Shown here: piece by piece, positions 1-64,000 of the stretch
Position numbering within the stretch: the stretch's first letter is position 1
Layout of the letters: each line of letters opens with the position of its first letter
DNA from: Thermodesulfovibrionales bacterium
GTDB lineage: Bacteria > Nitrospirota > Thermodesulfovibrionia > Thermodesulfovibrionales > UBA1546
Direction of reading: 5' to 3'
DNA: 64,000 nt
Assembly (NCBI GenBank): GCA_049302185.1
Contig: JBAQLV010000013.1
Location: 166,084-230,083 of the forward strand
Notes under the pieces: model-generated
Told to the model about the DNA's origin: nothing
What the model saw: only the letters and a program-made list of their open reading frames with translations
The model's database searches: none
Position numbers and translations under genes: made by a program

Positions 1-1516
1 CTCTATAAGCCGCCTTGTAAAGATCTACAGGCGTATACAAGGCATCGCTGTGCTCTGCAACCCACTGGTCAGGCCCGTTGTAATATCCCCTGATGGTTAT
101 ATAGTTATGATTTTCCTGAAGGATTGGATTGTCTTCAGGGTCAAGGATGTCTTTGTGAGACTCGTATTTTCTCGGGTCGGTTGATGGTTCTATTTTTGTG
201 CTTCCGGTCATGTATATAGCCCTGACATAGACCGAGGGTATCCCAATCCGGTTAAGTTCATGGGCTAAAGCAAACTCTTCAAAGGGGCTGTTTATCCCGA
301 ATTGACGGATTTTGGGATTATAGCTGCCATTTTCCTCCATGTTATGCATTTCACCTACGCGGGAAGTTTTCCAGACAAGGTGAATATTATCTTTTGTTAT
401 CGTATAAAACACTTCTTTTGAAAATGACAATCTGATGGAAGGAGTCTTCCTCCACCTTTCAGGAAGGAAATAATCGAACAGATGTGCATTCTTTCCGACA
501 ACCCACAACCTGCCCCCTGTGCTCTCTGCGTGTCCATAAATGTAAGGTACGCCGAATATTTCTTTGTAAGACAGATGAGAGGGCAAAGGAGTCGGCGTGA
601 AACGGTTAAGCTGGTCATCAAGATATGAATGTCGTCTGGAAGATTTAACCGCATCCTCATATTCAGGTGTGCGTGACAGTAGCTCATAATCAATCACAGA
701 ATAGTTGCCGTCATTCAGCAGTTGATATAACAGCTCAATCTGTTTTCTTGGGGCATCAATATCCTGAGCGCTGCCAATCTCTTTGATGCGTTCAGTATTC
801 TCTTCACTGATTATGATATGTTCCGGTTTCATATCAGCAACGAGATATCCTTTTTTGTTTAAGTCACCTATCCCCTTGTAGTTAATCTTTTTGAGATGGT
901 TTATAAGCTCAGCGCTGTCCACATTGATAAGTTCAAAAACTTCGATAAGATTTTTGCCTTTAATCCATTCATAGATGAGTTTGTACTGCTTTAATATATC
1001 CAGATCAATGCCCGGATGTTTTGCCCTTATGCGGTTGATTTTTTCGCGCGACCTTCCGCTCTGCCATAACTGCATCTTTTCAGGCGGCACATAAATAGCC
1101 ATTGGTCTTTGTGTATTAACCCTCATCTCTTTCGGGCCATAGGTGTTTTCACGCATCTCCGTGACCAAAGAAAACTCTTCCCACGGGCTGTTGAACTCGG
1201 CGTCACAGAATTCTTCCAGAGTATGCGTATCCAGAGGAACGTCTTCTCCAACACGGCAGTTCTTGACTACAAGGTCAAGGCTTTTACCCTTAACCTCTTT
1301 TGTAGGAACCTTGTAAACAGAACTTGTGCCTTTAAGCCTAATCTTGTGTTTGTCGAACCAGTTCTTTTCATACCAGTTTGTGATATCAAAATGTTCTTCA
1401 TGGGGTTCGGCAAAACGTGTGAGATAAAGGTCTCCGCCGTCACTGGTTTTTGTGTGGACATACACAACGCCCAATACGTTGACGAGAGATTTTTTTGATA
1501 GTGTCTTTTCCAATTG
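1..1516 (-). CDS. Partial CDS running off the left edge (C-terminus outside the window); protein-kinase-like fold protein. Start uncertain (GTG/TTG candidates near 1465-1500, or ATG at 1156).
   Basis: Manual translation of the minus strand in the frame whose top coordinate is 1 mod 3 is open from 1516 to position 1. It contains a kinase catalytic-loop-like motif VADMKPEHIII followed by IDYELL. It is absent from the ORF track only because its stop lies outside the window; 1109..1498(+) and 1267..1527(-) are shadow ORFs. Confidence 0.5.
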
Positions 1517-1544
1517 CTAAATTCCAAATTATCTTGAAATACCC

Positions 1545-1640
1545 CTCACCCTTGCCCTCTCCCGCAGGGGGAGAGGAGAAATCGGTGGAAGGTGTCCTAT
1601 AAAACTTTCCCCTCCCTCGATGGGAGGGGTTAGGGGAGGG
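1545..1640. repeat. GC-rich hairpin repeats downstream of pckG (ACCCCTCACCC…CCCTCTCCC-gca-GGGGGAGAGG and CCCCTCCC-tcgat-GGGAGGGG-tta-GGGGAGGG)
   Basis: Inverted repeats read from the sequence; a related copy lies at 3507-3553 on the other side of pckG. Confidence 0.6.
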
Positions 1641-1649
1641 TGAAATATT

Positions 1650-3440
1650 TCATCCTCCAAGCCGTGCCTTAAGTTCCTTCAACTGCTTTTCAAGCCTTTC
1701 AGGCAGACGGCTGCCGAATGTTGCAAAATGTTTCTCAATATCCAGTATCTCAGCCTTCCATTCATCAAGGTCAACCTTCGTAAGCTCTTCCATGTTTTCA
1801 GCAGATAGCCCTATGCCATTAAGGTCAAGGCCTCGATCCACAGGCAATAAACCTATAGCTGATTTCTTTGCGTCAACCTTGTTGTCTGTGCGTTCGCACA
1901 TCCACTTAAGCACACGGCTGTTGTCGCTGAATCCGGGCCATAAAAATCTTCCATCATGGTTTTTCCTGAACCAGTTAACATAGAAAATCCTCGGGGCTTT
2001 AGAGCCGAGCCTGTCGCCTATATTGAGCCAGTGCTGAAAATAATCACCCATATTGTAGCTGCAAAAAGGTTTCATGGCGAAAGGATCCCTTCTCAAATTA
2101 CCAACTTCTCCGATATTGGCGAATGTGGTCTCAGAGGCTGCGGTTGCACCGAGGAAAACACCATGTTCCCATGAATAAGCCTCATAAACCAAAGGGACAA
2201 CACTGCTCCTTCTGCCGCCGAATATGAAAATATCTATAGGAACGCCATTTGGGTTTTCCCAGTCTTTGCAAATCACCGGGCACTGGGACGCAGGCGCCGT
2301 AAAGCGGGCATTAGGATGTGCTGCATCGCCCTTGCTTTCAGGTGTCCAGTCATGCCCCTTCCAGTCAATGAGATGGGATGGGACATCATCATTAATACCT
2401 TCCCACCACACATCACCGTCATCTGTAAGGGCGCAGTTAGTGAAAATAACATTCTCTTTCAGAGTATCCATTGCCATAGGATTGGTGTCATAAGAAGTGC
2501 CGGGAGCCATGCCAAAGAAGCCGTTTTCAGGGTTAATGGCATAAAGGCGTCCGTCAGTGCCAATCTTCATCCACGCAATGTCGTCGCCGATGCATTCGCA
2601 TTTCCAGCCTTTGATTGAAGGCTGCATCATGGCTAAATTAGTCTTGCCGCAGGCAGATGGGAATGCAGCAGCAATGTGATACTGCTTTCCCTCAGGATTG
2701 GTGAGTCTCAGTATGAGCATATGCTCTGCCATCCAGCCTTCTCTTTTGGCGATAGCAGATGCTATTCTCAGCGCAAGGCATTTTTTGCCGAGCAAAGCAT
2801 TGCCGCCGTAACCTGAACCGAATGACCATATCAGGTTTTCCTCAGGGAAATGGCTTATGTATTTTTTCTCAATCGGAGCGCAGGGCCACTGGACATCCTT
2901 CTGTCCCTTGGCTAATGGCGCGCCTATTGAATGGAGGCAGGGAATAAAATCCTCACCCGCATTAAGAAGTTCCATGACTCTGGCGCTTACGCGGGTCATG
3001 ATATGCATGCTTATAACAACATAAGGGCTGTCTGTAATCTCTACCCCTATCTTTGAGATTGGAGAACCTATCGGCCCCATTGAAAAAGGAATCACATACA
3101 TTGTGCGTCCCTTCATGCAGCCCTTGTATAGCTGCTTCATGGTGTCTTTTAGTTCAATTGGATCAATCCAGTTATTTGTAGGGCCTGCCGCATCTTTTGT
3201 GGATGTGCTTATGAATGTGCGGTCCTCAACGCGCGCCACATCGCTTGGGTCAGAGCGGAAAAGATAGCTGTTAGGCCGTTTCTTAAGCGGAATGGCGCTG
3301 CCGCTTGCAATCAGCTTTGACATCATAAGGTTATACTCTTCCTTAGTCCCGTTACATAAATAAATATCATCAGGCTGGCACATCTCTGCAACTTCTTTAA
3401 TCCAGTTGTTCAGTTTTTCATTTTTTGTCAAAGCAGGCAT
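1650..3440 (-). CDS. pckG: Phosphoenolpyruvate carboxykinase (GTP)
   Basis: 596 aa with GTP-PEPCK signatures: [13 protein letters not shown] (P-loop), [13 protein letters not shown] (kinase-1a), WMAEHMLIL; the length is typical of the family. Confidence 0.95.
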
Positions 3441-3506
3441 CAGTTTTTCTCCTTTAAGATTATGATGCTATCACCGAAATACTTTTTTAAAAAAGGGGAT
3501 TTAAAT

Positions 3507-3553
3507 TAACCCCACCCAGCCTCCCCTTATTTAAGGGGAGGTGTGGAGGGGTT
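3507..3553. repeat. GC-rich nested hairpin upstream of pckG (AACCCCACC-cag-CCTCCCC-ttatttaa-GGGGAGG-tgt-GGAGGGGTT)
   Basis: Shares the ACCCC(T)CACCC…CCTC(C)CC…GGGGAGG modules with 1545-1576. Confidence 0.6.
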
Positions 3554-3716
3554 ACCTTCAGCGTCAGCAAATATATTCAATTATACGAATTATGCCATCA
3601 GAAAATCCAGAGTCATGCGCAGTCAGTGGTTTTAGGTGAAGAGCTTAATTGACTTTAACATGGAAAACTATTATAGTTAAAACTGCTTTGAAAAAATTAT
3701 TAGACAGGTTAATATT

Positions 3717-4358
3717 TTGGATTTTACAGATATAATTCGGCAGATAGTCCTCCTTGCTTTTCCTGTCCTCACAGCAGTTACATTTCATGAGCTTGCTCAT
3801 GGTTATGTTGCAGACAGGCTCGGCGACCCGACTGCAAGGCTTGCAGGAAGGCTTACGATTAATCCCTTAAAACATCTTGATCCGATAGGCACCCTGGTAT
3901 TTGTCATTACGCGGATGATTGGATGGGCAAAGCCTGTTCCTGTGAATCCGTATAATCTGAGGAACCCGAAAAAGGATATGATATGGGTGTCCCTTGCAGG
4001 ACCTGCAGCTAATTTGATTATTGCTGTTCTCGCGTCTGTTGTTTTCAGGTTACTGCTGAACTTGCCTGTTTCTCCTTTTAGCGATCTGGGGCAAAAAATC
4101 CTTGATCCTCTTATCCTTATAACCCGGATTACTGTTACGATTAATATCGGTCTTGGGGTTTTTAATCTGATTCCTGTGCCGCCGCTTGATGGAAGCAAGA
4201 TATTGATGGGACTATTGCCTCACAGGCAGGCGGCTGCTTACAGCAGAATTGAGCCTTACGGTTTTTTTATCCTGCTTGCGCTTATATTCCTGAGAATTAC
4301 AGACTACGTCATAGTCCCGATAATAATTCTCATAAGATACCTTCTTTTAGGACAATAA
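3717..4358 (+). CDS. Site-2-protease-like zinc metalloprotease (peptidase M50 family), polytopic membrane protein
   Basis: HExxH motif (FHELAHGYVADRLGD) in the first transmembrane segment, multiple hydrophobic helices, and a conserved LDG motif near the C-terminus (PPLDGSKIL). Confidence 0.7.
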   Translation: MDFTDIIRQIVLLAFPVLTAVTFHELAHGYVADRLGDPTARLAGRLTINPLKHLDPIGTLVFVITRMIGWAKPVPVNPYNLRNPKKDMIWVSLAGPAANLIIAVLASVVFRLLLNLPVSPFSDLGQKILDPLILITRITVTINIGLGVFNLIPVPPLDGSKILMGLLPHRQAAAYSRIEPYGFFILLALIFLRITDYVIVPIIILIRYLLLGQ

Positions 4359-4369
4359 CACTACATGGT

Positions 4370-5332
4370 TTATTTAAGTATCCCTTTTACAATCACATCC
4401 ACCGCCTCTTCAGGTGTCAGGCCATGTGCCATAAGGGTCTCCATCTGTCTTTTATCAACGCTGCCGATGGCTGCCTCATGGGTCACTTTTGCGAGAGGAT
4501 GGGTGACATTTACGATCGGGATTGCTTTTGCTGTTGCATTGTCTTTTACTATCTCCATGCAATCAACATGTCCTCTTGCACCTTCTGCGTTACCCTCTGT
4601 GATGCCTGTGACTTCTGCCTTTGCCTCATCCTCAAGGGCAACCCTTGTCTTTATCAATCCCCTTGAATTCTTGCCGGCAAGCACAACCCTTTCCTTTATA
4701 TTGATTTCGTCATTAGCGTGTCCGAAGACCCTTGCCGTGAGTTCCGTTACAGCGTTCTCCCCCGCTTCAACGGAATAATCAATACCAAGCTTTCCGACCC
4801 TTCCCGTGGTCAGGGTAAAATCCGTAAAATAGCGGCCATTCTTTCCGATCTTCACAATTGACTTCGGGATGACCTCAATGCCTCCATACAACCCATGAAA
4901 GTGCGTTTCCGAATAGCGCATCTCGGCTCCCTCACCGATTTCAACCACCGCATCCATGATATGCCTCACCTTTTCAGCCTTTGGGAATATGCAGTGTGCG
5001 ATGAAATGAGCGGAACTGTTACTTTCTAATTTTATATCCATTTTTATTTTCTGTGTTCCCTTTTTATGCAGAACTCCAAAGCAGAGGTGAACAGGGTTCT
5101 TTATTTTGAATCCCTCTTTGACAATGACTCTTGCAGAGATGCCAGTAAGTGTTTCCTTTGCATCTACTTCAATGCCTTCAACCTTATTAGCGCTTAATAT
5201 TTTATGTCCGCTCGCGACAAGGTGCGCTATCTCATTATTTTCAAGGATAGCCTTGTCGCCTCCTGCCTCTCCATATGCCTTCATCAACGTATCAAGATCA
5301 GACATAGGCGCACACCTCTCCGTCACAGACAA
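4370..5332 (-). CDS. Fe-S cluster assembly protein of the SufB/SufD family
   Basis: 320 aa; the C-terminal region resembles the SufBD family (…EAAIGSVDKRQMETLMAHGLTPEEAVDVIVKGILK). It lies directly downstream of sufC and overlaps it, the typical sufCB(D) arrangement. Confidence 0.75.
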   Translation of the reverse strand: MSVTERCAPMSDLDTLMKAYGEAGGDKAILENNEIAHLVASGHKILSANKVEGIEVDAKETLTGISARVIVKEGFKIKNPVHLCFGVLHKKGTQKIKMDIKLESNSSAHFIAHCIFPKAEKVRHIMDAVVEIGEGAEMRYSETHFHGLYGGIEVIPKSIVKIGKNGRYFTDFTLTTGRVGKLGIDYSVEAGENAVTELTARVFGHANDEINIKERVVLAGKNSRGLIKTRVALEDEAKAEVTGITEGNAEGARGHVDCMEIVKDNATAKAIPIVNVTHPLAKVTHEAAIGSVDKRQMETLMAHGLTPEEAVDVIVKGILK

Positions 5333-6014
5333 AACATTTTCTCGATTTATAGTATTCAGCCACCTTCTCGGGGCTGCCAGAACAAACTATTCTCCCATTA
5401 CAGATTTGGGAGGCCCTGTCAGCGATTAACACGATCTCCTCTCTGTGGGTAATCAAAAGCACAGATGAACCATTTTTCTTGAAGGCATTGATGACATTGA
5501 CGATATCCTGAGTAGAAAGCATGTCGATGCCCGAATCCGGTTCGTCAAGGATAGCAAGTTTTGGATTCAATGCAAGAATGGATGCAAGCTCAATCCGTTT
5601 CCTCTCGCCTCCGCTTAAGGATTTGTCAACCATTCTGTGAAGATATAGTTCAGGATGGAGTCCAACCATCTCAAGATAATATGAAGGATTTATGTCTTTA
5701 TTTTTGAGTCTGAGATAATCGCTGACGCTTATCCCCTCAAACCTTACCGGCTCCTGCCATGCCATGGTTATGCCCAGTTTTGACCGTTCCTGGATTTTTA
5801 GGGTGTTTATCGTTTTGCCCTCAAATATTATTTCACCTGATGACGGCATGTAACCTTCGCATCCCATTATCAAATACGCGAGGGTGCTCTTACCTGTGCC
5901 GTTTGTGCCTAAAAGGGCATGGACTTCGGATGGCTCAATGGTCATGGAGAAATCATCGAGGATCGTTTTATCCCCAGCCCCGTATGTAAGCCCATTGATT
6001 TCAAGCAGAAGCAT
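5298..6014 (-). CDS. sufC: Fe-S cluster assembly ATPase SufC (ABC ATPase)
   Basis: Walker A GTNGTGKST, ABC signature LSGGERKRIEL, Walker B ILDEPDSGID. The start was moved to the internal Met (MLLLEINGL…) because the 17 residues upstream are hydrophobic junk. Confidence 0.88.
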   Translation of the reverse strand: MLLLEINGLTYGAGDKTILDDFSMTIEPSEVHALLGTNGTGKSTLAYLIMGCEGYMPSSGEIIFEGKTINTLKIQERSKLGITMAWQEPVRFEGISVSDYLRLKNKDINPSYYLEMVGLHPELYLHRMVDKSLSGGERKRIELASILALNPKLAILDEPDSGIDMLSTQDIVNVINAFKKNGSSVLLITHREEIVLIADRASQICNGRIVCSGSPEKVAEYYKSRKCFVCDGEVCAYV

Positions 6015-6361
6015 ATAATCTTCTCCTGTCATAATTTTATAACATAAAAACAGAAATAACAGCACCTATGAGAACAACGTGGAGGATATCTACTTTCATG
6101 AACAATGCAATTAATGCTGCAAATCCAAAAATTGCCTTCATAATGTCCCAATTAAATGAGAAATCTGTCAATACAGAGTAAATATCAAATACGATCCACC
6201 CGTAGCACAACCTGACATGAATCCAATCCCTATGATAAATATAAACAAAACCACCGCCCATATTGGTTTTTTGATATTGAATTCTTTATCCATTGAGCCT
6301 CGTTATAGAGGAGTATATTTTGATTTAGAATATCACAATACAAGAAAAAATATAAGAAATA

Positions 6362-6871
6362 TCAAGGTGATTTATCCGTTATATTTTTAATGAGAATATT
6401 CCCTATGAACCCGTTCATAACCCCTGTGATTGTTCCTAAGAGAATCAGAAGAGGAGTTACTATTAAGATAGCTTCAAGCTGCCGGACGAATAACAGATAT
6501 GCGATAAAAAGCTGTGAGACATTATGGAATAATGCGCCGATTAGGCTGAGACCTACAGGGCCGAAGAGTCTTGGAAATAGTGAGAATATAATCCCCATTG
6601 CTGCGGTGCTTGAAACACCGCCGCAGAAGCTCATAATAAATCCGGGGCCGAGGAATGTGCCTATGAATATTGATGAAAGGATTACCCTTATAAGCGTCAC
6701 CATCATGGCTGACCTGAAACCATAAAGGACGAGAGTTGCGAGCGTGATTATGTTTGCAATGCCAAGCCTGAGCCATGGGATTGGCGTTGGCAGAAGATTT
6801 TCAAAGCTGTGGATTGCAATTGCATACGCTGAGAGCAGCGCTATGCGGTGCTTATCCTGTGATTGCATCAA
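6362..6871 (-). CDS. Gx-transporter / heptaprenyl-diphosphate-synthase-component-I-like membrane protein (Hpre_diP_synt_I family)
   Basis: 169 aa with about 5 TM helices; the sequence pattern matches the ECF-like Gx transporter family that commonly accompanies apbE and NusG-II (DUF1312) genes. Confidence 0.55.
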   Translation of the reverse strand: MMQSQDKHRIALLSAYAIAIHSFENLLPTPIPWLRLGIANIITLATLVLYGFRSAMMVTLIRVILSSIFIGTFLGPGFIMSFCGGVSSTAAMGIIFSLFPRLFGPVGLSLIGALFHNVSQLFIAYLLFVRQLEAILIVTPLLILLGTITGVMNGFIGNILIKNITDKSP

Positions 6872-7265
6872 TGGTCTTATTCTCTCTGCCTTCTGAACCT
6901 TCTATGAATACCATTACCCTGTTAGGAAGGCATACGACTGCGCCTCTGTCTATCCATCCCTGATGCACGCATATTTTATTGGGGCAGGGGGATTCTTTTA
7001 TCCGCACCTTTCTGTTTTTAATTTCCACTACGGTGTCTCCGTTTATGCCTTTCACAGCGATTGTTGCATTGCTGTTGAGCGGAAGTTTGTATGCGAGCTT
7101 CCCGTTAACTTCAATTCTGACATCTGTTCCCTGAGGGAATGCCTCTTTAATAAAAATAAACCCTGAGATAGATATGATTATAAGCACTGCGAGCAGCAGT
7201 ATGTCCGCAAGCGTCATTCTCTCAGTCAGTTCTTTTTCGCCTCTGCGAATCTCCGATAATTTCAA
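6852..7265 (-). CDS. NusG domain II-containing protein (DUF1312), N-terminal TM anchor
   Basis: 137 aa with one N-terminal TM helix and a beta-rich domain (VRIEVNGKLAYKLPLNSNATIAVKGINGDTVVEIKNRKVRI). It overlaps both neighbours, so it is in an operon with apbE and the Gx transporter gene. Confidence 0.55.
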   Translation of the reverse strand: MKLSEIRRGEKELTERMTLADILLLAVLIIISISGFIFIKEAFPQGTDVRIEVNGKLAYKLPLNSNATIAVKGINGDTVVEIKNRKVRIKESPCPNKICVHQGWIDRGAVVCLPNRVMVFIEGSEGRENKTIDAITG

Positions 7266-8346
7266 GCTTTCCTCTCAGGTTTGGTGTTATGTGTATTTTG
7301 CCATTTTTATCCACAATTATTCCATCAATCCCCATCTCCTCAAGGAGTTTAATGCCTTTTTCAGCGCCGAGTATAAATATGCCTGTTGAAAAAGGGTCTG
7401 TTACAGAGCCGTCTTTTGCAATGATGCTTACGCTTTGACACCCATCGGCGGGATAGCCTGTTTTTGGATTAAGGATATGATGGTATCGTTTCCCTTCAAT
7501 AATAAAGTATCGCTCGTAATCTCCGGATGTTGATATTGCCATGTCAGTCATCTCTATAGTTGCCATAATCTCATCCGAAAATCCCCCATAACCCCCCTTT
7601 ACTAAAGGGGGGTTATGGGGGATTGCTCTTGGGTTTCTTATCCCTATCTTCCACGGCTTTGAATCAGGCTTTAAACCAAATGCTTTAATGTCACCTGCAA
7701 TGGATACGAGCCCTGATTTTATGCCTTCTCTTTTCAGCGCTTCCATTGTCTTGTCAGCAGCATATCCCTTTGCTATGCCTCCGAGGTCAATAAGCATTCC
7801 TTTTTTCTTGAGATAAACAGATGACGATTTTTTGTTGAGTATTATATTTTTATAGTTTACAAGCGGAAGCCTTTCTTTGATTTTTTTGTCTTCAGGTTTT
7901 GTCCTCTTATGAAAATCCCACAGGGTTGTTACAGAGCCTATTGTCACATCAAATGCGCCGTTGGTTTTTCCGGAGGCATAGACTGCCTTCTCAAGAACTG
8001 CAAATGTCTCCGGAGACACTACCACAGCTTTCAAGCCTGCATTTCTGTTTATCTCTGAAAGCTCGCTGTTGTCAGAGAAGAAATTCAGTAGCCTGTCAAG
8101 TTTTTCTATCTCCGAGAACGCCCTGTCTATTGCTTTCTCTGCATCATGACCAGAGCCTGAGACAACGCTTATTGTTACTGTGGTATCCATCACTATCCTG
8201 CTTTTGCGGTAAACCTTTTCCTTTTGAGGACTGCAGGCGCTGAGAGTGAATAGTGAATAGTGAATAGTGAACAGCAGGAAAACAGTGAACAGTGAAAGAA
8301 TAAAAAATTTGAATTTTGAATTTTGAATTTTAAACTTTTTTATCAT
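7222..8346 (-). CDS. apbE: FAD:protein FMN transferase ApbE, lipoprotein
   Basis: 374 aa; lipobox LSAC after a signal peptide; ApbE family motifs (TIGSVTTLWDF, IDLGGIAKGYAAD, AISTSGDYERYF). It carries an in-frame palindromic insert (IPHNPPLVKGGYGGF) and a heptamer-repeat-encoded signal peptide. Confidence 0.85.
   Translation of the reverse strand: MIKKFKIQNSKFKFFILSLFTVFLLFTIHYSLFTLSACSPQKEKVYRKSRIVMDTTVTISVVSGSGHDAEKAIDRAFSEIEKLDRLLNFFSDNSELSEINRNAGLKAVVVSPETFAVLEKAVYASGKTNGAFDVTIGSVTTLWDFHKRTKPEDKKIKERLPLVNYKNIILNKKSSSVYLKKKGMLIDLGGIAKGYAADKTMEALKREGIKSGLVSIAGDIKAFGLKPDSKPWKIGIRNPRAIPHNPPLVKGGYGGFSDEIMATIEMTDMAISTSGDYERYFIIEGKRYHHILNPKTGYPADGCQSVSIIAKDGSVTDPFSTGIFILGAEKGIKLLEEMGIDGIIVDKNGKIHITPNLRGKLEIIGDSQRRKRTD
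7581..7623. repeat. Nested palindromic element copy 1 (ATCCCCCATAACCCCCCTTTA-C-TAAAGGGGGGTTATGGGGGAT), in-frame inside apbE
   Basis: 21 bp perfect arms. Encodes IPHNPPLVKGGYGGF on the minus strand. Confidence 0.8.
8245..8335. repeat. Heptamer tandem arrays (AGTGAAT)n / (AACAGTG)n / (TTTTGAA)n encoding the apbE signal peptide and N-terminus
   Basis: Period-7 repeats read directly from the sequence. Translated on the minus strand they give MIKKFKIQNSKFKFFILSLFTVFLLFTIHYSLFTLSA. Confidence 0.7.
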
Positions 8347-10898
8347 GCCACTCTCGCGATATTAACTCTTGGAAGTTTATTTTTTAAAGCTATTCCTGTA
8401 TATGAATCCGGATTCATGCTCACTTCTTCAGGCGTTCCTGCGGCTATGATCCTTCCGCCTTTTTCTCCGCCCTCAGGCCCGAGGTCAATTATATAATCCG
8501 CTGACTTTATCACGTCAAGATTATGCTCGATGACAACCACCGTGTTTCCAAGGTCTATGAGGCTGTTTATGACATCAAGGAGTTTCTGGATATCGGCAAA
8601 GTGCAGTCCTGTTGTAGGTTCGTCAAGCAGATAAAGCGTATTGCCTGTTGATCTTTTCCCGAATTCTTTTGAAAGCCTTACCCTCTGCGCTTCTCCGCCT
8701 GAGAGCGTTGTTGCAGACTGGCCGAGCTGTATATAGCCAAGCCCTACGTCTTCAAGTATTTCAAGTCTCTGGCGTATAAGGGGGATTGCGCTGAGAAACT
8801 GAAGCATTTCCGAGACCGTCATCGCAAGGACATCAGCTATGTTTTTGTCTTTATATCTTATTTCAAGTGTCTCTTTATTGTATCTTTTGCTTTTGCATAC
8901 ATTGCACGGTATGTAAACATCAGGAAGGAAATGCATGGCGACTTTAAGCGTCCCTCCGCCGCGGCATGATTCACATCTTCCTCCCGCGACATTAAAACTG
9001 AATCGGGATGCAGTATATCCCCTTACCTTTGAGTCCTGAATCTGCGCAAAGAGTTCCCTGATATATGTGAATATCCCCGTATAAGTTGCCGGATTTGACC
9101 TTGGCGTGCGTCCTAACGGAGACTGGTCAACGCATATTATGCGGTCAATTTTTTCTATGCCTGTGATTTCCCTGTGCTTTCCCGGGATGAGCGCGCTTTT
9201 ATATAGTTTTCCGGCGATAGCTTTGTATAGAGTTTCAAATATTAGCGTGCTCTTGCCCGAACCTGAAACCCCTGTTATGCATATAAATAGGCCAAGCGGC
9301 ATCTTGACATCTATATCCTTAAGATTGAATTCAGACGCGCCGATAATCTTTATGAAGTCTCCCGGCTTTCTCCTCTTGGCAGGCACGGGTATGCTCAGTT
9401 CGCCTTTGAGGTATCTGCCTGTCAATGAGTTTTTGTTATCCCTGATAACAGCAGGCGGACCTTCTGCGGTTATCCATCCGCCTCGAAGCCCTCCGCCCGG
9501 CCCCATGTCAATTACATGGTCAGCCCAGTTTATGGTATCTTCATCATGTTCAACGATTATCACTGTATTTCCTGAGTCTCTTATTGACGAAAGGCTTTCA
9601 AGCAGTTTTTTGCAGTCTCTCGGATGAAGCCCGATGCTTGGCTCGTCAAGGACATAAAGCACTCCTGTAAGGGATGACCCCATCTGCGTTGCAAGCCTTA
9701 TCCTCTGCGCTTCACCGCCTGAAAGTGTCAGTGAAAGCCTGTCAACTGTCAGATAACCGAGTCCGACCTTATCAAGAAACGAAAGCCTGTCTTTGACTTC
9801 TCTCAGTACGCGTGATGCTATTATCTGTTCTCTGTCTGTAAGCTTAAGCGCATTGATGAATTGAATCGCATTTATGACAGACATCCTTGAAAATTCAGCG
9901 ATGTTTGTGTCTTTTATTTTTATGCTCAGCGCCTCTTTTCGCAGTCTCATGCCCTTGCATGTTCTGCAAGGTGATAAATGGGTTAGTTCCTCGTCATTTA
10001 TAGCTCCGAACTCCTGCTTCTCAGCTTCAAATCCTTCGCTAATGTTCTCAAATCCGATGCCGTTGCATCTCAGGCAGGCACCGTATCTACTGTTGAACGA
10101 AAAGAACCTCGGATTAATTTCAGGGTAGCTTATGCTGCAGTTGGGACATGCCATTGTCCTGCTGAAAGGGATGTCTTTATTTTTATCTATGAGATTAATT
10201 ATGACAGTGTCTGTATATTTTAATGCTGAATCAATCGCACTCTTTATCTGCCTTTCAGTCCCTGTTTTTATAAGAAGCCTGTCTATAACAATCTCGATGG
10301 TATGCCGCTGCTGTTTCTTTAGCTTTATATCCTGTGTGAGGTCAAACATCACACCGTCTATCCTCGCCCTTATAAACCCGTCACGCAGCATATCGTAAAG
10401 TTCTTTTTTATATTCGCCTTTTCTGTCTCTGACAATTGGCGCAAGTATTTGTATGCGTGTTCCCTGAGGGAGTGACACAACGGAATCTATTATGTTCTGA
10501 GGTTCCTGTGCGGCTATCAGCGAACCGCAGTTGTAGCAGTAAGGTTTTCCTATCCGTGTGTAAAGCACACGCATATAGTCATATATTTCCGTTATCGTGC
10601 CGAGAGTGGACCGCGGGCTCTTTGTAACTGTCTTCTGTTCAATTGCAATAGAAGGGGAAAGTCCCTCAATCAGGTCAACGTCAGGTTTCTGAAGCTGTTC
10701 AAGGAATTGCCTTGCATATATTGAAAGGCTTTCAACATACCGCCTCTGTCCCTCTGCGTAGATTGTGTCAATTGCAAGGGATGACTTGCCGGAGCCTGAG
10801 GGGCCGGTGATAACAGTTATCTTCTCCCTCGGTATGGATACATTGATGTTCTTGAGATTGTGCTCCCGCGCGCCCTTTATGACTATGAAGGTTTGCAT
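8343..10898 (-). CDS. uvrA: Excinuclease ABC subunit A
   Basis: 851 aa; two ABC ATPase modules (GPSGSGKSSL and GVSGSGKSTL Walker A; two LSGGEAQR signatures), zinc-finger cysteines (CPNC…, CESCRGGG). Confidence 0.95.
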   Translation of the reverse strand: MQTFIVIKGAREHNLKNINVSIPREKITVITGPSGSGKSSLAIDTIYAEGQRRYVESLSIYARQFLEQLQKPDVDLIEGLSPSIAIEQKTVTKSPRSTLGTITEIYDYMRVLYTRIGKPYCYNCGSLIAAQEPQNIIDSVVSLPQGTRIQILAPIVRDRKGEYKKELYDMLRDGFIRARIDGVMFDLTQDIKLKKQQRHTIEIVIDRLLIKTGTERQIKSAIDSALKYTDTVIINLIDKNKDIPFSRTMACPNCSISYPEINPRFFSFNSRYGACLRCNGIGFENISEGFEAEKQEFGAINDEELTHLSPCRTCKGMRLRKEALSIKIKDTNIAEFSRMSVINAIQFINALKLTDREQIIASRVLREVKDRLSFLDKVGLGYLTVDRLSLTLSGGEAQRIRLATQMGSSLTGVLYVLDEPSIGLHPRDCKKLLESLSSIRDSGNTVIIVEHDEDTINWADHVIDMGPGGGLRGGWITAEGPPAVIRDNKNSLTGRYLKGELSIPVPAKRRKPGDFIKIIGASEFNLKDIDVKMPLGLFICITGVSGSGKSTLIFETLYKAIAGKLYKSALIPGKHREITGIEKIDRIICVDQSPLGRTPRSNPATYTGIFTYIRELFAQIQDSKVRGYTASRFSFNVAGGRCESCRGGGTLKVAMHFLPDVYIPCNVCKSKRYNKETLEIRYKDKNIADVLAMTVSEMLQFLSAIPLIRQRLEILEDVGLGYIQLGQSATTLSGGEAQRVRLSKEFGKRSTGNTLYLLDEPTTGLHFADIQKLLDVINSLIDLGNTVVVIEHNLDVIKSADYIIDLGPEGGEKGGRIIAAGTPEEVSMNPDSYTGIALKNKLPRVNIARVA

Positions 10899-11309
10899 AT
10901 CGCTGTCTGGAATGTCTTAAAGACTAATACTCACTATAACTGAAAAAGGGCTTGTCTTTCAAATACATCTCCTGAGAATAGCAACAGTTCAAAATACCTC
11001 TAAGGAGGCTGCGTCTGTCTTTCGGCAATATTAAACTACCTTAACATTAGAGCAGTAGCTCAGTAGAGCAGTAGTTTTTAGTGAAACTTGTTTTTGACTG
11101 CTAAGCGTCCACTGTCAAACCCCCTGCGTCCTTGACTTTTACGCATAATAAGCATGATACTCTTAGAGAAGCTGAAGGAGTATTTTGTTATATCTAAACC
11201 GTGCAATATCCTGCGCTTGCGGTTTTTTTTATGATAATTTCTCCCTAACTTTAAACCACAGGGCAAGAGGCATAAAGCAAGCAGTAACGAATAACTGAAG
11301 GGAGATAAT

Positions 11310-11489
11310 TTGGCAAAACACGGGGGAGCATTTAAAAGCGAAAAGAGAAAAAAAGAATTGCTGCGTCATAAAAAGCAGGAAGAAAAGCGGCAGAGGCGTT
11401 TAAAGAAAGATATAAGCCAGGAACAAGATTCTAAATCAACAGTTCCCGATCAAAAGGATGAGGTTTCATTGCCTATTCAAGATGCTTAA
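11310..11489 (+). CDS. Small, highly basic protein (59 aa) with a TTG start, translationally coupled to the downstream DEAD-box helicase
   Basis: RBS GAAGGGAG lies 5 nt upstream of TTG at 11310. The ORF is stop-free to TAA at 11487-11489, 14 nt before the helicase GTG start. It is below the 60 aa cutoff of the ORF track. Product: MAKHGGAFKSEKRKKELLRHKKQEEKRQRRLKKDISQEQDSKSTVPDQKDEVSLPIQDA. Confidence 0.4.
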   Translation: MAKHGGAFKSEKRKKELLRHKKQEEKRQRRLKKDISQEQDSKSTVPDQKDEVSLPIQDA

Positions 11490-11503
11490 AGGAGAATAAT
11501 TAA

Positions 11504-13087
11504 GTGTATAAAAATTTTAATGAATTTGGCATTTCAGACAAGGTAATCATCTCGCTTTCAGAGATGGGCTTTGAAGAGCCCACCCCAATACAGAAGATGG
11601 CAATCCCGCCGGTTCTGCAGGGGAAGGATATTATCGGCCGGGCACAGACAGGCACTGGCAAGACAGCTGCCTTTGGGATACCGCTAATAGAACAAAGGCC
11701 TGAGGCAAAAGGAAGGTATCCCTACGCCATAGTTCTTGCGCCAACGCGGGAACTTGCTGTTCAGGTATCAGAAGCGATTAATAAGATGGGGACGAGAGCC
11801 GGCGTTGTCTCACTTCCCATCTACGGCGGGCAATCCATAGAACTTCAGATAAGGAGTCTGAAGAGAGGGGCAGACATTGTGGTTGGCACGCCGGGAAGGG
11901 TGCTGGACCATATAAGGAGGAAGACACTCGTTCTCAAGGATATAAAGACAGTAGTCCTTGATGAGGCTGATGAGATGCTGAGCATGGGTTTTATAGAGGA
12001 CATAGAGAAAATCCTCGGCGGAATACCCGGAGAAAGACAGACGATGCTCTTTTCTGCCACCATGCCGAAAGAAATTATCCGCATTTCAAAAAACTACATG
12101 AACAAACCTGTGCATGTGGGCGTGGATGCGAGCGAGATGGTTGTCGCCAAGACAAAGCAGGTATTTTACGAAGTGCGCGAAGAAGACAAGATAAAGGCTT
12201 TAACCCGCCTTCTGGATGTTGAAGGCCCCGCGCTTACTCTCGTATTCTGCCATACAAAAAAGGAGGTGGATGAAGTCGCGGGAAGGCTCCAGCAGATGGG
12301 CTATCCTGCAGGCGCAATCCACGGAGACTTCACTCAGAGCCACAGGGACGAAATGATGCGAAAGTTCAAGGGCGGAGACATAGATATACTCGTTGCCACA
12401 GATGTTGCGGCACGCGGACTGGACATACCTGATGTTTCCCATGTAATTAACTTCAGCATTCCGCAAGACCCTGAGGGCTACATCCACAGAATTGGCAGGA
12501 CAGGCAGGGCAGGCAAATCAGGCATTGCAATAACGTTTGTCACTCCCCGGCAGTACCGCCAGCTAAAGCTCATAGAGCAGTTTGCAAAGACGCGAATAAG
12601 TAAGGCAAAGCTTCCAAGCAGAGAAGAAGTAAGAAAGGCGAAGGAGGAAGAGCTTGCTGCGGGTGTTGAAGAGATGATAAAAGAAGGCAAACACACTCGT
12701 TTTTATGACATGGCAAAGAGGCTCTTTGAGAAATACTCTCCTGAAGACGTCTCAGCAGCGGCGCTGAGCATGCTGCTTGATACGGAGGATATGCAGGAGA
12801 TTGAGGAGCCTGGAAAAGGATATGCAGGACAGAAGAAAGATTCCGTGCGCTTATTCATGACAATAGGCAAGATGGACAAGATAAATGTGGGAGATATAGT
12901 CAAATCAATCTCTGCAGAAGCGGGTATTCCAGAACGGAAGATCAGCAATATTGCGCTTTTTGACAAGTTCAGTTTTGTAGAAGTCCCGGCTGACCTTGCC
13001 GACAGGGTTATCAGCGCCATCAACGACAGCATCATAAAAGGACGAAAGGTCAGAATCCAACATGCAAAGAAACGGGAGAGGAGATAA
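11504..13087 (+). CDS. deaD: DEAD-box ATP-dependent RNA helicase (DeaD/CsdA/CshA-like with C-terminal DbpA-type RNA-binding domain)
   Basis: Q-motif, Walker A AQTGTGKT, DEAD box (VVLDEADEM), SAT, HRIGRTGRAG motif VI; C-terminal RNA-binding extension; GTG start with RBS AGGAG. Confidence 0.9.
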   Translation: MYKNFNEFGISDKVIISLSEMGFEEPTPIQKMAIPPVLQGKDIIGRAQTGTGKTAAFGIPLIEQRPEAKGRYPYAIVLAPTRELAVQVSEAINKMGTRAGVVSLPIYGGQSIELQIRSLKRGADIVVGTPGRVLDHIRRKTLVLKDIKTVVLDEADEMLSMGFIEDIEKILGGIPGERQTMLFSATMPKEIIRISKNYMNKPVHVGVDASEMVVAKTKQVFYEVREEDKIKALTRLLDVEGPALTLVFCHTKKEVDEVAGRLQQMGYPAGAIHGDFTQSHRDEMMRKFKGGDIDILVATDVAARGLDIPDVSHVINFSIPQDPEGYIHRIGRTGRAGKSGIAITFVTPRQYRQLKLIEQFAKTRISKAKLPSREEVRKAKEEELAAGVEEMIKEGKHTRFYDMAKRLFEKYSPEDVSAAALSMLLDTEDMQEIEEPGKGYAGQKKDSVRLFMTIGKMDKINVGDIVKSISAEAGIPERKISNIALFDKFSFVEVPADLADRVISAINDSIIKGRKVRIQHAKKRERR

Positions 13088-13441
13088 TTATTTAAATACA
13101 TTTTTGGGGTTAACTGTACTATCTCACTAATTCGGTAACTTTCTGGAGTTTATCAAAAGGTGTTATTTATGATTTACCCCCCATGCTGTCAATCTACAAA
13201 AATACCATGCTGAGTCCCTGAAGGTGTCATTCTGAACTTGTCGGAGACTCGACTCTACGAGATTCAGAATCTCTTCAGGGCAAGCTTGTTTCAGTATCTA
13301 CAAAATGACATCCTGAGATAAAATTCAGGACGGCGATAGAAAAATTTTCATTTAACAATAATCTTTCATAACACTATATAGTGGTGTCAGCCCTCCACAA
13401 GCACAAAATATAGACACCCCTTAATTTTATTAATTTTTTTC

Positions 13442-13502
13442 TTGACAAGCCCCCCTTTAACCTCTATATTAGTGGTAAAAAGTGGTAGAAGGTGGAGGGA
13501 AG
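13442..13502 (+). promoter_or_regulatory. Putative Pmra promoter (TTGACA-17 nt-TATATT) followed by three direct repeats GTGGT-N5-GTGGT-N5-GTGGA; candidate MraZ operator
   Basis: -35 TTGACA at 13442-13447, a 17 nt spacer, -10 TATATT at 13465-13470. GTGG(T/A) boxes sit at 13472, 13482 and 13492 with a 10 bp periodicity, ending at the RBS GGAGG, immediately before the mraZ ATG at 13503. Confidence 0.55.
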
Positions 13503-13955
13503 ATGCCTTCTTTTTCGGGAAAATATTACTATTCAGTAGACTCAAAGGGCAGAATCATTATACCTGCGCCTTTTAGGGAAATCATTTCCGCTAATTACAG
13601 CCGGAAACTTTACATCGTCAATGCTGCGTTTGATAAGTGCCTTCATTTATATCCACAAGAGGAATGGAACAGGCTTGAAGAAAGGGTGAGGGCAATGCCA
13701 AAGATGGATGAGGCAGTAAAGTTTTTCATGAGGAAGGTTATTGCATCCGCTGTTGAGATTGAACTGGATAAGCAGGGGAGAGTGCTTATTCCCGTTGCTC
13801 ACAGAGAGGACTCAGGCATAAACGGCGAGATAGTCGTTGTCGGGCAGATAGATAAGATAGAACTCTGGGACAGAAAAGAATGGGATACGATGGTTGATCC
13901 TGCGAAGATAGACAAAAAGGCTGTTGAACAAAGACTTGTAAGCTACGGGCTTTAG
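13503..13955 (+). CDS. mraZ: Transcriptional regulator MraZ
   Basis: Duplicated MraZ/SpoVT-AbrB-like halves (YSVDSKGRIIIP… and ELDKQGRVLIP…). The start was moved to the ATG at 13503, which has the RBS GGAGG. Confidence 0.9.
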   Translation: MPSFSGKYYYSVDSKGRIIIPAPFREIISANYSRKLYIVNAAFDKCLHLYPQEEWNRLEERVRAMPKMDEAVKFFMRKVIASAVEIELDKQGRVLIPVAHREDSGINGEIVVVGQIDKIELWDRKEWDTMVDPAKIDKKAVEQRLVSYGL

Positions 13956-13967
13956 AGGCGGTGAACT

Positions 13968-14840
13968 GTGAAGGTTATTCATCTCCCTGTGATGTTAAGG
14001 GAGGTGATTATGTTGCTGAAACCAGTGTTAGGGGGGGTATATGTTGATGCAACAGTCGGGCTTGGCGGTCACGCAGAAGAAATACTCAGGCATATCGGCC
14101 ATGGAAGGCTTCTCGGCATTGACAGGGATGAAGAGGCTCTGGATATGGCAATGAAAAGAATTCCCGATAACAGGCTTACCTTGAAGAAGGGGAAATTTTC
14201 TGATATCAGCAAGCTGGCTGCCGAAGCAGGCATTTCAGAAGTGGACGGGATTTTATTTGACCTCGGCACATCCATGTTTCATCTCAAGACCGCTGAAAGA
14301 GGTTTCAGTTTTATGTCAGGAGAACCGCTTGATATGAGGATGGACAGGGAACAGGAAATTACAGCAGCGTACATTGTCAATAAATATCCTGAAAAAGAGA
14401 TAACCCGGATTTTGTGGGAGTACGGCGAAGAAAAACTCTCACGGAAAATAGCAAGGGCAGTCATTGATTACAGGGCCGAAAAGAAAATAGATACCTGCGC
14501 TGAATTATCAGATATTGTTTACAGGGTTTATAGGAAAAGAGGGAAGCATCATCCTGCAACAAAGACATTTCAGGCATTGAGGATTGCTGTGAATGATGAA
14601 CTCAATGAACTCCGAAAAGGGCTTAATGAGGCGGCAGGCATTCTTAAGAGCGGAGGCAGGCTGTGTGTTATCTCATATCATTCGCTTGAGGACAGGATAG
14701 TAAAGAACTTTATAAGGGATGAACAGAAGCAGGGCGGATTAAGGATGTTAACCAAAAAACCCATTGCCCCTTCAGACGAAGAAGTAAGATTCAATCCGTC
14801 TGCGAGGAGCGCTAAATTAAGAGGAGCGGAAAAAATATGA
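13968..14840 (+). CDS. rsmH: 16S rRNA (cytosine1402-N4)-methyltransferase RsmH (MraW)
   Basis: SAM-binding GGVYVDATVGLGGH, DLGTS, HSLEDRIVK motifs; canonical position after mraZ. Confidence 0.9.
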   Translation: MKVIHLPVMLREVIMLLKPVLGGVYVDATVGLGGHAEEILRHIGHGRLLGIDRDEEALDMAMKRIPDNRLTLKKGKFSDISKLAAEAGISEVDGILFDLGTSMFHLKTAERGFSFMSGEPLDMRMDREQEITAAYIVNKYPEKEITRILWEYGEEKLSRKIARAVIDYRAEKKIDTCAELSDIVYRVYRKRGKHHPATKTFQALRIAVNDELNELRKGLNEAAGILKSGGRLCVISYHSLEDRIVKNFIRDEQKQGGLRMLTKKPIAPSDEEVRFNPSARSAKLRGAEKI

Positions 14841-15178
14841 CCCATGTGAACCGAAGCGGTATTTTTTCTTTCTTCCTTGTCCCTCTGTCCGTAGCGCTTA
14901 TTTTGTTCGGCATCTTCTCAATTGTATGGCTGAGGTCAAGTGTAAGGACAGCAGAATACAGTATTGCCGCGCTTGACCACAGGAGGATGGAAATCCTCAG
15001 GGACAGAAAGACTCTGATGGCAGAGAAGGCAGGCCTTCTGTCAATACAGAGCGTTAAAAGCAAGGGCAGCGGAAAACTCGCTTTGGTTTTCCCTGACAGA
15101 ATAAAAGTAGTTTATGTAAAAAAGGATGGGAAGAACGCTCCATTTAAGGCATCTTTAGAAGTGAGAAGTGAGAAGTGA
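14837..15178 (+). CDS. ftsL: Cell division protein FtsL-like (single-TM bitopic)
   Basis: 113 aa with one N-terminal TM helix and a coiled-coil-like periplasmic part. ATGA overlap with the rsmH stop; it sits between rsmH and ftsI as in canonical dcw clusters. Confidence 0.6.
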   Translation: MTHVNRSGIFSFFLVPLSVALILFGIFSIVWLRSSVRTAEYSIAALDHRRMEILRDRKTLMAEKAGLLSIQSVKSKGSGKLALVFPDRIKVVYVKKDGKNAPFKASLEVRSEK

Positions 15179-15232
15179 GAAGTGAGAATTTAAAACTTCT
15201 TCTTACTTCCTACTTCCTATTTCTTACTTGAA
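15157..15232. repeat. (GAAGTGA)4 array, spacer ATTTAAAA, then an imperfectly complementary (TTCCTAC)4 array at the ftsL/ftsI junction
   Basis: Period-7 arrays in inverted orientation. Mismatches are mostly G/A, which would be G-U pairs in RNA. The ftsL stop codon lies inside the first array. Confidence 0.7.
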
Positions 15233-15240
15233 GGGGGCTA

Positions 15241-16941
15241 ATGAGGAAGAGAGCGATAATTCTTAATACCGCAATAATCTTTGGTTTTGCTGCGGTATTT
15301 TTGCGTCTTGTGGATTTGATGGTCCTTAACCACGGCAGGTTTTCCGAAAGGGCAAGGATACAACAGCTCAAGCAGGAGGATATACAGGTAAGACGCGGAT
15401 TTATATTTGACAGAAGGGGAAGGGAGCTTGGTGTGAATCTTGAAGTGGAGTCATTGTTTTGCGACCCCGCAGAAATGGTCTCTCCTCAGACTGCGGCTTA
15501 TGACATTTCAGGAGTTATAGGGAAAAAGCCCGAGGCAATGCTTGCAAAATTTTCTTCCAAGGGCAGATTTGTCTGGGTGGAAAGAAAGCTTAATACTGAA
15601 ACAGCGGAAAAGATAAAAAAAATGGATATAAAAGGGCTTGGTTTTGTGCCTGATGCAAAGAGATTTTATCCGAAAGGCAAGCTTGCTTCTCACGTTATCG
15701 GAGCTGTCGGCATTGATAATCAGGCGCTTGAAGGCGTTGAACTAAAATACAATAAATTTTTAAGAACACCCGGAGGAAAGATCCTTGTTATGAGGGATGC
15801 AAGAGGCAGGACGCTTTCTGCAGGCGTGGATATAGAGTCAAAAGGCAACAATGTGTTTCTGACTATAGATGAAGGGCTTCAGTATATAGCTGAAAAAGAA
15901 CTTGATAACGCAATGGCGCAATGGCGGGCATCTGCCGCAACCATAATAATGATGGATCCATTCACAGGCGAGGTATTGGCATTTGCAAACAGGCCTGCCT
16001 ATGATCCAAATTCCGCAGCATATGCAAAGGACTTTGAAAAAAGAAACAGGGCAATAACAGATTGTTATGAGCCGGGATCTACCTTCAAGATAATTATAGG
16101 CTCGGCAGCTATTGAAGAGGGGATTGTGAACCTCGACACAAAATTTGACTGCAGTAAGGGCGCTGTATCCGTCGGCAGATCTGTTATCCATGATATACAT
16201 AAGCACGGAGTGCTTACGTTCAAAGAGGTGATACAGAAGTCTTCAAATGTCGGAAGCGCTATGATAGGTATGCAGCTTGGCAGGGAGAGGGTATATAAGT
16301 ATGCGAAACGCTTTGGCTTTGGAGAAAAAACAGGAATAGACCTGCCGGGTGAAGTATCAGGCTGGATAAGGCTGCCTGAAAAGTGGTCAGCAGGGTCTAT
16401 AGGAGCAATATCAATAGGGCAGGAGGTTGCAGTTACGCCGCTTCAGATTCTGAGGGCTTACTCAGCGATAGCAAACGGAGGCGTTCTTGTTACACCTCAT
16501 GTAGTGTCGGAAATAAGGTCTCCGGATGATGTCCCTGTGTATTCATTTAACTCCAAGGGAAACAAGAGGGCTATCTCAAAAAAGACAGCAGAAATATTTA
16601 AGGATATATTGAAGACAGTCGCAGAGGAAGGCGGGACAGGTAAAAGCGCCTCTGTTGAGGGCAATCACGTTGCAGGCAAAACAGGGACAGCGCAGATTAT
16701 AGACCCCAGGACAAAGAGATATTCAAAGGAAAAATATGTTGGTTCATTTGTTGGGTTCGTTCCTGCAGACAATCCCATGATAGCAATGATTGTTGTTATT
16801 TATGAACCGAAGGGGCAGATTTACGGAGGGGTTATTGCCGCTCCTGTTTTTAAGGAGATTGCAAAACAATCGCTTTCGTATCTCAATGTGCCGAGGGAAG
16901 ATACAGAGGGGAAAAACATACTTGTTGTTGAGAGGAGATGA
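15241..16941 (+). CDS. ftsI: Peptidoglycan D,D-transpeptidase FtsI (PBP3)
   Basis: N-terminal TM anchor, dimerisation domain, transpeptidase motifs STFK (GSTFKII), SSN (KSSNVGSA), KTG (GKTGTAQ). Confidence 0.9.
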   Translation: MRKRAIILNTAIIFGFAAVFLRLVDLMVLNHGRFSERARIQQLKQEDIQVRRGFIFDRRGRELGVNLEVESLFCDPAEMVSPQTAAYDISGVIGKKPEAMLAKFSSKGRFVWVERKLNTETAEKIKKMDIKGLGFVPDAKRFYPKGKLASHVIGAVGIDNQALEGVELKYNKFLRTPGGKILVMRDARGRTLSAGVDIESKGNNVFLTIDEGLQYIAEKELDNAMAQWRASAATIIMMDPFTGEVLAFANRPAYDPNSAAYAKDFEKRNRAITDCYEPGSTFKIIIGSAAIEEGIVNLDTKFDCSKGAVSVGRSVIHDIHKHGVLTFKEVIQKSSNVGSAMIGMQLGRERVYKYAKRFGFGEKTGIDLPGEVSGWIRLPEKWSAGSIGAISIGQEVAVTPLQILRAYSAIANGGVLVTPHVVSEIRSPDDVPVYSFNSKGNKRAISKKTAEIFKDILKTVAEEGGTGKSASVEGNHVAGKTGTAQIIDPRTKRYSKEKYVGSFVGFVPADNPMIAMIVVIYEPKGQIYGGVIAAPVFKEIAKQSLSYLNVPREDTEGKNILVVERR

Positions 16942-16950
16942 AAAGATGAA

Positions 16951-17002
16951 GAGGCAGGATATGGTATTCTCGCTCATTCTCATCCCGATAAAATCGGGAC
17001 AG
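16951..17002 (+). repeat. Copy C (partial) of the 3'-end element after ftsI (…GTATTCTCGCTCATTCTCATCCCGATAAAATCGGGAC…), followed by a second hairpin CGCCTC-N13-GAGGCG
   Basis: About 85% identity with 49990-50036 over 47 nt. Confidence 0.5.
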
Positions 17003-17067
17003 ACTCCTCCGCCTCTGCGGATTCGCCTGAGGCGAAGAGGTTTTTGTCTCTATGAAAGTGGGGATAG

Positions 17068-18642
17068 ATGAACTTGAGGATGCTTATAAAAGATATGGAG
17101 ATAAATGAAATAATAGGCAGCGCTGATGTTGATGTAACTGGAATTGCCTATGACTCAAGGAAGGTCAAGGCAGGCGATGTCTTTGTTGCCGCAAAGGGAG
17201 AAAAGCATAACGGCCATGATTTTATCAGTGATGCGGTCAAGAAAGGCGCACTTGCAGTGGTTCATGAAAAAGCAGTAAACAGTCACTACCCCCCACTGCC
17301 CCCCCTTAGTAAGGGGGGGATTGAAGGGGGGGTAGTTTTTATCTCTGTCAGTGACAGCAGGGAGGCTCTTGCGTATCTTTCCAATAATTTTTACGAGAAG
17401 CCGTCCGATAAGTTGACTGTCATTGGAGTAACCGGAACTAATGGAAAAACAACGGCAACGTATCTTATAAAGTCAATTCTTGAGGCATGGGGAAAAGATG
17501 TCGGGCTGATAGGCACTATAAATTATCTTGTGAAGGACAGGCATTATGACGCCCCTCATACCACGCCTGAGGCGCTTGAGTTTCAGGCTGTATTGAACGA
17601 GATGGTTTCAGCGGGATGCAGCCATGTAGTGACAGAGGTATCATCCCATGCGCTTGCGCAGAAGCGGGTGGACTATACGGGTTTCAGTGTTGCAGTTTTC
17701 ACAAATCTTACAAGAGACCATCTGGATTTTCATATAACGATGGAGGAATATTTCAGGGCAAAGGAAAGACTGTTTAAAGAACTTCTTTTGAAAGACGGGA
17801 CGTCTGTAATAAATTTTGACGACCCTTATGGAAGGAGATTGATCTCCGAACTCAAGACATCGCAGCAAGGCGCGGCAAATCTACGGGATTCAAAAGCTGA
17901 AAATGTGATTACATACGGCATTGAAGCAGGAGCGGATATTGTTGCAGTAAATATTAAAAACTCATTTGACGGACTCTTGTTTGATATTAATTTCAATGGC
18001 AGGACATACAATATTCAGTCGCCGCTTATAGGTACGCACAATGTCTACAACATACTCTCTGCCGTAGGCGCTGCCGTGAGCCTGAATGTGCCGTGGGATA
18101 TGATAATAAGCGGAATAAAGAATATGGGTTCTGTAAAGGGAAGATTTCAAAAGGTTGACCTCGGACAGAATTTTCTCTGCATAGTTGACTATGCGCATAC
18201 AGAGGATGCGCTTGAAAGGCTGATATGCGCCGCCAGAGAGCTTATCAGCCAGCCACCGAAGTCACGCATTATGCATCACACCCCGCGTATTATTACTGTC
18301 TTTGGCTGCGGCGGCGACAGGGACAGGGGAAAGAGGCCGAGAATGGCCGCAATAGCAACAAAACTGAGCGATTACGTTGTGATAACCTCTGATAATCCCC
18401 GCAGCGAAGAACCGATGGAGATAATAAAAGCGATAGAGAAAGGCGCATTGAGGATGAATTATACAATTGAACCCGACAGGGAGAAGGCTATTCAGAAGGC
18501 GGTGGAGACCGCAGAAGAAGGCGATATACTGCTGATTGCAGGAAAGGGGCACGAGGATTATCAGGAGATAAAAGGCGCAAGGCATAAATTCAGAGATAGA
18601 GAGATAGCGGAGAAGGCGATAAGGAGATTATGGCGATTTTAA
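17068..18642 (+). CDS. murE: UDP-N-acetylmuramoyl-L-alanyl-D-glutamate--2,6-diaminopimelate ligase MurE
   Basis: Mur ligase P-loop [10 protein letters not shown] and the DNPR motif (TSDNPRSEEP) that marks meso-DAP-adding enzymes. Contains an in-frame palindromic insert YPPLPPLSKGGIEGG. Confidence 0.9.
   Translation: MNLRMLIKDMEINEIIGSADVDVTGIAYDSRKVKAGDVFVAAKGEKHNGHDFISDAVKKGALAVVHEKAVNSHYPPLPPLSKGGIEGGVVFISVSDSREALAYLSNNFYEKPSDKLTVIGVTGTNGKTTATYLIKSILEAWGKDVGLIGTINYLVKDRHYDAPHTTPEALEFQAVLNEMVSAGCSHVVTEVSSHALAQKRVDYTGFSVAVFTNLTRDHLDFHITMEEYFRAKERLFKELLLKDGTSVINFDDPYGRRLISELKTSQQGAANLRDSKAENVITYGIEAGADIVAVNIKNSFDGLLFDINFNGRTYNIQSPLIGTHNVYNILSAVGAAVSLNVPWDMIISGIKNMGSVKGRFQKVDLGQNFLCIVDYAHTEDALERLICAARELISQPPKSRIMHHTPRIITVFGCGGDRDRGKRPRMAAIATKLSDYVVITSDNPRSEEPMEIIKAIEKGALRMNYTIEPDREKAIQKAVETAEEGDILLIAGKGHEDYQEIKGARHKFRDREIAEKAIRRLWRF
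17287..17335. repeat. Nested palindromic element copy 2 (CTACCCCCC-actg-CCCCCCC-TTAGTAA-GGGGGGG-attgaa-GGGGGGGTAG), in-frame inside murE
   Basis: Encodes YPPLPPLSKGGIEGGV. Same architecture as the copies at 7581, 26075 and 45924. Confidence 0.8.
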
Positions 18643-20033
18643 CAGTAGAAGATGTTATCAATGCAACAGGCGGGCGTATTGTCTATAAAAACGGCAACTC
18701 CCATCCATTTACGGGCGTATCCATAGATTCACGGACAATAGGAGACGGAGAGATATTTGTTGCATTGCGCGGCGTAAGATTTGACGGGCATGATTTTATT
18801 TATAAGGCGCTTGAAAGAGGAAGCGGAGCGCTGGTGAATTTCCCTCCGGCAGAGCACCTGAAAGGCAAGGCAATAATATATGTGAAAAACACTCTCAGCG
18901 CACTACAGGATATCGCGCGTTATGTTCGCATGAGAAGCAATATTCCCGTCATAGGCATAACAGGGACAAACGGCAAGACAACGACAAAAGAATTGATAGC
19001 ATCAATCCTGAGCATAAAATACAGGGTTCATAAGAATACAGGCAATCTCAATAATCAGATTGGCCTTCCTTTGAGCCTTATAAAACTTCGTCCTGATGAT
19101 GAGGTCATTGTTCTTGAGATGGGAGCAAGCTCTCCAGGAGATATAAGGGAATTGTGCAGGATTGCAGCGCCTGATTACGGCGTTGTGACAAACATAGGGC
19201 CGGGACATCTTGAAGGTTTCGGGAGTCTTGAAACAGTCAGAGATACAAAACTTGAACTCCTTGATACTGTGAAAAAAGTTGTAGTAAGCGCAGATGATGC
19301 CTTCCTCATGCAGGGGGTTTCAGGATATCAGGGCGAAGTTATTACATTCGGCATAGAGAATAATGCTGATGTTTTTGCAAAAGATATCAGAATGAAGGAT
19401 AGAGGCTCTGATTTTCTGCTCTGCTTTGGTGAAGAGAACTGCGTAGAGATAAACTTGAATCTCCCCGGAGCTTTTAATATCTATAATGCGCTTGCCGCTT
19501 CGGCTGTAGGACAGGTCTTCAATATTGATCTTCGTGATATTAAAACCGGGATCGAATCTTTTAAAGGCGTTCCTATGAGGCTTGAGATTAAGGAATTGTT
19601 CGGGGCAACGGTTATAAGCGATGTATATAATGCAAATCCTTCATCAATGGAAGAGGCAATAAAAGAACTTGTAAGGCTGAAGAAAGGAAGGGCTATTGCT
19701 GTTCTCGGGGATATGCTTGAACTTGGAGCGTATGCAGAGGAGGCGCACAGGAAAGTTGGAGAGTGGATGTCAGCGCTTCCGATAGACGTATTTATAGGCG
19801 TCGGGCCTTTGATGGCTATAACACATTCAGAGTTTGTCAAAACAGGAAGGCAGTCATTCAGCGTCTCTACTTCGGAAGAAGCAGGAAGGATACTGACAGG
19901 GCTGTGCAGGGAAGGAGACACAATCATTGTGAAGGGTTCAAGGGGAATGGGGATGGAAAAAGTTTTAGAAATAAACCCCGTTAGAGATGTATTTCTAAAA
20001 GGGGCAAATAAAGAGGCAGAGAATGCTTTATAG
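18630..20033 (+). CDS. murF: UDP-N-acetylmuramoyl-tripeptide--D-alanyl-D-alanine ligase MurF
   Basis: Mur ligase P-loop [11 protein letters not shown]; length and position in the cluster. Confidence 0.9.
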
Positions 20034-21105
20034 TCTTCTTTATAGCTTGCATGATTGGTTTTCTCCATTTAATGTCTTCAGATATATAACGTTCAGGACC
20101 GCGCTTGCAGTGCTTACGGCAATGCTTATTACATTCATCCTCGGTCCGAGGGTTATAAAAAGACTCAGGAGGTTCAGCGTAACGCAACAGATAAGAGATG
20201 ACGGGCCCCGGACGCATATGGGCAAGACAGGAACACCCACGATGGGCGGAGCCCTCATAATAATCTCTATTCTTGCCACCGTTCTCTTGTGGGGCGACCT
20301 TACCAATAAATATATACTGATGATGATTTTTTCTCTCATAGGTTTTGGAGCGATAGGATTTATTGATGATTATCTGAAGGTTGTAAAGAGAGACTCAAAA
20401 GGACTGCGCGGCTGTTATAAATTCGGGGCGCAGGTTCTTCTTGCCTTGGCGATAAGCATGTTTCTTTACATGAACCCTAAAGACCCTTACAACGATGTCT
20501 TGAGCATTCCATTCTTTAAAAAATGGCTTTTTGATCTCGGATGGTTTTATGTGCCATTCTCTATAGTTGTTATCGTAGGGTCATCCAATGCAGTCAATCT
20601 AACGGACGGCATAGACGGCCTCGCTGTAGGGCTTGTTGGGATTGCAGTGCTTGCCACAGGAATACTTGTTTATATATCCGGCAATTTCAAGTTTTCACAA
20701 TATCTGCAGGTTCTTTATATCCCCGGCACAGGAGAGCTGACTGTATTTTGCGGCGCTATTCTTGGGGCATCTCTCGGTTTCCTCTGGTATAACTCATATC
20801 CGGCGGATGTGTTTATGGGAGATGTCGGCTCTCTGTCTCTCGGCGGCGTGCTCGGAACGCTTGCTGTAATAACAAAACAGGAGATAGTGCTTGCGGTCGT
20901 GGGAGGAATTTTTGTTATAGAGACGCTCTCGGTCGTGTTTCAGGTCGCATCGTTCAAGTTAACAGGGAAAAGGATATTCAGGATGGCGCCAATACACCAT
21001 CACTTTGAACTCAAGGGATGGCCTGAACCTAAAGTTATAGTCAGATTCTGGATAGTCGGAATAATGCTGGCTCTTCTGAGCCTTGCAACATTAAAGCTGA
21101 GGTGA
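20023..21105 (+). CDS. mraY: Phospho-N-acetylmuramoyl-pentapeptide transferase MraY
   Basis: 360 aa polytopic membrane protein with MraY signatures ([28 protein letters not shown]). Confidence 0.95.
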
Positions 21106-22265
21106 TTATGAGACAGTCAACAGAGCAACAGAGCAGTAGAGCAACAGAGCAGCAGTCTTTAGTACAGAAATCTTTAGCAACTGCGCTACTGAGCTACTGC
21201 GCTACTGGGCTGCTGCGTTTCTGGGCTACTGCTCTTATCTCACTGTTCGCTGTTCACTGTTCACTGTTCACTGCTTATGCTGATGAGATTTCCTCAAAGG
21301 CAGCGGTTGTTATGAAGGTTTCAACAGGAAGGGTCCTGTTTGCAAAAAATCCAAATCTGAAACTGCCTCCTGCAAGCACAACTAAACTTGTGACAGCCAT
21401 GGTTGTTCTTGACAGGGCTAAGATGAGCGATACAGTGACAATCAGTGAGGCAGCGGCAAATGTCCCCTCGCTTAAGAAGACCAAACTGAGGGCAGGAGAG
21501 ACTTTGACTGTAGAAACTCTGCTTTACGCTGCGCTTATAAGGTCGGCAAATGATGCAGCCTTTGCGCTTGCAGAGGTTGTTGCCGGCTCGGAGAAGAAAT
21601 TCGTGCAGCTTATGAACAGAAAGGCTATAGCAATAGGAGCATCCAACACAAGGTTTATAAATACTACAGGACTTCCCGGCAAAGGTCAGCATACAACAGC
21701 ATATGACCTCTCAAAGATAATGAGGTATGCGCTTAAATATCCTGTGATAAAAGAGATTATAGGCAAGAAAGAGGCAGAGATAGCTACGGAACAGGGCAGG
21801 ACTATAGCCCTTGAAAATACGAATAAACTTCTATGGTCTGATAACGGAGCAGTCGGCGGCAAGACAGGATATACGAAAGCGGCAAGGCATTGTTTTGTGT
21901 ACGCAGGCGAAAGAGAAGGAGAGATGGTGATAGTTGCTATTCTTGGAGCGCGGAGCAGAGAGATTTTATGGAATGAGGCGGAGAAGCTCGAAACAAGAGG
22001 TTTTGCTGTTATTGCAAGCAATGAGCAGCCGGTTGTTTATTTCACAAAGGCGGATTATCAAAAAAGTTCAAAGTTCAAAGTTCAAAGTTCAAAGTTAAAG
22101 ACATATTCAAAAAATAATAAAGCAAAATCAGATAAGGTTGCATCAAAAAAGAAGCTGAATAAGGCAAAGGCCACTAAAAAGTACAATGACAGCCCCGCAA
22201 AGGAGAGCAAAAGAACAAAGGATAAAGGGATCGCTAGAAACGTGGCATATGGAAATAAGGGATAA
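21102..22265 (+). CDS. dacC: Serine-type D-Ala-D-Ala carboxypeptidase (PBP5/6-like, peptidase S11) with a repeat-encoded N-terminus and a Lys-rich C-terminal tail
   Basis: SxxK (ASTTKLV), SxN (RSANDAA), KTG (GKTGYT) active-site triad. The N-terminal 60 aa and part of the C-terminal tail are encoded by heptamer tandem arrays. The true start may be internal. Confidence 0.8.
21105..21295. repeat. Series of heptamer arrays ((AACAGAG)n, (CTACTG[ACG]G)n, (CACTGTT)n) forming the first ~190 nt of the dacC-like ORF
   Basis: Period-7/8 repeats read directly from the sequence. Confidence 0.7.
22065..22100. repeat. (AAGTTCA)4-5 array near the dacC 3' end
   Basis: Period-7 repeat; encodes [10 protein letters not shown]. 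Confidence 0.7.
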
Positions 22266-23706
22266 GAAAATACTTGTTTTCGGCCTTGCAGAGAGCGGTG
22301 TTGGCGCTTCAAATCTGCTTGCCGGCCTTGGCGCAAAGGTAACGGTTACTGACAGAAAACCGAAGGAAGCGTTAATGAAATATGTTGAAAGGCTTTTGCC
22401 TGCGGTAAGGCTCAGTCTTGGCGGGCATCCTGACGGGATACTGCAAGGCGTGGATATGATAGTGCTAAGTCCCGGTGTGCCGCCTGACATACAGCCGTTG
22501 AAGAAGGCTATGGAGATTGGGATAAGGATTATCGGCGAACTTGAACTTGCGTATCAGATAATAAGTTCAAAATTCAAAGTTCAAAATTCAAAGCTTCCAA
22601 AATTTCTGGCGATAACAGGAACAAACGGTAAATCAACCACTACAACATTATTAAATGAGATGTTAAATAAAGGAGGCTTCAGGACAATTCTGGGAGGGAA
22701 TATCGGAAATGCCCTGACAGAGGAGATATTTGGATTAGTCAGAAGTCAGAAAACCGATGATGATTTTCTGATAACTCTTAACTCTCAACTCTCAACTCTT
22801 AACTACGTGGTCGCTGAGGTGTCAAGTTTTCAGCTTGAGGCGATAGAGATGTTCAGGCCTGATGGCGCATCCATACTCAATATCACACCTGACCATATGG
22901 ACAGATACCATTCAATGGAAAAATACAAAGACGCAAAGGCGCAGATATTCGCAAACCAGAGAGAAGGAGATTTTCTTGTCCTTAATGCGGATGACCCTGA
23001 GACACTCAAAGTTAGAAGTGAGAAGTTAGAAGTGAAAAGTGAAAAACCAAGAATCTATTATTTCAGCCGCAAAAAAGCGGTAGAAGGGGTCTATTTCAAA
23101 GATGGAGTTATTTATTCTAACTTCAACTCTTCACTCTTAACTCTTAACTCTCAACTTCTGCGTGCTGATGAGATAAACATTAAAGGTGTTCACAACCTGG
23201 AGAATGCCATGGCTGCTTCGGCCATGGCTCTCCTTGCAGGATGTCCGGCAGATGCAGTTATAAGCGCCTTGAAAGATTTTGAGGGGCTTGAACACCGTCT
23301 TGAACTTGTCAGGGAATTTGAAGGCGTTGATTACATCAATGACTCAAAAGGCACGAATGCAGATGCGGTGGTAAAGTCGCTTGAAAGTTTTTCAATGCCA
23401 GTAATCCTGATTGCAGGCGGAAGAGACAAAGACGGAGATTTTTCTCTTCTGAGTTCTCTCATAAAAAGCAGAGTAAAAAAACTCGTTCTCATCGGAGAGG
23501 CAAGGGAAAAAATAAAAAAAGTTCTTGGCGGACTGACAGAGACCATATTTGCAGATAATCTGGAAGAGGCTGTGATGATATCCAGAAAATCAGCATCAAA
23601 AGGCGATGTTGTGCTCCTCTCTCCCGCATGCGCAAGTTTTGATATGTTCAGGGATTACAAAGACAGGGGAGAGCAGTTTAAAAAGATTGTGAAGGGTTTA
23701 TCCTGA
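22249..23706 (+). CDS. murD: UDP-N-acetylmuramoylalanine--D-glutamate ligase MurD (with four in-frame heptamer-array inserts)
   Basis: Rossmann N-terminus [19 protein letters not shown], Mur ligase P-loop ITGTNGKSTTT. The start was moved to the ATG at 22249 ([13 protein letters not shown]). Low-complexity inserts: SSKFKVQNSKL, LNSQLSTLN, VRSEKLEVKSEK, NSSLLTLNSQLL. Confidence 0.9.
   Translation: MEIRDKKILVFGLAESGVGASNLLAGLGAKVTVTDRKPKEALMKYVERLLPAVRLSLGGHPDGILQGVDMIVLSPGVPPDIQPLKKAMEIGIRIIGELELAYQIISSKFKVQNSKLPKFLAITGTNGKSTTTTLLNEMLNKGGFRTILGGNIGNALTEEIFGLVRSQKTDDDFLITLNSQLSTLNYVVAEVSSFQLEAIEMFRPDGASILNITPDHMDRYHSMEKYKDAKAQIFANQREGDFLVLNADDPETLKVRSEKLEVKSEKPRIYYFSRKKAVEGVYFKDGVIYSNFNSSLLTLNSQLLRADEINIKGVHNLENAMAASAMALLAGCPADAVISALKDFEGLEHRLELVREFEGVDYINDSKGTNADAVVKSLESFSMPVILIAGGRDKDGDFSLLSSLIKSRVKKLVLIGEAREKIKKVLGGLTETIFADNLEEAVMISRKSASKGDVVLLSPACASFDMFRDYKDRGEQFKKIVKGLS
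22564..23157. repeat. Four separate heptamer arrays inside murD ((AGTTCAA/AATTCAA)n at 22564-22594; (AACTCTC/AACTCTT)n at 22773-22803; (GAAGTGA/GAAGTTA)n at 23010-23045; (AACTCTT…)n at 23119-23157)
   Basis: Period-7 repeats; each insertion length keeps the frame. Confidence 0.7.
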
Positions 23707-23707
23707 G

Positions 23708-24874
23708 ATGAATAAAACGTATGACAGATGGTTTTTGTTAATCACGTTTTTCCTGCTGGGTCTGGGGGCGCTTATGATATACAGTTCAACAGCAGTGGTA
23801 ACCCCGTCCATGGCAAAAAAAGACGTAACTCAGTTTTTCTATTTCAAAAGGCATTTGTTTACGATGCTGCTTGGGTTTGCGGCAATGTTTGCCGCTTACA
23901 GATTGAGGCCTGAGACTCTGAATAAGACAGCATTGCCTTTACTTATATTTTCCTTTCTGCTTCTTGTTCTTGTCTTTGTGCCGGGAATGGGAATATCGGC
24001 AGGCGGAGCAAAAAGATGGTTAAGGCTCTGGCCGTCAACCTTTCAGCCGTCTGAGTTGGTCAAGCTTTCAATGGTTATATTCCTTGCCAAATATATGTCA
24101 GCGTATAATTACAGGACAGACAGCTTTGTCTCTTTTATAAAGCCTATCGCAGTTATGGCAGTGTTTCAGGCCATATTTCTCAAACAGCCTGACTTTGGCG
24201 CTGCTATAAGCCTCGGTATTATTACACTTGCCATGTTGTTCTTTTCAGGCATAAGGATGAGATATCTGCTGTCCCTAACAGTGTTCGCAATTCCTGTAAT
24301 AGTAAAGCTTGTGCAAGAACCATACAGGTGGAAGCGCGTGACGTCTTTTCTTAATCCGTGGGATGACCCTCAGGGAAGCGGCTTCCAGCTTATACAATCG
24401 TTTATTGCCCTCGGCAGCGGAGGCATTAAAGGGGTCGGACTTGGCGAAAGCAAACAGAAGTTGTTGTTCCTGCCTGAAACCCATACTGATTTTATTTTCT
24501 CGCTTGTCGGCGAGGAACTCGGGCTGATAGGCGCAGGGGTAATTATTTTCCTTTTCGTGATGTTGTTTGTGAGGGGGATAGCCGCTACTAACAAGGCTAA
24601 GGACAGCTTTGTATATTATCTGTCTTTTGGCCTTTCAATAATGATTGCGCTTCAGGCGCTGATAAATTTCTCTGTTGTAACAGGGATGATTCCGACAAAG
24701 GGGCTTCCCCTGCCGTTTATAAGTTACGGGGGCTCAGCTCTGCTTGTGAATATGGCGGCAGTAGGCATTCTGCTTAATCTTTCAAAAGGAGAAGACAGCA
24801 GAAGAGTCGTTGACAGGACAAAAGAACTGGTAATGAGAAAAAAGGCTCTGAGGGCGGTATATGGGAAAAGATAG
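23708..24874 (+). CDS. ftsW: Cell division / peptidoglycan glycosyltransferase FtsW (SEDS family)
   Basis: About 10 TM helices and SEDS family conserved segments (PETHTDFIFS, GMIPTKGLPLPFISYGGS). Confidence 0.9.
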   Translation: MNKTYDRWFLLITFFLLGLGALMIYSSTAVVTPSMAKKDVTQFFYFKRHLFTMLLGFAAMFAAYRLRPETLNKTALPLLIFSFLLLVLVFVPGMGISAGGAKRWLRLWPSTFQPSELVKLSMVIFLAKYMSAYNYRTDSFVSFIKPIAVMAVFQAIFLKQPDFGAAISLGIITLAMLFFSGIRMRYLLSLTVFAIPVIVKLVQEPYRWKRVTSFLNPWDDPQGSGFQLIQSFIALGSGGIKGVGLGESKQKLLFLPETHTDFIFSLVGEELGLIGAGVIIFLFVMLFVRGIAATNKAKDSFVYYLSFGLSIMIALQALINFSVVTGMIPTKGLPLPFISYGGSALLVNMAAVGILLNLSKGEDSRRVVDRTKELVMRKKALRAVYGKR

Positions 24875-24934
24875 TTTAAAGTTCAGAGTTAGGAGTTTAG
24901 AGTTAAAAGGCAGTCACTGTTCATTGGAAGTTGT

Positions 24935-26032
24935 ATGAGGGTGATTATCGCAGGAGGCGGCACCGGAGGGCATATATTCCCGGGCATAGCCATAGCAGAG
25001 GAATTAAAAAGAAGAGAGGATAAGACAGAAGTGATATTCATAGGCACGGAATACGGAATTGAGGCGAGGATTATTCCGCGGGAAGGGTATCCGATAAAAT
25101 TTCTGAGGGCAGAAGGCTTTGTCGGCGTATCTATATTGAGGAAGATTAGAGCTTTATGGAAGATGCTGTTTTCAATAGTTGACTCTTATGGAATTCTTAA
25201 GGCGGTATCTCCTGATATTGTGATAGGAGTGGGGGGTTATGCGTCTGTGGGGCCTGTGCTTGCAGCATCCATGATGTCAATCCCTGCAATGATAGTAGAA
25301 CAGAATTCTGTGCCCGGACTTGCAAATAAACTCCTTGGAAAATTTGTTGGCGCCGTAGGTGTAACGTATCAGGAGAGCATATCGTTTTTTCCGAGGGCAA
25401 AGACATTTTTCACAGGTAATCCTATCAGGATGCGCATTCTGACAGGAAGCAGGGACGCAGCCTATAACATCTTTTCACTTGAGAGGGATAAGTTTACGAT
25501 ATTCGTCTTTGGCGGCAGTTCCGGCGCAAGGAACATAAACCGTGCAGTGGTGGATTCCTTTAATCATATGCTTGACCTCAAGGAGAAGATACAGTTTCTG
25601 CACCAGACAGGCGACAACGGCTACGAGCACGTCAGGGAGTCTTACCGGAAGTGGGGATTCATGGGTACGGTGACGCCGTTTATATATCAGATGGCAGAGG
25701 CGTACGCAGTTGCAGACCTCGTAATATCAAGGGCAGGCGCAACAACCCTGGCTGAACTCACCGCTATCGGCAAGTCTGCAATCTTAATCCCTTATCCCTA
25801 TGCAGCAGGACATCATCAGGAACTTAATGCAGGCAAGCTGCTTGAACTGAAGGCGTCAAAGATGATACTTGACCATGAATTAACAGGAGAAATCCTTGCG
25901 GAAAATATCAGAGAGCTTTATGAGAATAAAGAACTGAGGCATGAGATGGAAAAGCAAAGCAGATCCGTAGGCAGAGCGGATGCTGCTCAGAGAGTAGTTG
26001 ATATTGCGATGAGCCTTATTAGGAAACGGTGA
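24935..26032 (+). CDS. murG: UDP-N-acetylglucosamine--N-acetylmuramyl-(pentapeptide) pyrophosphoryl-undecaprenol N-acetylglucosamine transferase MurG
   Basis: GT28 N-terminus (IIAGGGTGGHIFPGIAIAEEL) and C-terminal domain motifs (GHHQELNA). Confidence 0.9.
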   Translation: MRVIIAGGGTGGHIFPGIAIAEELKRREDKTEVIFIGTEYGIEARIIPREGYPIKFLRAEGFVGVSILRKIRALWKMLFSIVDSYGILKAVSPDIVIGVGGYASVGPVLAASMMSIPAMIVEQNSVPGLANKLLGKFVGAVGVTYQESISFFPRAKTFFTGNPIRMRILTGSRDAAYNIFSLERDKFTIFVFGGSSGARNINRAVVDSFNHMLDLKEKIQFLHQTGDNGYEHVRESYRKWGFMGTVTPFIYQMAEAYAVADLVISRAGATTLAELTAIGKSAILIPYPYAAGHHQELNAGKLLELKASKMILDHELTGEILAENIRELYENKELRHEMEKQSRSVGRADAAQRVVDIAMSLIRKR

Positions 26033-26074
26033 ACAGTGAATGATAAACAAAAGGATGCAGGATACAAGATACAA

Positions 26075-26117
26075 CCCCCCTCTATCCCCCCTTAGTAAGG
26101 GGGGAATTAAAAGGGGG
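26075..26117. repeat. Nested palindromic element copy 3 (CCCCCC-tctat-CCCCCC-TTAGTAA-GGGGGG-aattaaaa-GGGGG), intergenic, upstream of murC
   Basis: Read directly from the sequence; ends 23 nt before the murC ATG. Confidence 0.8.
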
Positions 26118-26139
26118 TATCGTGCATCATGAAGGAGCG

Positions 26140-27564
26140 ATGGTGTTTGAACAATACAGAATAATTCACTTTGTCGGCATCGGAGGTATAGGGATGAGCG
26201 GGATAGCAGAGGTCCTTCATAACCTCGGCTACGAAGTCACAGGTTCGGATGTTAAGGAGTCTGATACGACAAACAGGCTGAACAGCCTCGGCATAAAGGT
26301 AGATATCGGACACAGAGCGGAAAATGTCGATGATGCCCATGTTGTGGTTATATCCTCTGCTGTTTCTAAGGACAATGCTGAGGTGGTTGAGGCAAAAAGA
26401 AAATCAATCCCTGTAATCCCGAGAGCTGAGATGCTTGCTGAACTCGCAAGGATGAAATACGGGATACTCGTTGCAGGCGCGCACGGAAAGACAACAACGA
26501 CTTCGTTAATCGCAACAGTGATTGCAAGCAGCGGGCTTGACCCTACAGTTGTTATAGGAGGAAAACTCAGGGCTACAGGAAGCAATGCAAGATTGGGGCA
26601 GGGAGATTTCCTTGTGGCAGAGGCTGACGAGAGCGACGGTTCATTCCTCAGGCTTTCTCCGACCATCGCAGTTGTGACGAATATAGACAGGGAACACATG
26701 GATTTCTTTAAGACAATGGATTCATTGAGAGATGCTTTTCTGTCTTTCATAAATAAAGTCCCGTTTTATGGAGTGTCGATAGTATGCATTGAAAATGAGG
26801 AGCTTCGTAAGCTGCTGCCTTATGTGCATAGGAGATATATCACATACGGACTCTCGCCTGACGCTGATGTGTATGCTGCTGATATAAAGAAAGGGTTTAT
26901 GACAGTGAGTTTTGATGTCGTGTATAAAGGGGGAAATCTTGGCAATTTCAGCCTGCCTGTGCCCGGTGTGCATAACATCCTCAACAGTCTCGCAGCAATA
27001 ATAGTTGCAAGGGAATTGAAGATAGAGGCAGGCCTAATAAAAGAGGCTCTGAAAAAATTCAGCGGGATACAGAGGAGATTTGAATTAAAAGGAGAAGAAA
27101 AAGGGATAAAGGTTTTTGATGACTATGGACATCATCCTACCGAAATAAAAGCGACTCTGAATGCGGCAAAGGATGGGCTTCTGGCCCGGCAGGTCGTTGC
27201 GACTCGCAACCGAGGCGCAGGGAGATTATTTGTTATATTCCAGCCTCACAGATATACGAGGACAAAAGACCTTATGGATGAGTTTACACCCTGTTTTTCT
27301 GAAGCTGACATTCTTTGCTTGATGGACATATATTCTGCAGGTGAAAAGCCTATAAATGGCATTGATTCCAATGCGCTGCTTGACCGCATCAAAAAGACAG
27401 GGCATAAGGATGCTGCTTATTTTCCCGACAGAGGGAAACTCATGGAAAATCTTCTTATGAGATTGAAAAGCGGAGACGTGGTTTTCACGCTCGGCGCAGG
27501 AGATGTCTGGAAACTCGGTGAGGAGATATTAAAGAGAATAAAGGACAGGGGAGATGGCAAATAA
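26140..27564 (+). CDS. murC: UDP-N-acetylmuramate--L-alanine ligase MurC
   Basis: IHFVGIGGIGMSGIAEVL N-terminus, Mur ligase P-loop GAHGKTTTTS. The start was moved to the ATG at 26140, which has the RBS AAGGAG. Confidence 0.9.
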   Translation: MVFEQYRIIHFVGIGGIGMSGIAEVLHNLGYEVTGSDVKESDTTNRLNSLGIKVDIGHRAENVDDAHVVVISSAVSKDNAEVVEAKRKSIPVIPRAEMLAELARMKYGILVAGAHGKTTTTSLIATVIASSGLDPTVVIGGKLRATGSNARLGQGDFLVAEADESDGSFLRLSPTIAVVTNIDREHMDFFKTMDSLRDAFLSFINKVPFYGVSIVCIENEELRKLLPYVHRRYITYGLSPDADVYAADIKKGFMTVSFDVVYKGGNLGNFSLPVPGVHNILNSLAAIIVARELKIEAGLIKEALKKFSGIQRRFELKGEEKGIKVFDDYGHHPTEIKATLNAAKDGLLARQVVATRNRGAGRLFVIFQPHRYTRTKDLMDEFTPCFSEADILCLMDIYSAGEKPINGIDSNALLDRIKKTGHKDAAYFPDRGKLMENLLMRLKSGDVVFTLGAGDVWKLGEEILKRIKDRGDGK

Positions 27565-28510
27565 AAAGCAAGCCATAGTAGATGAACGTTTGTGGAGGAA
27601 GATAATCTCTCCCCGAGAAACTCGAGGCGAGGTGAAGTTCAAGGAGCCCATGAAGGCGCATACATATCTTCAAATAGGCGGCCCGGCAGATGTCTTTGTA
27701 TGCCCGCAGGACACAGTGTCTCTGGAAAACATTCTTGCTGCGCTGAATGAAGAACGCATCCCTTTTGTAACAGTTGGCGGAGGCACTAACATCCTTGTAA
27801 AAGATGGAGGAATTTACGGAGCGGTTATTTCATTAAAGAATTTCAGGCGCAGTGACATTGCAAAGGAAGAGAAGGATATGGTCATGTTTTTTGCCGAGGC
27901 AGGGACACCGCTTCAGAAGCTTGTGAGTTTTTCAAAAGAGCACGGATACTCCGGCATTGAAGGGCTTGCCGGCATACCCGGTTTTGTCGGAGGCGCAATC
28001 GCAGGGAATGCAGGGGCGTTTGGCTATTCAATAAAAAATTCGCTTGTCTCTGTGAGGATGATGAACCCTGATAAAGGGATATACGAGATGAGCGCCTCTG
28101 AACTCGGGCTTGAATACAGGGCGTCAAAGCTGCCTGAAGATACTGTTATCTTGAGCGCAAACATGAGGCTGAGAAAGGATGTGAAAGAAGACGTAGCAAA
28201 AAGGATAAATTCTTTCCTTAAGCAGAAACGCGAGACACAGCCTCTGTCAGAGATGTCTGCAGGTTGCGTATTCAGAAATCCCGAAGGCGCATCCGCAGGA
28301 AGGCTGATAGATGAAGCAGGCTGCAAGGGAATGCGAATCGGAAATGCGGAAGTAAGCAGAATGCACGCAAATTTTTTTATCAATAAAGGCGATGCGAAGG
28401 CATCAGATTTTTTGAAGCTTATGGATGAGGTAAAAAAAAAGGTAATGAAAGTTTTCGGCACAGAGCTTGAGCCGGAGATAAGGATTCTGGGGAGAGATGT
28501 TAACAGATAA
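27554..28510 (+). CDS. murB: UDP-N-acetylenolpyruvoylglucosamine reductase MurB
   Basis: FAD-binding domain ([19 protein letters not shown]), C-terminal MurB domain ([10 protein letters not shown]). Confidence 0.9.
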
Positions 28511-29468
28511 AAAGATAGGCGTTTTAATGGGCGGCATATCCAGCGAGAGAGAGGTTTCGCTGAGAAGCGGGGGCGCGGTTTTCAATGCCCTGAAAAAACT
28601 CAGGTATAACGCTGTTGCTATAGATGCTGCGTCAAACATATGCGAGGTGTTGAAAAAAGAGAAGATTGATATAGCATTTCTTGTTCTTCACGGAGGCTGG
28701 GGAGAAGACGGCTCTATACAGGGGCTTCTTGAAGTTATGGGAATTCCTTATACAGGGTCTGATGTCATTTCCTCGGCGATTGCAATGAACAAGGCGGCGT
28801 CAAAGAAGATATTTTTTTATCACAGAATTCCATCTCCGCCATTCATAATAGTTCGGAGTTCGGAGTTCGGAGTTCGGAGTTCGTTGCAAGGATATGATCT
28901 CAAAACTCAAAACTCAAAACTCAAAACTGATTTTGAAATGCCGTGGGTTGTCAAACCTGTATGTGAAGGGTCAAGCGTTGGTGTGAGCGTAGTGAAGGAC
29001 AAAGCCCAGATTGAAAGCGCGCTCAAGAATGGTTTTTCATACGGCAACGAGATAATCATAGAAAAATACATAGAGGGCAAGGAAGTCCATATAGGGATTA
29101 TTAATGACAGGGCGCTCGGAGGTGTTGAGGTAAAGACATCACTTGAATTTTACAGCTACGAGGCAAAATACACAGCAGGTTTAACTGAATATATACTCCC
29201 TCCTAAAATAGAGGAAGCAGTGTATATGAAGGCAAAAGATATTGCCCTTTCAGCGAACAGAGCGCTCGGTTGTTCAGGAGCGACAAGGGTTGATTTGAGG
29301 ATTGATAATGACGGCAATCCCTATGTGCTTGAAGTTAACACAATACCGGGCATGACAGAAACAAGCCTCTTGCCGAAGATTGCAAAGGAGGCGGGATTTG
29401 ATTTCCCGGCGCTTGTGGAGGAGATTCTTAAAGACGCAATTGAAAGAGAGCAGAAAAGGCATAGATGA
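28497..29468 (+). CDS. ddl: D-alanine--D-alanine ligase Ddl (with in-frame heptamer-array inserts)
   Basis: ATP-grasp; N-terminal [18 protein letters not shown]; C-terminal [16 protein letters not shown]. Inserts [10 protein letters not shown] and [10 protein letters not shown] are encoded by (GTTCGGA)n and (CTCAAAA)n. Confidence 0.9.
28855..28931. repeat. (GTTCGGA)4 and (CTCAAAA)4 arrays inside ddl
   Basis: Period-7 repeats; encode SSEFGVRSS…[10 protein letters not shown]. Confidence 0.7.
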
Positions 29469-30244
29469 GGAATAACAGAAGGATAAATAAGCAAACAGCA
29501 GCGCCAAGAACTAAAAAACGGCGCTGTCTGCTTAAATTGTTTGCACTGGTTTTGCTTATAACAGGCGCATACTGGGGCGCTAAATATGCCATTGATACTG
29601 CACGCAGGACGCTGTTCCCGGTAAAAGAAATTGTGTTTTCAGGCAACAAACATATCTCCGAGAGCGAGCTAAAGGCAATCATGGGAATTAACGGAAATGA
29701 GAGTCTTCTTGGATTATCATCAAAAGAACTTGAGGCAAGGCTTTTGAAATCTCCGTGGATAAAGGCAGTCAGCTTCAGAAAGGATTTTCCGCACAGGTTT
29801 ATAGTCAGGATTGAGGAGTCAATGCCCTATGCGCTTCTTGAGATGAACGGCCGCACATTCTTTGTGGACGACAAAGGCAATCTGCTTGAAGAATTAAAAG
29901 GCGAATCCATACCGTTTTTGCCGATAATCTCAGGGGACCTGTTCAAAAACAGCAGTGTATTTTCTGAGGTATTGAATCTTGTAAGGACAATGAAGGATAA
30001 AGGTTTCATAGCTGTGAAGGATCGCATAGAGATCATAATACCGCATGGAGCAGGGCCAGAGGATATTTCGATGCAGGTTGACGGCATGCTCGTAAAAGTC
30101 GGGCATGGAGAATATGAGGAGAAACTTCAGAGGCTGCTTGAGCTTGAAGATGAGATAATGCGGAGAGGAATTCCTGTTGATTATATTGACCTCAGATTTG
30201 CAAACAAGGTCATAGTTAAACCGATAAACGAGGTCATAAGATGA
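29465..30244 (+). CDS. ftsQ: Cell division protein FtsQ (POTRA domain)
   Basis: Basic N-terminus, a single TM helix, POTRA-like segment ([22 protein letters not shown]); position between ddl and ftsA. Confidence 0.7.
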
Positions 30245-31572
30245 GAATAAGAGATCCGCTTGGACGAAAAGGAAATATTGTCGTCGGGCTTGATGTCGGC
30301 ACAACCAAAATATGCGCCATCGTAGGCGAGGTTAGAGGCGGCAAGACTGATATTATAGCCATAGGTTCGGCCCCATCAACAGGTTTAAGAAAGGGTGTTG
30401 TGATAAATATAGAATCTACTGTTGATTCAATAAAGAAGGCAGTAAAAGATGCCGAGGCAATGGCAGGCATTGAGATAAAGTCTGTTTATGTCGGGATTGC
30501 CGGAGGGCATATAAAGGGTTTTGAGAGTTATGGGGCTGTCGGCATAAAAGGGAAAGAAGTAAAGCCTCAGGATGTTGAGCGCGCCATAGATTCTGCAAGC
30601 GTTGTATATGTTCCGCTTGACAGAGAGGTTCTTCATGTAATCCCCACTGAATTCATACTTGACGGACAGGATGGGATAAAAGACCCGGTTGGCATGGCAG
30701 GGGTCAGGCTTGAGGTAAAGGTTCATATAGTTACAGGCGCTGTGCCGTCTGTGCAGAATCTTCTTAAGTGCTGCGAGAGAGCAGGCATTGATGTCATTGA
30801 TATTGTGCTTGAGCCTATTGCCTCTGCAGCGGCAGTGCTTACGGAAGACGAGAAAGACCTCGGCGCCGCGCTCGTTGATATAGGCGGAGGAACAACAGAC
30901 ATCGCGATATATAAAGATGGAAGCCTCAGGCACACAGCGGTTCTTGCGCTTGGCGGCAATCATTTTACGAATGATATCGGTATTGGTTTGAGAATCCCTG
31001 TGCAGGAGGCGGAGAGGATAAAGAAAAAATATGGCTGTGCGATTACAAGTATGGTTGATGAGGCAGAGGAGATGGATGTTGCAGGCGCAGACAAACAGGT
31101 AAGGAAAATACCGAGGCGGTATATCGCAGAGATTATACAACCGAGGTGTGAGGAACTTACAGAATTGATAAAGCGTGAAATAGAAAACAGTTCCGGACTT
31201 GAGCCCGGATTGTCTGGGGTTATTTTGACAGGCGGAGCATCCCTGCTTGCAGGGCTTGACAGGTTAATGGAGGCAAATCTGGGACTTTCGGTGAGAATCG
31301 GAATGCCTGATGGGATAGAGTCAAGCTGCGCTTCAAACTCACCTCTCTTTCAGAGTAATGTGAATAATCCGATGTATTCAACAGGGGTAGGCCTTATTCT
31401 CCACAGCATAGATGGAGAGCCTGTCCCGAACGCTTTCGGGATTAATGGAGATATGTTCAACGGGATATTTGACCGGATGAAGGAATGGGTAAGAAATCTG
31501 TTCGGTGTTAATGGTCATGAGTTGAGAGGTAAGTCCCGAACGCTTTCGGGATCAATGAGGCAGAGGATATGA
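30241..31572 (+). CDS. ftsA: Cell division protein FtsA (actin-like ATPase) with an unusual C-terminal extension created by a direct repeat
   Basis: Actin fold phosphate-1/2 motifs (VVGLDVGTTKICAIVGE, DIGGGTTDIAIY) and an amphipathic membrane-targeting helix (GIFDRMKEWVRNLF), followed by about 21 extra residues. Confidence 0.9.
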   Translation: MRIRDPLGRKGNIVVGLDVGTTKICAIVGEVRGGKTDIIAIGSAPSTGLRKGVVINIESTVDSIKKAVKDAEAMAGIEIKSVYVGIAGGHIKGFESYGAVGIKGKEVKPQDVERAIDSASVVYVPLDREVLHVIPTEFILDGQDGIKDPVGMAGVRLEVKVHIVTGAVPSVQNLLKCCERAGIDVIDIVLEPIASAAAVLTEDEKDLGAALVDIGGGTTDIAIYKDGSLRHTAVLALGGNHFTNDIGIGLRIPVQEAERIKKKYGCAITSMVDEAEEMDVAGADKQVRKIPRRYIAEIIQPRCEELTELIKREIENSSGLEPGLSGVILTGGASLLAGLDRLMEANLGLSVRIGMPDGIESSCASNSPLFQSNVNNPMYSTGVGLILHSIDGEPVPNAFGINGDMFNGIFDRMKEWVRNLFGVNGHELRGKSRTLSGSMRQRI

Positions 31573-31766
31573 GCAACAGAAAAGTTAGAAGTTAAAAGTT
31601 TAAAGTGAGTTTTTGTCATTGTCCTCCTCCGGCTTGACCGGGGGATTGACCGGACAATCCAGAACATAGTGAAAACACTGGATTCCCCGATCAAGTCGGG
31701 GAATGACATTAATGTAAATGTACAATTTATGGACAGACACTATTAACTATAAAAGGGGGGTGTTTT

Positions 31767-32945
31767 ATGTTTGAAATGGAAGAAGTGAGAGGGCAGGGAG
31801 CAAACATCAAGGTTATAGGTGTAGGAGGCGCGGGCGGCAATGCCGTTAATAACATGATAGCCTCTAACCTCCACGGAGTTGAATTCATAGCAGTTAATAC
31901 CGACAGCCAGATACTTGAGACTTCGCTTGCCGCTGCAAAGGTGCAGATAGGCTTGGAGATTACAAAAGGTCTCGGAGCAGGCTCAAACCCTGATATAGGA
32001 CGGGAGGCAGCGCTTGAAGACAGGGAGGCGATTGCAGAATCCCTCAGAGGCGCTGACATGGTATTTATAACAGCAGGGATGGGCGGCGGAACAGGCACAG
32101 GCGCTTCTCCTGTTGTAGCAAACATTGCAAGAGAATTAGGCGCCCTGACAGTTGCTATTGTTACAAAACCGTTTTTCTACGAAGGAAGGAAAAGGGCTAT
32201 CAACGCTGATATAGGCATGAAAGAGCTTCAGAGCTGTGTTGACGCCATTATCGTTATTCCCAATGACAGGATAGGACTTGTCGTTGAAAAAGGCACGCCG
32301 ATGCTAAAGTCATTTGCCGTTGCGAATGATGTCCTCAGACAGGCTGTTCAGGGAATATCAGATCTGATATTAATTCCGGGACTTATAAATCTTGATTTTG
32401 CCGATGTGAAGGCTGTAATGGCAGACGCAGGAAGGGCTGTAATGGGTATAGGTCTTGGAAGAGGAGACGGAGGAGCGCTTGAAGCAGCGAGAAAGGCTAT
32501 CTCAAACCCTCTGCTTGAAGATTCTTCAACTGAAGGCGCAAAAGGAATTATTCTGAATATCACAGGAGGTCTTAACCTGTCGCAGAGTTCTGTTCAGGAT
32601 GCCGCCGGCTTTATCTATGACCTTGCAGATAATGAGGCAAATATAATATTCGGGGCAGTGATTAATCCTAACATTGAGGATGAGGTCAGGGTAACTGTGA
32701 TTGCAACAGGTTTTGAGGGAAAGAAAGAGAAGGTAGAACTTCCTCAGGTCAAAAAGTGGAATCCTGTTAAAGAGCCGTCAAATTTTAAAGGCTCAGACAG
32801 GGTTCTTGCAAAGAGCCTTAAGCCTTATTATTCGGCATTGCCTATGCCTGCACAATGTGAGCAGGACACACCGGAGTTTATGCCTTATGAGGATCCGCTT
32901 GATGTCCCTGCATTTATGAGGAAAACAGTTCAAAAAGTTATATAG
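31767..32945 (+). CDS. ftsZ: Cell division GTPase FtsZ
   Basis: Tubulin signature GGGTGTG (GMGGGTGTGASPV), T7 loop NLDFADV, conserved C-terminal peptide (DVPAFMRK). Confidence 0.95.
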   Translation: MFEMEEVRGQGANIKVIGVGGAGGNAVNNMIASNLHGVEFIAVNTDSQILETSLAAAKVQIGLEITKGLGAGSNPDIGREAALEDREAIAESLRGADMVFITAGMGGGTGTGASPVVANIARELGALTVAIVTKPFFYEGRKRAINADIGMKELQSCVDAIIVIPNDRIGLVVEKGTPMLKSFAVANDVLRQAVQGISDLILIPGLINLDFADVKAVMADAGRAVMGIGLGRGDGGALEAARKAISNPLLEDSSTEGAKGIILNITGGLNLSQSSVQDAAGFIYDLADNEANIIFGAVINPNIEDEVRVTVIATGFEGKKEKVELPQVKKWNPVKEPSNFKGSDRVLAKSLKPYYSALPMPAQCEQDTPEFMPYEDPLDVPAFMRKTVQKVI

Positions 32946-33193
32946 TTGTTTCCCTCCATAAGGGGCTTCCGTCCCCCCGGAAGCCCCTCTCCCCCTTGGT
33001 TCGCTGAAAAAAGTATAAATGATAACGGAGGGAATAAAATGTTAAAGAAAATGTGTTTTTTAACTGCTGCTTCAGAAGGGGATTATAAAGACAATACCTA
33101 TAGGTGTTGTCAATCAAATCTCCTATATGGTATTCTTTCTCTATCGTTTTGTAGGGACTCACCTGTAAAAATAAAAAGGTGAAAGGATTTCAG

Positions 33194-34216
33194 ATGAAAT
33201 TGCGGGAGATTGCAGAACTGCTTGGCGGAGAGATTGCAGGCGGACCTGATGTAGAGATAAAAGGGGCTGCCGGGATATCCGATGCAAAAGACGGGGATAT
33301 CACATTTCTCTCAATGGCCAAACTTATCAGTGAATGCATTGAGAGCAAGGCGTCAGCAGTAATAGTAAAAGATACTGTCCCTGAGATAAAAAAACCTCAG
33401 CTTAAGGTTTCAAACCCGCAGTATGCATTCGCAAGGCTTCTTGAGCATTTTTATGTAAAGCCGTTTATAGCGTCTGGCATAAGCGATAAGGCATATGTAT
33501 CTGATAAAGCCAAGATAGGGGAAAACGGATCTGTATATCCCATGGTATTTGTCTCGGACGGAGCATCAATAGGCAGTAAAACAGTAATATATCCCGGAGT
33601 ATTCATAGGAGAAAATTCTTCTGTTGGAGATGAGTGCATAATTTACCCCAATGTGACCATCAGGGAAAATGTAAAGATCGGCAGCAGGGTGATAATCCAT
33701 TCAGGCGCTGTAATAGGCTCTGACGGTTTTGGATATGTGATGGAGAAAGGGATACATTATAAGATCCCTCAGGTAGGAGGCGTTATCATCGGAGATGGTG
33801 TTGAGATAGGAGCAAATGCCACAATAGACAGGGCAACGACAGGCAATACCATGATAGGCAGAGGCACAAAAATAGATAATCTTGTTCAGATTGCACACAA
33901 TGTAAAGATTGGAGAAAACTCCGTTATTGCAGCACAGACCGGTGTGGCAGGAAGCACAGAGATAGGGAACTATGTCGTGTTCGGCGGGCAGGTCGGCGTT
34001 GCCGACCATGCAAAGATTGATGACGGCGTCATGGTAGGAGCGCAGTCAGGAGCAATGGGACATGTCAAAAAAGGTATATATTCAGGCTCGCCCATGATTC
34101 CTCATAGGGACTGGCTTAAGTCAATAGTAATATTTGCTAAACTTCCTGAACTTAGCAAGAGAATAAAAGAACTTGAAGATATGATAAAAAATATTGAAAG
34201 GAGAGAACAGAGATGA
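33194..34216 (+). CDS. lpxD: UDP-3-O-(3-hydroxyacyl)glucosamine N-acyltransferase LpxD
   Basis: Left-handed beta-helix hexapeptide repeats; the start was moved to the ATG at 33194 (RBS AAAGGA). Confidence 0.9.
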
Positions 34217-34644
34217 TGGATATTATGGGAATACAAAACATGATTCCGCACAGGTATCCTTTCCTTATGATTGACAGGATTGTGGAGATGGAGCCGAATG
34301 TAAGAGCTGTTGGAATAAAAAATGTAACTGTTAATGAGCCTTTCTTTCAGGGACATTTCCCCGGAAACCCGATAATGCCCGGAGTTCTCATTGTTGAGGC
34401 AATGGCGCAGCTTGCAGGTGTGCTTGCATTCAGTTCAGGAATGCAGGGCAGTTCGGTTTATTTTATGAGCATAGAAAAGGCAAAGTTCAGGAAACCTGTT
34501 GTGCCCGGAGATCAGATAAAGCTTGAGATTAAAGTGCTTCAGCAGAGAGGCAATGTATGGAGATTTTCAGGACATGCGCTTGTTGATGAGAAGGTTGTAT
34601 CGGAGTCAGAATTTACGGCAATGCTCATGGCAAAGGAGAAATAA
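34213..34644 (+). CDS. fabZ: 3-hydroxyacyl-[ACP] dehydratase FabZ
   Basis: Hot-dog fold and active-site motif [19 protein letters not shown]. Confidence 0.95.
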
Positions 34645-35423
34645 TGGAGACCGGAATACATAAAACGGCAATCATAGATCCAAAGGCATCAATAGATGAA
34701 GGGGTGCAGATAGGCCCTTTCTGCATTGTAGGCGAGGGCGCCAGATTGAAGAAAGGGACCAGGTTAATATCAAATGTAATAATAGAAGGCAATACAGAGA
34801 TTGGCGAAAACTGCACAATACATCCTTTTGCAGGCATCGGGCTTCCGCCGCAGGACATAAAATACAAAGATGAAAAAACTGGCGTAAAAATAGGCAGCAA
34901 TAATATAATCAGGGAATACGTAACAATTCACAGGGCGTCAGTCGGCGGAGACGGAATAACTGAAATCGGCAGCAACAATTTCCTTATGGCTTATGTCCAC
35001 ATAGCGCATGACTGCAAAGTTGGTAACAATACTGCCATGGCAAACCTGGCCACACTTGCAGGACATGTTGTTGTTGAGGACTATGCATTTATTGGTGGTA
35101 TTGTTGCAATTCATCAGTTTACAAGGATTGGCGCTTATGCCATGGTGGGGGGCTTCAGCGGTGTGGGACAGGACATACCTCCTTATACAATGGCGTCAGG
35201 CCCAAGGGCAAAACTGTTCGGGCTTAATTCAATCGGGCTTAAGAGGAACAATTTTCCTGATTCAACAATTAATGATCTCAAGAAGGCATACAGGATACTG
35301 TTCAGGGAGAAACATACACTGAAGGATGCTCTCAAAAAGGTTCAGAAAGAATTGCCCCAGACAGATGAGATGAAACATCTTGTGGAGTTTATTGAGAAGA
35401 ATAAAAGAGGAATATGCAGGTGA
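34644..35423 (+). CDS. lpxA: Acyl-[ACP]--UDP-N-acetylglucosamine O-acyltransferase LpxA
   Basis: Hexapeptide-repeat beta-helix plus a C-terminal helical domain; position after fabZ. Confidence 0.9.
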   Translation: METGIHKTAIIDPKASIDEGVQIGPFCIVGEGARLKKGTRLISNVIIEGNTEIGENCTIHPFAGIGLPPQDIKYKDEKTGVKIGSNNIIREYVTIHRASVGGDGITEIGSNNFLMAYVHIAHDCKVGNNTAMANLATLAGHVVVEDYAFIGGIVAIHQFTRIGAYAMVGGFSGVGQDIPPYTMASGPRAKLFGLNSIGLKRNNFPDSTINDLKKAYRILFREKHTLKDALKKVQKELPQTDEMKHLVEFIEKNKRGICR

Positions 35424-35425
35424 AG

Positions 35426-35500
35426 ATGATACAGGATGCAAGATACAAGATGCAGGATAAAAAACATTGTGTATCATGCATCGTGCATCATGTATCGTTA
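35426..35500. repeat. (GATACAA/GATGCAG)n array followed by a (TGCATCG/TGCATCA)n array upstream of lpxI
   Basis: Period-7 repeats in partly inverted orientation. Confidence 0.6.
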
Positions 35501-36309
35501 TGAAGACACTTGGATTGATTGCAGGGATGGGTGAACTGCCGAAGCTTGTTGCTGACGAGGCAAGGGAGAAGGGATACCGTGTTTTTGCCATCGGCCTTGA
35601 ACCTTTGGCAGACAAGGACCTCTCAGACCATGTTGATAGTGTAAAGAGAATAAGCGTAGGCAAACTTGGCGAGATAATAAATACCCTCAAGAAGAACCAC
35701 ATTAAAGAGGCTGTGATGGCAGGGAAGGTTCCCAAGTCTCTGATCTTCAAAAGCAAAGTAATTCCTGATTTAAGGGCAGTGAAACTGCTTTTTTCCCTCA
35801 AAGACAAGAGCGATGATTCCATACTCCTTGCAATTGCAAAGGAACTTGAAAAAGACGGCATCAAACTTCTTAACACAACTGATTTCAGTTCATCTTTCAT
35901 GACGCCGGAGGGAATACTCACAGATGAAAGGCTTTCTGAAAACGAATGGAAGGACATAGCATTTGGATGGAAGATAGCAAAAGAAATAGGGCGTCTGGAC
36001 ATAGGGCAGACTGTTATTGTGAAAGATCAGGCTGTTATGGCTGTTGAGGCGATAGAGGGAACAGATGAGGCGATTCTCAGGGGCGGAAAGCTTGCAGGAA
36101 AGGGTGCTGTCGTTATTAAGGTTGCTAAGCCCAAGCAGGATATGAGGTTTGATGTTCCTGTTGTTGGAATGAACACGCTTAAGTCCATGATAGAGGTTAA
36201 TGCCCGTGTCCTTGCGATAGAGGCAGGCAAAAGCATTCTCCTTCAGCGCAAGAAGATTATAAAAGAGGCTGATGAGGCAGGGATATCTGTTGTGGGGTAT
36301 AAGGAGTAG
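35500..36309 (+). CDS. lpxI: UDP-2,3-diacylglucosamine pyrophosphatase LpxI (DUF1009)
   Basis: N-terminus MKTLGLIAGMGELPKLVADEAREKGYRVFAIGL is typical of LpxI; position directly after lpxA. The start was moved to the ATG at 35500, past upstream heptamer-repeat sequence. Confidence 0.7.
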   Translation: MKTLGLIAGMGELPKLVADEAREKGYRVFAIGLEPLADKDLSDHVDSVKRISVGKLGEIINTLKKNHIKEAVMAGKVPKSLIFKSKVIPDLRAVKLLFSLKDKSDDSILLAIAKELEKDGIKLLNTTDFSSSFMTPEGILTDERLSENEWKDIAFGWKIAKEIGRLDIGQTVIVKDQAVMAVEAIEGTDEAILRGGKLAGKGAVVIKVAKPKQDMRFDVPVVGMNTLKSMIEVNARVLAIEAGKSILLQRKKIIKEADEAGISVVGYKE

Positions 36310-37467
36310 TTACGGTTTCCAGTATTCCTCAAATTTCCCGTTTTTTGTGAACCAGACAACATAAGGCTCAACTGTTACATCGCCCTTTTCATCGAATTTT
36401 ATCTTGCCGACTGCGCCGTTAAATTCCATTGAGTGAAGTTTCTCTATAATAGCCTTGCCGTCTTTTGTTCCTGTTTCTTTTATCGCTGTAAGCATTACAT
36501 TTGCCGCATCGTATGCATATATTGAATAGGGCCCTATCTCGCCGAATTTTTTCTCATACGCATCAATAAACACCTTTGCAGTTGGGATCTTCCTTGCGTC
36601 CGGGCTGAATGTGAGATATGTGCCCTCTGCCGCATTTGCACCTGCAATCTCTATGAACTTTGGGTCTATTGTGCCGTCACCGCTCATTAGCGGAACATTA
36701 ATTCCGAGTTCTTTTGCCTGTCTTACAAGAAGCCCTGCCTCCGGATAAATGCCTCCGAAATATATGAGTTCAGGCTTTTTATCTTTCATTGCTGTGAGGA
36801 CTGTTTTGAAGTCCTTATCCCCCTGTATGATTCCTCCGTAATAGACAACCTCAACCTTGCCTGTTATGAATTTCTTGAACTCATCGGCAAGCCCCTGACC
36901 ATAAGTTGTTTTGTCATGAATTATCGCAATTTTTTTAAGTTTGAGTTTGTTTATCACAAATTCAGCTCCGACCTTTCCCTGCTGGTCATCCCTTCCGCAT
37001 ACCCTGAAGACGCCTTTGTATCCTTTTTCTGTGAGCTGAGGATTTGTAGAGCCGGGGGATATCATTGGAATTCCTGCACGGTTATATACATCTGAGGCAG
37101 GGATTGAACAGCTTGAATTAAAATGGCCTATTATTCCAACTGCGCCTGCATTCACAATCTTGTTTGCAATAGAAACTGCCTGCTTGGGCTCATGCTGATC
37201 ATCCTCAATCATTATCGCAATCTTCTTGCCGAGTACTCCGCCTTTTGCATTCCATTCCTCAACTGCAAGCGTGACGCCGTTTTTAAAATCAGTTCCCATC
37301 TTTGCCTGATCACCTGTCATTGGTCCTGCAACGCCAATCTTTATAACGTCCTCTTTTTTATGGCAGCCAGAAAATATCAGGGTTGAGACTATAAGTGCGA
37401 GTAATAGCACAGATAATTTCTTCATGGGTTTCTCCTTATCATTCGGAATTTTGAAATTTAATGCCAA
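36310..37467 (-). CDS. ABC transporter substrate-binding lipoprotein, branched-chain amino acid (LivK/LivJ) family
   Basis: Signal peptide plus lipobox (FSGCHK) and a type-I periplasmic binding fold resembling the Leu/Ile/Val-binding family. Confidence 0.75.
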   Translation of the reverse strand: MALNFKIPNDKEKPMKKLSVLLLALIVSTLIFSGCHKKEDVIKIGVAGPMTGDQAKMGTDFKNGVTLAVEEWNAKGGVLGKKIAIMIEDDQHEPKQAVSIANKIVNAGAVGIIGHFNSSCSIPASDVYNRAGIPMISPGSTNPQLTEKGYKGVFRVCGRDDQQGKVGAEFVINKLKLKKIAIIHDKTTYGQGLADEFKKFITGKVEVVYYGGIIQGDKDFKTVLTAMKDKKPELIYFGGIYPEAGLLVRQAKELGINVPLMSGDGTIDPKFIEIAGANAAEGTYLTFSPDARKIPTAKVFIDAYEKKFGEIGPYSIYAYDAANVMLTAIKETGTKDGKAIIEKLHSMEFNGAVGKIKFDEKGDVTVEPYVVWFTKNGKFEEYWKP

Positions 37468-37472
37468 TTATA

Positions 37473-38099
37473 TTAAACAATCTGATTTTCGCTGTAAAGA
37501 GCTTTTAAGAAGCGAATTACGTTATCAGCTATATCGCCTTGAATGATTCCAGATGAAACAGCAGCCGCATCTGCGCCTGAATCAAGCACGGACTTGAGAT
37601 TTTCAGTATTTATGCCCCCGATTGCAACGACAGGTATTTTTACGTGTTTCTTAATCTCTTTAAGCATTGCAATGCCTTTTGGAGCCCCTGCGTTTTTTGT
37701 CTTTGTATGGAATACAGGGCCGAATCCGATATAATCGGCCCCTCCTTTTTCGGCTTCAATTGCCTGCTTCAAATTGTGAGTTGATATCCCTATAATCTTT
37801 TCTTCCCCGACAATCTTTCTTGCTTCTTTTATTGGCAGGTCTGACTGCCCGAGATGAACGCCATCTGCATTTACTGCAAGGGCAATGTCTGTGTAATCGT
37901 TTACTATTAATACAGCGCCGAATTCATTTGTCAGTTTTCTTAATATCAATGCCTCTCTGCAGATGTCTCTGCGTGATTTGTCTTTTTCCCTGTACTGGAT
38001 ACAGCTAACACCGGCTCTTAGGACAAAAGTAACAATTTCCTTAGAGGTAAGGCTGCATCTCTTGCTATTGGTGATAAAACAAAGTCCGTTCAGATACAT
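37473..38099 (-). CDS. thiE: Thiamine-phosphate synthase ThiE
   Basis: TMP-TENI family motifs (GADYIGFGPVFHTKTK, VVAIGGI). Confidence 0.85.
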   Translation of the reverse strand: MYLNGLCFITNSKRCSLTSKEIVTFVLRAGVSCIQYREKDKSRRDICREALILRKLTNEFGAVLIVNDYTDIALAVNADGVHLGQSDLPIKEARKIVGEEKIIGISTHNLKQAIEAEKGGADYIGFGPVFHTKTKNAGAPKGIAMLKEIKKHVKIPVVAIGGINTENLKSVLDSGADAAAVSSGIIQGDIADNVIRFLKALYSENQIV

Positions 38100-38109
38100 T
38101 GTTTTGACT

Positions 38110-38421
38110 TCAAATACTCTCTATTCTGTTGCGTCCCTTCCGCTTTGCCTCGTAAAGGGCGCGGTCAGCTGCCTGAATCAGTTTCTCTTCAGTGTCTATA
38201 CTTAAGGGAGGATGAGATATGCTCGTAATGCCGATGCTTATGGTAATCCGTTCGCCAGGAATGTCAGGGAAGTTATGTTCTGAGATTGTTTTGAGTATTC
38301 TTGATGCAGCTTGCAGGGCTTCTTCTTTTTTTGTCTGGGGTAGAATTATAATAAATTCTTCACCGCCCCATCTTGCAATAGTATCTATTTCCCTTCCCAT
38401 AATTAGCTGGTAGTGTAACAT
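38110..38421 (-). pseudogene. C-terminal fragment of a GGDEF (diguanylate cyclase) domain; N-terminal half absent
   Basis: 103 aa containing RWGGEEF (the GGEEF active-site motif) and the distal GGDEF helices, but a stop codon lies immediately upstream of the first Met. There is no room for the roughly 70 residues that normally precede the GGEEF motif. Confidence 0.5.
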
Positions 38422-38602
38422 TTTTATCTGAAAAAATTGATACCTACTAAATGTGTACCTTGATTTTTAATTACTCCAGCATTGTCCCTTCGCAACTATC
38501 TTTTATCACAGTGATTCGATTATAATAAAACCCTGCGTTGTATTGCCGGAGACCATTTCCCCTGCAGCAACCAAAGAATATCAAATGGAGAATTAAACGG
38601 AT

Positions 38603-40411
38603 ATGAAACGTGAGGATATCAGGAATATAGCGATTATCGCCCATGTTGACCACGGGAAGACCACCCTTCTTGACGGGATGCTTAAGCAGTCTGGAATCTT
38701 TCGCACCCCTGAAAAAATGCAGGAGCGTATCATGGACTCTATAGACCTTGAGCGCGAACGCGGAATCACAATCATGGCAAAGAATACTGCGGTTGAGTAT
38801 AACGGCGTGAAGATAAACATTGTCGATACTCCCGGCCATGCTGATTTCGGCGGAGAGGTTGAGCGGACACTAAAGATGGTTGACGGCGTGCTGCTCCTTG
38901 TCGATGCATCCGAGGGGCCTCTTCCACAGACGCGTTTTGTTCTTAAAAAAGCGCTTGAACTCGGACTTCCGCCGATCCTTGTAATCAACAAGATAGACAG
39001 GACAGATGCCAGGATTCAGGAGGTAATGAACGAGGTCTATGATCTCTTCATCGATCTTGATGCAACTGAAGAACAGCTTGAATTTCCGGTGCTATATACA
39101 AATGCCAAAAAAGGTATTGCAAAAATAGACCTGTCTGATGAGACGGCAGACCTTCAGCCTCTCTTCGAAACAATATTAAAGACAATTCCGGCGCCAGAGG
39201 ACAATGGGAACGATATCCTGCAGCTTCTTGTTACTAACATTAACTACGACGATTATGTAGGCAGGCTCGCAATCGGCAGAATATTCTCAGGTACAGTGAA
39301 AGTAGGCGACACAGTTGCCATGGTGAAGGGAGACGATGAGACAACAAAAACAAAAGTCACGTCCCTCTACACATTTCGGGGACTCGAACGGATTGTTGCA
39401 AAAGAAGCCCGTGCAGGAGACATCGTAGCGCTTTCGGGTATAGAGGGAATAACCATTGGCGATACGATCACAAGCGCCGAAACACCAATGCCGCTGCCTC
39501 GTATTACTGTTGATGAGCCTACTATCTCCATAGTCTTTCAGGTCAATACCTCTCCTTTCGCAGGAAAGGAAGGTGATTATGTTACATCAAGGAATCTTCG
39601 TGAGCGGCTCGAAAAAGAGCTTCTATACAACGTTGCCATAAGAGTTGATTTCTCAGGAACCGATTCCTTTACGGTCATGGGAAGGGGAGAACTCCAACTC
39701 GCTATCATTATCGAGATGATGAGAAGAGAGGGATATGAACTCGCAGTCTCTATGCCTGAGACAATCACAAAAACGATTAAGGGGGTTGTCCATGAGCCGA
39801 TGGAGATCCTTGTCATAGACGTGCCTGAAGAATATGTCGGGGTAGTGACACAGCAGGTTGGCATGAGACGTGGAAAGATGCAGAAGATGATGAATAACGG
39901 CTACGGCAGGGTGAGGCTTGAGTTCAGGATACCGTCACGCGGGCTCATAGGCTTTAGATCCCAGTTCCTCACAGACACAAGGGGGACAGGGCTGCTAAAT
40001 CACCTTTTCGACGGCTACGAGCCGTGGCAGGGTATGATCACAAAGAGACAGACAGGCGCTCTCGTCTCAGACAGAGCAGGGAAATCTACAATCTACGCCC
40101 TCTTTCATCTCCAGCCCCGCGGGGCCCTGCTTATAAAGGAAAACACCTCTGTTTATGAAGGCATGATAATCGGCGAAAACTCGCGTGATAATGACCTTGA
40201 CGTAAATGTTATCAAAGAAAAGAAACTCACCAATATCAGGGCGGCAAATGCTGATGAGGCGCTGCAGCTCATTCCGCCGCATATCATGAGTCTGGAGCAG
40301 GCGATTGAGTTCATTAAAGAGGATGAACTTGTCGAGGTTACGCCCCAGTCCATACGCTTGCGCAAAAAGGTTCTCGAAGCGAATAAAAGACCGAAAATAA
40401 GGAAAGAATAA
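38603..40411 (+). CDS. typA: Translational GTPase TypA/BipA
   Basis: G1 [10 protein letters not shown]3 DTPGHADF, G4 NKID, and the BipA-specific C-terminal domain; 602 aa. Confidence 0.95.
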
Positions 40412-40423
40412 AGCGCCCGGTGA

Positions 40424-41590
40424 ATGAACACTAACGTAATTATACTCGGCGCAGGGGCAGCGGGACTGATGTGCGCTATTGAGTCAGGAAAGCGCGGCAG
40501 GACGGTTATCATTCTTGACCATGCCTCAAAGATTGGACAAAAGATTCTTGTTTCCGGAGGAGGCAGATGTAATTTTACGAATCTGCACATTCAGGCGGAG
40601 AACTACCTCTCTGCAAACCCCTATTTCTGCAAATCCGCCCTTGCACGGTTTACTCCGCAGGATTTTATTGCCATGGTAAAAAAACACCGCATCAGCTATC
40701 AAGAAAAAGAAAATGGATGCATCTTCTGCAACGGCAGTGCATGGCAGATTGTGGACATGCTCCAAAAGGAATGCAGTTCTGTTGGTGTTGAAATGCGTTT
40801 GAACTACAAAATTGAAGAGATTATAAAAAAGAACAGGTTCATCGTAAGAACGAATTCAGCAGTGATAGAATCAGAATCCCTTGTTGTAGCAACAGGAGGA
40901 CTTTCATATCCGAATCTTGGGGCAACGACTTTTGGCCATCGCATTGCCGCACAGTTCGGGCTTCGCATCGTCCCGCCGAAACCGGCGCTCGTCCCGCTCA
41001 CATTCTCACGCAGCGATCGCGAAAAATTTGGTGAGCTAAGCGGGATATCGCTTGAGGCTGTGATAAAGTGTGGAGGGCATGAATTCAAAGGAGAAATTCT
41101 TTTTACGCATCGTGGGTTAAGCGGCCCTGCCATTCTTCAGGCATCTTCATACTGGGAGCATGGCGAAGAAATCCTTGTCAATCTTCTGCCTGATATTGAA
41201 GCCCATAGCATTTTTTTCTCCAATCGCCAGAGCAGAATTGAGATGAAAAACCTGCTCAGCCGTTATCTACCCAGAAGATTCGCGCACATATGGTGTGAAT
41301 TCTATCTTCCCTCAAAACCGCTCTGTCAATATAATGATAAGGAACTGCTTGATGCTTCCCGTCTTCTCCATGAGTGGATTATAAAACCCGCCGGGACAGA
41401 AGGGTACCGGACAGCTGAGGTCACAGCTGGAGGGGTTGACACAGACGAACTGTCGTCCAAAACCATGGAGGCAAAGAAAGTCACCGGTCTCTATTTTATC
41501 GGTGAGGTCATAGACGTCACAGGAGATCTTGGCGGATATAATCTTCACTGGGCGTGGGCGTCAGGCTGGACAGCAGGGCAGTATGCATAA
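40424..41590 (+). CDS. HI0933-family NAD(P)/FAD-binding flavoprotein (YhiN/BaiN-like)
   Basis: N-terminal dinucleotide-binding motif VIILGAGAAGLMCA and HI0933-like sequence throughout. Confidence 0.8.
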   Translation: MNTNVIILGAGAAGLMCAIESGKRGRTVIILDHASKIGQKILVSGGGRCNFTNLHIQAENYLSANPYFCKSALARFTPQDFIAMVKKHRISYQEKENGCIFCNGSAWQIVDMLQKECSSVGVEMRLNYKIEEIIKKNRFIVRTNSAVIESESLVVATGGLSYPNLGATTFGHRIAAQFGLRIVPPKPALVPLTFSRSDREKFGELSGISLEAVIKCGGHEFKGEILFTHRGLSGPAILQASSYWEHGEEILVNLLPDIEAHSIFFSNRQSRIEMKNLLSRYLPRRFAHIWCEFYLPSKPLCQYNDKELLDASRLLHEWIIKPAGTEGYRTAEVTAGGVDTDELSSKTMEAKKVTGLYFIGEVIDVTGDLGGYNLHWAWASGWTAGQYA

Positions 41591-41603
41591 TGACGGGAGA
41601 TTC

Positions 41604-42197
41604 ATGAAAAAAATCGTTCTTGCCTCAGCCTCGCCAAGAAGAAAAGAGATTCTTGCGCTCACAGGTCTGCGGTTCAGCGTTGAACCGTCTGACTATGAGG
41701 AAACTCTTGATAATGCAATCAAGCCCCATAATCTTGCAAAACGCCTTTCATTGAAAAAGGCGAGGGCTGTTGCAGGAAAATACCGTGATGCGCTGATAAT
41801 AGCTGCAGATACATTTATAGTTTTCAAAGGAAAACTTTCAGGGAAGCCTCATACATCTAAAGAGGCTCGAAAAATGCTTACCATGCTCAACGGCAAATCC
41901 CACTCGGTCATCACCGGCTACACGGTTTTGGACACAAGGACAGGGAAGAAGATCACCCGCTCAGTGGAGACAAAGGTATGGCTTAAAAAAATGACCGCTC
42001 ACGAGATTGATGCGTATGTTGCAACAAAGGAGCCGCTTGACAAGGCTGGCGCCTATGCGATACAAGGACGTGGAGCTGTGATTGTGAAAAAGATAGAGGG
42101 AGATTATCTGAATGTAGTCGGGCTTCCGTTGTTTGATCTCGCCGATAGCCTGAAGAAATTCGGGATTAACTTATTGTCAGGCTGGCGTTCAAATTAA
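41604..42197 (+). CDS. maf: Maf-like nucleoside triphosphate pyrophosphatase / septum formation protein
   Basis: Maf family N-terminus LASASPRRKEIL and conserved catalytic Asp/Lys context; the start was moved to the ATG at 41604 (RBS GGGAG). Confidence 0.85.
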   Translation: MKKIVLASASPRRKEILALTGLRFSVEPSDYEETLDNAIKPHNLAKRLSLKKARAVAGKYRDALIIAADTFIVFKGKLSGKPHTSKEARKMLTMLNGKSHSVITGYTVLDTRTGKKITRSVETKVWLKKMTAHEIDAYVATKEPLDKAGAYAIQGRGAVIVKKIEGDYLNVVGLPLFDLADSLKKFGINLLSGWRSN

Positions 42198-42213
42198 ACC
42201 AACACTTTTTGTC

Positions 42214-42603
42214 CTAACGGGAAGTTTTGTTGTACTTTATGGAAATCTTGTAGCCTATCCTAGCGTGGCCTGGGAAATCTTTTCCAGCGCAGACGAGTTC
42301 CCCCTTGCCTGATTTAAGGCGGTCTTTCATCATTTTAGCAATAACAGACTCCAAGTTAAAGCCTCCGTCTATGCAATCACGTTTCATGCATTCCATCTTA
42401 AAATATGTATTGCTGTTAGGAAAGAAATTGACTGTACGCTGCATAATCACCTGGCCGCTGCTTCCACTATAGTAGTTCATGGCGACAATGACAGATGCAA
42501 CGTTCGGATAGCGTTCAGACATCAGGCCTGAATCAGCTTTCTGCTGCTTTATTTGCAGACGTTCAAAATTCTTTAGCTTACTGTTCATATGATTCCCCCT
42601 CAA
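42214..42603 (-). CDS. Hypothetical protein downstream of cspA (possible start at the internal Met, MNSKLKNF…)
   Basis: ORF of 129 aa co-directional with cspA and 44 nt downstream of its stop; no recognisable motif. Confidence 0.35.
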   Translation of the reverse strand: MRGNHMNSKLKNFERLQIKQQKADSGLMSERYPNVASVIVAMNYYSGSSGQVIMQRTVNFFPNSNTYFKMECMKRDCIDGGFNLESVIAKMMKDRLKSGKGELVCAGKDFPGHARIGYKISIKYNKTSR

Positions 42604-42647
42604 AAAGCAGAGCCCCCTGCTTAGCGCAGAGGGATCTCTTCAGTTCC

Positions 42648-42848
42648 TTATTGTTTTACAACGTTGATTGCCTTGGGACCCTTAGGGCCTTTTTCAGTAT
42701 CAAAGCTGACTCTGTCACCCTCGACAAGGGATTTGAATCCATTGCTCTGGATAGAAGAATAGTGAACAAATACATCACTGCCGTCTTCGCTTGTGATAAA
42801 GCCAAAACCTTTGGACTCATTGAACCACTTTACTGTTCCTTCTGTCAT
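42648..42848 (-). CDS. cspA: Cold shock protein (CspA family)
   Basis: 66 aa; RNP1 KGFGFI and RNP2 VFVHY motifs; the start was moved to [10 protein letters not shown]. Confidence 0.9.
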
Positions 42849-43073
42849 TTTGCGTACCTCCTTACTTGTGAATTGAACTTTCAGAAGGGCACAAATAAAA
42901 AAAGGCCGCAAAGCTAAAAGTCTTTGCGGCCTTTAATGGTCTAAAAACTTCTGAAACTCTGCAATAATGATAACACGTCTGCGGATAATTAGCAATAAAA
43001 TAATTTCTATCTGTCAAGCCAAAATAGAAATGTCCTGTTGTTACCAAACAATTCCTTTAATGTCCATTATGAC

Positions 43074-43650
43074 CTATTCCTGCTTTTTGCTTCTTGAAAG
43101 CAACTTTATGTCTTCTAATATCTCCTCTATGCTCTGATACCTGTCTTCTTTCACCTTTTTTATGCATTTAATAATCATCTCATCGAGCCAATCGGGAAGT
43201 TCAGGATTAATGTCGGTAACCCTCTGATAGCCCAACCCATCGAGACTCCCTGTGAGCGTCTCATAAAGAATTATCCCAAGCGAATAAACATCAGCGCTGG
43301 GTTGAAGTTCTATCCCCTTCAATTTTTCTGGAGACGTATATGCCGAGATGGAATACTCTGAAGTAAAGACATATTGTTGTTGCTGTCGATTATGATATTT
43401 TCAGGTGAAATGAGACCTAATTCTTTGCCTGCCTTGTATGCGTTCTGGAGTGTTTTTAGTATCTGCAGCCAAAGTTTCAAACAGTGCTTTGGCTCGATTT
43501 TGCTCCCTTTTATTATACCCCTGAGTGTTGTTTTTCCTTCAAGTGATATATTATCTCCTTGGAAAGAGGTAAGAGTATGAAGACGCTCTCTCAGTGTCCT
43601 TCAATCTATTCTCGAAAATAACTGCAGCAGAAACATACCTGCCCTCTTTT
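43074..43650 (-). pseudogene. Decayed Ser/Thr protein kinase gene: C-lobe in two frames, no N-lobe, degenerate catalytic loop
   Basis: One frame gives the kinase αE/catalytic-loop region (…HCLKLWLQILKTLQNAYKAGKELGLISPENIIIDSNNN) with HRD replaced by LIS. A frameshift leads into a second frame giving the activation-loop/C-lobe (ISAYTSPEKLKGIELQPSADVYSLGIILYETLTG…). A stop precedes the first frame and no Gly-rich loop or VAIK region is present. Confidence 0.5.
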
Positions 43651-43685
43651 TTTTAGCGCCTCTGCTGCCTTCCTGTAATCCTCTA

Positions 43686-43943
43686 TTAATGTAATGTGGT
43701 CTGAAGTTTTTTCCCTATAGTGTTCCTGTAAATAATCCTCACGATAAAGAATAGAACAACAACTGCCAGTATGATAATGATAATGAAAACCAAATGAAAT
43801 ATGCTCTTTATCTGTTCTATAACAGGATTGGCGCTGGAAGCATTCGCTTCTGCAGCGGCTATACTGCGGAAGGAAAGAAGGTTTGTGGCCAGAAATGCCG
43901 TGATAACATTTTTTGCTTTGTCCTGTATGTCAGAAATACGCAT
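43686..43943 (-). CDS. Small hypothetical membrane protein (one TM helix)
   Basis: 85 aa ORF with a strongly hydrophobic segment FHLVFIIIIILAVVVLFFIV; no similarity recognised. Confidence 0.3.
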   Translation of the reverse strand: MRISDIQDKAKNVITAFLATNLLSFRSIAAAEANASSANPVIEQIKSIFHLVFIIIIILAVVVLFFIVRIIYRNTIGKKLQTTLH

Positions 43944-44005
43944 TTTATTTAAAACTCTTATATTTTAACTGTGTTTAATAAGAGAATCGGGTTCAATTTT
44001 TCCTT

Positions 44006-44806
44006 TCACTTAAAACTCTGATCTTCAGACGGGAATGCGCCTTTTTCTATATCTTCTTTGTAATCCTTTATTGCTTTCAGCGCCTCTTCTTTGAGATTAG
44101 CGTATCTCTTTACGAATTTTGGAACGAATCTTTCGAATAACCCGATGACATCATGAAGGACAAGAACCTGTCCGTCACAGAACGGGCCTGCGCCTATGCC
44201 TATCGTAGGGATGGAAAGCTCTTCTGTTATTTTTTTTGCAAGGTTCATCGGAATCGCTTCAAGCAAGAGTGCAAATGCGCCTGCATCCTCTGCTATGTGC
44301 GCCTCTTCAATCAGTTTTTTCTGCGCTTCCTCTGTTTTTCCCTGAACCTTATATCCTCCCATCCTGTGTATTGACTGAGGAGTAAGGCCTATATGCGCCA
44401 TAACAGGTATGTCTGATTTTGTCATTGCCCTGATGTGTTCTGCCACTTCAGCTCCGCCTTCAATCTTTATTGCCGATGCGCCTGCCTCCTTCAGAAACCT
44501 TCCTGCATTCCTTACAGCATCTTCTACGCTTGCCTGATAGGACATGAACGGCATATCTCCTATGACCATTGCATTCTTTACTGCCCTTGATACCATCTTT
44601 GTGTGATATATCATCTCATCCATCGTGACAGGAAGCGTGTTCTCAAGCCCCTGAACCACCATTCCGAGAGAGTCTCCAACAAGTATTGCATCAATGCCTG
44701 CCTCATCAACTATCTGTGCGAACGGGTAGTCGTATGCTGTAAGCATTGTGATTTTTTTCTTTTCCGTCTTTTTCTTTAAAAAGTCCTGAATGGTTATTTT
44801 AGGCAT
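44006..44806 (-). CDS. panB: 3-methyl-2-oxobutanoate hydroxymethyltransferase PanB
   Basis: KPHM family motifs ([25 protein letters not shown]). Confidence 0.95.
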
Positions 44807-44898
44807 ATATTTACTCCTCTCTGATTGGTCTGAGCATCACAGGCAGGACATGGTATTTGAGCGGTTTTATTTTGCCGATATTCCTGAAACTTAAACAA

Positions 44899-44970
44899 GA
44901 AAAATAATGAGGCAAAATTCCTCGGAGGGCGTTAGCCCGAGAATGAGCGAAGATGCCATGTCCTGTCTTG
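44899..44970 (-). repeat. Copy B of the 3'-end element (inner hairpin GGGC-taac-GCCC, outer stem CTTCG/CGAGG, then AATTTTG), downstream of the lipoprotein gene
   Basis: Reverse complement aligns with 49982-50060 over about 70 nt, with covariation in the inner hairpin. Confidence 0.6.
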
Positions 44971-44984
44971 TGATTTCCCATAAT

Positions 44985-46013
44985 CTAAAAATCAAATGTA
45001 ACTGTCTCTGAAGGTTCGCTCTCTTTAAGCGGCCCGACAGCAGTTACCCTGTATGTGTGCTTAATCCCTGTTTTCTCTCTTAAAGTGAACGCAGGGGTCA
45101 CGGATTCTTTTACGAGGTTGAATCCGTCTTTTTCATTCACTTTATCGTAAATCCTGTATTTTGTCACCCACATCTCAGGATTTTCTTTCCATGAAATAAC
45201 GACTCTATCGTCTGCGACAACTGTTTGAAACCCTTCGGGCTTTGTCGGGATAAAGGTTGAAGGGTCAACCTTTATTTCCACTGATGCCTGTCCTTCACTC
45301 CGGAATTTCTTGCTCAAAAGACTGCGGATTGTATAATAAACAGGACTGCCTGTTTCCAGATTGTCGGAATATTTGAGCGCTGTCATCGGTTCTTTATTGA
45401 TTGGGTTGATACTGTATTTGCCTTTCTCGGCGCTTCTGTAAACATTATAAAGGATATTTTCACCTGCGCTATCCCATGAGATGTGCAGGGCATCATTGCC
45501 AACCTTGAATGAGATATTCTTCGGAGCAGGAGGAACAGCTTCAGGTTTTATTGCAATTATGTTTGAATCCTCGCTGAGGATGTTTTTCAGGCTTCCGGCA
45601 ATGAGTTTGTATTTATAAAGAGCGCCTGTCTTAAAATTAACATCTGTGTAGGAATTTTCCTCCTTGGGTACGGACGCTATTTTCTGAAAGCTGCTGTCTT
45701 CTGCCCTGAGAATATGAAATTCTTTCAGGTTTTCTTTTTTTGAAGTGTACGACCATGAGAGGAAAATTCTGTCTTCTCTGTGTATTGCCTTAACAGCCGC
45801 AGGCGCAGAGGGTTTTTCATATGCTTTGAGTGTAGGAGGTCCTTTTTTCCCGCAGGAGACAAGCATGAGGCAAGCAGCAAACAACAAAAAAGATGCACGA
45901 TACACGATGCATGATGCCTGATACCCCCCTTTAATTCCCCCCTTACTAAGGGGGGATAGGGGGGGGTTGTATCCTGCATCCTGTTTTAACTGCTGAGTGC
46001 TGACCGCTTTCAT
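44985..46013 (-). CDS. Hypothetical lipoprotein with fibronectin-III-like beta-sandwich repeats; the N-terminus is built from repeat elements
   Basis: Signal peptide plus lipobox (LMLVSCGKK). Upstream of that, the ORF reads through a nested palindrome ([15 protein letters not shown]) and a heptamer array, so the true start is probably internal. Confidence 0.5.
45924..45968. repeat. Nested palindromic element copy 4 (CCCCCC-tttaatt-CCCCCC-TTACTAA-GGGGGG-atag-GGGGGGGG), within the 5' region of the lipoprotein ORF
   Basis: Encodes [15 protein letters not shown] on the minus strand, in the same relative frame as in murE. Confidence 0.8.
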
Positions 46014-47383
46014 TTTATCAGCCGTTTCAGCCTCTTAATCTGTTTTTTCACTTCCGATGGAGAGGTCCCGCCTCTTGAGTTCTTTGCATTCACAGAATCT
46101 TCAGCGCTGAGACGCGAGTAGATGTCTTTTGAAATAGTATTAGAAAAATTTCTAAACTCGTTTATGGAAATTTCTCCAAGCTGCTTTTTGTTCTTAATGC
46201 AGTAACGGACAATTTTTCCTGTTATCTCATGCGCCTGTCTGAATGGAACACCTTTTTTTACGAGATATTCGGCTATATCTGTTGCAGTGGAATATGCTTT
46301 GCCTGCAGCCTCACGCATCCTCTCACTCATAAATTTTATTTGGGGCATCATCTGTGCAAGGACTGTCAGGCATGATTTAACGGTGTCCACGGTGTCAAAG
46401 ACAGGTATCTTGTCTTCCTGCATATCCCTATTATATGCAAGGGGCAGTCCCTTCATCACTGTCATGAGCGCTATCATGTTTCCGTATATTCTTCCGCTTT
46501 TCCCTCTTATTAATTCGGCAACATCAGGGTTTTTCTTCTGAGGCATTATGCTTGAGCCTGTTGTGAACGCGTCAGGCAGTTCAATAAATGAAAACTCCTC
46601 TGTTGACCAAAGGATGAGTTCTTCTGCAAAGCGAGACAGGTGCATCATGAGTATGCCTGCATCTGTTAAAAACTCTATTGCGAAGTCCCTGTCCGAGACA
46701 GCGTCAATGCTGTTTTCAGCAATGGCTTTAAATCCAAGCAGCTTCGCGGCATAAGACCTGTCAACCGGCAGTGATGTGCCTGCCAGCGCGCATGAGCCGA
46801 GAGGAAGGACATTTATCCTCTTAAGAGAATCTTCAAAGCGTTCCCTGTCCCTCCGGAGCATCTCAACATAGGCAAGGAGATGATGCGATAGGAGAACAGG
46901 CTGCGCCCTCTGCAGATGCGTATAGCCAGGCATGATGATCCCGATGTTATTTTCCGCGGCATTGAGCAGTGTTTTTTGCAGGTTTTTAATGAGCGCAATT
47001 GTTTCTTTTGTCTCAGCCCTAAGATAGAGTCTCAGGTCAAGGGCAACCTGGTCATTTCTTGAACGAGCTGTATGGAGTTTTTTACCTGCGTCCCCAATAT
47101 TTTTTATAAGCGCCGCTTCAATGTTCATGTGAATATCTTCAAGTTCAACTGCAAATCTAAATCTGCCTGTTTCAATTTCTCCTGCGATATTCTTCAGTCC
47201 GTTGATTATTGCTGATGAGTCTTTCTGAGAGATGATCTTCTGCTTGCCGAGCATCTTTGCATGGGCAATGCTTCCCTCAATGTCGTATTTCCACAGCCTA
47301 CGGTCAAATGAGATTGATTCTGTGAAATACTCTACGGTCTTTGATGTTTTTTCAGTAAACCTTCCTGCCCACGGTTTTTTCAT
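46010..47383 (-). CDS. argH: Argininosuccinate lyase ArgH
   Basis: Fumarate lyase signature [12 protein letters not shown] and full-length similarity to ArgH; 457 aa. Confidence 0.95.
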
Positions 47384-47482
47384 ACTGTGTAAGAATAAAA
47401 TTTTAATGATAATGTGTCAAGTGTTTTTGTTATAAGGCTACCCCTGCCCTGCCTTTGTAGAGTGCTGAGTTTTGCAGGGGTT

Positions 47483-47515
47483 ACCCTGTTAGAAATAGAG
47501 AATTTCTAACAGGGT
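47483..47515 (+). promoter_or_regulatory. Perfect 14 bp-arm hairpin (ACCCTGTTAGAAAT-agag-AATTTCTAACAGGGT) in the rpsO leader / argH-rpsO divergent region
   Basis: Inverted repeat read directly from the sequence. It lies about 65 nt upstream of the rpsO start. A second hairpin (CCCCTGC…GCAGGGG) lies immediately 5' of it, at 47442-47481. Confidence 0.5.
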
Positions 47516-47578
47516 TTACAGAATTAAAGCCGTTATGTTATCCTTTAACTTACCTAAAAACAGGAAGGTGGTGAGTTA

Positions 47579-47848
47579 ATGCCTCTCAATAAAGAAAAGA
47601 AACAGACGATTATGGAACAGTACAAAGTTCACGAAAAGGATACCGGCTCTCCGGAAGTTCAGCTGGCTATTCTGAGTGAGAGGATAAATTATCTTACAGA
47701 ACATTTCAGAACCCACAAAAGCGACCACCATTCACGCCGTGGACTTCTTAAACTTGTCAGTCAGAGGAGAAAGCTGCTTGATTATCTGAAGGCCTCAAGC
47801 AAGGAACGATACGCGAAGGTGATTGAACGGTTAGGGCTTAGAAAATAG
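47579..47848 (+). CDS. rpsO: 30S ribosomal protein S15
   Basis: 89 aa, with typical S15 sequence ([21 protein letters not shown]…[21 protein letters not shown]). Confidence 0.95.
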
Positions 47849-47873
47849 AAAATAGAAAAGAGAGGATTGATGA

Positions 47874-49970
47874 TTGATGACTAAAGTAGAGATTGAGATT
47901 AGAGGAAAGAAGCTTATTATTGAAACAGGCGAGATTGCAAAGCAATCAGACGGATCAGTTGTTGTAAGGTATGGCGATACAGTTGTGCTGGCGACGGCAG
48001 TCGCAGCAAAAAACGCAAGAGAAGGACTTGATTTTTTCCCCCTTACTATAGATTATCAGGAGAAGGCTTATTCTGCAGGAAAGATCCCGGGAGGATTTTT
48101 TAAGAGGGAAGGCAGGCAGAGCGAAAAGGAAGTTCTTACCTCCCGTCTTATAGACCGTCCTATACGTCCATTATTCCCGAAGGGGTTTTCTTGTGAGACT
48201 CAGGGGATTGTTTCTGTTCTTTCATACGGCGATGAGAATGTATCCGATGTCTTCGGAATAACCGGCATGTCTGCTGCGCTGATGATTTCCGATATCCCGT
48301 TTGACGGGCCTGTCGCTGCTGTTAGAGTCGGGAGGATTAACGGAGATTTCATTATAAATCCTGATTTATCGGAATTAGAGAAACTTGACATGAACCTTGT
48401 TGTCGCTGGAACTAAAGATTCTGTTCTGATGGTTGAGGGAGCAACATCTGAGGTTTCGGAGGAGGCGCTTCTTAAGGCGATAGATTATGCTCATGCAGAG
48501 ATTAAACACATTGCTGCAGTGCAGATAGACCTCAGGAATGCTGTTGGTAAGGAGAAACGCGTGGTAACTCCTCCTGTGGTTGATGAAGAGCTGAGGGCTA
48601 AAGTAAAGGAACATGTGATTGAAAGGATGAAAGAAGCGGTAAAAATACCGGGCAAGCAGACGAGGCAGGATACACTTGACCTGATTCTGGATGAGACTAC
48701 AAAGCATTTCAATACTCCAGAAAAAAATATGAGCAAAGATATAGCCGATGCATTTTTTGAACTTGAAAAAGACCTTGTAAGAAGGATGATTATAGAAAAG
48801 GGGATACGGTCTGACGGAAGAAAACCCGATGAGATAAGGCATATAAGTTCAAGGGTGGGACTGCTTCCGAGGGCTCACGGCTCTGCTCTCTTTGTGAGGG
48901 GCGAGACACAGGCGCTTGTTGTGGCAACACTCGGCACTGCTGATGACGAACAGAGGATTGACTCGCTTGAGGGAGAGAGCTATAAGACATTTATGCTCCA
49001 TTATAATTTCCCTCCTTTCAGCGTTGGAGAGGTAAAGCCGCTGCGTTCACCGGGAAGGCGAGAGATAGGACATGGAGTTCTCGCAGAAAGGGCGCTTAAG
49101 TCTGTAATCCCTTCGAAGGAAGTATTTCCTTATACAATAAGAATCGTTTCAGATATCCTTGAATCAAACGGCTCGTCTTCAATGGCGACAGTATGCGGCG
49201 GCACGCTGGCGCTTATGGATGCAGGCGTTCCGATAAAGGCTCCGGTTGCAGGCATTGCAATGGGATTGGTGCAGGAAGGCGACAAAAATATTGTTCTTAC
49301 GGATATTCTGGGGCTGGAAGACCATCTCGGCGATATGGATTTCAAGGTTACAGGAACAGAGAACGGCATTACAGCATTTCAGCTTGATGTGAAGACAGGC
49401 GGTATAAATTACTCTATCATGGAGAAGGCGCTTGAGCAGGCAAAACAGGGAAGGCTTTTCATACTCTCCAAAATAAAAGAGGCAATATCGGCGCCGAGAG
49501 AACAACTCTCTCCTCATGCGCCGAGGATATATACAATGCAGATAAAACAGGAAAAGATAAGGGATGTCATCGGCACGGGCGGGAAGGTGATAAGGGGAAT
49601 AATAGAGCAAACAGGGGTTAAGATAAACATTGATGATGCAGGCGTGATAAACATTGCGTCTGCTGATGAAACATCAGCCCAGAAGGCGATAGAGATAATC
49701 AACGGAATTATTGCGGAGGCTGAAATTGGAAGGATATATCTCGGGAAGGTAAAGCGCATTGTCGATTTTGGGGCATTTGTAGAGATAATGCCGGGCACCG
49801 AAGGCCTTCTCCACATATCGCAGATAGACTTCAAGAGAATAGATAAGGTCACTGATGTGCTCAAAGAGGGAGAAGAAGTCCTTGTAAAGGTCTTGGAGGT
49901 AGACAGGACCGGCAAAATCCGTCTTAGCAGGAAAGAGGCTATGCGGGAGAAGGATGCCGTAAAGGAATAG
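47874..49970 (+). CDS. pnp: Polyribonucleotide nucleotidyltransferase (PNPase)
   Basis: Two RNase PH domains, a KH domain and an S1 domain; 698 aa; canonical rpsO-pnp linkage. Confidence 0.95.
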   Translation: MMTKVEIEIRGKKLIIETGEIAKQSDGSVVVRYGDTVVLATAVAAKNAREGLDFFPLTIDYQEKAYSAGKIPGGFFKREGRQSEKEVLTSRLIDRPIRPLFPKGFSCETQGIVSVLSYGDENVSDVFGITGMSAALMISDIPFDGPVAAVRVGRINGDFIINPDLSELEKLDMNLVVAGTKDSVLMVEGATSEVSEEALLKAIDYAHAEIKHIAAVQIDLRNAVGKEKRVVTPPVVDEELRAKVKEHVIERMKEAVKIPGKQTRQDTLDLILDETTKHFNTPEKNMSKDIADAFFELEKDLVRRMIIEKGIRSDGRKPDEIRHISSRVGLLPRAHGSALFVRGETQALVVATLGTADDEQRIDSLEGESYKTFMLHYNFPPFSVGEVKPLRSPGRREIGHGVLAERALKSVIPSKEVFPYTIRIVSDILESNGSSSMATVCGGTLALMDAGVPIKAPVAGIAMGLVQEGDKNIVLTDILGLEDHLGDMDFKVTGTENGITAFQLDVKTGGINYSIMEKALEQAKQGRLFILSKIKEAISAPREQLSPHAPRIYTMQIKQEKIRDVIGTGGKVIRGIIEQTGVKINIDDAGVINIASADETSAQKAIEIINGIIAEAEIGRIYLGKVKRIVDFGAFVEIMPGTEGLLHISQIDFKRIDKVTDVLKEGEEVLVKVLEVDRTGKIRLSRKEAMREKDAVKE

Positions 49971-49981
49971 GGTTTAATTTA

Positions 49982-50060
49982 AAGACAGGACATAGTATCC
50001 TCGCTCATTCTCGCCCCGATAGGATCGGGGCTCCGAGGATTTTGCCTCATGATTTTTATA
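49982..50060 (+). repeat. Copy A of a ~75 nt conserved double-hairpin 3'-end element (AAGACAGGACAT…TCGCTCATTCTCG-[hairpin]-TCCGAGGA-TTTTGCCTCAT), immediately after the pnp stop
   Basis: Near-identical copies at 44899-44970 (reverse orientation) and 16951-17002. The inner hairpin is GCCCCGATaggATCGGGGC, nested in an outer stem CCTCG/CGAGG and followed by TTTTG. Confidence 0.6.
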
Positions 50061-50196
50061 TGGCTTACTGTCGGACTATCGGCAAAATAAGCCGCTTGGA
50101 CACTATGCCCTATCTTTTATTCTAAATATCAAAAATCGCTCTGAAGCGAACAAGCTATTACTTCTTATTGTCCGTTGTGCTTTAAGAAAGGACATT

Positions 50197-51444
50197 ATGT
50201 TTAAAAAAACTTATCTTGAAAACGGCATACCGGTAGTTATGGAACAGGTCAAGGATGTCCGTTCTGTCGCCCTTGGCGTATGGGTTAAGGTCGGCTCCAG
50301 GAACGAACTGCCTGAGAAGAACGGCATATCGCATTTCCTTGAACACATGTTTTTCAAAGGCACGCAGAAACGTTCTGCGAGAGATATCGCCGTTGATACG
50401 GATTCAATGGGAGGCGACCTGAATGCATTTACTTCACGGGAAAGCACAACATTCTATATCAAAGTCCTTGATGAATATTTTGATAAGGGCATAGAACTCC
50501 TGTCTGATATATTCATTCACTCTACGTTCCCGGAAGAAGATATTGAGAAAGAAAAGGGGATTATCAAAGAAGAGATAAAGATGGTTGAGGATACGCCTGA
50601 CGACTACATATATGACCTCTTCAACCAGACAATATGGGGTAGTGAAGGCATAGGACAGTCCATACTCGGCAGGAGAGAGACGATTAAATCGTTCATAAGG
50701 GAAGACCTTGTCAGCCACACAAAAAAACATTACGGGACAAAGGGCATTGTTATATCGTGCGCAGGAAATTTTGAAACAGACAGGCTTCTTGATGCGCTAA
50801 ATCATAATTTTAGTTCTCTCAGGAAAGGGTCAGAGCCTGAAAAAGAACCGCAGTCTCTGTTTAACAGCAGGATCAGAGTTCACAGCAAAGAGCTCTCTGA
50901 AGTTCATCTGTGTCTCGGCGTTGAAGGCATGCCGCAGGCAAGCAAAGACAGGTATGTATTGTTCATTCTGAATACGATTCTCGGCGGAGGCGTTAGTTCG
51001 CGGCTTTTCCAGGAGATAAGGGAGAAAAGAGGGCTTGCGTATTCTGTTTATTCATATATATCATCATACGCTGATACAGGGGTATTGGCTGTCTATGCCG
51101 GGACAGGAAAAAAGAAAGTATCGCAGGTGATAGAGCTTGTTCTCAAAGAACTCAGAGGTCTGGCAGACATGCTTTCGGATGTTGATGTAGAAAGGGCAAA
51201 GGCTCAGCTCAAGGGCAATCTTATTCTCGGCCTTGAATCAACGAGCAGCAGGATGCAGAACATTGCACGTCAGGAGATGTATTACGGCAGGTATTACTCG
51301 CCTTCGGAAATAATAAAAGAAATAAATTCTATAAACCTCAGACAGGTTAAAGAACTCACAGAGAAACTGATAAGCGGGAACGAGGTTGCCCTTACAGCGC
51401 TGGGGCCTGTCAGCGAAAATGACTTTAAGGGGATAATGGGTTAA
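50197..51444 (+). CDS. Peptidase M16 family zinc protease (insulinase-like)
   Basis: Inverted zinc-binding motif HFLEHMFFKG (HxxEH) with downstream E residues; 415 aa, a single M16 unit. Confidence 0.85.
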   Translation: MFKKTYLENGIPVVMEQVKDVRSVALGVWVKVGSRNELPEKNGISHFLEHMFFKGTQKRSARDIAVDTDSMGGDLNAFTSRESTTFYIKVLDEYFDKGIELLSDIFIHSTFPEEDIEKEKGIIKEEIKMVEDTPDDYIYDLFNQTIWGSEGIGQSILGRRETIKSFIREDLVSHTKKHYGTKGIVISCAGNFETDRLLDALNHNFSSLRKGSEPEKEPQSLFNSRIRVHSKELSEVHLCLGVEGMPQASKDRYVLFILNTILGGGVSSRLFQEIREKRGLAYSVYSYISSYADTGVLAVYAGTGKKKVSQVIELVLKELRGLADMLSDVDVERAKAQLKGNLILGLESTSSRMQNIARQEMYYGRYYSPSEIIKEINSINLRQVKELTEKLISGNEVALTALGPVSENDFKGIMG

Positions 51445-51480
51445 AGAGATAGTTTATATATGGAAAAAGCAGGTTAAACA

Positions 51481-52272
51481 GTGAAGTTTCTTGCAGCAGG
51501 ACAATCAGACAAGGGCGTTTCAAGGTCAAACAATGAGGATAATTTTTGCGTTGATGAAGATTTGCGCCTTTTTATCGTTGCCGACGGCATGGGCGGGGCT
51601 GCGGCAGGAGAGGTTGCAAGCAGGATGGCGGTAGAGACAATAAGGGATCATGTTAAGCGTTCCTCTGGGGGTAATGAGCCTTTTTGGGGCGATTATGATA
51701 AAAGGTTCTCCGATGCATCAAACAGGATTGCATCAGGCATAAGGCTCGCCAATCAGGCGATATATGAGGCATCGCAGAGCAATGTTAAATGGCGCGGCAT
51801 GGGGACAACAGTTGCTACTGCCTTGCTTGACGGCAGTAAAATGAGCATAGCGCATGCAGGGGACAGCAGGATTTATCTTATCAGGACAAGTTCAATTATC
51901 CAGCTTACTGACGACCATTCAATAGTGTCTGAGCAGGTAAAAAGCGGACTGCTCACAAAAGAAGAGGCAGAGGGCTCTGAGGTAAGAAATATTATTACAA
52001 GGGCGCTCGGCACGATGCCTTCCGTGGAAGTTGACCTTGACGAAATAGACATTATGGATGGCGACAGGGTTGTCCTGTGCAGTGACGGACTTACAACTAT
52101 GGTTCCTGACAGCGTTATCCTTTCTACAGTTGCTGTTTCTGATGAACCTGACAGGGCATGCAGCGCACTTATTGATATTGCCAATAAAAACGGAGGAAAG
52201 GATAATATAACTGTGGCGCTTGTATATTTGTTTGAGGATAAAACTTTCCCTAAAAAGAATAGCAGTTTTTAA
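51481..52272 (+). CDS. PP2C-family Ser/Thr protein phosphatase (Stp/PrpC-like)
   Basis: PP2C motifs (FIVADGMGG, metal-binding Asp residues, LCSDGL); GTG start. Confidence 0.85.
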   Translation: MKFLAAGQSDKGVSRSNNEDNFCVDEDLRLFIVADGMGGAAAGEVASRMAVETIRDHVKRSSGGNEPFWGDYDKRFSDASNRIASGIRLANQAIYEASQSNVKWRGMGTTVATALLDGSKMSIAHAGDSRIYLIRTSSIIQLTDDHSIVSEQVKSGLLTKEEAEGSEVRNIITRALGTMPSVEVDLDEIDIMDGDRVVLCSDGLTTMVPDSVILSTVAVSDEPDRACSALIDIANKNGGKDNITVALVYLFEDKTFPKKNSSF

Positions 52273-52282
52273 TTTGCCTTTG

Positions 52283-52320
52283 CCCCGTTAGAAAGCCACG
52301 TCCTTTCTAACGGGGTTTGC
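52283..52320 (+). terminator. Intrinsic terminator-like hairpin CCCCGTTAGAAAG-ccacgtc-CTTTCTAACGGGG-TTTGC after the PP2C gene
   Basis: 13 bp perfect stem 11 nt after the stop. The stem sequence (GTTAGAAA/TTTCTAAC) is shared with the hairpin at 47483-47515. Confidence 0.6.
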
Positions 52321-52399
52321 TGCAATTCTGGCAACCTGAATGACTGTATTTTTAGAACTGCTGTTTTTGATTTTTCTGAAATACCTTAAAAGCCTGCTT

Positions 52400-52719
52400 T
52401 CAACGGACAACAGCCCTAATAATTTTCAGGATAAGTCTCACCTTGTCCTCATCAGCCTCTTTAAGTAATTTACTTATATTATCAGTCAGTTCTTTACTCC
52501 TCGACAAGTGCATAAATTCAAAAAGGTCTTTTATTTCTACATTTAATGCATTGGCTATTTTCTCCAATGTGTCAAGAGAAGGATAACTTTTCCCCACTTC
52601 TATTCGGCTTAGATGTTTTGAATCATACCCACCTTTTCTGAAAGTTCTTCCTGCGATAGTCCTTTTGCCTTTCGTAACTCCTTTATTCGTGCTCCGAGTA
52701 ATTCCTTTGTCGTTTTCAT
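52400..52719 (-). pseudogene. XRE-family helix-turn-helix regulator interrupted by a -1 frameshift
   Basis: An N-terminal frame from the ATG at 52719 gives MKTTKELLGARIKELRKAKGLSQEELSEKVGMIQNI*. The HTH continues in the next frame (DSKHLSRIEVGKSYPSLDTLEKIANALNVEIKDL…) to the stop at 52400. A single missing nucleotide near GGGTATGATTC would restore one ORF of about 105 aa. Confidence 0.5.
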
Positions 52720-52834
52720 AAGTATTTGTATGTATTCATAAAATACCGCCCCTTTATTGTGATAAAATTACTCATAACATGCATTCTTGGGAATATGTTA
52801 AAATTAATAAAATCTCTATGGGAGGTGCTGGATT

Positions 52835-53050
52835 ATGAGCAGTTCAACTATTAATAACTTGATTGAAGATTTCAGCCATCTGAAGCTTGATGATAAGGAA
52901 TATGCAGTTGATGTCATAAAAAAACAGCTTATAGACGCCAAAAGGGAAGCTATTGCCAAGAAGGCGAAAGAGGCAATAGCTAATCTTAGGAAGGGGATGG
53001 TTAAAAGAGGAACACTTAAAGAACTGTACAGGGATTTAGAGAGTGATTAA
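52835..53050 (+). CDS. Hypothetical small helical protein (71 aa), divergent from the frameshifted XRE gene
   Basis: An ORF with a plausible RBS (GGGAGG); charged helical sequence; no motif recognised. Confidence 0.35.
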   Translation: MSSSTINNLIEDFSHLKLDDKEYAVDVIKKQLIDAKREAIAKKAKEAIANLRKGMVKRGTLKELYRDLESD

Positions 53051-53271
53051 GATAACATGGGACATCAGATTCAGGGGACACCATACTTAATTCTTGAAAT
53101 ATTGAAATCTTAAATAGAGCCTATTTCCCGCATTGATATTTGCTCTTCTCCTTTAATATCAGGTTTTAGTCATTCCAGCTTTTCTTCGGCCCGGATTGAT
53201 TCCCAAATAATCTGCCAAATTCACTCAACCGAATACTTGACAATTTTACTAAGGTATTTTAAGATTTTCGT

Positions 53272-53715
53272 ATGCTGAGGTTATCCAGAAAGGGACAGTA
53301 TGGCGTAAGGGCGATGTTTGAAATAGCAAGAGGGCATGGCAATAAACCTGTTCCCATAAAAGAGATAGCTGAGAGACAGGCTGTTTCTGGTGCCTACCTT
53401 GAGCAGATACTTAATAAACTTAAAAATGGAGGACTGATACGGAGCGTTAAGGGGCCTGGGGGCGGCTATGTGCTGAGTAAGAAGCCGGAAGACGTAAGCA
53501 TCAGCGCTATCCTTAATGAACTTGAAGGCCCTGTAGCCATAACGTCCTGCCTTGACCCCGAGAAGGGATGTGTAAGGGTTGATGGATGTGTAACGTATAT
53601 GCTGTGGAAATCCCTCGGCGAAAAGATAGATGCGTTTCTCATGACTGTCACATTAAAGGACTTAATTACAGGAACGCTTTTTAAGAAGAATTTAAAATTA
53701 AAAATTAAAAGTTAA
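53272..53715 (+). CDS. iscR: Rrf2-family transcriptional regulator (IscR-like)
   Basis: N-terminal wHTH of the Rrf2 family (MLRLSRKGQYGVRAMFEIA), a three-Cys cluster region (C…C……C), and a position upstream of iscS-iscU. Confidence 0.8.
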   Translation: MLRLSRKGQYGVRAMFEIARGHGNKPVPIKEIAERQAVSGAYLEQILNKLKNGGLIRSVKGPGGGYVLSKKPEDVSISAILNELEGPVAITSCLDPEKGCVRVDGCVTYMLWKSLGEKIDAFLMTVTLKDLITGTLFKKNLKLKIKS

Positions 53716-53722
53716 AAGTGAT

Positions 53723-53980
53723 ATGAAGTTTGTAGAGAACGTTAAGGCAGATGTAACAACAGACATAGTTTATATGATGTGTCCGATGCATCTGCTTAAA
53801 CTTGAGGAAAAAATCAGGGAACTGGATGACGGGCAGATACTGGAGATAATGACTGACTATGACGGCGCGCTTGAAGATATTCCCGGCTGGTGTGAAAAAA
53901 CGGGAAATGAATTTTTAGGGATGAGTGAGACGGAAGATTTTTATAAATTTTATATCAGGAAGAAGGTGAAGCGAAAATGA
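53723..53980 (+). CDS. TusA/SirA-like sulfur-carrier protein
   Basis: 85 aa with a conserved Cys in a CPxx motif near the N-terminus (VYMMCPMHLLKLEEKI) and a two-layer alpha/beta pattern typical of TusA; sits between the Rrf2 regulator and iscS. Confidence 0.55.
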   Translation: MKFVENVKADVTTDIVYMMCPMHLLKLEEKIRELDDGQILEIMTDYDGALEDIPGWCEKTGNEFLGMSETEDFYKFYIRKKVKRK

Positions 53981-55197
53981 GGAAGCGCTATTTTGACCAT
54001 GTTGCGACAAACCCTCTTGACAGCCGTGTCTTTGATGCCATGATGCCTTATTTCACGGAGGACTTTGGAAATCCCCTGAGCATTTATGACCTTGGCACAA
54101 AGGCAAAAGAGGCAATAGAAAATGCAAGGGCGCAGGCTGCATCACTCATTAATTCAAAGTCATCGGAGATAATCTTTACATCAAGCGGAGCCGAGGCAAA
54201 TAACTTTGCGCTACGAGGCATTGCGCTTGCAAGGCAGAATGAAGGAAAGCATGTAATCGTCTCTAAGATGGAGCACCATTCAATTCTTAATTCTGCGCGG
54301 TTTCTTGAAAAGATGGGTTTTGTAGTGACTTTTCTTCCTGTGGATAAGTATGGGATCGTTGACCCCGACATGGTAAAAAAATCTATAACAAAAGAGACAA
54401 CGCTCATATCTGTAATCCATGCAAGCAGTGAGGTTGGGACTATAGAGCCTATAAAAGAGATAGGCAGGATTGCAAAAGAAAAAGGGATAATCTTTCATAC
54501 AGATGCAGTTGCAGCAGCAGGAAATATCCCTGTTGATGTGAAAGAACTTGGCGTTGACCTTTTAAGCATGGCTGCGCATCAGTTTTACGGGCCTAAAGGC
54601 GCAGGCGCTCTTTATGTGAGAGAGGGACTGAGAATAGTTCCGCTTATTTACGGCGGCATACAGGAAAACGGAAGAAGAGCAGGCACTGAAAATGTCCCTG
54701 CAATTGTCGGGATGGGCAGGGCAGCAAAACTTGCAAAAGATGAGATGGCTGATAGAATGGAGCAGGCTAAGAAATTAAGGAATAAACTTATTAAGGGCGT
54801 ATCAGACATTGAAAACATTTATCTTACAGGACATCCTGTCGGAAACGACTCGCAACGAGAAAACAGGCTTCCGGCACATGCGAGTTTTACAGTTGAATTC
54901 ATAGAAGGCGAGGCAATGCTTCTGCTTCTTGCAGCAAAGGGCATTTATGCCGCTTCCGGTTCTGCATGTTCGTCAAAGGCATTAAAGGCATCGCCTGTTT
55001 TGCTGTCAATGGGCGTGTCTTCAAATCTGGCTCAGGGCTCGATTGTCTTTACGCTTGGCGCCGGCAACACAGAGGAAGATATAGATTCCCTGCTTTCTGA
55101 GTTTCCGCAGGTGATAAAAAGATTAAGAGAGATGTCCCCCTATGCAAAAGGTTGGGGAACGAAAGGAGAGGGTGGAGAATGTACAGTGCAAAAGTAA
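53977..55197 (+). CDS. iscS: Cysteine desulfurase of the NifS/IscS family (the PLP-lysine position reads as Gln)
   Basis: Class-V aminotransferase fold; SSGAEANN, DAVAAAG, active-site Cys loop ASGSACSS. The canonical SGHKIYGPKG is SMAAHQFYGPKG here (CAG at 54580-54582). Confidence 0.85.
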   Translation: MRKRYFDHVATNPLDSRVFDAMMPYFTEDFGNPLSIYDLGTKAKEAIENARAQAASLINSKSSEIIFTSSGAEANNFALRGIALARQNEGKHVIVSKMEHHSILNSARFLEKMGFVVTFLPVDKYGIVDPDMVKKSITKETTLISVIHASSEVGTIEPIKEIGRIAKEKGIIFHTDAVAAAGNIPVDVKELGVDLLSMAAHQFYGPKGAGALYVREGLRIVPLIYGGIQENGRRAGTENVPAIVGMGRAAKLAKDEMADRMEQAKKLRNKLIKGVSDIENIYLTGHPVGNDSQRENRLPAHASFTVEFIEGEAMLLLLAAKGIYAASGSACSSKALKASPVLLSMGVSSNLAQGSIVFTLGAGNTEEDIDSLLSEFPQVIKRLREMSPYAKGWGTKGEGGECTVQK

Positions 55198-55547
55198 TGG
55201 ACCATTTTACAAATCCGAGGAATGTGGGAGAGATACCTGACGCTGACGGTGTCGGCACAGAGGGGAACCCTACGTGCGGGGATGTGATGCAGATTTTTAT
55301 AAAGGTGAAGGACAACACGATAGTCGATGCAAAGTTCAAGACGTTCGGATGCGGCGCTGCTATTGCGGTAAGCAGTATGATTACGGAGATGATCAAGGGT
55401 AAGACGATTGATGAGGTGTTAGCAATATCAAAGGAGACCGTTGCAAATGAATTGGACGGACTGCCTGCGCAGAAGATGCATTGCTCTAATTTAGGAGCGG
55501 ATGCGCTTAAGAAAGCCATTGAAGATTACAGGAGCAAAAACAAATGA
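55179..55547 (+). CDS. iscU: Fe-S cluster scaffold protein IscU/NifU
   Basis: Three conserved Cys (CGDVM, GCGAAIA, HCSNLG); the start was moved to the ATG at 55179 (RBS GGTGGAG). Confidence 0.9.
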   Translation: MYSAKVMDHFTNPRNVGEIPDADGVGTEGNPTCGDVMQIFIKVKDNTIVDAKFKTFGCGAAIAVSSMITEMIKGKTIDEVLAISKETVANELDGLPAQKMHCSNLGADALKKAIEDYRSKNK

Positions 55548-55827
55548 TTCGCCATTATTTCAGTCATTCCCGAGAAAGTGGGAATCTATGATGCAGCAAT
55601 ACGCAACACAAATAAAATGCTGGATCCCTTTGATATGCCTTTTGCCTATGACCCTGCCACAGGCAGAGTCTGGTCCATCAAAAAAGGTTTTGAGAACCGG
55701 TGACCTTTACCCCGCTCGGATTTTCTAATGGGGTTTACAAGTTCAATTTCAGACTGGTAATATAGCAAGTGTCCGTGATTAGTGTCAGTGAGTAATAATT
55801 ACTGACACTCACAACTGACACTGCACT

Positions 55828-55922
<95 letters not shown>

Positions 55923-55924
55923 GA

Positions 55925-56012
55925 AACGGCAGTTAGTTAAAAGTTGAGAGTGAAAAGTGAAAAGTTTTAGAGACTCGAAACTTCTAACTTTCAACTTTAA
56001 ACTTTTAACTTA
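55925..56012. repeat. Long inverted heptamer-array hairpin (GTTAAAAGTTGAGAGTGAAAAGTGAAAAGTT-ttagagactcg-AAACTTCTAACTTTCAACTTTAAACTTTTAAC) immediately 3' of tRNA-Ser(GCU)
   Basis: Inverted repeat of period-7 units; a likely transcription terminator for the tRNA. Confidence 0.6.
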
Positions 56013-56028
56013 GATTGAGGGGGGTTAT

Positions 56029-56586
56029 ATGAACAAAAAGATTGTGATAGCAGTAATGTTAAGTTTAGCGCTGGTATATTTTGTCGGCTGTAAAAAGAAG
56101 GAACAACAGCCTGTCCCTAAGGCGCCGGCGATGCCGCAAGGGATGGGAGTGCTTCCACAAGAACATACAGCACCGCAGGGGCATCAGATGATGTCAGGCG
56201 GAAAGCTTCAGGTTGTTGTCCCTGATAACGTAAAAGGCAAGTGGAACTCTGTCAAGGTTCTAATAGAGGAGAAGGATACAAAAAAAGTACAGGAATATAC
56301 AGTTAAACTCAACAGCGAGTGGAAAATTCCAGGTTCCAATTTAAAGGTGACTGTTGGGGAGTTTCTTCCTGATTTCACGATGGACGGGGATAAAATAACT
56401 TCAGGCTCAAGTGAGCCGAATAATCCGGCGGTTGGCATAAAGATAGCAGAGGGTGGCAAGCAAATATTCCCTGCTCAGGGAAAGCAATGGGGATGGCTGT
56501 GGTCCCGCAGAGAACTGCAATCAGTGCATCCATTTGAACATCCCAAGTATAATATTATATTAAAAGAACCTGTGAAGAATGGATAG
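56029..56586 (+). CDS. Hypothetical lipoprotein
   Basis: Signal peptide plus lipobox (LVYFVGCKK); 185 aa; no motif recognised. Confidence 0.5.
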   Translation: MNKKIVIAVMLSLALVYFVGCKKKEQQPVPKAPAMPQGMGVLPQEHTAPQGHQMMSGGKLQVVVPDNVKGKWNSVKVLIEEKDTKKVQEYTVKLNSEWKIPGSNLKVTVGEFLPDFTMDGDKITSGSSEPNNPAVGIKIAEGGKQIFPAQGKQWGWLWSRRELQSVHPFEHPKYNIILKEPVKNG

Positions 56587-56595
56587 TTTGGCAAT

Positions 56596-56672
56596 GCGCC
56601 CATAGCTCAGCTGGATAGAGCGTCGGACTACGAATCCGCAGGTCGGGGGTTCGAATCCTCCTGGGCGCGCCA
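56596..56672 (+). tRNA. tRNA-Arg (anticodon ACG), CCA encoded
   Basis: Acceptor GCGCCCA/…GGGCGCG, D-arm TAGCTCAGCTGGATAGAGC, anticodon loop CTACGAA, TΨC GGTTCGAATCC. Confidence 0.9.
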
Positions 56673-56782
56673 AACGAATTTGCTTCAGCAAAATTCGAAG
56701 TCGTTAAAGACAGTGTATAGTGAATAGTGAACAGTGAATAGAACTGAATACTATTCACTCGGGTCTGTCAACTATTTCTCTG

Positions 56783-57241
56783 GTGAATAACGATAAAAAA
56801 CACATTCATTTCATGAGGCTGGCTCTTGAAGAGGCAAGTCTTGCTTTTTCTGAGGGCGAAGTGCCTGTCGGCGCTGTTCTTGTCAGTGAAGATGTTGTTA
56901 TTTCCCGGACGCACAATACCCGTGAATCATCAAAAGACCCTACTGCGCACGCAGAGATGATTGCAATAAGAATCGGAGCAGAAAAGGGCAGTAGCTGGCG
57001 GTTAGGTGAAGCCACACTCTATGTGACAAAAGAGCCGTGTATTATGTGTGCGGGTGCAATGGTGAATGCAAGGATAGCCAGACTTGTTTACGGCTGTAAA
57101 GATGAAAAAGGCGGAGCAGTTGACAGCCTTTATAAACTCCTGAGTGACAGAAGGCTTAACCATCAGGTTGAGGTTGTTTCAGGGATTCTTAAAGATGAAT
57201 GTGCAGAGATGTTGATAAAGTTTTTTAAGGAACGCAGATAG
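56783..57241 (+). CDS. tadA: tRNA-specific adenosine deaminase TadA
   Basis: CDA fold zinc motifs HAEMIAI and PCIMCAGAM; 152 aa. Confidence 0.9.
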   Translation: MNNDKKHIHFMRLALEEASLAFSEGEVPVGAVLVSEDVVISRTHNTRESSKDPTAHAEMIAIRIGAEKGSSWRLGEATLYVTKEPCIMCAGAMVNARIARLVYGCKDEKGGAVDSLYKLLSDRRLNHQVEVVSGILKDECAEMLIKFFKERR

Positions 57242-57316
57242 ATTCCTGCCATACATCTATTCTTCAATTACTTTTTTGTTTTAAACTAAAAACTACTCAC
57301 TGATAACTGTTGTTAT

Positions 57317-57406
57317 GGAGAGGTGCCAGAGAGGCTGAATGGGGCGGTCTCGAAAACCGTTGTGGGGGCAACTTCACCGGGGGTTCAAATCCCTCCCTCT
57401 CCGCCA
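57317..57406 (+). tRNA. tRNA-Ser (anticodon CGA), CCA encoded
   Basis: Acceptor GGAGAGG/CCTCTCC, anticodon loop CTCGAAA, long variable arm, TΨC GGTTCAAATCC. Confidence 0.85.
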
Positions 57407-57663
57407 TGAAAAACAGTTTAAAGTTTAGAGTTGAAAGTTAAGAGTTAAGACTAACTTACAAAATCAAGAAAGGATGGCGCTGAAGTATGGATAGGATTCT
57501 TGAAAGAAGTAAATATTTAATCTTGATTGCCATTGTCTTTGCAGCGCTTATCGCATTCAGCCATTTCAAAAGCAAGGACTGATTAGAATTCAGATGTTTG
57601 GTATCTTGACATTAAAAAGAAAAGAACCTGAACAGTGCAGTTAAAAGTTAAAATGGCCGTAGG

Positions 57664-58383
57664 GTGGATATGGGGGTTCATGATATGACAGCTTTTTTAG
57701 CGTCGCTCATCTTTGTCGTTTTAGCTGAGATGGGCGACAAGACCCAGCTTCTTGCAATGGCTTTTGCCTGTCGGTATCGCTGGCAGACAGTCATGTGGGG
57801 GGTATTAGTCGCAACAGCGGCAAATCATCTTATGGCTGCTGCACTGGGTAATTACCTGAACGCAATTGTGCCTATGGAATATGTAAAGATAGCAGCGGCT
57901 GCATCTTTCATCATTTTCGGCTTGTGGACTATACGTGGAGACAAACTGCAAGATGAGGACAAAAAATATAAGTTCAGTCCTTTCTGGACAGTAACAATAG
58001 CCTTTTTTATAGCTGAGATGGGTGACAAGACCCAATTGGCAACGATAGCCCTTGCCGTGGAATACAACACCATCATTCCTGTCTGGCTTGGGACAACGCT
58101 TGGTATGCTCATTTCCAATGCCATTGGGATAATATTCGGCATAGTAATGGGTAAGAGGATACCTGAAAGAACGATAAAATGGGCAGCAGCCTTAATCTTT
58201 ATCGGTTTTGGAGTATGGGGGCTTCATGAAACATTGCCGGGACATTTCCGCAGCCCTGTCGTTGTCGCGGCCGGCGCAGCCCTGCTCGGGCTTTCCATAT
58301 ATGTCATGTACCGGATAGGAGGCAAAGAGCCTCAGTTGGCGAATGTCTGCGAGAGGGTTGAAGCCCTCGGCAAAAAAACATGA
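57664..58383 (+). CDS. UPF0016 (GDT1/TMEM165/MneA) family cation transporter, putative Ca2+/Mn2+:H+ antiporter
   Basis: Two copies of the family signature E-x-G-D-(KR)-(TS) (LAEMGDKTQL and IAEMGDKTQL) in a duplicated 3+3 TM topology. Confidence 0.75.
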   Translation: MDMGVHDMTAFLASLIFVVLAEMGDKTQLLAMAFACRYRWQTVMWGVLVATAANHLMAAALGNYLNAIVPMEYVKIAAAASFIIFGLWTIRGDKLQDEDKKYKFSPFWTVTIAFFIAEMGDKTQLATIALAVEYNTIIPVWLGTTLGMLISNAIGIIFGIVMGKRIPERTIKWAAALIFIGFGVWGLHETLPGHFRSPVVVAAGAALLGLSIYVMYRIGGKEPQLANVCERVEALGKKT

Positions 58384-58444
58384 TTCAGACAGAGGATCAG
58401 TCGTCATATAAATCATAAAAAGAAATGGTTCCTTCAGGAACTGT

Positions 58445-61180
58445 TTGATTAATTCTAAAGGGGCATATATGCGCTGGCATCAGAAAGAGACTAAAGATAT
58501 ATTAGACGACCTGCAGTCGTCTTCAAAAGGGCTTTCTTCAGAAGAGGCGCAGAAGCGGCTGCTCGAATATGGCCCGAATGAATTAAAGGAAAAAGAAAAG
58601 AGAACTCTTTTTATGATGTTCCTTGACCAGTTCAAGGACTTCATGATTCTTGTTCTGATTGCTGCTGCAATAATTTCCGGCATTATCGGCGAACCCGCGG
58701 ATACTATAGCCATTATAGTAATCGTTGTCCTTAATGCCGTCATAGGATTTATTCAGGAATACAGGGCGGAAAAGGCTATGGCTGCCCTTAAAAAGATGGC
58801 TGCGCACACCGCCCTTGTATTGAGAGGCGGCATGCCGGCAAATATTTCCGCATCAGAAATTGTTCCGGGCGATATTGTATTGCTTGAGGCAGGGAAAGTT
58901 GTGCCTGCTGATATGAGGCTGATAGAAACCGCACAGTTGAAAGTTGAAGAGGCAGCCCTTACCGGCGAATCTATCCCGGTAGAAAAACATATAAAGGCAT
59001 TGCATGACGAGATGCTGCCGCTCGGCGACAGAAAAAATATGGCATACAAAGGCACTACCGTGTCGTACGGCAGAGGCGCCGGTATTACAGCGGCTACCGG
59101 AATGGACACCGAGCTTGGAAAGATTGCAACCATGCTTCAGGAGGAAGAAGAGGTAAAAACACCCCTTCAAAAAAGGCTCGCTGCATTTGGGAAGAAGCTT
59201 GCCATTGCGGTGCTTGCAATATGCGCCGTAGTCTTCGGCATAGGGGTTTTCAGGGGCGAACCTGCCTTGTTGATGCTCTTGACCGCCATATCCCTTGCTG
59301 TGGCAGCGATACCTGAAGCGCTTCCTGCTGTTATAACCATATCCCTTGCCCTCGGCGCAAAGAAGATGGTTAAGCAGAATGCCCTGATAAGAAAGCTCCC
59401 TGCTGTTGAGACCCTCGGCTCCGTCACATACATATGCTCTGACAAGACAGGGACGCTGACACAGAACAGGATGAGGGTGGAAGAGATATATGTGGACGAA
59501 AGAATAGTAACGAGTTACGAGTTACGAGTTATGAGTAAAGAGGAATTTGATAAACTTGTTACTTGTCACTCGTCACTTGTCACTTTTTTCAATGCCCTTG
59601 CTTTAAGCAATGACGCGAAGCCTGACAGGGATGGGAATATCATCGGCGATCCTACAGAGGTTGCTCTTTTCAATATTGCAAAAGACAAAGGTTTTGATAA
59701 GAATGAGATGGAAAATCAGATGCCGAGGGTTGCCGAAATCCCTTTTGACTCCGACAGGAAGTGCATGACGACGTTTCACAAGATACAAGATACAGGATAC
59801 AGGATACAAGATGGAAAAAATCGTGCATCGTGCATCATGAATCATGCATCTTTTATTTCTTTCACCAAAGGCGCGATTGAAGTTCTTCTGGAAAAATCAG
59901 ACGGCATCCTCAAATCAGGCGGGACAGTAAAGATAGATAGGGAAGAGATTCACAGGGTTAATGAAAGGATGGCTGCTGACGGACTGAGAGTGCTCGGTAT
60001 TGCGATGAGGGGATGGAATGAGCTTCCCTCAGACATGTCCCATGAGAATGTGGAAAGAGGACTTATAATCATAGGCCTTGTAGGCATGATGGATCCTCCG
60101 AGGGAGGAGGCAAGGGAGGCAGTGGCAATGTGCCAAACTGCAGGGATAAAACCCGTTATGATTACCGGCGACCATCCGATTACAGCATGGGCAATTGCAA
60201 GAAGGATAGGCATTATTGAGGAAGATGATGTGCACTTTAACACCATAACGGGAAGAGAACTTGAGAAGTTATCCTTACAAGAATTCGAAGAGAGGGTTGA
60301 ACATATAAGTGTTTATGCGAGGGTTGCGCCCGAGCAGAAATTAAAAATAGTAAAAGCCCTTCAGGACAAAGGTCAATTTGTTGCAATGACAGGAGACGGT
60401 GTGAATGATGCGCCCGCATTAAAAAGAGCAGACATTGGCGTTGCAATGGGAATAACTGGAACAGATGTTGCGAAAGAGTCAGCTCACATGATACTTATGG
60501 ACGATAATTTTGCGACTATTGTAAAGGCAGTAAAAGAGGGAAGAAAGATATATGACAATATAAGAAAGTTTATAAAGTACCTTCTTACAACAAACTCAGG
60601 AGAGATATGGACACTCTTCTTCGCACCCCTTGTCGGCTTGCCGATTCCGCTTCTGCCGATCCATATACTCTGGATAAACCTTGTTACGGACGGGCTCCCT
60701 GCCCTTGCCCTCTCTGCCGAGCCCGCAGAGGGAGATGTGATGAGCAGACCGCCAAGGCATCCCAAGGAGAGCATATTCGCCCACGGATTGGGGCTTCATG
60801 CCATATGGGTCGGTCTCTTGATGGGTGGAGTTGTTCTGTTTGTCCAGGCATGGGCCATCAGGACGGAACATGCTCATTGGCAGACAATGGTATTTACAGT
60901 TCTGTGCCTTACTCAGCTTGGACATGTCCTTGCCATCAGGTCGGAAAAGGAGTCATTGTTCAGGATTGGAATATTTTCAAACAAATATCTCCTCGGTGCA
61001 GTAGCATTGACCTTTGCCCTTCAGATGGCAACGATCTATATACCATTCCTGAACCCTATTTTTAAGACAGAGCCTTTGACTCTAAATGAATTAATATTTA
61101 CACTCGCCATATCATCTGTGGTATTCTTTGCAGTGGAATTAGAAAAGCTTTTCAGGAGGAAGAAATGGCTCAGGTATTGA
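58445..61180 (+). CDS. P-type ATPase, type IIA (Ca2+-transporting, PacL/SERCA-like), with in-frame heptamer-array inserts
   Basis: CSDKTGTLT phosphorylation motif, [24 protein letters not shown], 10 TM helices; 911 aa. Two low-complexity inserts ([10 protein letters not shown]…TCHSSLVT and [10 protein letters not shown]…ASCIMNHAS) are encoded by heptamer arrays. Confidence 0.9.
59497..59852. repeat. Two heptamer-array blocks inside the P-type ATPase ((GTTACGA)4 … (GTCACTT/GTCACTC)4 at 59497-59590; (GATACAA/GATACAG)5 … (GTGCATC/ATGCATC)4 at 59770-59852)
   Basis: Period-7 repeats; each block is array-spacer-(near)inverted array and in-frame. Confidence 0.7.
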
Positions 61181-62082
61181 TGGAGACTGATTTAAAGGAT
61201 ATAAAATTCCTCAGGCGCGGAAAGGTGCGCGATGTCTATGAGATAGATGACTATCTTCTGATAATAGCTACTGACAGGGTATCAGCCTTTGATGTCGTTC
61301 TTCCGAATGGAATTCAGGATAAGGGCAAAATCCTTACTCAGATATCAATATACTGGTTTAACCAGATGAAAGACATAATGGAAAACCATATTGTTGCAAC
61401 AGATGTAAAAGACTATCCAGAGGTTTTACATAAATACAAAGACATTCTTGAAGGAAGAAGCATGCTCGTTAAGAAGGCAAAGCCGATGCCTGTTGAATGC
61501 ATTGTGAGGGGGTATCTCTCAGGCTCGGGATGGAAGGAATACAAAAAATCAGGCACAGTCTGCGGCATTAAACTTCCCGATGGGCTTGTTGAATCCGCAA
61601 GGCTTGATGAGCCGATATTCACTCCAAGCACAAAGGCAGAAGAGGAGCATGACATAAACATAAGCTTTGATGAGATGAAAAAGATTGTCGGTGATGATAC
61701 TGCAAACAAGCTCAGGAATACAAGCCTCAGAGTCTATAAAAAGGCGAGGGAGATGGCAGAGAAGAAGGGAATAATAATCGCAGATACAAAGATGGAATTC
61801 GGCATATATCAAGATGCAGGATGCAAGATGCAGGATGCAAGCAGTCGGAAAGGGAAGTTGATTCTGATTGATGAAATACTCACTCCTGATTCATCACGCT
61901 TCTGGTCTATGAAGGATTATAAGCCCGGAAAAAGTCAGGACAGTTTTGACAAGCAGATTATCCGCGACTATCTTCTTACGCTTGACTGGAACCAGACATA
62001 TCCCGGCCCAAAACTTCCTGATGAAATCGTGGAAAAGACTGCTGCGAGGTATAGGGAGATATTGGGGATATTGACGGGGTAG
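61165..62082 (+). CDS. purC: Phosphoribosylaminoimidazole-succinocarboxamide synthase PurC
   Basis: SAICAR synthetase motifs ([30 protein letters not shown]); the ATG at 61165 has the RBS AGGAGG. Carries an in-frame heptamer insert ([11 protein letters not shown]). Confidence 0.9.
61801..61846. repeat. (CAAGATG/CAGGATG)n array inside purC
   Basis: Period-7 repeat encoding [13 protein letters not shown]. Confidence 0.65.
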
Positions 62083-62090
62083 GGGTATCG
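62030..62090 (+). repeat. Left copy of a ~55 nt direct repeat (purC 3' end: …GAAAAGACTGCTGCGAGGTATAGGGAGATATTGGGGATATTGACGGGGTAG)
   Basis: A second, slightly degraded copy lies at 63343-63400 (…GAAAACTGCGGCGAGGTATAAAAAGATATTGGGGATATTGACGGGGTAAG), with a 26 nt perfect core. Confidence 0.7.
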
Positions 62091-62106
62091 TAGCGCATAT
62101 CATGGT

Positions 62107-62382
62107 TTAATCCTTATATGAGGATACCTTGACCATCTCTATAGGCTGCTCCCTGCCACAATGCTTGCAAACTATTGCATCTTCTTTAATAATCTCTGCA
62201 CAGTAGGAACATTTTTTGGTATATCCTTTAGATGCCATAGGTGGAAGCAATGCAATAACAATAATAAGCAAAGGGAAAAGGGCGCATAGTATAAACCACA
62301 ATATCGGACTGCGCCCTTTTCTTATAGCTATAATGCTCCCCGCAATACCTGCAATAATAAGCAGAATAACATATCTAAACAA
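62107..62382 (-). CDS. Small membrane protein with a C-terminal zinc-ribbon (CxxC…CxxC)
   Basis: 91 aa, two TM helices, then CSYCAEIIKEDAIVCKHCGRE. Confidence 0.5.
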   Translation of the reverse strand: MFRYVILLIIAGIAGSIIAIRKGRSPILWFILCALFPLLIIVIALLPPMASKGYTKKCSYCAEIIKEDAIVCKHCGREQPIEMVKVSSYKD

Positions 62383-62413
62383 TGGGATTCTCTACTTTCT
62401 TATGATTATTAGC

Positions 62414-63271
62414 TTATTTTTTATGTATCTCACCTATACCAATAAATGGCACAGCCCCACCGCCTGTAACCTGCGGGAGGATCCCATTCCATTTTTCTAT
62501 AGCCTTGAGATTGGCCTCTATCTTTCTAAGCTCTATAAGGTCCGGTGAAATATTTGCCCTCTGCAGCCTCAAGGACTCTGCCTCTGCCCTTGCTGTTGTA
62601 ATCCTCTGCTCTGCCTCAATCTTTATTCTATCCAGGTCTCTCTTTGACTTTAGCGCAAGCTGTTCTGCTGTCTGCTTTGACTCAATGGCTTCCATAAATA
62701 TCTTGGAGAAGCTGAAACCTACGATAGAAAAAGCGTCAACTGCTATGTTGTGCGCCAAAAGTCTTTCAGCAAGGTTTGCCCTCATTGCCTCGCTTACCGC
62801 CGGTCTCTTTGTGATAAGCTCTTCTGCTGAATACTTGGCTGTCACAGCCTTTACCACCTCCTGCACTGCAGGGTCTATGATTCGCTCTTTAAAGTGTATG
62901 CCGATGGACTGATAGACAATATTCGCCTTATCCTGAACTATATGATAGTTAAGCGCAACCTCTGAACTCACTTCCTGAAGGTCAGACGATGAAGCAGCGG
63001 CATTCGTTAAAGATTTCTGAACCTTGACATCCATTATGGCAACCTTCTGCATTATAGGTATCCTGAAATGCAGCCCTTCTCCAAGCACATCCTTCTGAAC
63101 AGCGCCAAAATTAAGGACAATCCCTCTTTGACCTGCACCAACCTGCACCCATGGATTTAAAATCAGAAAACCGACCAGAATTGCTCCAATAATCAGCGCC
63201 AGCCTCATAGGTCCTTTCTTCATTGCAGACTGCATTGCCTCCTTAGCCCTGTAAACATCTCTTTCATCCAT
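62414..63271 (-). CDS. SPFH/band-7 domain protein (stomatin/prohibitin/HflC-like)
   Basis: N-terminal TM anchor, SPFH domain (RGIVLNFGAVQKDVLGEGLHFRIPIMQKVAIMDVKVQ…), and a C-terminal coiled coil. Confidence 0.8.
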   Translation of the reverse strand: MDERDVYRAKEAMQSAMKKGPMRLALIIGAILVGFLILNPWVQVGAGQRGIVLNFGAVQKDVLGEGLHFRIPIMQKVAIMDVKVQKSLTNAAASSSDLQEVSSEVALNYHIVQDKANIVYQSIGIHFKERIIDPAVQEVVKAVTAKYSAEELITKRPAVSEAMRANLAERLLAHNIAVDAFSIVGFSFSKIFMEAIESKQTAEQLALKSKRDLDRIKIEAEQRITTARAEAESLRLQRANISPDLIELRKIEANLKAIEKWNGILPQVTGGGAVPFIGIGEIHKK

Positions 63272-63342
63272 TATACTTCCTCCTTCTTTCTTTGTTAATT
63301 ATAGCACAAAGAATAAGGGACACTGTCAAGTCTTTTCTGATG

Positions 63343-63400
63343 AAATTATTGGAAAACTGCGGCGAGGTATAAAAAGATATTGGGGATATTGACGGGGTAA
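63343..63400 (+). repeat. Right copy of the purC-3'-end direct repeat
   Basis: Aligns with 62030-62090; see the left copy. Confidence 0.7.
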
Positions 63401-63525
63401 GATTGCGCCGTGCTGCCCGCCTTATCAATGATAAAGCAGTCGGCATGAAGTCGTTTTGCAAGACCCATGACAGATCGCAAAGCTCGTTAATGCCTGTGTG
63501 CGTGTTATATGAAGTGGCAGTCCCT

Positions 63526-63792
63526 TTATTCTAAGGTCGTTTCAAAGTCTTCTTCAAGCTCTACGGATATTGTATCCATGATGCTCGGTTGAACATGACC
63601 TTCGAGGTCTGTAACTTTTGACAACAAAGCATCCAAATCCTCAGCAGGAATAAATTTACAAAAATCACTGAGGCCGATTTTCTGAAAAGTAGGACGTGAT
63701 AGCTCACCCATGACTTTTTCCTGACGATCCATTGGCGCAACAATAAAAAGCTTGATATTGAGAGCGGGAACAACAGAAATCAAATCGGACAT
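63526..63792 (-). CDS. Hypothetical protein. The frame stays open upstream to 63933, so this may be the 3' part of a gene interrupted by the adjacent IS element.
   Basis: 88 aa ORF from the ATG at 63792. The same frame is stop-free for 47 more codons upstream (…DVIWIRQNAPVCAFEVETTTSIYSGLLR), ending where the IS3-like sequence begins. Confidence 0.3.
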   Translation of the reverse strand: MSDLISVVPALNIKLFIVAPMDRQEKVMGELSRPTFQKIGLSDFCKFIPAEDLDALLSKVTDLEGHVQPSIMDTISVELEEDFETTLE

Positions 63793-63947
63793 CCTGAGAA
63801 GACCGGAGTAAATTGAAGTCGTTGTTTCAACTTCAAAAGCGCAAACAGGCGCGTTTTGACGAATCCAAATAACATCGTAAGCTTCCCCTAAAAGCAGACA
63901 CTCTGTAAGTAGAGCTTTCTGGCAAAATAACCGTCAGGAGGTTCTAA

Positions 63948-64000
63948 ATGAAGAGGACGAGATTCACGGAAACACAGATCGTAGCAATCTTAAAAGAAGC
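63948..64000 (+). mobile_element. IS3-family insertion sequence, 5' end: start of transposase OrfA (HTH), running off the window
   Basis: RBS AGGAGG plus ATG at 63948, encoding MKRTRFTETQIVAILKE…, the characteristic N-terminus of IS3/IS911-type OrfA (HTH transposase_8). The left inverted repeat probably lies in 63870-63945 but cannot be delimited. Confidence 0.6.

Follow-up and report, generated by a model that had tools for sequence, protein, structure and literature searches.

Here we report a family of short non-coding dispersed repeats that covers four sites in a window of 64,000 nt from a Thermodesulfovibrionales genome (contig JBAQLV010000013.1), a region in which the open reading frames submitted to a Pfam scan are housekeeping genes. 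The repeat unit is about 45 nt long (43-50 nt), has the consensus layout AAT-C5-7-N-C5-7-TT(T)A[G/C]TA(A)A-G5-7-N-G5-7-ATT, and folds into a hairpin with an internal loop. Copy 1 (7580..7624, minus strand) is a perfect nested palindrome lying in frame in apbE, copy 2 (17286..17335, plus strand) is a nested palindrome lying in frame in murE, copy 3 (26075..26117, plus strand) occupies the intergenic spacer between murG and murC, where it forms the core of a composite hairpin, and copy 4 (45924..45968, minus strand) lies between the argH stop codon and the signal-peptide core of a lipoprotein. All four copies listed in an earlier note on this DNA were recovered, since a 19-nt core pattern, CCCCCYTWASTAARGGGGG, matches the window four times, exactly at copies 1-4, and never in 100 dinucleotide shuffles. 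The arms and core of the palindrome are as described in that note, but its limits had to be redrawn to AAT...ATT, where it stops. A relaxed pattern returned five matches against 0.035 expected, the fifth being a decayed relative of the family (TAACCCCACCCAGCCTCCCCTTA-tt-TAAGGGGAGGTGTGGAGGGGTTA) at 3507..3554 in the divergent spacer of the PEPCK and M50 peptidase genes.

As RNA, the copies are predicted to form very stable hairpins (-38 to -45 kcal/mol, z = -3.7 to -8.3), and a scan of the window against Rfam at gathering thresholds detected no family at the element sites and only three tRNAs overall. The C and G runs and the AAT and ATT ends of the element are conserved, and its spacers are variable. 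Structural covariation within the spacers was rejected, as perfect complementarity occurs in only 5 of 54 spacer pairs (null mean 1.5). Spacer subfamilies sharing identical non-complementary spacers recur across genomes, which points to copying of sequence rather than to convergent selection for a stem.

The identities of the two enzymes carrying in-frame copies were confirmed by Pfam, and the translations given in the earlier note proved accurate for all three reading frames concerned. In apbE (7222-8346, minus strand), the arms of copy 1 are perfect over 22 nt around a 1-nt centre, AATCCCCCATAACCCCCCTTTA-C-TAAAGGGGGGTTATGGGGGATT, the DNA hairpin has a predicted energy of -25 kcal/mol (z = -9.5), and the encoded peptide is IPHNPPLVKGGYGGF. 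This insert corresponds to a gap in the alignment with PDB structures 7esa and 1vrm, and in the AlphaFold2 model the respective residues 241-257 fall between two strands with pLDDT <50, at a position where element-free ApbE orthologues have a 4-aa turn. In murE (17068-18642), the internal loop of copy 2 is asymmetric, with ACTG facing ATTGAA, and the copy encodes YPPLPPLSKGGIEGG, which likewise aligns with a gap in solved MurE structures. The proposal that intragenic copies sit in permissive positions is thus borne out by loops that are missing from solved homologues and modelled as disordered.

The third in-frame copy proposed earlier has a different status from those in MurE and ApbE, as copy 4 precedes the hydrophobic core of the signal peptide and is therefore outside the mature protein. 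It is placed between the argH stop codon (46010) and the signal-peptide core of the lipoprotein ORF at 44985-46013, so that it either lies in frame within a long n-region lost on cleavage or, given a GTG start (V37), belongs to the 5' leader. Lipoprotein orthologues align from residues ~39-46 of the query onward, and an orthologue with 56% identity and without the element conserves both the ATG and the MKAxxxQQLK start. Copy 3 is found downstream of the murG end at 26032 and ahead of murC, whose true start is probably an ATG near 26141; in the relatives L121 and L122 the murG/murC spacer measures only 14-22 nt.

Copies 3 and 4 differ little from each other and have flanking heptamer arms in common, and each is therefore part of a larger, roughly 100-nt composite. 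Copy 3 forms the centre of a composite hairpin at about 26052-26135, the outer arms of which are heptamer repeats (GGATGCA GGATACA AGATACA ... TATCGTG CATCATG), and the composite around copy 4 (about 45892-45990) has the same type of arms. Two further palindromes of this kind served for comparison. The first, intergenic at 35428..35498, belongs to the family of the copy 3 and 4 arms and has an AAAAA centre in place of the G/C core, and the second (59778..59850, plus strand), also without a G/C core, lies in frame in a P-type ATPase gene (58445-61180). Period-7 arrays are abundant throughout the window. Insertion into hairpin loops was rejected as a general rule, because only 7 of 120 copies lie within a larger palindrome, though copies 3 and 4 do. 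Both intergenic copies are located within operons, about 20-60 nt ahead of the next start codon depending on the choice of start. A terminator scan around them called no intrinsic terminator, and the tails consist of ATTTT at most; a terminator function was rejected.

Comparison of orthologues demonstrated that the element is a repeat family, and not a conserved protein motif, as MurE, ApbE, MurD, and the murG/murC spacer are all polymorphic for it. Copy 2 is shared by the closest MurE orthologues (85-99% identity) and missing in others at 82-90%. In more distant MurE orthologues the same loop is occupied by independent sequence variants, every MurE lineage has some repeat module there, and the corresponding MurD loop is found both with and without the element. 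In those orthologues whose DNA was examined (MurE of L121, ApbE of L127 and L132), the peptide is accompanied by the nucleotide palindrome, in support of the interpretation in the earlier note. For ApbE, filled and empty alleles were found in pairs with 99.4%, 97.8%, and 95.7% identity outside the loop, and a tree of 119 orthologues requires at least 24 changes between the filled and empty states. Decayed and interrupted copies are common, and in some lineages ApbE has secondary inserts nested within the element.

Beyond the window, 128 copies were sampled from the matches listed, which had been chosen for an intact core. Among them, 51 (~40%) are located in ORFs that extend without a stop for 60 codons or more to either side. 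Six insertions into such hosts were verified by Pfam, namely in AlaRS (twice, at different sites), QueA, PurL, a molybdopterin oxidoreductase, and a radical SAM enzyme; a helicase gene is another insertion site. The statement that the TTAGTAA core carries stop codons in one of the three frames of each strand is correct by inspection, and in the wider sample the intragenic copies are indeed confined to the four stop-free frames, all of which are in use. With respect to the sense strand, the intragenic copies have no orientation bias (23 versus 28), one-armed copies have a weak one (43 to 24), and the common orientation of the window copies is due to chance.

The family extends far beyond the four copies first noticed. 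The both-armed architecture occurs in Nitrospirota, Cyanobacteria, Thermodesulfobacteriota, anammox Planctomycetota, and Nitrospinota, even though the outer arms were not demanded by the search pattern; among the matches listed, 36 of 42 Nitrospirota copies have both arms, and several further phyla contain copies with a core and one arm. Carriers include isolate genomes and complete plasmids (Crocosphaera watsonii WH 8501, Lyngbya PCC 8106, Fischerella PCC 7521, Geminocystis NIES-3709, and Gloeothece PCC 7822), as well as contigs from other phyla that are 0.5-2.3 Mb long, and independent assemblies preserve the element at orthologous sites. The carriers are for the most part metagenome-assembled genomes. 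Phages were dismissed as vectors, given that IMG/VR yielded only about 8 family-like copies and the GenBank phage set none. The density in the window is 5 copies per 64 kb, or about 1 per 13 kb; the close relatives L122 and L123 have no copies in 21 kb each, and 42 kb of L124 and L128 contain no intact copy and one decayed copy in ApbE.

The suggestion that the element transposes was not sustained by its junctions. In 53 two-armed copies, no direct repeat of at least 3 bp was found at any of 5 offsets, the only recurring end feature being a self-complementary AT that is part of the palindrome, and the filled and empty ApbE pairs have no duplication at their junctions either. Neither MurE nor ApbE provided a clean empty site. 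In ApbE, the filled allele has 45-48 nt in place of 12 nt, and in the 99.4%-identical pair 11 of 16 substitutions fall within about 35 nt of the indel; this 12-nt replacement and the adjoining substitutions look like recombinational allele exchange rather than fresh insertion. Clustering of 1,956 ORFs from 119 element-centred loci, in search of a linked transposase, yielded only generic families (ABC transporters, kinases, and TPR proteins), and no Y1 gene was located near the copies in these loci. In locus L077, the elements flank a gene that, judged by eye from its translation, is amidohydrolase-like and not a RAYT gene. An insertion sequence with element ends was not found in about 1 Mb either, as each of the 150 left half-sites examined runs straight into a right half, with no gene flanked by any of them.

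The scatter of the element in the genome, including in-frame positions in essential genes, and its recurrence in unrelated phyla give it the appearance of a tiny selfish repeat. The element is probably a non-autonomous selfish mini-palindrome that selection has filtered to tolerated frames and loops. We infer both its copying mechanism and its selfish character as follows. Existing copies would be templated into new chromosomal sites by a trans factor, by recombination, or by template switching, and purifying selection would purge copies that break genes, which would leave the intragenic survivors in one of the four stop-free frames and in surface loops, signal-peptide leaders, or inter-domain turns. 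Tolerated sites would accept 12-16 extra residues (PP[LF]x[KR]GGxGG), and the remaining copies would occupy short spacers. A resident copy could then be inherited, decay, be deleted, or be exchanged between strains as a short patch, and could also take secondary hairpin insertions, and the family would either have moved between phyla or be very old. A stronger version, according to which the 45-nt element is actively propagated in several unrelated phyla, at least five of them with both-armed copies, without target duplication or an element-linked transposase, seems to us rather doubtful. Under that version, one candidate writer would be a widely conserved host enzyme or a horizontally mobile one that recognises the hairpin of C and G runs and acts by patch replacement or template switching.

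The selfish reading has to be weighed against a hairpin, in RNA or in cruciform DNA, that is useful to the host, kept by selection, and spread by ordinary duplication and recombination, with roles similar to those of REP/BIME sequences in mRNA processing or stability, pausing of transcription or translation, or as nucleoid or topoisomerase sites. The stability of the RNA folds, the location of both intergenic copies inside operons near the next start, and the conservation of runs and ends alongside variable spacers are compatible with such a function, and the element DNA in distant ApbE orthologues, 91% conserved versus 69-74% for the flanking coding DNA, could mean functional constraint. We nevertheless consider this explanation unlikely, because ~40% of the copies lie in unrelated ORFs at unrelated positions, presence differs among near-identical strains, the same dcw (division and cell-wall) cluster of close relatives lacks the element over 21 kb, and decayed or interrupted copies are common; the sites, moreover, have neither a terminator score nor an Rfam family.

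In another scenario, recombination itself would drive the spread, patches bearing the motif being preferentially taken up or fixed through homologous recombination or gene conversion, as for an uptake or recombination-favoured sequence, and the motif accumulating at tolerated sites through molecular drive. The substitutions clustered near the ApbE indel are those expected of an imported patch, the filled and empty ApbE states are interleaved on the tree with a conserved sequence of its own in each, and the missing target-site duplication also agrees with this scenario. It leaves unexplained, however, the appearance of the element at new non-homologous sites in MurE, MurD, the helicase, and two positions of AlaRS. 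Known uptake sequences are far denser than the element at about 1 per 13 kb, and a single uptake specificity common to several phyla is implausible. We regard this scenario as quite unlikely.

Selection of the peptide PP[LF]xKGGxGG as a flexible linker or as a binding or modification site, with the palindrome as a by-product of codons, would account for the recurrence of a similar peptide in many proteins. The use of four frames and both orientations, however, implies that no particular peptide is selected; the variants produced (LSK, LTK, FSK, FTK, LVK, LLK, and LVR) depend on the frame. Intergenic copies also exist, orthologues work without the insert, which is modelled as disordered, and the palindrome is preserved where synonymous change would be free, so that this explanation is highly improbable and effectively refuted. 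An artefact of chimeric assembly or sequencing or of cross-contaminated bins, to which the mostly metagenome-assembled carriers and at least one 'Patescibacteria' match with a cyanobacterial-looking flank (GCGATCG adjoining the element) might point, is effectively refuted by the occurrence of the element in isolates, complete plasmids, 0.5-2.3 Mb contigs, and independent assemblies, and its probability is close to nil.

Among the known systems, Rickettsia palindromic elements (RPE) were reportedly described by Ogata et al. in 2000. They are about 100-150 bp long, restricted to Rickettsia and relatives, and bear a CGTC terminal tag (PMC3733652). Both families consist of dispersed palindromes inserted in frame in genes that still function, at tolerated surface positions, and both read as selfish DNA without a known transposase, but our element measures about 45 nt, is built of C/G runs, occurs in many phyla, and has CGTC nearby in only 1 of 53 copies. 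REPs have a 5' GT[AG]G foot and a flanking RAYT gene and are mostly extragenic, and one REP/RAYT subclass is found in Cyanobacteria and various other phyla (PMC3733652, PMC6006769). The element resembles REPs and REPINs as a short G+C-rich hairpin repeat that is at times in frame in genes, and differs in that GTAG or GTGG is within 10 nt of the ends in 0 of 53 two-armed copies and ~40% of copies are intragenic. The supplements of two REP surveys contained no sequence matching the element. MITEs span 70-400 bp and have target-site duplications and a parent IS with the same TIRs (e.g. Nezha and Chunjie; PMC3184786). The element shares with them a non-coding sequence of essentially two inverted terminal repeats that can fuse with ORFs, but it is smaller, with no target duplication in 53 copies and no parent IS in about 1 Mb. 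As these distinguishing features of REPs and MITEs were not found, the term 'REP/MITE-like' used in the earlier note holds as an analogy only.

The nearest lead, likened by description only, is provided by the small dispersed repeats (SDR) that Elhai et al. are said to have described in heterocyst-forming cyanobacteria in 2008. SDR4, SDR5, and SDR6 are reportedly mobile-looking units of 21-27 nt nested in repeats (PMC5861425, PMC4390886, bioRxiv 10.64898/2026.06.24.733823), and SDR5 is reported from a few heterocystous cyanobacteria only, inserted in HIP1. Like SDRs, the element is very small, looks mobile, nests in other repeats, and occurs beside heptamer repeats and HIP1, and the function and mechanism of both are without explanation. 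Its inner 21-nt unit, TCCCCCCTTAGTAAGGGGGGA, equals the reported length of SDR5, but the element is found in non-heterocystous cyanobacteria and at least four other phyla, or more with one-armed copies. Cyanobacterial copies end in GATC, but only one HIP1 junction, GCGATCCCC, was found beside the element, on a non-cyanobacterial contig (the SDR5 rule being insertion between GCG and ATCGC, bases 3/4). Full-text literature searches with nucleotide strings, peptide strings, and descriptive terms, the coverage of which excluded Elhai 2008, returned no description of the element. The heptanucleotide repeats of Beggiatoaceae (TAACTGA) and the cyanobacterial STRR are direct tandem arrays, mainly intergenic and proposed to be regulatory (PMC4679880). 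Two of the element copies are centred in inverted heptamer arrays, and heptamer-rich and element-carrying phyla partly overlap, but the heptamers form a sequence class of their own that does no more than accompany the element.

If the element is truly mobile, it would rank among the smallest known mobile DNAs and among those with the widest distribution, and would generally supply essential proteins with loop insertions. Insertions of 12-16 residues into enzymes such as MurE, MurD, ApbE, AlaRS, and PurL would then be routine across several phyla, and repeat insertion in genes would cease to be a Rickettsia curiosity. Such insertions would generate loop variation, EF-P-dependent PPxPP motifs, and slippage-prone C/G runs in core genes. 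A mobile unit far below MITEs in size and without target duplication would point to an undescribed copying mechanism, and the occurrence of one identical architecture in Nitrospirota, cyanobacteria, sulfate reducers, and anammox bacteria would sharply mark these groups as exchanging DNA or sharing an enzyme. The element also affects annotation, in that ORF calls are inflated, 'hypothetical proteins' are predicted spuriously, and start codons are misplaced, as for murC here.

All four copies of the ~45-nt nested palindrome were confirmed with the sequence reported in the earlier note. Copy 1 (7580-7624, minus strand) is perfectly palindromic, its 22-nt arms enclosing one central base. Copies 2 (17286-17335, plus strand), 3 (26075-26117, plus strand) and 4 (45924-45968, minus strand) share its plan (C run - spacer - C run - TTAGTAA/TTACTAA - G run - spacer - G run), with unequal spacers. 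The 19-nt core pattern matches only these four sites in the window and none in 100 dinucleotide-preserving shuffles, while a looser pattern, with 5 matches versus 0.035 expected, yields a decayed fifth member at 3507-3554. The window has a G+C content of ~44% throughout and represents core chromosome (the dcw cluster, argH, PNPase, tRNAs and other housekeeping genes), and the closest homologues of its proteins are found in Nitrospirota/Thermodesulfovibrionales metagenome genomes.

The placement proposed earlier was borne out for the in-frame copies in murE (copy 2) and apbE (copy 1), the latter encoding FAD:protein FMN transferase, and for one intergenic copy (copy 3) in the murG/murC spacer, which spans ~105 nt in the window versus 14-22 nt in relatives. 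The third copy said to lie within an ORF, copy 4, sits ahead of the hydrophobic core of a lipoprotein's signal peptide, between this core and the argH stop codon. Orthologues of this ORF (300-335 residues) begin aligning at query residues 39-46, a GTG start would yield a textbook signal peptide, and an ATG overlapping the argH stop is kept, with its first ten codons, in a 56%-identical orthologue without the element; whichever start codon is used, copy 4 is outside the mature lipoprotein. The MurE and ApbE inserts both correspond to alignment gaps against solved homologues, and the AlphaFold2 prediction for ApbE, with a mean pLDDT of 81, shows the insert (residues 241-257) as a coil of pLDDT <50 that links strands 231-236 and 259-265. 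The in-frame copies (17289-17332 and others) bring C6-C8 and G6-G8 homopolymer runs and PPxPP into essential genes, where these sequences could be hot spots of frameshifting by slippage and of ribosome pausing that depends on EF-P. The conserved start of murC is the ATG near 26141, and that of murD is the ATG at 22249; the longest-ORF starts of both genes (26122-26143 and 22186-22251) overshoot these codons, because the upstream repeat-derived sequence is open in frame, and this probably causes N-termini to be mis-annotated in these genomes.

Comparison with orthologues lacking the insert, which the earlier note had proposed for MurE and ApbE, showed a polymorphic element rather than a conserved motif, in MurD as well. 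The closest MurE orthologues (85-99% identity) have the insert with small changes, including a TTGCTAA centre in the relative L121, others at 82-90% identity carry an unrelated heptamer-repeat sequence in the same loop, and more distant ones contain independent element variants there (IPPLNTPLGKGGNGEV, NPPLPPFAKGGMGG, NPPLPPFTKGGGVGI). The content of one MurD loop is the element in L121, heptamer arrays in both the window and the relative L124, and a GGATGCA/ATCATGC heptamer palindrome in the relative L122. Both loops (MurE, 17270-17345; MurD, 22720-22810) are hypervariable among orthologues 82-93% identical (L121-L124), with the same position occupied by a different repeat module per lineage (heptamer array, heptamer palindrome or G/C palindrome) and bordered by highly conserved DNA.

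Among 119 ApbE orthologues, 56 are filled and 63 empty; filled and empty genes intermingle on a neighbour-joining tree, which implies no fewer than 24 changes of state. Outside the loop, identity reaches 95.7-99.4% in three filled/empty pairs. In their DNA, the filled allele has 45-48 nt in the place of 12 nt (encoding a 4-residue turn) in the empty one, and the filled/empty junctions show no duplication. Of the 16 substitutions that separate the closest pair, 11 fall within ~35 nt of the indel, a clustering that suggests an exchanged patch. Between the window and the ApbE locus L132, the element is 91% identical and the flanking 200 nt 69-74%. Some filled alleles have additional inserts within the element: L127 has a G+C-rich piece of 36 nt, L128 has two different hairpins, and several others have PIPPLPRGGKRG-type centres. 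In L132 (3045-3130), a second copy (NPPLPPFTKGGRGGI) occurs in the N-terminal leader of the same ApbE gene, followed at once by five TTACTTT heptamers.

That more than four copies exist was established by a core-pattern scan of one genome per species (596 Gb), which found at least 119 loci; we estimate ~35 chance occurrences of the bare 19-mer in this volume. Of 131 core matches (the 128 sampled copies together with those in the window, among the matches listed), 120 also have one or both outer arms, a feature not demanded by the search pattern, and this rules out chance. The loci are distributed among Nitrospirota (at least 38; 36 of 42 copies two-armed, that is, with both outer arms, among the matches listed), Cyanobacteria (at least 32, mostly one-armed), Thermodesulfobacteriota (at least 12), Planctomycetota including anammox genera (at least 11), Pseudomonadota (at least 9), Ignavibacteria/Bacteroidota (at least 4), and Nitrospinota, Chloroflexota, Acidobacteriota and Armatimonadota (at least one each). 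The element also occurs in isolate genomes and complete plasmids, for instance within an annotated helicase CDS of Geminocystis NIES-3709 and between cas5d and cas7d of Gloeothece PCC 7822. Most Nitrospirota copies end in AAT/ATT, cyanobacterial ones in GATC (among the matches listed). Since the centre varies (TTAGTAA, TTACTAA, TTATTAA, TTTATAA, TTGCTAA, TTTAGAAAA and others), the strict pattern undercounts the family. Copy pairs at L077 (1938/3391) and L036 (2649/2735) have identical flanks and opposite central bases (TTTAGTAAA versus TTTACTAAA), suggesting that the centre may flip by intra-palindrome recombination or template switching. Microseira sp. BLCC-F43 (L089, 28-160) has four head-to-tail units with a 33-nt period (CCCCCCTTAGTAAGGGGGGGATAGACCCCCTGC), resembling a minisatellite.

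Among the matches listed, 51 of 128 copies are flanked on either side by 60 or more open codons of the ORF that contains them; these intragenic copies use all four stop-free frames, in agreement with the restriction to such frames proposed earlier, and have no sense-strand bias (23 vs 28). Pfam-confirmed hosts include AlaRS of Lyngbya PCC 8106 and of a Nitrospiraceae genome, with different insertion sites, as well as QueA (two copies), PurL, a molybdopterin oxidoreductase and a radical SAM enzyme.

In size and nesting, the element is like the cyanobacterial SDR elements reportedly described by Elhai et al. in 2008, and the reported length of SDR5 equals that of its inner 21-nt unit, both compared by description only. 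According to PMC5861425 and bioRxiv 10.64898/2026.06.24.733823, SDR5 is restricted to a few heterocystous cyanobacteria. The full-text literature that was searched does not contain the element's sequence. Its C/G-run architecture, very small size, ~40% intragenic share (among the matches listed) and presence in many phyla are unusual. The initial label "REP/MITE-like" holds as an analogy only. The element behaves like intragenic REPs and Rickettsia RPEs (PMC3733652, PMC6006769). Among the 53 two-armed copies in the matches listed, there is no GTAG/GTGG foot of REPs and no CGTC tag of RPEs, CGTC lying near one copy only, the element is far smaller than RPEs, and the flank check for target-site duplications detected none of 3 bp or more, contrary to a MITE. 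The palindrome stops three bases beyond the outer runs. Because a right half directly follows every left half-site at the loci among the matches listed, no IS with the element's ends is visible, and no gene family, such as a linked transposase, recurs beside the copies at these loci.

These results are consistent with a dispersed repeat that is selfish and non-autonomous. New copies would be gained at unrelated sites, survive only if they do no harm (in stop-free frames, disordered loops, leaders and spacers), and then decay, be lost or be exchanged, and additional small hairpins could insert into the element. With no target duplications and with junctions of the replacement type, classical cut-and-paste transposition is disfavoured; candidate copying routes are single-strand hairpin-directed insertion, template switching and gene conversion. 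The main rival is a host function of the hairpin, for which the support consists of the element's high conservation and the location of intergenic copies inside operons. Selection for stem pairing was rejected, as spacers are complementary in just 5 of 54 pairs (among the matches listed); particular unequal pairs recur, for example TTTAATT / A.ATAG in copies 3 and 4 and in L069, L079 and L107, and such recurrence across genomes indicates common descent of the sequence, not pairing selection. The element is not called by an intrinsic terminator scan and matches no Rfam family. Recombination drive, a protein motif and artefact were the further rivals named.

Copies 3 and 4 are near-identical and each is centred in inverted heptamer arrays (GGATGCA/GGATACA ... 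CATCGTG/CATCATG). General targeting of hairpin loops was rejected, since a larger palindrome encloses only 7 of 120 copies (among the matches listed), and this arrangement is therefore peculiar to their subfamily. Two palindromes of the same heptamer family, with AAAAA in place of the G/C core, are found at 35428-35498 (intergenic) and 59778-59850 (in frame in a P-type ATPase gene).

The window also contains ~31 tandem period-7 arrays, 17 of which fall within long ORFs (MurD, P-type ATPase, the ApbE N-terminus and others); examples of the arrays are at 8245-8331, 15157-15229, 21240-21273, 22063-22100, 22563-22804, 23008-23156, 28850-28928, 35428-35498, 59506-59585, 59778-59850 and 61810-61841. 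Many form inverted pairs that would fold into long hairpins, and the arrays are similar to the STRR repeats of cyanobacteria and the TAACTGA repeats of Beggiatoaceae. Heptamer-built palindromes, such as (AGTGAAA)n ... (TTTCACT-like)n, flank the tRNA genes (55768-55822, 55935-56010, 56712-56759). A second hairpin family, CCCGA-N(1-8)-TCGGG, has 5 copies versus 0.2 expected (16984-16998, 31425-31440, 31535-31550, 31686-31700, 50015-50029), two of them identical within the ORF 30241-31572, and occurs in L121 at 3433, 8095 and 20398; in-frame gains of 6-17 nt in MurD of relatives create hairpins of this type. A third type, CCCCTCCC-TCGAT-GGGAGGGG, lies at 1609-1629, ~20 nt past the PEPCK stop codon, and a near-identical hairpin is nested in a relative's ApbE element (L128, 10791-10817).

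Follow-up and report, generated by a model that had tools for sequence, protein, structure and literature searches.

How do tandem repeats of a 7-nt unit, which is not a multiple of three so that slippage by a single unit switches the reading frame, persist in frame within conserved housekeeping genes? The question is raised by the 64-kb stretch of DNA analysed here (the window), for which a preliminary description had noted more than 20 such arrays. In our view, the arrays probably represent small selfish repeat modules found throughout the lineage: heptamer-armed hairpins that are copied, prone to slippage and filtered by selection.

Period-7 arrays in the window and in related genomes

Arrays were detected with TRF and with a separate period scan, using dinucleotide shuffles as the null. 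At a score of at least 9, the window holds 25 period-7 arrays (0.25 in the shuffles), and 19 remain at a score of at least 12 (0 in the shuffles); the arrays described previously were recovered where they had been placed. Enrichment in the window was seen at periods 7, 14 (2 × 7) and, weakly, 8, and at no other period. Most arrays (18/25, 72%) are located in CDS (Table 1). Array density is 36 and 50 per 100 kb in the window and its close relatives, as compared with 2.6 per 100 kb in 73 outgroup dcw loci (1.2 Mb): the arrays are lineage-wide and lineage-specific.

All sequences compared stem from metagenome assemblies, which might suggest an assembly or sequencing artefact. MEGAHIT small-k stages might collapse a 33-nt periodic tract, although this would touch the x3/x2 alleles of murD only, and the broken murD calls of other clusters are in part simple indel errors of long reads. 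Such an origin is hardly credible, given that MAGs obtained independently in different studies share these arrays and their positions, that the arrays are much shorter than the reads and that distinct SNP and spacer haplotypes accompany the murD x3 allele. Site 2 of murD matches that of L081 at 100% over 81 nt, and site 4 is 100% identical in L002, L003, L081 and L082. Because independent MAGs carry the same arrays with intact ORFs, the artefact that the preliminary description had allowed for is excluded for the window, and refuted for the arrays themselves.

Table 1. Repeat-bearing features of the window and the genes that host them
Feature	Position	Strand	Units	Remarks and basis
apbE arrays (n = 3)	8245..8331	-	AGTGAAT, AACAGTG, TTTGAAT	within first ~35 codons of apbE
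ftsL/ftsI inverted pair	15157..15229	+	AGAAGTG x4.6 / CTTCCTA x4.4	covers ftsL stop and ftsL/ftsI spacer
dacC-like D-Ala-D-Ala carboxypeptidase gene (Peptidase_S11)	21102..22265	+		repeat host; Pfam PF00768, E 5e-61, aa 57-284
dacC inverted pair, period 8	21118..21232	+	CAACAGAG x4.8; ACTGCGCT x6.6	TRF
dacC array	21240..21273	+	TCACTGT x4.9	hydrophobic core of DacC signal peptide: 14 residues, then |DE
dacC C-terminal array	22063..22100	+	AAAGTTC x5.6	L002/L004/L006/L081 are shorter here by exactly 3 units (21 nt)
murD (UDP-MurNAc-L-Ala:D-Glu ligase)	22249..23706	+		485 aa, four repeat-derived inserts; Pfam, alignments
murD site 1	22563..22604	+	AGTTCAA/AATTCAA x ~6	peptide SSKFKVQNSKL, loop before P-loop strand
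murD site 2	22737..22804	+	AGTCAGA x2.1 / TAACTCT/CAACTCT x4.7	short left arm, loop, right array
murD site 3	23008..23045	+	AAGTGAG/AAGTTAG x5	peptide VRSEKLEVKSEK
murD site 4	23118..23156	+	AACTCTT/AACTCTC x4.6	peptide NSSLLTLNSQLL, beta-hairpin loop
ftsW/murG spacer array	24876..24906	+		TRF; comparison with relatives
murG/murC spacer	26052..26117	+	GATRCAR arm	followed by GC-rich double palindrome C6-N4-C6-TTAGTAA-G6-N4-G5
ddl inverted pair	28850..28928	+	AGTTCGG x4.9 / CTCAAAA x4.3	linker between N-terminal and central domains
lpxA/lpxI junction inverted pair	35428..35498	+	GATRCAR family	TRF, fold, cross-matches
Lipoprotein signal-peptide N-region (31 residues)	45892..45983	-	GATRCAR hairpin	nested GC double palindrome
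tRNA-downstream inverted pair	55949..56011	+	AGTGAAA / AACTTTC	30 nt 3' of tRNA gene
P-type Ca-ATPase-like gene, N-domain, in-frame inverted pair	59506..59585	+	AGTTACG x4.4 / ACTTGTC x4.6	
P-type Ca-ATPase-like gene, in-frame pair	59778..59850	+	GATRCAR family	~24-aa insert before KGAxE strand
purC array	61810..61841	+	GATGCAG/GATGCAA x4.6	TRF

Unit composition, array size and hairpins

The units are very diverse: dozens of different ones occur, and orthologous sites can carry different units. A hallmark is the AGT[G/T] core of 16/25 and 36/65 arrays (~60%, 9% expected); array size peaks at ~4.5 units, and the size distribution contains none above 5.5. Many arrays form imperfect inverted pairs that are predicted to fold as periodic hairpins (z = -3 to -7), and 11 of 19 pairs of neighbouring arms show 5/7 complementarity (21% by chance for 5/7 or better). 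The ftsL/ftsI pair (-31.8 kcal/mol, z = -5.6) is found in the window only; relatives have an unrelated 51 nt at this place. TCCCGA...TCGGGA and GC double-palindrome elements are nested within arrays or hairpin loops, and two further small palindrome families reside in frame within murE and ftsA. In Nostocaceae, small dispersed repeats (SDRs) are likewise said, by Elhai and colleagues, to be nested inside tandem heptamers.

The arrays could be functional cis-elements: protein sites read in 7-nt steps, for instance by cold-shock or S1-type proteins or a ribbon-helix-helix protein, RNA or DNA hairpins acting in mRNA stability, termination or tRNA processing, or true contingency switches, including one in murD. 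The core motif common to the units and the strong stability of the predicted hairpins are in line with this, as is the filling of many operon spacers; moreover, the two tRNA genes following that in Table 1 have similar arrays behind them (56712-56741 and 57415-57450), so that each of the three is followed by one. At identities as low as 61%, the insert sites of a clade are still occupied; murD alleles that are out of frame are present on several haplotypes (see below), and CspB binding to heptamer repeats is discussed in PMC4679880. A cis-acting role is nevertheless improbable. The right ddl arm of L005 is the exact complement of the left arm in the window, and the ddl arms of both have drifted without compensating change in the partner arm; pairing between arms is apparently not under selection, and murD site 3 likewise switches allele where site 4 is unaltered. 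No strand is consistently favoured in hairpin folding, no Rfam family matches, orthologous sites are hypervariable in unit and copy number, and housekeeping CDS, where 18 of the 25 arrays reside, is an unexpected place for a regulatory site. The hairpins themselves are presumably non-functional.

In-frame inserts in murD, dacC and other genes

The genes with in-frame arrays are conserved, and their catalytic motifs are invariant in alignments of MurD, the P-type ATPase, Ddl and PurC. The four peptides previously quoted from MurD are true insertions relative to outgroup MurD (443-448 aa). In the AF2 model (pLDDT 82; TM 0.84-0.87 to solved MurD), all four are placed between secondary-structure elements of an intact fold, in an otherwise canonical MurD. 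Alignment to orthologues likewise positions the inserts of Ddl and PurC in an interdomain linker and a hairpin loop, respectively. The latter is a clean 11-aa (33 nt) insert relative to yeast PurC; in ddl the net gain is ~7 aa versus E. coli DdlB, the arrays having overwritten native sequence instead of being added to it.

Among 118 MurD homologues, sites 1 (6-29 aa) and 2 (8-43 aa) are hypervariable; site 2 of relatives contains a complete inverted pair, at times with a nested GC palindrome. Site 3, in contrast, has an almost fixed length (17 aa in 105/118 sequences) and is an old insert; together with site 4 it retains length and peptide (SEKLKVKSEKP) in a clade that extends to 61% identity, which, judged from the alignments, suggests constraint on the protein more than turnover of a selfish repeat. 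Peptides such as SEKLKVKSEKP and NSSLLTLNSQL might be useful surface loops, with the nucleotide periodicity a relic of their origin; the conserved consensus of both sites and the modelling of site 3 as a helix extension (pLDDT 83-87) are consistent with this. For the arrays as a whole, such selection is very unlikely: sites 1 and 2 have unrelated sequences, site 3 is exchanged in several lineages for an unrelated allele, identical modules are also found in non-coding spacers, and one module encodes pieces of unrelated proteins. The alleles of the four sites are distributed incongruently among relatives, which fits recombination.

For the dacC-like gene, the preliminary account holds in part. 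Of the N-terminal residues attributed to heptamers, only those encoded by 21240-21273 derive from them, most of the region (21118-21232) having period 8/16; the C-terminal tail includes one array, and its remainder is Lys-rich without periodicity. Residence in essential genes applies to murD, whereas dacC-like (Peptidase_S11) genes are not essential in model bacteria. The period-8 pair encodes the long N-region of the DacC signal peptide (fold z = -3.0, + strand), and the region orthologous to the following array spans 79 to 176 nt among relatives. At the C-terminus, L004 and L006 carry non-repetitive sequence as long as that of L002; the latter contains a proto-repeat of 2 units, as against 5 units in the window, from which an origin in place appears possible.

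Length change in whole units

Between strains with 99.7-99.8% identity, murD shows a length difference of exactly 1 or 2 heptamer units, and the ftsW/murG spacer, which contains a different array or pair in every relative, one of 1 unit. Copy-number polymorphism, which the preliminary description had suggested looking for, thus exists and involves whole units, in support of its notion of active expansion by slippage. In relatives, the alternative GATTCAA allele of murD site 3 occurs as x4, x3 and x2. In-frame alleles differ in steps of 3 units (21 nt), as for SEVRSQK in the left arm of murD site 2 and for QDAGYKI; L003 has 3 more units than L002 on each arm.

The claim that insertions are always multiples of 3 is true of the window, trivially so because its ORFs are intact; in related populations, frameshifted murD alleles (-7 and -14 nt) were assembled, and on at least 5 haplotypes they constitute the consensus of the assembly. 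Simple purifying selection acting on an essential gene does not readily account for this. The coexistence of on and off alleles in closely related strains resembles contingency loci, the phase-variable SSRs of host-adapted pathogens. These, however, affect dispensable surface or restriction genes and have 1-5 nt units in long tracts, whereas the present arrays are short (about 5 units at most) and lie in core enzymes (murD, ddl, purC), where off states should be lethal; murD is an essential gene, and switching it off should kill the cell. The earlier reading, purifying selection on the reading frame rather than classical contingency loci, is supported, the selective filter being presumed.

Recurrence of modules at unrelated loci

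Shared heptamers had been noted in unrelated genes, and three such matches (apbE with murD site 1, ftsL/ftsI with murD site 3, the dacC C-terminus with murD site 1) were verified, each at 93-94% over 30-31 nt. Beyond single arrays, complete modules, non-periodic loops included, are found again at unrelated loci with 84-96% identity, in agreement with the proposal of a mobile or recombinogenic repeat. In L086, the ftsW/murG spacer has been swapped out, the background being 99.8% identical; over 76 nt, the incoming sequence matches the 5' end of L001 dacC at 96%. The dacC pair at 21118-21232 belongs to this type of cassette, seen in relatives in three unrelated contexts (mraY/dacC, ftsW/murG and NIF3-like/dnaG). 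Within the window, 26058-26121 matches 45983-45920 on the opposite strand (94% over 64 nt), and the lpxA/lpxI pair matches the murD site 2 insert of L003 (86% over 66 nt). GATRCAR hairpins occur in several spacers, at lpxA/lpxI, in the ATPase gene and, in relatives, at murD sites 1 and 2. Recognisable peptides contributed by such families, IQDxGY(K/R)IQD...SCI(M/V)xHAS and PPLxKGGxxGG, are found in several proteins.

These matches bear on pure microsatellite dynamics of the 'long SSR' class, i.e. a lineage with replication or repair unusually prone to slippage of ~7-nt units and no mobility, in which arrays arise from chance proto-repeats, pairs from quasi-palindrome template switching and inter-locus similarity by convergence. 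The possible in-place origin at the dacC C-terminus, the polymorphism by whole units and the diversity of units, also at orthologous sites, agree with it; neither transposase, RAYT nor reverse transcriptase was found within the 64 kb, and many prokaryotes have heptanucleotide SSRs as their most frequent long-SSR class (summarised in PMC4679880 and PMC4692102). We consider it unlikely: against it stand the loops without periodicity that unrelated loci have in common (96% over 76 nt, 94% over 64 nt, the three-context cassette), exchange of a whole spacer in a 99.8%-identical background, the strong AGT[GT] bias and a size distribution that is peaked instead of decaying. Since neither target-site duplications nor defined element ends were established for the modules, 'mobile' may equally mean ectopic gene conversion or inter-strain recombination.

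Proposed mechanism

Selfish modules could generate the observed arrays in the following manner. The canonical module would be an imperfect hairpin of ~65-115 nt with a short loop and two arms, each of about 4.5 tandem 7-nt (sometimes 8-nt) units; single arrays may be half-modules or may have grown in place. Two processes would act on it. Complete modules may be copied elsewhere or exchanged at hot spots by a transposition-like or ectopic-recombination mechanism, and slipped-strand mispairing may lengthen or shorten the arms by whole units. Variant units would be homogenised inside each arm, whereby the two arms drift apart. Within genes, modules would be tolerated at permissive places, namely signal-peptide N-regions, C-terminal tails, interdomain linkers and loops between secondary-structure elements, and would persist only if their net length preserves the reading frame and stop codons within it have been lost by mutation; under this filter, stable changes would therefore occur in 3-unit (21 nt, 7 aa) steps.

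Comparison with known repeat families

Heptanucleotide long SSRs of prokaryotes (Mrazek et al. 2007; cyanobacterial STRR) and their named units, TAACTGA of Beggiatoaceae and cyanobacteria (MacGregor 2015) and GGGNATC of Xanthomonas and Nostoc (Rehm 2015), are summarised in PMC4679880 and PMC4692102. According to these summaries, they share with the present arrays tandem 7-nt units, typically in 2-6 copies (about four preferred for GGGNATC), a sporadic phylogeny and many occurrences per genome. The known families are built from one or a few fixed units and have been described as residing chiefly between genes, with a depletion in CDS, whereas the window has dozens of units, 72% of arrays in CDS, many inverted pairs and recurring modules; none of the named units is among its arrays.

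REPIN, REP and MITE elements are similar in being short non-autonomous hairpins with two inverted arms and many dispersed copies, mostly in intergenic spacers (PMC3116915; PMC10969869). REP arms, however, are themselves short palindromes of fixed sequence mobilised by RAYT transposases, as opposed to tandem heptamers that differ between copies, in a window lacking RAYT. The SDRs of Nostocaceae (Elhai et al. 2008; mentioned in PMC5861425) are ~20-27 nt hairpin-like mobile repeats in a heptamer-rich genome; the nested elements found here belong to another phylum, have other sequences and are also translated within essential genes. Rickettsia palindromic elements (RPE; Ogata et al. 2000, 2002; reviewed in PMC10969869) are likewise small palindromes in frame in unrelated housekeeping genes, at structurally permissive positions and with a recognisable peptide per family. 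They measure ~100-150 bp and have no internal tandem periodicity, unit slippage has not been reported for them, and sequence similarity is not expected. Their host is an obligate intracellular alphaproteobacterium, that of the arrays an uncultured, free-living subsurface Nitrospirota.

The hairpin arms, the unit bias, the size cap, the overwriting in ddl and the out-of-frame murD alleles go beyond the preliminary description. The family is best read as combining features of heptanucleotide microsatellites, REPIN/MITE elements and the in-frame palindromes of Rickettsia.

Heptanucleotide arrays in a housekeeping region

The window (44% GC) covers housekeeping genes of an uncultured member of the Nitrospirota, order Thermodesulfovibrionales, and, like every sequence considered here, it comes from a metagenome assembly. 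According to Pfam, it contains pckG, suf genes, apbE, a uvrA-like gene and deaD, followed by a complete dcw cluster (mraZ-rsmH-ftsL-ftsI-murE-murF-mraY-dacC-murD-ftsW-murG-murC-murB-ddl-ftsQ-ftsA-ftsZ) and, 3' of it, by lpx genes, typA, pnp, isc genes, three tRNAs, a P-type ATPase and purC. Three ORFs have no Pfam match (Table).

Tandem Repeats Finder returned 68 rows for the window, with period 7 predominant. A period scan against dinucleotide-preserving shuffles detected 25 period-7 arrays at a score of at least 9 (0.25 in shuffles) and 19 at a score of at least 12 (none in shuffles); period 8 was weakly enriched, and periods 4-6 and 9-13 showed no excess above background in the window. Both methods recovered, in place, the arrays that a preliminary description had reported from the sequence alone, and the four MurD peptides it quoted were confirmed. 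Eighteen of the 25 arrays lie in coding sequences, 12 of them internally and six within about 60 codons of an end, and the other seven are intergenic; as 89.1% of the window is coding, arrays are approximately three times denser per kb in spacers, even though most of them are translated.

An AGT[G/T] core on either strand is found in 16 of the 25 window arrays and in 36 of 65 arrays of relatives, the latter being partly orthologous to the former and the pooled counts thus non-independent, compared to 9% of random window 7-mers. A second enriched unit family is GAT[A/G]CA. AACAGTG/CACTGTT units look similar to the V(D)J heptamer CACAGTG, a likeness that was dismissed as a coincidence within the AGT[G/T] family. 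Array size peaks at ~4.5 units (30-33 nt), and none of the arrays in 184 kb exceeds 5.5 units. The named heptamer families TAACTGA, STRR1-3 (CCCCAGT/TTGGTCA/CAACAGT) and GGGNATC do not occur even as doublets in the window or in the loci of 10 relatives, which rules out identity with them.

Coordinates of repeat elements and neighbouring features
Feature	Sequence	Coordinates	Location or remark
murD site 1	window	22563-22604	repeat-derived insert
murD site 2	window	22737-22804	repeat-derived insert
murD site 3	window	23008-23045	repeat-derived insert
murD site 4	window	23118-23156	repeat-derived insert
Inverted pair, period 7	window	15157-15229	
Inverted pair, period 7	window	28850-28928	
Inverted pair, period 7	window	35428-35498	
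Inverted pair, period 7	window	55949-56011	downstream of tRNA
Inverted pair, period 7	window	59506-59585	
Inverted pair, period 7	window	59778-59850	
Inverted pair, period 8	window	21118-21232	
Array, period 8	window	11048-11074	
GC double palindrome	window	17289-17332	murE
GC double palindrome	window	7583-7621	apbE
GC double palindrome	window	26075-26117	
GC double palindrome	window	45924-45966	
TCCCGA hairpin	window	31424-31441	ftsA C-terminal tail
TCCCGA hairpin	window	31534-31551	ftsA C-terminal tail
TCCCGA hairpin	window	16983-16999	
TCCCGA hairpin	L003	10329-10345	
TCCCGA hairpin	L006	8605-8623	
tRNA gene	window	55828-55919	
tRNA gene	window	56596-56669	
Array after tRNA	window	56712-56741	
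tRNA gene	window	57317-57403	
Array after tRNA	window	57415-57450	
Hairpin module	L013	6086-6185	spacer
Hairpin module	L013	9863-9975	spacer
Hairpin module	L013	14470-14575	spacer
Pair	L013	2135-2205	CDS
(CTCAAAA)4 array	L015	13111-13137	
Peptidase_S11 gene (dacC-like)	window	21102-22265	between mraY and murD
ORF, no Pfam match	window	2-1513 (-)	504 aa
ORF, no Pfam match	window	42495-42917	140 aa
ORF, no Pfam match	window	56029-56586	185 aa

Hairpin architecture

In many cases, two arrays face each other as the arms of an imperfect inverted pair, with 5-25 nt between them. For six of eight pairs tested, the minimum free energy is far below that of shuffles (z = -3 to -7), and the stems are strikingly periodic, with ~6 bp and one mismatch per unit. 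Among 19 adjacent pairs, the consensus units of 11 are Watson-Crick complementary at 5/7 positions, a level attained or surpassed by 21% of random unit pairs; those of none reach 6/7 or 7/7. By folding and complementarity, the arrays thus have the hairpin-forming inverted arms of MITE- or REPIN-like elements.

Selection on mRNA structure was considered as an explanation and ruled out: folding shows no consistent preference for the sense or the antisense strand, and the arms drift without compensation in orthologous pairs. The pair in ddl is instructive. The right arm of one close relative, (AACTCCG)n in L005, is the exact complement of the left arm of the window, (AGTTCGG)n, which implies that the ancestral pair would have been a perfect palindrome. 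In each of the two genomes one arm is altered throughout with no compensating change, a pattern indicative of concerted evolution within an arm, pairing apparently not being conserved; the hairpins bear no apparent sign of selection.

Arrays of period 8, found twice in the window and in the ftsA/ftsZ spacers of the relatives L005 and L006, resemble the heptamer arrays in behaviour: they form inverted pairs, share a common unit family (CAGTAGAG/CAACAGAG) and include a mobile cassette. Their enrichment over outgroups is 8-16-fold.

Inserts in MurD and other core proteins

The MurD of the window comprises 485 aa, compared to 443-448 aa in outgroups, and an alignment with six close relatives, all of which carry the additional segments, places the four of them precisely at the arrays; neither the P-loop nor any catalytic residue varies. 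This expanded form (467-528 aa) is common to 117 further metagenomic sequences, down to 61% identity; no exact copy of the window MurD is on record in public assemblies. An AlphaFold model based on the expanded-family alignment (pLDDT 82, pTM 0.77) matches solved MurD structures at target-normalised TM-scores of 0.84-0.87. In the model, site 1 is in the loop before the P-loop strand, site 2 forms a helix-loop-helix excursion, site 3 covers a helix end and the following loop, and site 4 is a beta-hairpin loop. All four are positioned between secondary-structure elements, with locally reduced pLDDT, and we infer that the inserts are probably surface-exposed.

Other enzymes accommodate repeats in a similar way. 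PurC has a clean loop insert of 11 aa (33 nt), the P-type ATPase contains two hairpin modules within its nucleotide-binding domain, and in Ddl an inverted pair occupies a variable linker with a net gain of only ~7 aa, so that the native sequence has been largely overwritten. The surface-loop placement that the preliminary description had anticipated for MurD, Ddl and PurC is borne out for loops and linker, exposure being predicted from the model. Palindromic repeats are in frame in murD, ddl and dacC, twice in the P-type ATPase gene and once in the signal peptide of a lipoprotein, other palindrome families are in frame in murE and ftsA, and the four MurD sites, the PurC loop and the Ddl linker, partly as judged from the predicted model, are structurally permissive positions. 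At murD site 2, CAA replaces TAA in the very unit where TAA would be in frame, an example of the copies without in-frame stops that selection would leave. In model organisms, murD and ddl are essential and dacC is not.

The Peptidase_S11 D-Ala-D-Ala carboxypeptidase gene (dacC-like) is kept in the dcw cluster of all close relatives. Its signal-peptide region is wholly different among them (79 to 176 nt) despite flanks that are ~90% identical.

Slippage in whole units

At orthologous sites, units and copy numbers differ among relatives. Across 118 MurD sequences, site 1 ranges from 6 to 29 aa and site 2 from 8 to 43 aa; sites 3 and 4 are almost fixed in length, site 3 being 17 aa in 105 of the 118 (consensus SEKLKVKSEKP). 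Several differences are in-frame steps of exactly three units: the dacC C-terminus (51 vs 30 nt, that is, 21 nt or 7 aa), the left arm of murD site 2 (+SEVRSQK and +QDAGYKI) and both arms of a pair that are longer in L003 than in L002 (+42 nt in total). As the sole length change within clusters, 7-aa steps were ruled out, since many differences stem from nested palindromes, from a different choice of start codon in gene calling or from other indels. At the dacC C-terminus, the sequence of L004 and L006 is non-repetitive and equal in length to a two-unit proto-repeat in L002; arrays can therefore originate in place.

The clearest sign of slippage is the change by whole units within one population, the MurD cluster of the metagenomic homologue P0018, where contigs 99.7-99.8% identical over 6.9 kb differ in the unit number of murD site 3: (GATTCAA)4 is in frame (500 aa), (GATTCAA)3 lacks 7 nt and (GATTCAA)2 lacks 14 nt. 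One contig of the cluster is also one unit short in the ftsW/murG spacer array. The copy-number polymorphism that the preliminary description proposed to look for among strains thus exists; its statement that only multiples of three nucleotides occur holds for the window and fails in related populations, in which the -7 and -14 nt murD alleles are assembled. These alleles frameshift murD, the downstream frame having no start codon for ~60 codons, and no start able to rescue the downstream part was found in the loci concerned (L083-L087). No fewer than four SNP or spacer haplotypes carry the three-unit allele, and the shortened alleles together are the assembled consensus on at least five haplotypes from several ENA samples (L083-L087, relatives of L088). 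They may be either viable, possibly by way of polyploidy or recoding, or artefacts of the assembler. The truncated MurD sequences of clusters 6 and 9 were ruled out as products of slippage; their breaks fall outside the repeats and resemble indel errors of long reads.

Probable mobility of modules

In L086, a contig of this population whose background is 99.8% identical, the entire ftsW/murG spacer is replaced. A 76-nt stretch of the new spacer, which includes a 33-nt non-periodic loop, shows 96% identity (E = 9e-31) to the 5' coding region of dacC in another genome, L001, and a metagenome scan with this loop revealed three settings of the cassette at ~95% identity: mraY/dacC, ftsW/murG and NIF3-like/dnaG. 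Two stretches of the window share 94% identity over 64 nt: 26058-26121 in the murG/murC spacer and 45920-45983, on the opposite strand in a lipoprotein signal peptide. A hairpin with GATRCAR arms and an A-rich loop recurs at no fewer than six loci, among them lpxA/lpxI, the ATPase gene and several spacers of relatives; it is also present at murD site 2 of L002, L003 and P0040 and at site 1 of P0015, and gives rise to the recurrent peptide IQDxGY(K/R)IQD...SCI(M/V)xHAS. As in MITE- or REPIN-like elements, dispersed copies are alike beyond the repeat unit, for example in their loops.

No transposase-like gene (e.g. RAYT or IS200/IS605 TnpA) is found in the 64-kb window, and a local mobilising enzyme was rejected, as Pfam assigned only housekeeping genes among nearly all ORFs that reach 80 aa. 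Comparisons of filled with different sites at ftsL/ftsI, ftsW/murG and the ftsA tail yielded no clean insertion junction with target duplication; the segments are replaced instead. For both reasons, we only infer from the sequences how the modules would be copied.

Recombination between strains is a serious alternative to module copying. The four murD sites disagree in how they group the window, L001-L006, L081, L082 and P0040 by shared alleles: site 1 groups the window with L002 and L003, site 2 groups it with L001, L081 and L082, and the GATTCAA allele of site 3 is found in L003, L006 and L081 as well as in the distant P0040. This incongruence suggests genes that may be mosaic through recombination, or repeated exchange of cassettes. 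The possibility that sites 3 and 4 form a split hairpin was ruled out, site 3 changing its allele while site 4 remains unchanged.

Nested palindromes and tRNA neighbours

Two further small elements are intertwined with the heptamer arrays. The window contains a GC-rich double palindrome (C6-N4-C6-TTAGTAA-G6-N4-G6) four times. In murE it is read in frame (YPPLPPLSKGGIEGG), twice it lies within the loop of a GATRCAR heptamer hairpin, and in many relatives the element encodes NPPIPPL(V/L)KGG(K/E)GGF peptides at MurD sites 1 and 2. A tiny hairpin (TCCCGA-N5-6-TCGGGA) occurs three times in the window, compared to 0.02 expected; two identical copies flank the membrane-targeting helix of FtsA in frame. 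In relatives, these hairpins are present, absent or replaced in steps divisible by 3 nt, and the heptamer arrays of murD harbour nested copies.

Each of the three tRNA genes, the only known RNA families in the window, has a heptamer array or pair within 12-43 nt of its 3' end. Such repeats could serve as processing or termination hairpins, or the positions could merely be permissive spacers.

Distribution across lineages

Array density per 100 kb is 36 in the window and 50 in nine close relatives (120 kb), compared to 2.6 in 73 other genomes (1.2 Mb of dcw loci), two of whose loci are themselves array-rich. In Ca. Desantisbacteria CG1_02_49_89 (outgroup locus L013), a hairpin of the form (AATTATG)4 - conserved loop - (AYTCATA)4 is present in three different spacers, in addition to a pair in a CDS, and the deltaproteobacterial locus L015 contains a (CTCAAAA)4 array identical to the right arm of the window ddl pair. 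Since the Desantisbacteria locus has the same design, the array architecture extends beyond one phylum.

A proposed family of selfish modules and its relation to known repeats

The data are consistent with a family of selfish heptamer-armed hairpin modules, which would be copied from site to site and slip in whole units; within genes, selection would spare only those copies that lie in permissive segments, keep the frame and contain no in-frame stop. These modules unite features of three systems: heptanucleotide long SSRs, REPIN/MITE-like hairpins and the in-frame palindromic elements of Rickettsia. Heptanucleotide long SSRs are over-represented and have been described as mainly non-coding (PMC4679880, PMC4692102); the arrays share with them head-to-tail copies of a unit within the range of 5-11 nt, in runs longer and commoner than by chance, and whole-unit changes between strains 99.7-99.8% identical, but not the location, 18 of 25 being in CDS. 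Palindromic elements inserted in frame are known from Rickettsia (PMC10969869). The window modules are comparably dense inside core enzymes; they differ from the Rickettsia elements in composition and size, and membership is therefore not claimed. Contingency loci reside in dispensable genes, typically for surface or restriction-modification functions, whereas the hosts here are murD, ddl, purC, the ATPase gene, ftsA and murE; the shortened murD alleles may be off states of a frame-switching repeat.

A more far-reaching scenario, which we regard as improbable, invokes dedicated machinery that writes or moves the arrays, is biased to AGT[G/T], measures 7 nt, caps arms at ~31 nt, swaps cassettes at hot spots and is maybe shared horizontally among subsurface phyla, as the architecture of the Desantisbacteria locus would allow; the frameshifted murD alleles would then exist in nature, with polyploid heterozygosity or translational recoding making them tolerable, and core genes would truly vary by unit slippage.

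In the literature covered, which is far from complete, no description was found of repeats that combine slippage, movement and in-frame hairpins, or of such repeats in Nitrospirota; no paper linked heptanucleotide repeats to terms beginning with Nitrospir, and broader searches gave nothing closer.

Significance

Heptamer repeats have been known in bacteria since 1990 and are treated as intergenic curiosities; in a 2007 study, heptamers were reportedly the commonest class of long microsatellites. Here, they are hairpin modules that slip and apparently also move, inside core enzymes. Gene callers and quality metrics for metagenome-assembled genomes will mis-handle the genes concerned: ORFs will be split, 'hypothetical' peptides such as PPLxKGG will be called spuriously, and alignments will break at hypervariable segments. 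The inserts also map the loops of MurD, MurE, Ddl, PurC, FtsA and the P-type ATPase that accept 10-40 additional residues. If the out-of-frame murD alleles are true, one must ask how a gene that is essential endures frequent frameshifting. With more than 100 related metagenomic lineages, the modules constitute a natural system for the birth, spread and homogenisation of repeats and their domestication at the protein level.

Follow-up and report, generated by a model that had tools for sequence, protein, structure and literature searches.

The Correia or NEMIS repeats of Neisseria are MITEs that are small (100-250 nt), non-coding, present in multiple copies and hairpin-forming when transcribed. 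In the ends of DDE transposons, the bases of the terminal inverted repeat are the most conserved. The REP sequence is a palindrome of 20-40 nt following a GTAG-type tetranucleotide, and a REPIN is an inverted doublet of REPs; REP/BIME and REPIN sequences are mobilized by RAYT (Y1/HUH) transposases, presumably in the form of folded single strands, and in REP/REPIN-RAYT systems a single-copy RAYT gene with repeats on either side lies in the same genome. PATEs of the IS200/IS605 type have neither inverted repeats nor a target duplication, carry similar subterminal hairpins at both ends of one strand, and are found with TnpA/TnpB in the genome. Integron attC sites are imperfect palindromes of 57-141 nt recognized by structure, the bottom (non-coding) strand being the one that folds.

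Within the window, that is, the whole stretch of 64,000 nucleotides analyzed here, which protein similarity places in an uncultured Nitrospirota/Thermodesulfovibrionia lineage, three look-alike sequences represent a non-coding repeat of ~140-160 bases, two of them as complete copies and the third as a broken one. The repeat family was named family A and is placed in the broad class of dispersed intergenic palindromic repeats. By analogy, it appears to be most like MITEs of the Correia kind, REP/BIME/REPIN and ERIC, and attC-like in a strand-specific folding that is co-oriented with the upstream gene. Family A shares with MITEs in general the small size, the absence of coding capacity, the many copies and a polymorphism for presence and absence, and with Correia/NEMIS repeats in particular the long inverted repeats, the intergenic location, the presence or absence between close relatives and the occurrence of nesting and mosaics. 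Like REP/BIME and REPIN sequences, it is extragenic, reaches tens to hundreds of copies, forms hairpins from smaller palindromes and shows no regular target duplication. The ERIC/IRU sequences of enterobacteria are likewise imperfect palindromes (~127 nt) of transcribed intergenic regions; they too are well conserved at corresponding sites of different species and suspected of RNA structure. As with attC sites, the elements lie downstream of the preceding gene and are co-oriented with it, the complement folds, and the central part is variable.

Extent of the three window copies

An exact 27-nt core, CAGGAYATRGYATYYTCGCTCATTCTC, matches the window three times, at 16955 (+), 44939 (-) and 49986 (+), against 0 matches expected from 100 shuffles of the window, and the three copies with shared sequence that the first-pass annotation had described were thus recovered. 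Their orientation with the upstream gene, namely pnp, a lipoprotein-like ORF and ftsI, also holds, the genes on the other side being those for an M16 peptidase, panB and murE, respectively. Comparison of the aligned copies further agrees with the earlier observation of an inner hairpin that differs in sequence between copies and keeps its pairing.

The boundaries had to be redrawn. The unit had been taken to be ~75 nt long, whereas copies 1 and 2 can be aligned across ~135-140 nt, and in copy 1 the ends of this longer unit pair with each other in a closing helix of 19 bp (Table 1). The U-run that had been read as the terminus of the element (50040-50043) belongs to a stem inside the element, UUUUGCC/GGCAAAA, which covaries across the family, and past it copies 1 and 2 continue through an AT-rich stretch into TATCGGCAAAATAA-CCGCT-(N)-CCATGTCCTG. 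The third copy, previously placed at 16951-17002, is a 5' fragment with a longer span. An outer stem YYTCG/CGAGG had been drawn as well; it stands as one possible pairing of CGAGG, but it competes with a CTCG/CGAG pairing that adjoins hairpin 1.

Table 1. Positions of the family A copies and their parts in the window.
Feature	Position	Strand	Support or remark
Copy 1, complete family A element, spacer between pnp and the M16 peptidase gene	49978..50120	+	Covariance model R1, 132 bits, E 2e-36
Copy 1, P1 5' arm AAGACAGGACATAGTATCC	49982..50000	+	Pairs with 50098-50116 in the covariance-model alignment; P1 covaries family-wide
Copy 1, conserved junction block A TCGCTCATTCTC	50001..50012	+	GCTCATTCT at least 95% conserved in 20 motif-independent copies
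Copy 1, hairpin 1, GCCCCGAT-AGG-ATCGGGGC	50013..50031	+	Sequence varies across the family; compensatory changes in 4/4 basal pairs
Copy 1, conserved TCCGAGG	50032..50038	+	Its CGAG pairs with CTCG 50010-50013, forming helix P2
Copy 1, hairpin 2	50040..50087	+	TTTTGCC 50040-50046 with GGCAAAA 50081-50087; AT-rich loop of 34 nt
Copy 1, conserved junction block C TAAGCCGCTT	50088..50097	+	Family consensus AAWCCGCTCAA; at least 90% conserved
Copy 1, P1 3' arm	50098..50116	+	Covariance-model alignment and folding; AAGACAGGACATAGTATCC pairs with GGACACTATGCCCTATCTT
Copy 2, entire insert (162 nt), lipoprotein-like ORF-panB spacer	44823..44984	-	Covariance model, 122.6 bits
Copy 2, family A core	44836..44973	-	Covariance-model match
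Copy 3, 5' fragment, spacer between ftsI and murE	16946..17052	+	Core-pattern match; weak covariance-model match, 13 bits, E=0.14
Copy 3, P1 5' arm	16950-16969	+	
Copy 3, block A	16970-16981	+	
Copy 3, hairpin 1	16982-17000	+	
Copy 3, foreign double palindrome TCCGCCTCTGCGGA TTCGCCTGAGGCGAA	17008..17036	+	Nested in the CTCC|GAGG box
Copy 3, GAGG	17037-17040	+	
Copy 3, 5' half of the hairpin 2 stem	17041-17050	+	3' half absent; the fragment ends within the hairpin 2 loop

The double-palindrome module nested in copy 3 was also found inside a full copy elsewhere (L059:3050-3238).

Fold and covariation of the family

Each unit is a long imperfect palindrome whose single strand folds as a three-way junction composed of a closing helix, P1, of 17-21 bp, a short helix, P2, capped by the variable hairpin 1, and hairpin 2. 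The family consensus reads (variable 5-8 nt) GGAYATAGTATTT-TCGCTCATTCTC-G[hairpin 1]C-TCCGAGG-N[hairpin 2]N-AAWCCGCTCAA-ATACTATRTCC (variable 5-8 nt). In an alignment of 106 copies, the 36 proposed pairs are 89% paired, and changes on both sides occur in 21 of them (359 cells). The three-way junction is supported because these 21 pairs covary; the covariation score of 0.253 compares with 0.103 for shuffled alignments, where 0 of 500 reach 0.253, and with ~0.05 for slid partners. The full window units have folding energies of -54 and -44 kcal/mol (z = -6.2 and -5.6) on the strand in which the element was first read, hereafter the reader's strand. The 79-nt segment first delimited folds modestly over shuffles (z = -2.2), as against z = -6.2 to -8.2 for the full unit.

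The outer part of P1 varies between lineages and is always compensated, as in GGCAGG/CCTGCC, GAAAGG/CCTTTC, GGCGGG/CCCGCC and TTGGGG/CCCCAA. Hairpin 1 ranges from a mini-hairpin of 7 nt up to stems of 30 nt, while hairpin 2 takes the form of TTTTGCC...GGCAAAA with an AT-rich loop, of a simple hairpin or of nested C6/G6 palindromes. Family-wide, the hairpin 2 stem has compensatory changes in five of its seven pairs, and its pairing is also present in the covariance-model alignment.

The most conserved bases are those of the unpaired junction (GCTCATTCT, CCGAGG and CCGCTCAA), whereas the helices vary and covary. Among 20 copies found independently of the search motif, the positions with at least 95% conservation are likewise unpaired junction bases (GCTCATTCT, CGAGG and CCGC-CAA), and junction block C lies outside the search pattern, so its conservation was not imposed by the search. 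The inverted repeat of 17-21 bp that forms P1 is found in nearly all copies, with outer 5-8 bp that vary and covary between lineages, and the outermost bases of this repeat are its least conserved. Family A, with conservation in the interior junction and covarying outer bases, appears to reverse the pattern of ordinary DDE-type MITEs, whose termini are conserved and whose interior is unconstrained.

Distribution and turnover

A core-motif scan of species-representative genomes gave, among the matches listed, at least 118 loci (eight kb each) in ~45 assemblies. The labels of the listed loci are Nitrospirae, Nitrospirota or Thermodesulfovibrionia with one exception, a 1.8-kb contig binned as Burkholderiaceae whose copy closely resembles a Nitrospirae copy. 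The largest number of copies from a single MAG was at least 16 among the copies fetched. A matching 3' arm is present in 118 of 125 motif hits, and most cores measure 108-141 nt. The covariance model R1, built from 106 copies, detects in the window the two full copies (132 and 123 bits), the fragment (13 bits) and nothing more; applied to the listed loci it detects ~140 copies, including 21 that do not contain the search motif. Subfamilies are specific to single genomes and differ in the outer sequence of P1. In viral contigs, a looser motif gave 33 loci, but R1 matches none of them and they were taken as chance hits.

These numbers bear on a reading in which the three window copies are similar by chance or are generic low-complexity palindromes. 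Many other short repeats and palindromes are indeed present in the window, but with 0 core matches expected in shuffles, scores of 122-132 bits for the full window copies and more than 100 further copies of the same architecture, the probability of such a coincidence is negligible.

Family A is lineage-restricted to Thermodesulfovibrionia (Nitrospirota), multi-copy, non-coding and apparently undescribed. The expectation of additional copies beyond the window was confirmed by both motif and covariance-model searches, and the option of a dispersed element or MITE, raised in the first-pass annotation, fits the ~140 copies among the matches listed in ~45 Nitrospirota MAGs as well as the state of all three sites in close relatives described below. 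The Rfam search that had been proposed brought up no known family: the whole window gave tRNAs only at the gathering scores of Rfam 15, and the region around copy 1, searched on both strands up to E 10, gave one chance hit and nothing relevant. No description of this repeat family was found in the searchable literature, including searches with the literal motif. The phylum to which the family is added here is represented almost exclusively by metagenome-assembled genomes, and repeats of this sort break assemblies and confuse gene calls. Spurious ORFs traverse the elements. A peptide-coding role was rejected; one frame is open through some copies, but out-of-frame variation in hairpin length breaks the frames.

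The close relatives of the window differ from it at all three sites. At the site of copy 2, a syntenic metagenome contig (L160), whose genes are ~90-94% (~92%) identical to those of the window at the nucleotide level, has a spacer of 13 nt, compared with 178 nt in the window. The difference is one clean insert of 162 nt (44823-44984), with a duplication of AG at most. At the site of copy 3, the ftsI-murE spacer is 12 nt in L187/L188 and 126 nt in the window, and the MurE proteins of these two relatives are 91% and 82% identical to that of the window. The copy 3 insert is flanked by ATGAAA(A)G repeats, which have a single occurrence in the empty site; this flanking repeat of 7 nt may reflect a microhomology deletion rather than a target duplication, the copy being a 5' fragment.

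The spacer between pnp and the M16 peptidase gene differs in content between relatives. An orthologous family A copy is shared by the window, L161 and L162 (M16 96-97% identical in amino acids), and a different element, family B, occupies the spacer in L158, L159, L160, L152 and L153 (M16 86-96%). In L154 (M16 81%) the spacer consists of 219 nt of unrelated sequence, and in L155, L156 and L157 (M16 70-76%) it is empty, with 5-72 nt. Family B is similar to family A in architecture and is detected weakly by R1 (14 and 9.5 bits); its closing helix is distinct, and its boxes are TTTCGCT, AAGCTCATTCC, CCTCGA...TCGAGG and GTCGCTCAAGCC. The spacer behaves as a hot spot, and the turnover at this fixed site hints at targeted insertion. 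The fast exchange of A, B and empty states, with flanking genes at ~90-96% DNA identity, makes it a source of strain-level markers.

All three window copies are recent gains or replacements, and since they are missing or replaced in close relatives, family A is mobile. Together, these results show family A to be a new, lineage-restricted, multi-copy, structured and recently mobile non-coding element. Two sites have orthologous flanks on either side in different species; identity of the element there is 92% and 86%, as compared with 75-77% and 71.5% for the coding flanks. The higher conservation of the element could stem from purifying selection, from gene conversion between copies or from repeated replacement at a hot spot; a selfish insert in decay would account for it less well than would gene conversion or selection at the level of the host.

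Strand asymmetry and a proposed mode of propagation

Relative to both neighboring genes, the reader's strand is co-directional in 52 copies and antisense in 11 (p = 2e-7, with orientations taken from crude ORF calls); 18 further copies have convergent neighbors and 10 have divergent ones. In 70 of 91 copies the upstream gene is on the same strand, and the median spacing is 43 nt past the upstream stop codon and 66 nt before the next start.

This placement would suit a host-serving RNA module of the upstream transcript, spread by duplication and acting in the sense orientation as a partial intrinsic terminator, as a 3'-end stabilizer against exonucleases or as an RNase processing site. Family A resembles Rho-independent terminators in having a G+C-rich hairpin near a U-run downstream of genes, and GAGGC-UUUU-GCCUC followed by UCUUUAUUUU, or CGAGG-N-UUUU, looks like a small terminator. 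In the alignment, the variation in CCUC is C-to-U, giving G.U pairs on the sense strand, although this reading is based on few events, and the copies at orthologous sites are, as described above, more conserved than the adjoining coding DNA. However, the U-run is one side of a covarying stem and pairs with an A-run, the GAGG/CCTC stem has just 4 bp in both window copies, and no U-tract follows the closing helix; a U-rich tail (at least 5 T in 8) after P1 was seen in ~18% of copies on the + strand and in 17% on the - strand. The unit is, moreover, five times larger than a Rho-independent terminator and is mobile, and a terminator scan was blank within the elements. These data support neither the conserved intrinsic terminator module suggested by the first-pass annotation nor a dedicated role of family A as an intrinsic terminator. 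The 52 copies between co-directional genes include the tight ftsI-murE spacer and are a median of 66 nt before a start, and the mismatches in the helices, which are mostly A.C, weaken the sense RNA, also in the 11 antisense copies. We therefore regard a sense-strand module in any of these forms as unlikely.

The same mismatches point to the other strand. At the non-Watson-Crick positions of P1, the reader's strand has 186 A.C/C.A combinations compared with 50 G.U, and the A.C positions of this strand are wobble pairs (G.U/G.T) on the complement. The asymmetry is found in the motif-independent copies (29 A.C and 4 G.U) and in each gene context, with A.C/G.U counts of 84/29 in co-directional, 19/6 in antisense, 39/3 in convergent and 21/8 in divergent copies. 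The complement is the more stable strand in 97 of 106 copies, by a mean of 6.6 kcal/mol (p = 3e-17). In copy 1 its fold has z = -8.15 against -6.21 for the + strand, with similar shuffle means, and in copy 2 z = -6.46 against -5.58 for the reader's strand. As read from the sequence, two conserved UGAGCG boxes of the complement face each other beside P1 with possible G.A, A.G, G-C, C-G and G.A pairs, where the reader's strand has pyrimidine-pyrimidine mismatches.

A local mutation bias is an unlikely cause of this asymmetry, which has the same direction in sense and antisense copies. Deamination of C to T on the exposed (non-template or lagging-strand template) strand would give the opposite asymmetry. 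From the absence of a flip in the antisense copies and from a direction opposite to that of deamination, we infer selection for folding of the complementary strand, which would thus be the strand kept foldable in every gene context. Independent of gene context as it is, the A.C versus G.U asymmetry provides a signature of strand-specific selection that can be read from sequence alone.

One product that could be selected in this way is a small RNA, or another functional single-stranded molecule, made from the complement of a multi-copy gene, whose protein-binding or catalytic core would consist of P1, the purine-rich junction and the tandem G.A pairs next to P1 (5'-GAGCG/5'-GAGCGA). Such a product agrees with the complement being, in every context, the strand that tolerates wobble and folds better, and with the facing UGAGCG boxes, in which G.A, A.G, G-C, C-G and G.A pairs can be read, and a conserved junction with variable, covarying stems is typical of functional RNAs. 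On the other hand, the complement has no recurrent promoter or terminator. A tool-based promoter scan of the elements was blank, and a positional scan gave a -10-like TATAGT in P1 on both strands and, in ~40% of copies, a weakly promoter-like combination of TTGCC and the AT-rich loop that is not above the expectation for AT-rich sequence. The RNA would be antisense to both neighbors in most loci, Rfam gave no matching family up to E 10, and no known ribozyme core was recognizable by eye; to our knowledge, the junction matches none of the hammerhead, twister, pistol, hatchet and HDV cores or the K-turn on either strand in such a comparison. Presence/absence polymorphism and nesting in a MITE shell (see below) are also the behavior of a mobile element. 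We consider an RNA gene on the complement quite unlikely.

The explanation we favor, with a probability of about 0.6, is that family A is a non-autonomous, MITE/BIME-like repeat that is mobilized in trans by way of a folded, single-stranded form of the complement, and that selection acts against the strongly folding strand in host mRNA. The elements would be copied or moved by an enzyme encoded elsewhere, which would recognize the junction as folded by a single strand, the complement of the reader's strand. Tolerance of wobble on the complement only, in all contexts, would follow because such an enzyme reads the folded complement. Insertions would survive mostly when the weaker-folding strand enters the host mRNA, and the 52:11 bias in co-orientation would follow from this survival. 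In some lineages the core would be carried within a second, generic MITE shell with TA-flanked inverted repeats of 18-22 bp (TTAGCCCGGATAATTCATAAAC).

In a more far-reaching version, the conserved junction would be the functional center of a mobile element of a new kind, spreading as the folded complement strand, either as single-stranded DNA for an HUH/Y1-like or recombinase-type enzyme or as a guide or catalytic RNA, and both the shell and the replacement of A by B would be by-products. This version seems improbable to us. If the junction were an enzyme recognition site or a catalytic RNA, however, family A would represent a new class of mobile element.

For mobilization in trans, a partner was sought in the surroundings of the copies. 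Clustering of 763 flanking ORFs gave no recurrent gene beside the copies, the clusters being ordinary paralogs (histidine kinases, ABC transporters, response regulators and similar families), and no Y1_Tnp-like family recurs among them. No transposase was found near the copies in the listed loci or within the window. No parent IS, or other autonomous element, with the same ends was found in ~190 loci or in the window, and a search of the loci examined for a pair of shell repeats, or for block A together with block C, at a distance of 0.5-3.5 kb gave nothing convincing. Family A differs from MITEs in its strand-asymmetric mismatches and in lacking a target duplication of fixed length: in 106 copies, direct repeats of 5 nt or more in the flanks are not in excess of controls.

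The other known systems diverge from family A at different points. Compared with REP and REPIN sequences, the consensus has no GTAG-type motif and no inverted REP doublet; its conserved CGCTCA box, present twice, forms direct repeats where those of REPIN are inverted, and the fold is a three-way junction instead of a plain hairpin. The absence of a duplication and the strand-specific folding agree with an IS200/IS605-type PATE, but such an element would have neither a long terminal inverted repeat nor two hairpins as dissimilar as those of family A. ERIC/IRU sequences are unrelated in sequence and belong to another phylum, and family A differs from them further in its fast turnover at ~92% nucleotide identity and its strong orientation bias. 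The RYYYAAC/GTTRRRY boxes of attC sites are absent, the ends of the element reading AAAGGCAGG...CCTGCCTTT, and the neighbors are syntenic housekeeping genes (pnp, panB, ftsI and murE), with no cassettes and no integrase nearby.

In several genomes, the family A core lies within outer arms of ~40 nt that contain the inverted repeat TTAGCCCGGATAATTCATAAAC of 18-22 bp, with TA at both ends. The TA at both ends is confined to these shell copies, and the TTA/TAA at the shell ends belong to the inverted repeat. Rfam gave only a tRNA for 13 shell-bearing loci. When metagenomes were scanned with the shell repeat, 24 loci were obtained, comprising at least six unrelated interiors, and family A is present in only three of these loci. 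The same arms thus surround unrelated interiors, and the arms are therefore taken to be a generic MITE shell into which the core was captured in some lineages.

Family B at the pnp-M16 site

At the exact pnp-M16 position where the window carries family A, a mobile non-coding repeat, the relatives L160, L158, L152, and L153 carry family B, an element of ~170 nt (see table). Its boxes, TTTCGCT, AAGCTCATTCC, CCTCGA..TCGAGG, and GTCGCTCAAGCC, are similar to those of family A and occur in the same order, and it has a closing helix of its own. R1, the covariance model built from 106 family-A copies, gave a weak detection of family B. Families A and B may thus represent branches of a single superfamily, and the pnp-M16 spacer may be a hot spot for insertion.

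Coordinates of repeats and associated features in the window and in loci from other genomes and metagenomes (L-numbers)
Feature	Location	Remark
Family B, pnp-M16 spacer in relatives	L160:5765-6000, L158:5778-6000, L152:1274-1500, L153:1258-1500	
Convergent family-A pairs	L098:4549-4919, L068:3268-3598, L085:7460-7777, L058:3056-3372, L039:2321-2647	Candidatus Sulfobium mesophilum MAG
Family-A mini-copy	L079:4247-4308	62 nt; P1 (closing helix) 5' arm, TCGCTCATTCTCGCTC, P1 3' arm
Armed family-A copies with shell repeat TTARCCCRGATAATTCATAAAC	e.g. L020, L073	
C6/G6-rich palindromic element	Window 26058-26131, 45910-45983, 17285-17331, 7578-7624, 3506-3552	CCCCCC-TTAGTAA-GGGGGG type
Tandem-heptamer arrays	Window 22050-22098, 22549-22593, 24867-24906, 28835-28928, 35428-35509, 53674-53722, 55929-56010, 57400-57448, 59768-59849, 8242-8340, 15145-15195, 23009-23045	Intergenic
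Mechanical ORFs entering or crossing repeats	Window 44985-46013 (-), 16790-17071 (+)	

Variants and outer shells of family A

In the Candidatus Sulfobium mesophilum MAG, family-A copies frequently occur in convergent pairs spaced 50-120 nt apart, the second member being of a divergent subtype (GGAGACCATCTTTTCGCTC...), in what looks like a composite arrangement. The mini-copy in L079 lacks the entire segment between both CGCTC boxes, which suggests an origin by slippage between these direct repeats. Among the matches listed, only L040 (CAZFET010000526.1, a 1.8 kb contig with the bin label Burkholderiaceae) falls outside Nitrospirota; since its copy is close in sequence to that of the Nitrospirae locus L025, the contig is probably mis-binned.

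The inverted repeat of the outer shell (22 bp, TA at both ends) was seen in metagenomes from sediment and groundwater (loci L163-L186, including L164, L165, L172, L176, L184, and L185), where it encloses no fewer than six different interiors, each 150-300 nt long and unrelated to the others. A -10-like box, TATGAT, lies in its left arm. The arrangement resembles a MITE shell of a generic kind.

Other repeats and gene calls in the window

The C6/G6 palindromic element appears to be a further mobile repeat. Two of its copies, each 74 nt long, show 92% complementarity, the copy at window 45883-46009 is missing in the syntenic relative L160, and the palindrome is also found inside hairpin 2 of family-A copies from other genomes (L025, L039, L049, and L067). 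At these repeats, automated annotation may lengthen real genes or predict spurious ones: the lipoprotein-like ORF is 342 aa long in the window compared with 311 aa in L160, and a mechanically called ORF of 93 aa covers copy 3 of family A.

Relative to L160 and L158, the window holds ~0.9 kb of additional DNA at 52272-53218, where small ORFs occur on both strands and no ORF of at least 80 aa was found; the segment, which separates the PP2C phosphatase gene from the Rrf2 regulator gene, may be an inserted small cassette of the toxin-antitoxin or HTH type. The heptamer arrays are built of AGTTCAA, GATACAG/GATGCAA, AGTGAGA, AGTGAAT, and similar units; in many cases the reverse complement of an array comes directly after the forward one. 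They recall the cyanobacterial short tandem repeats with heptamer units. A 47-nt direct repeat (62035-62081 and 63353-63399, 89% identical) flanks the Band_7/SPFH gene at 62414-63271.
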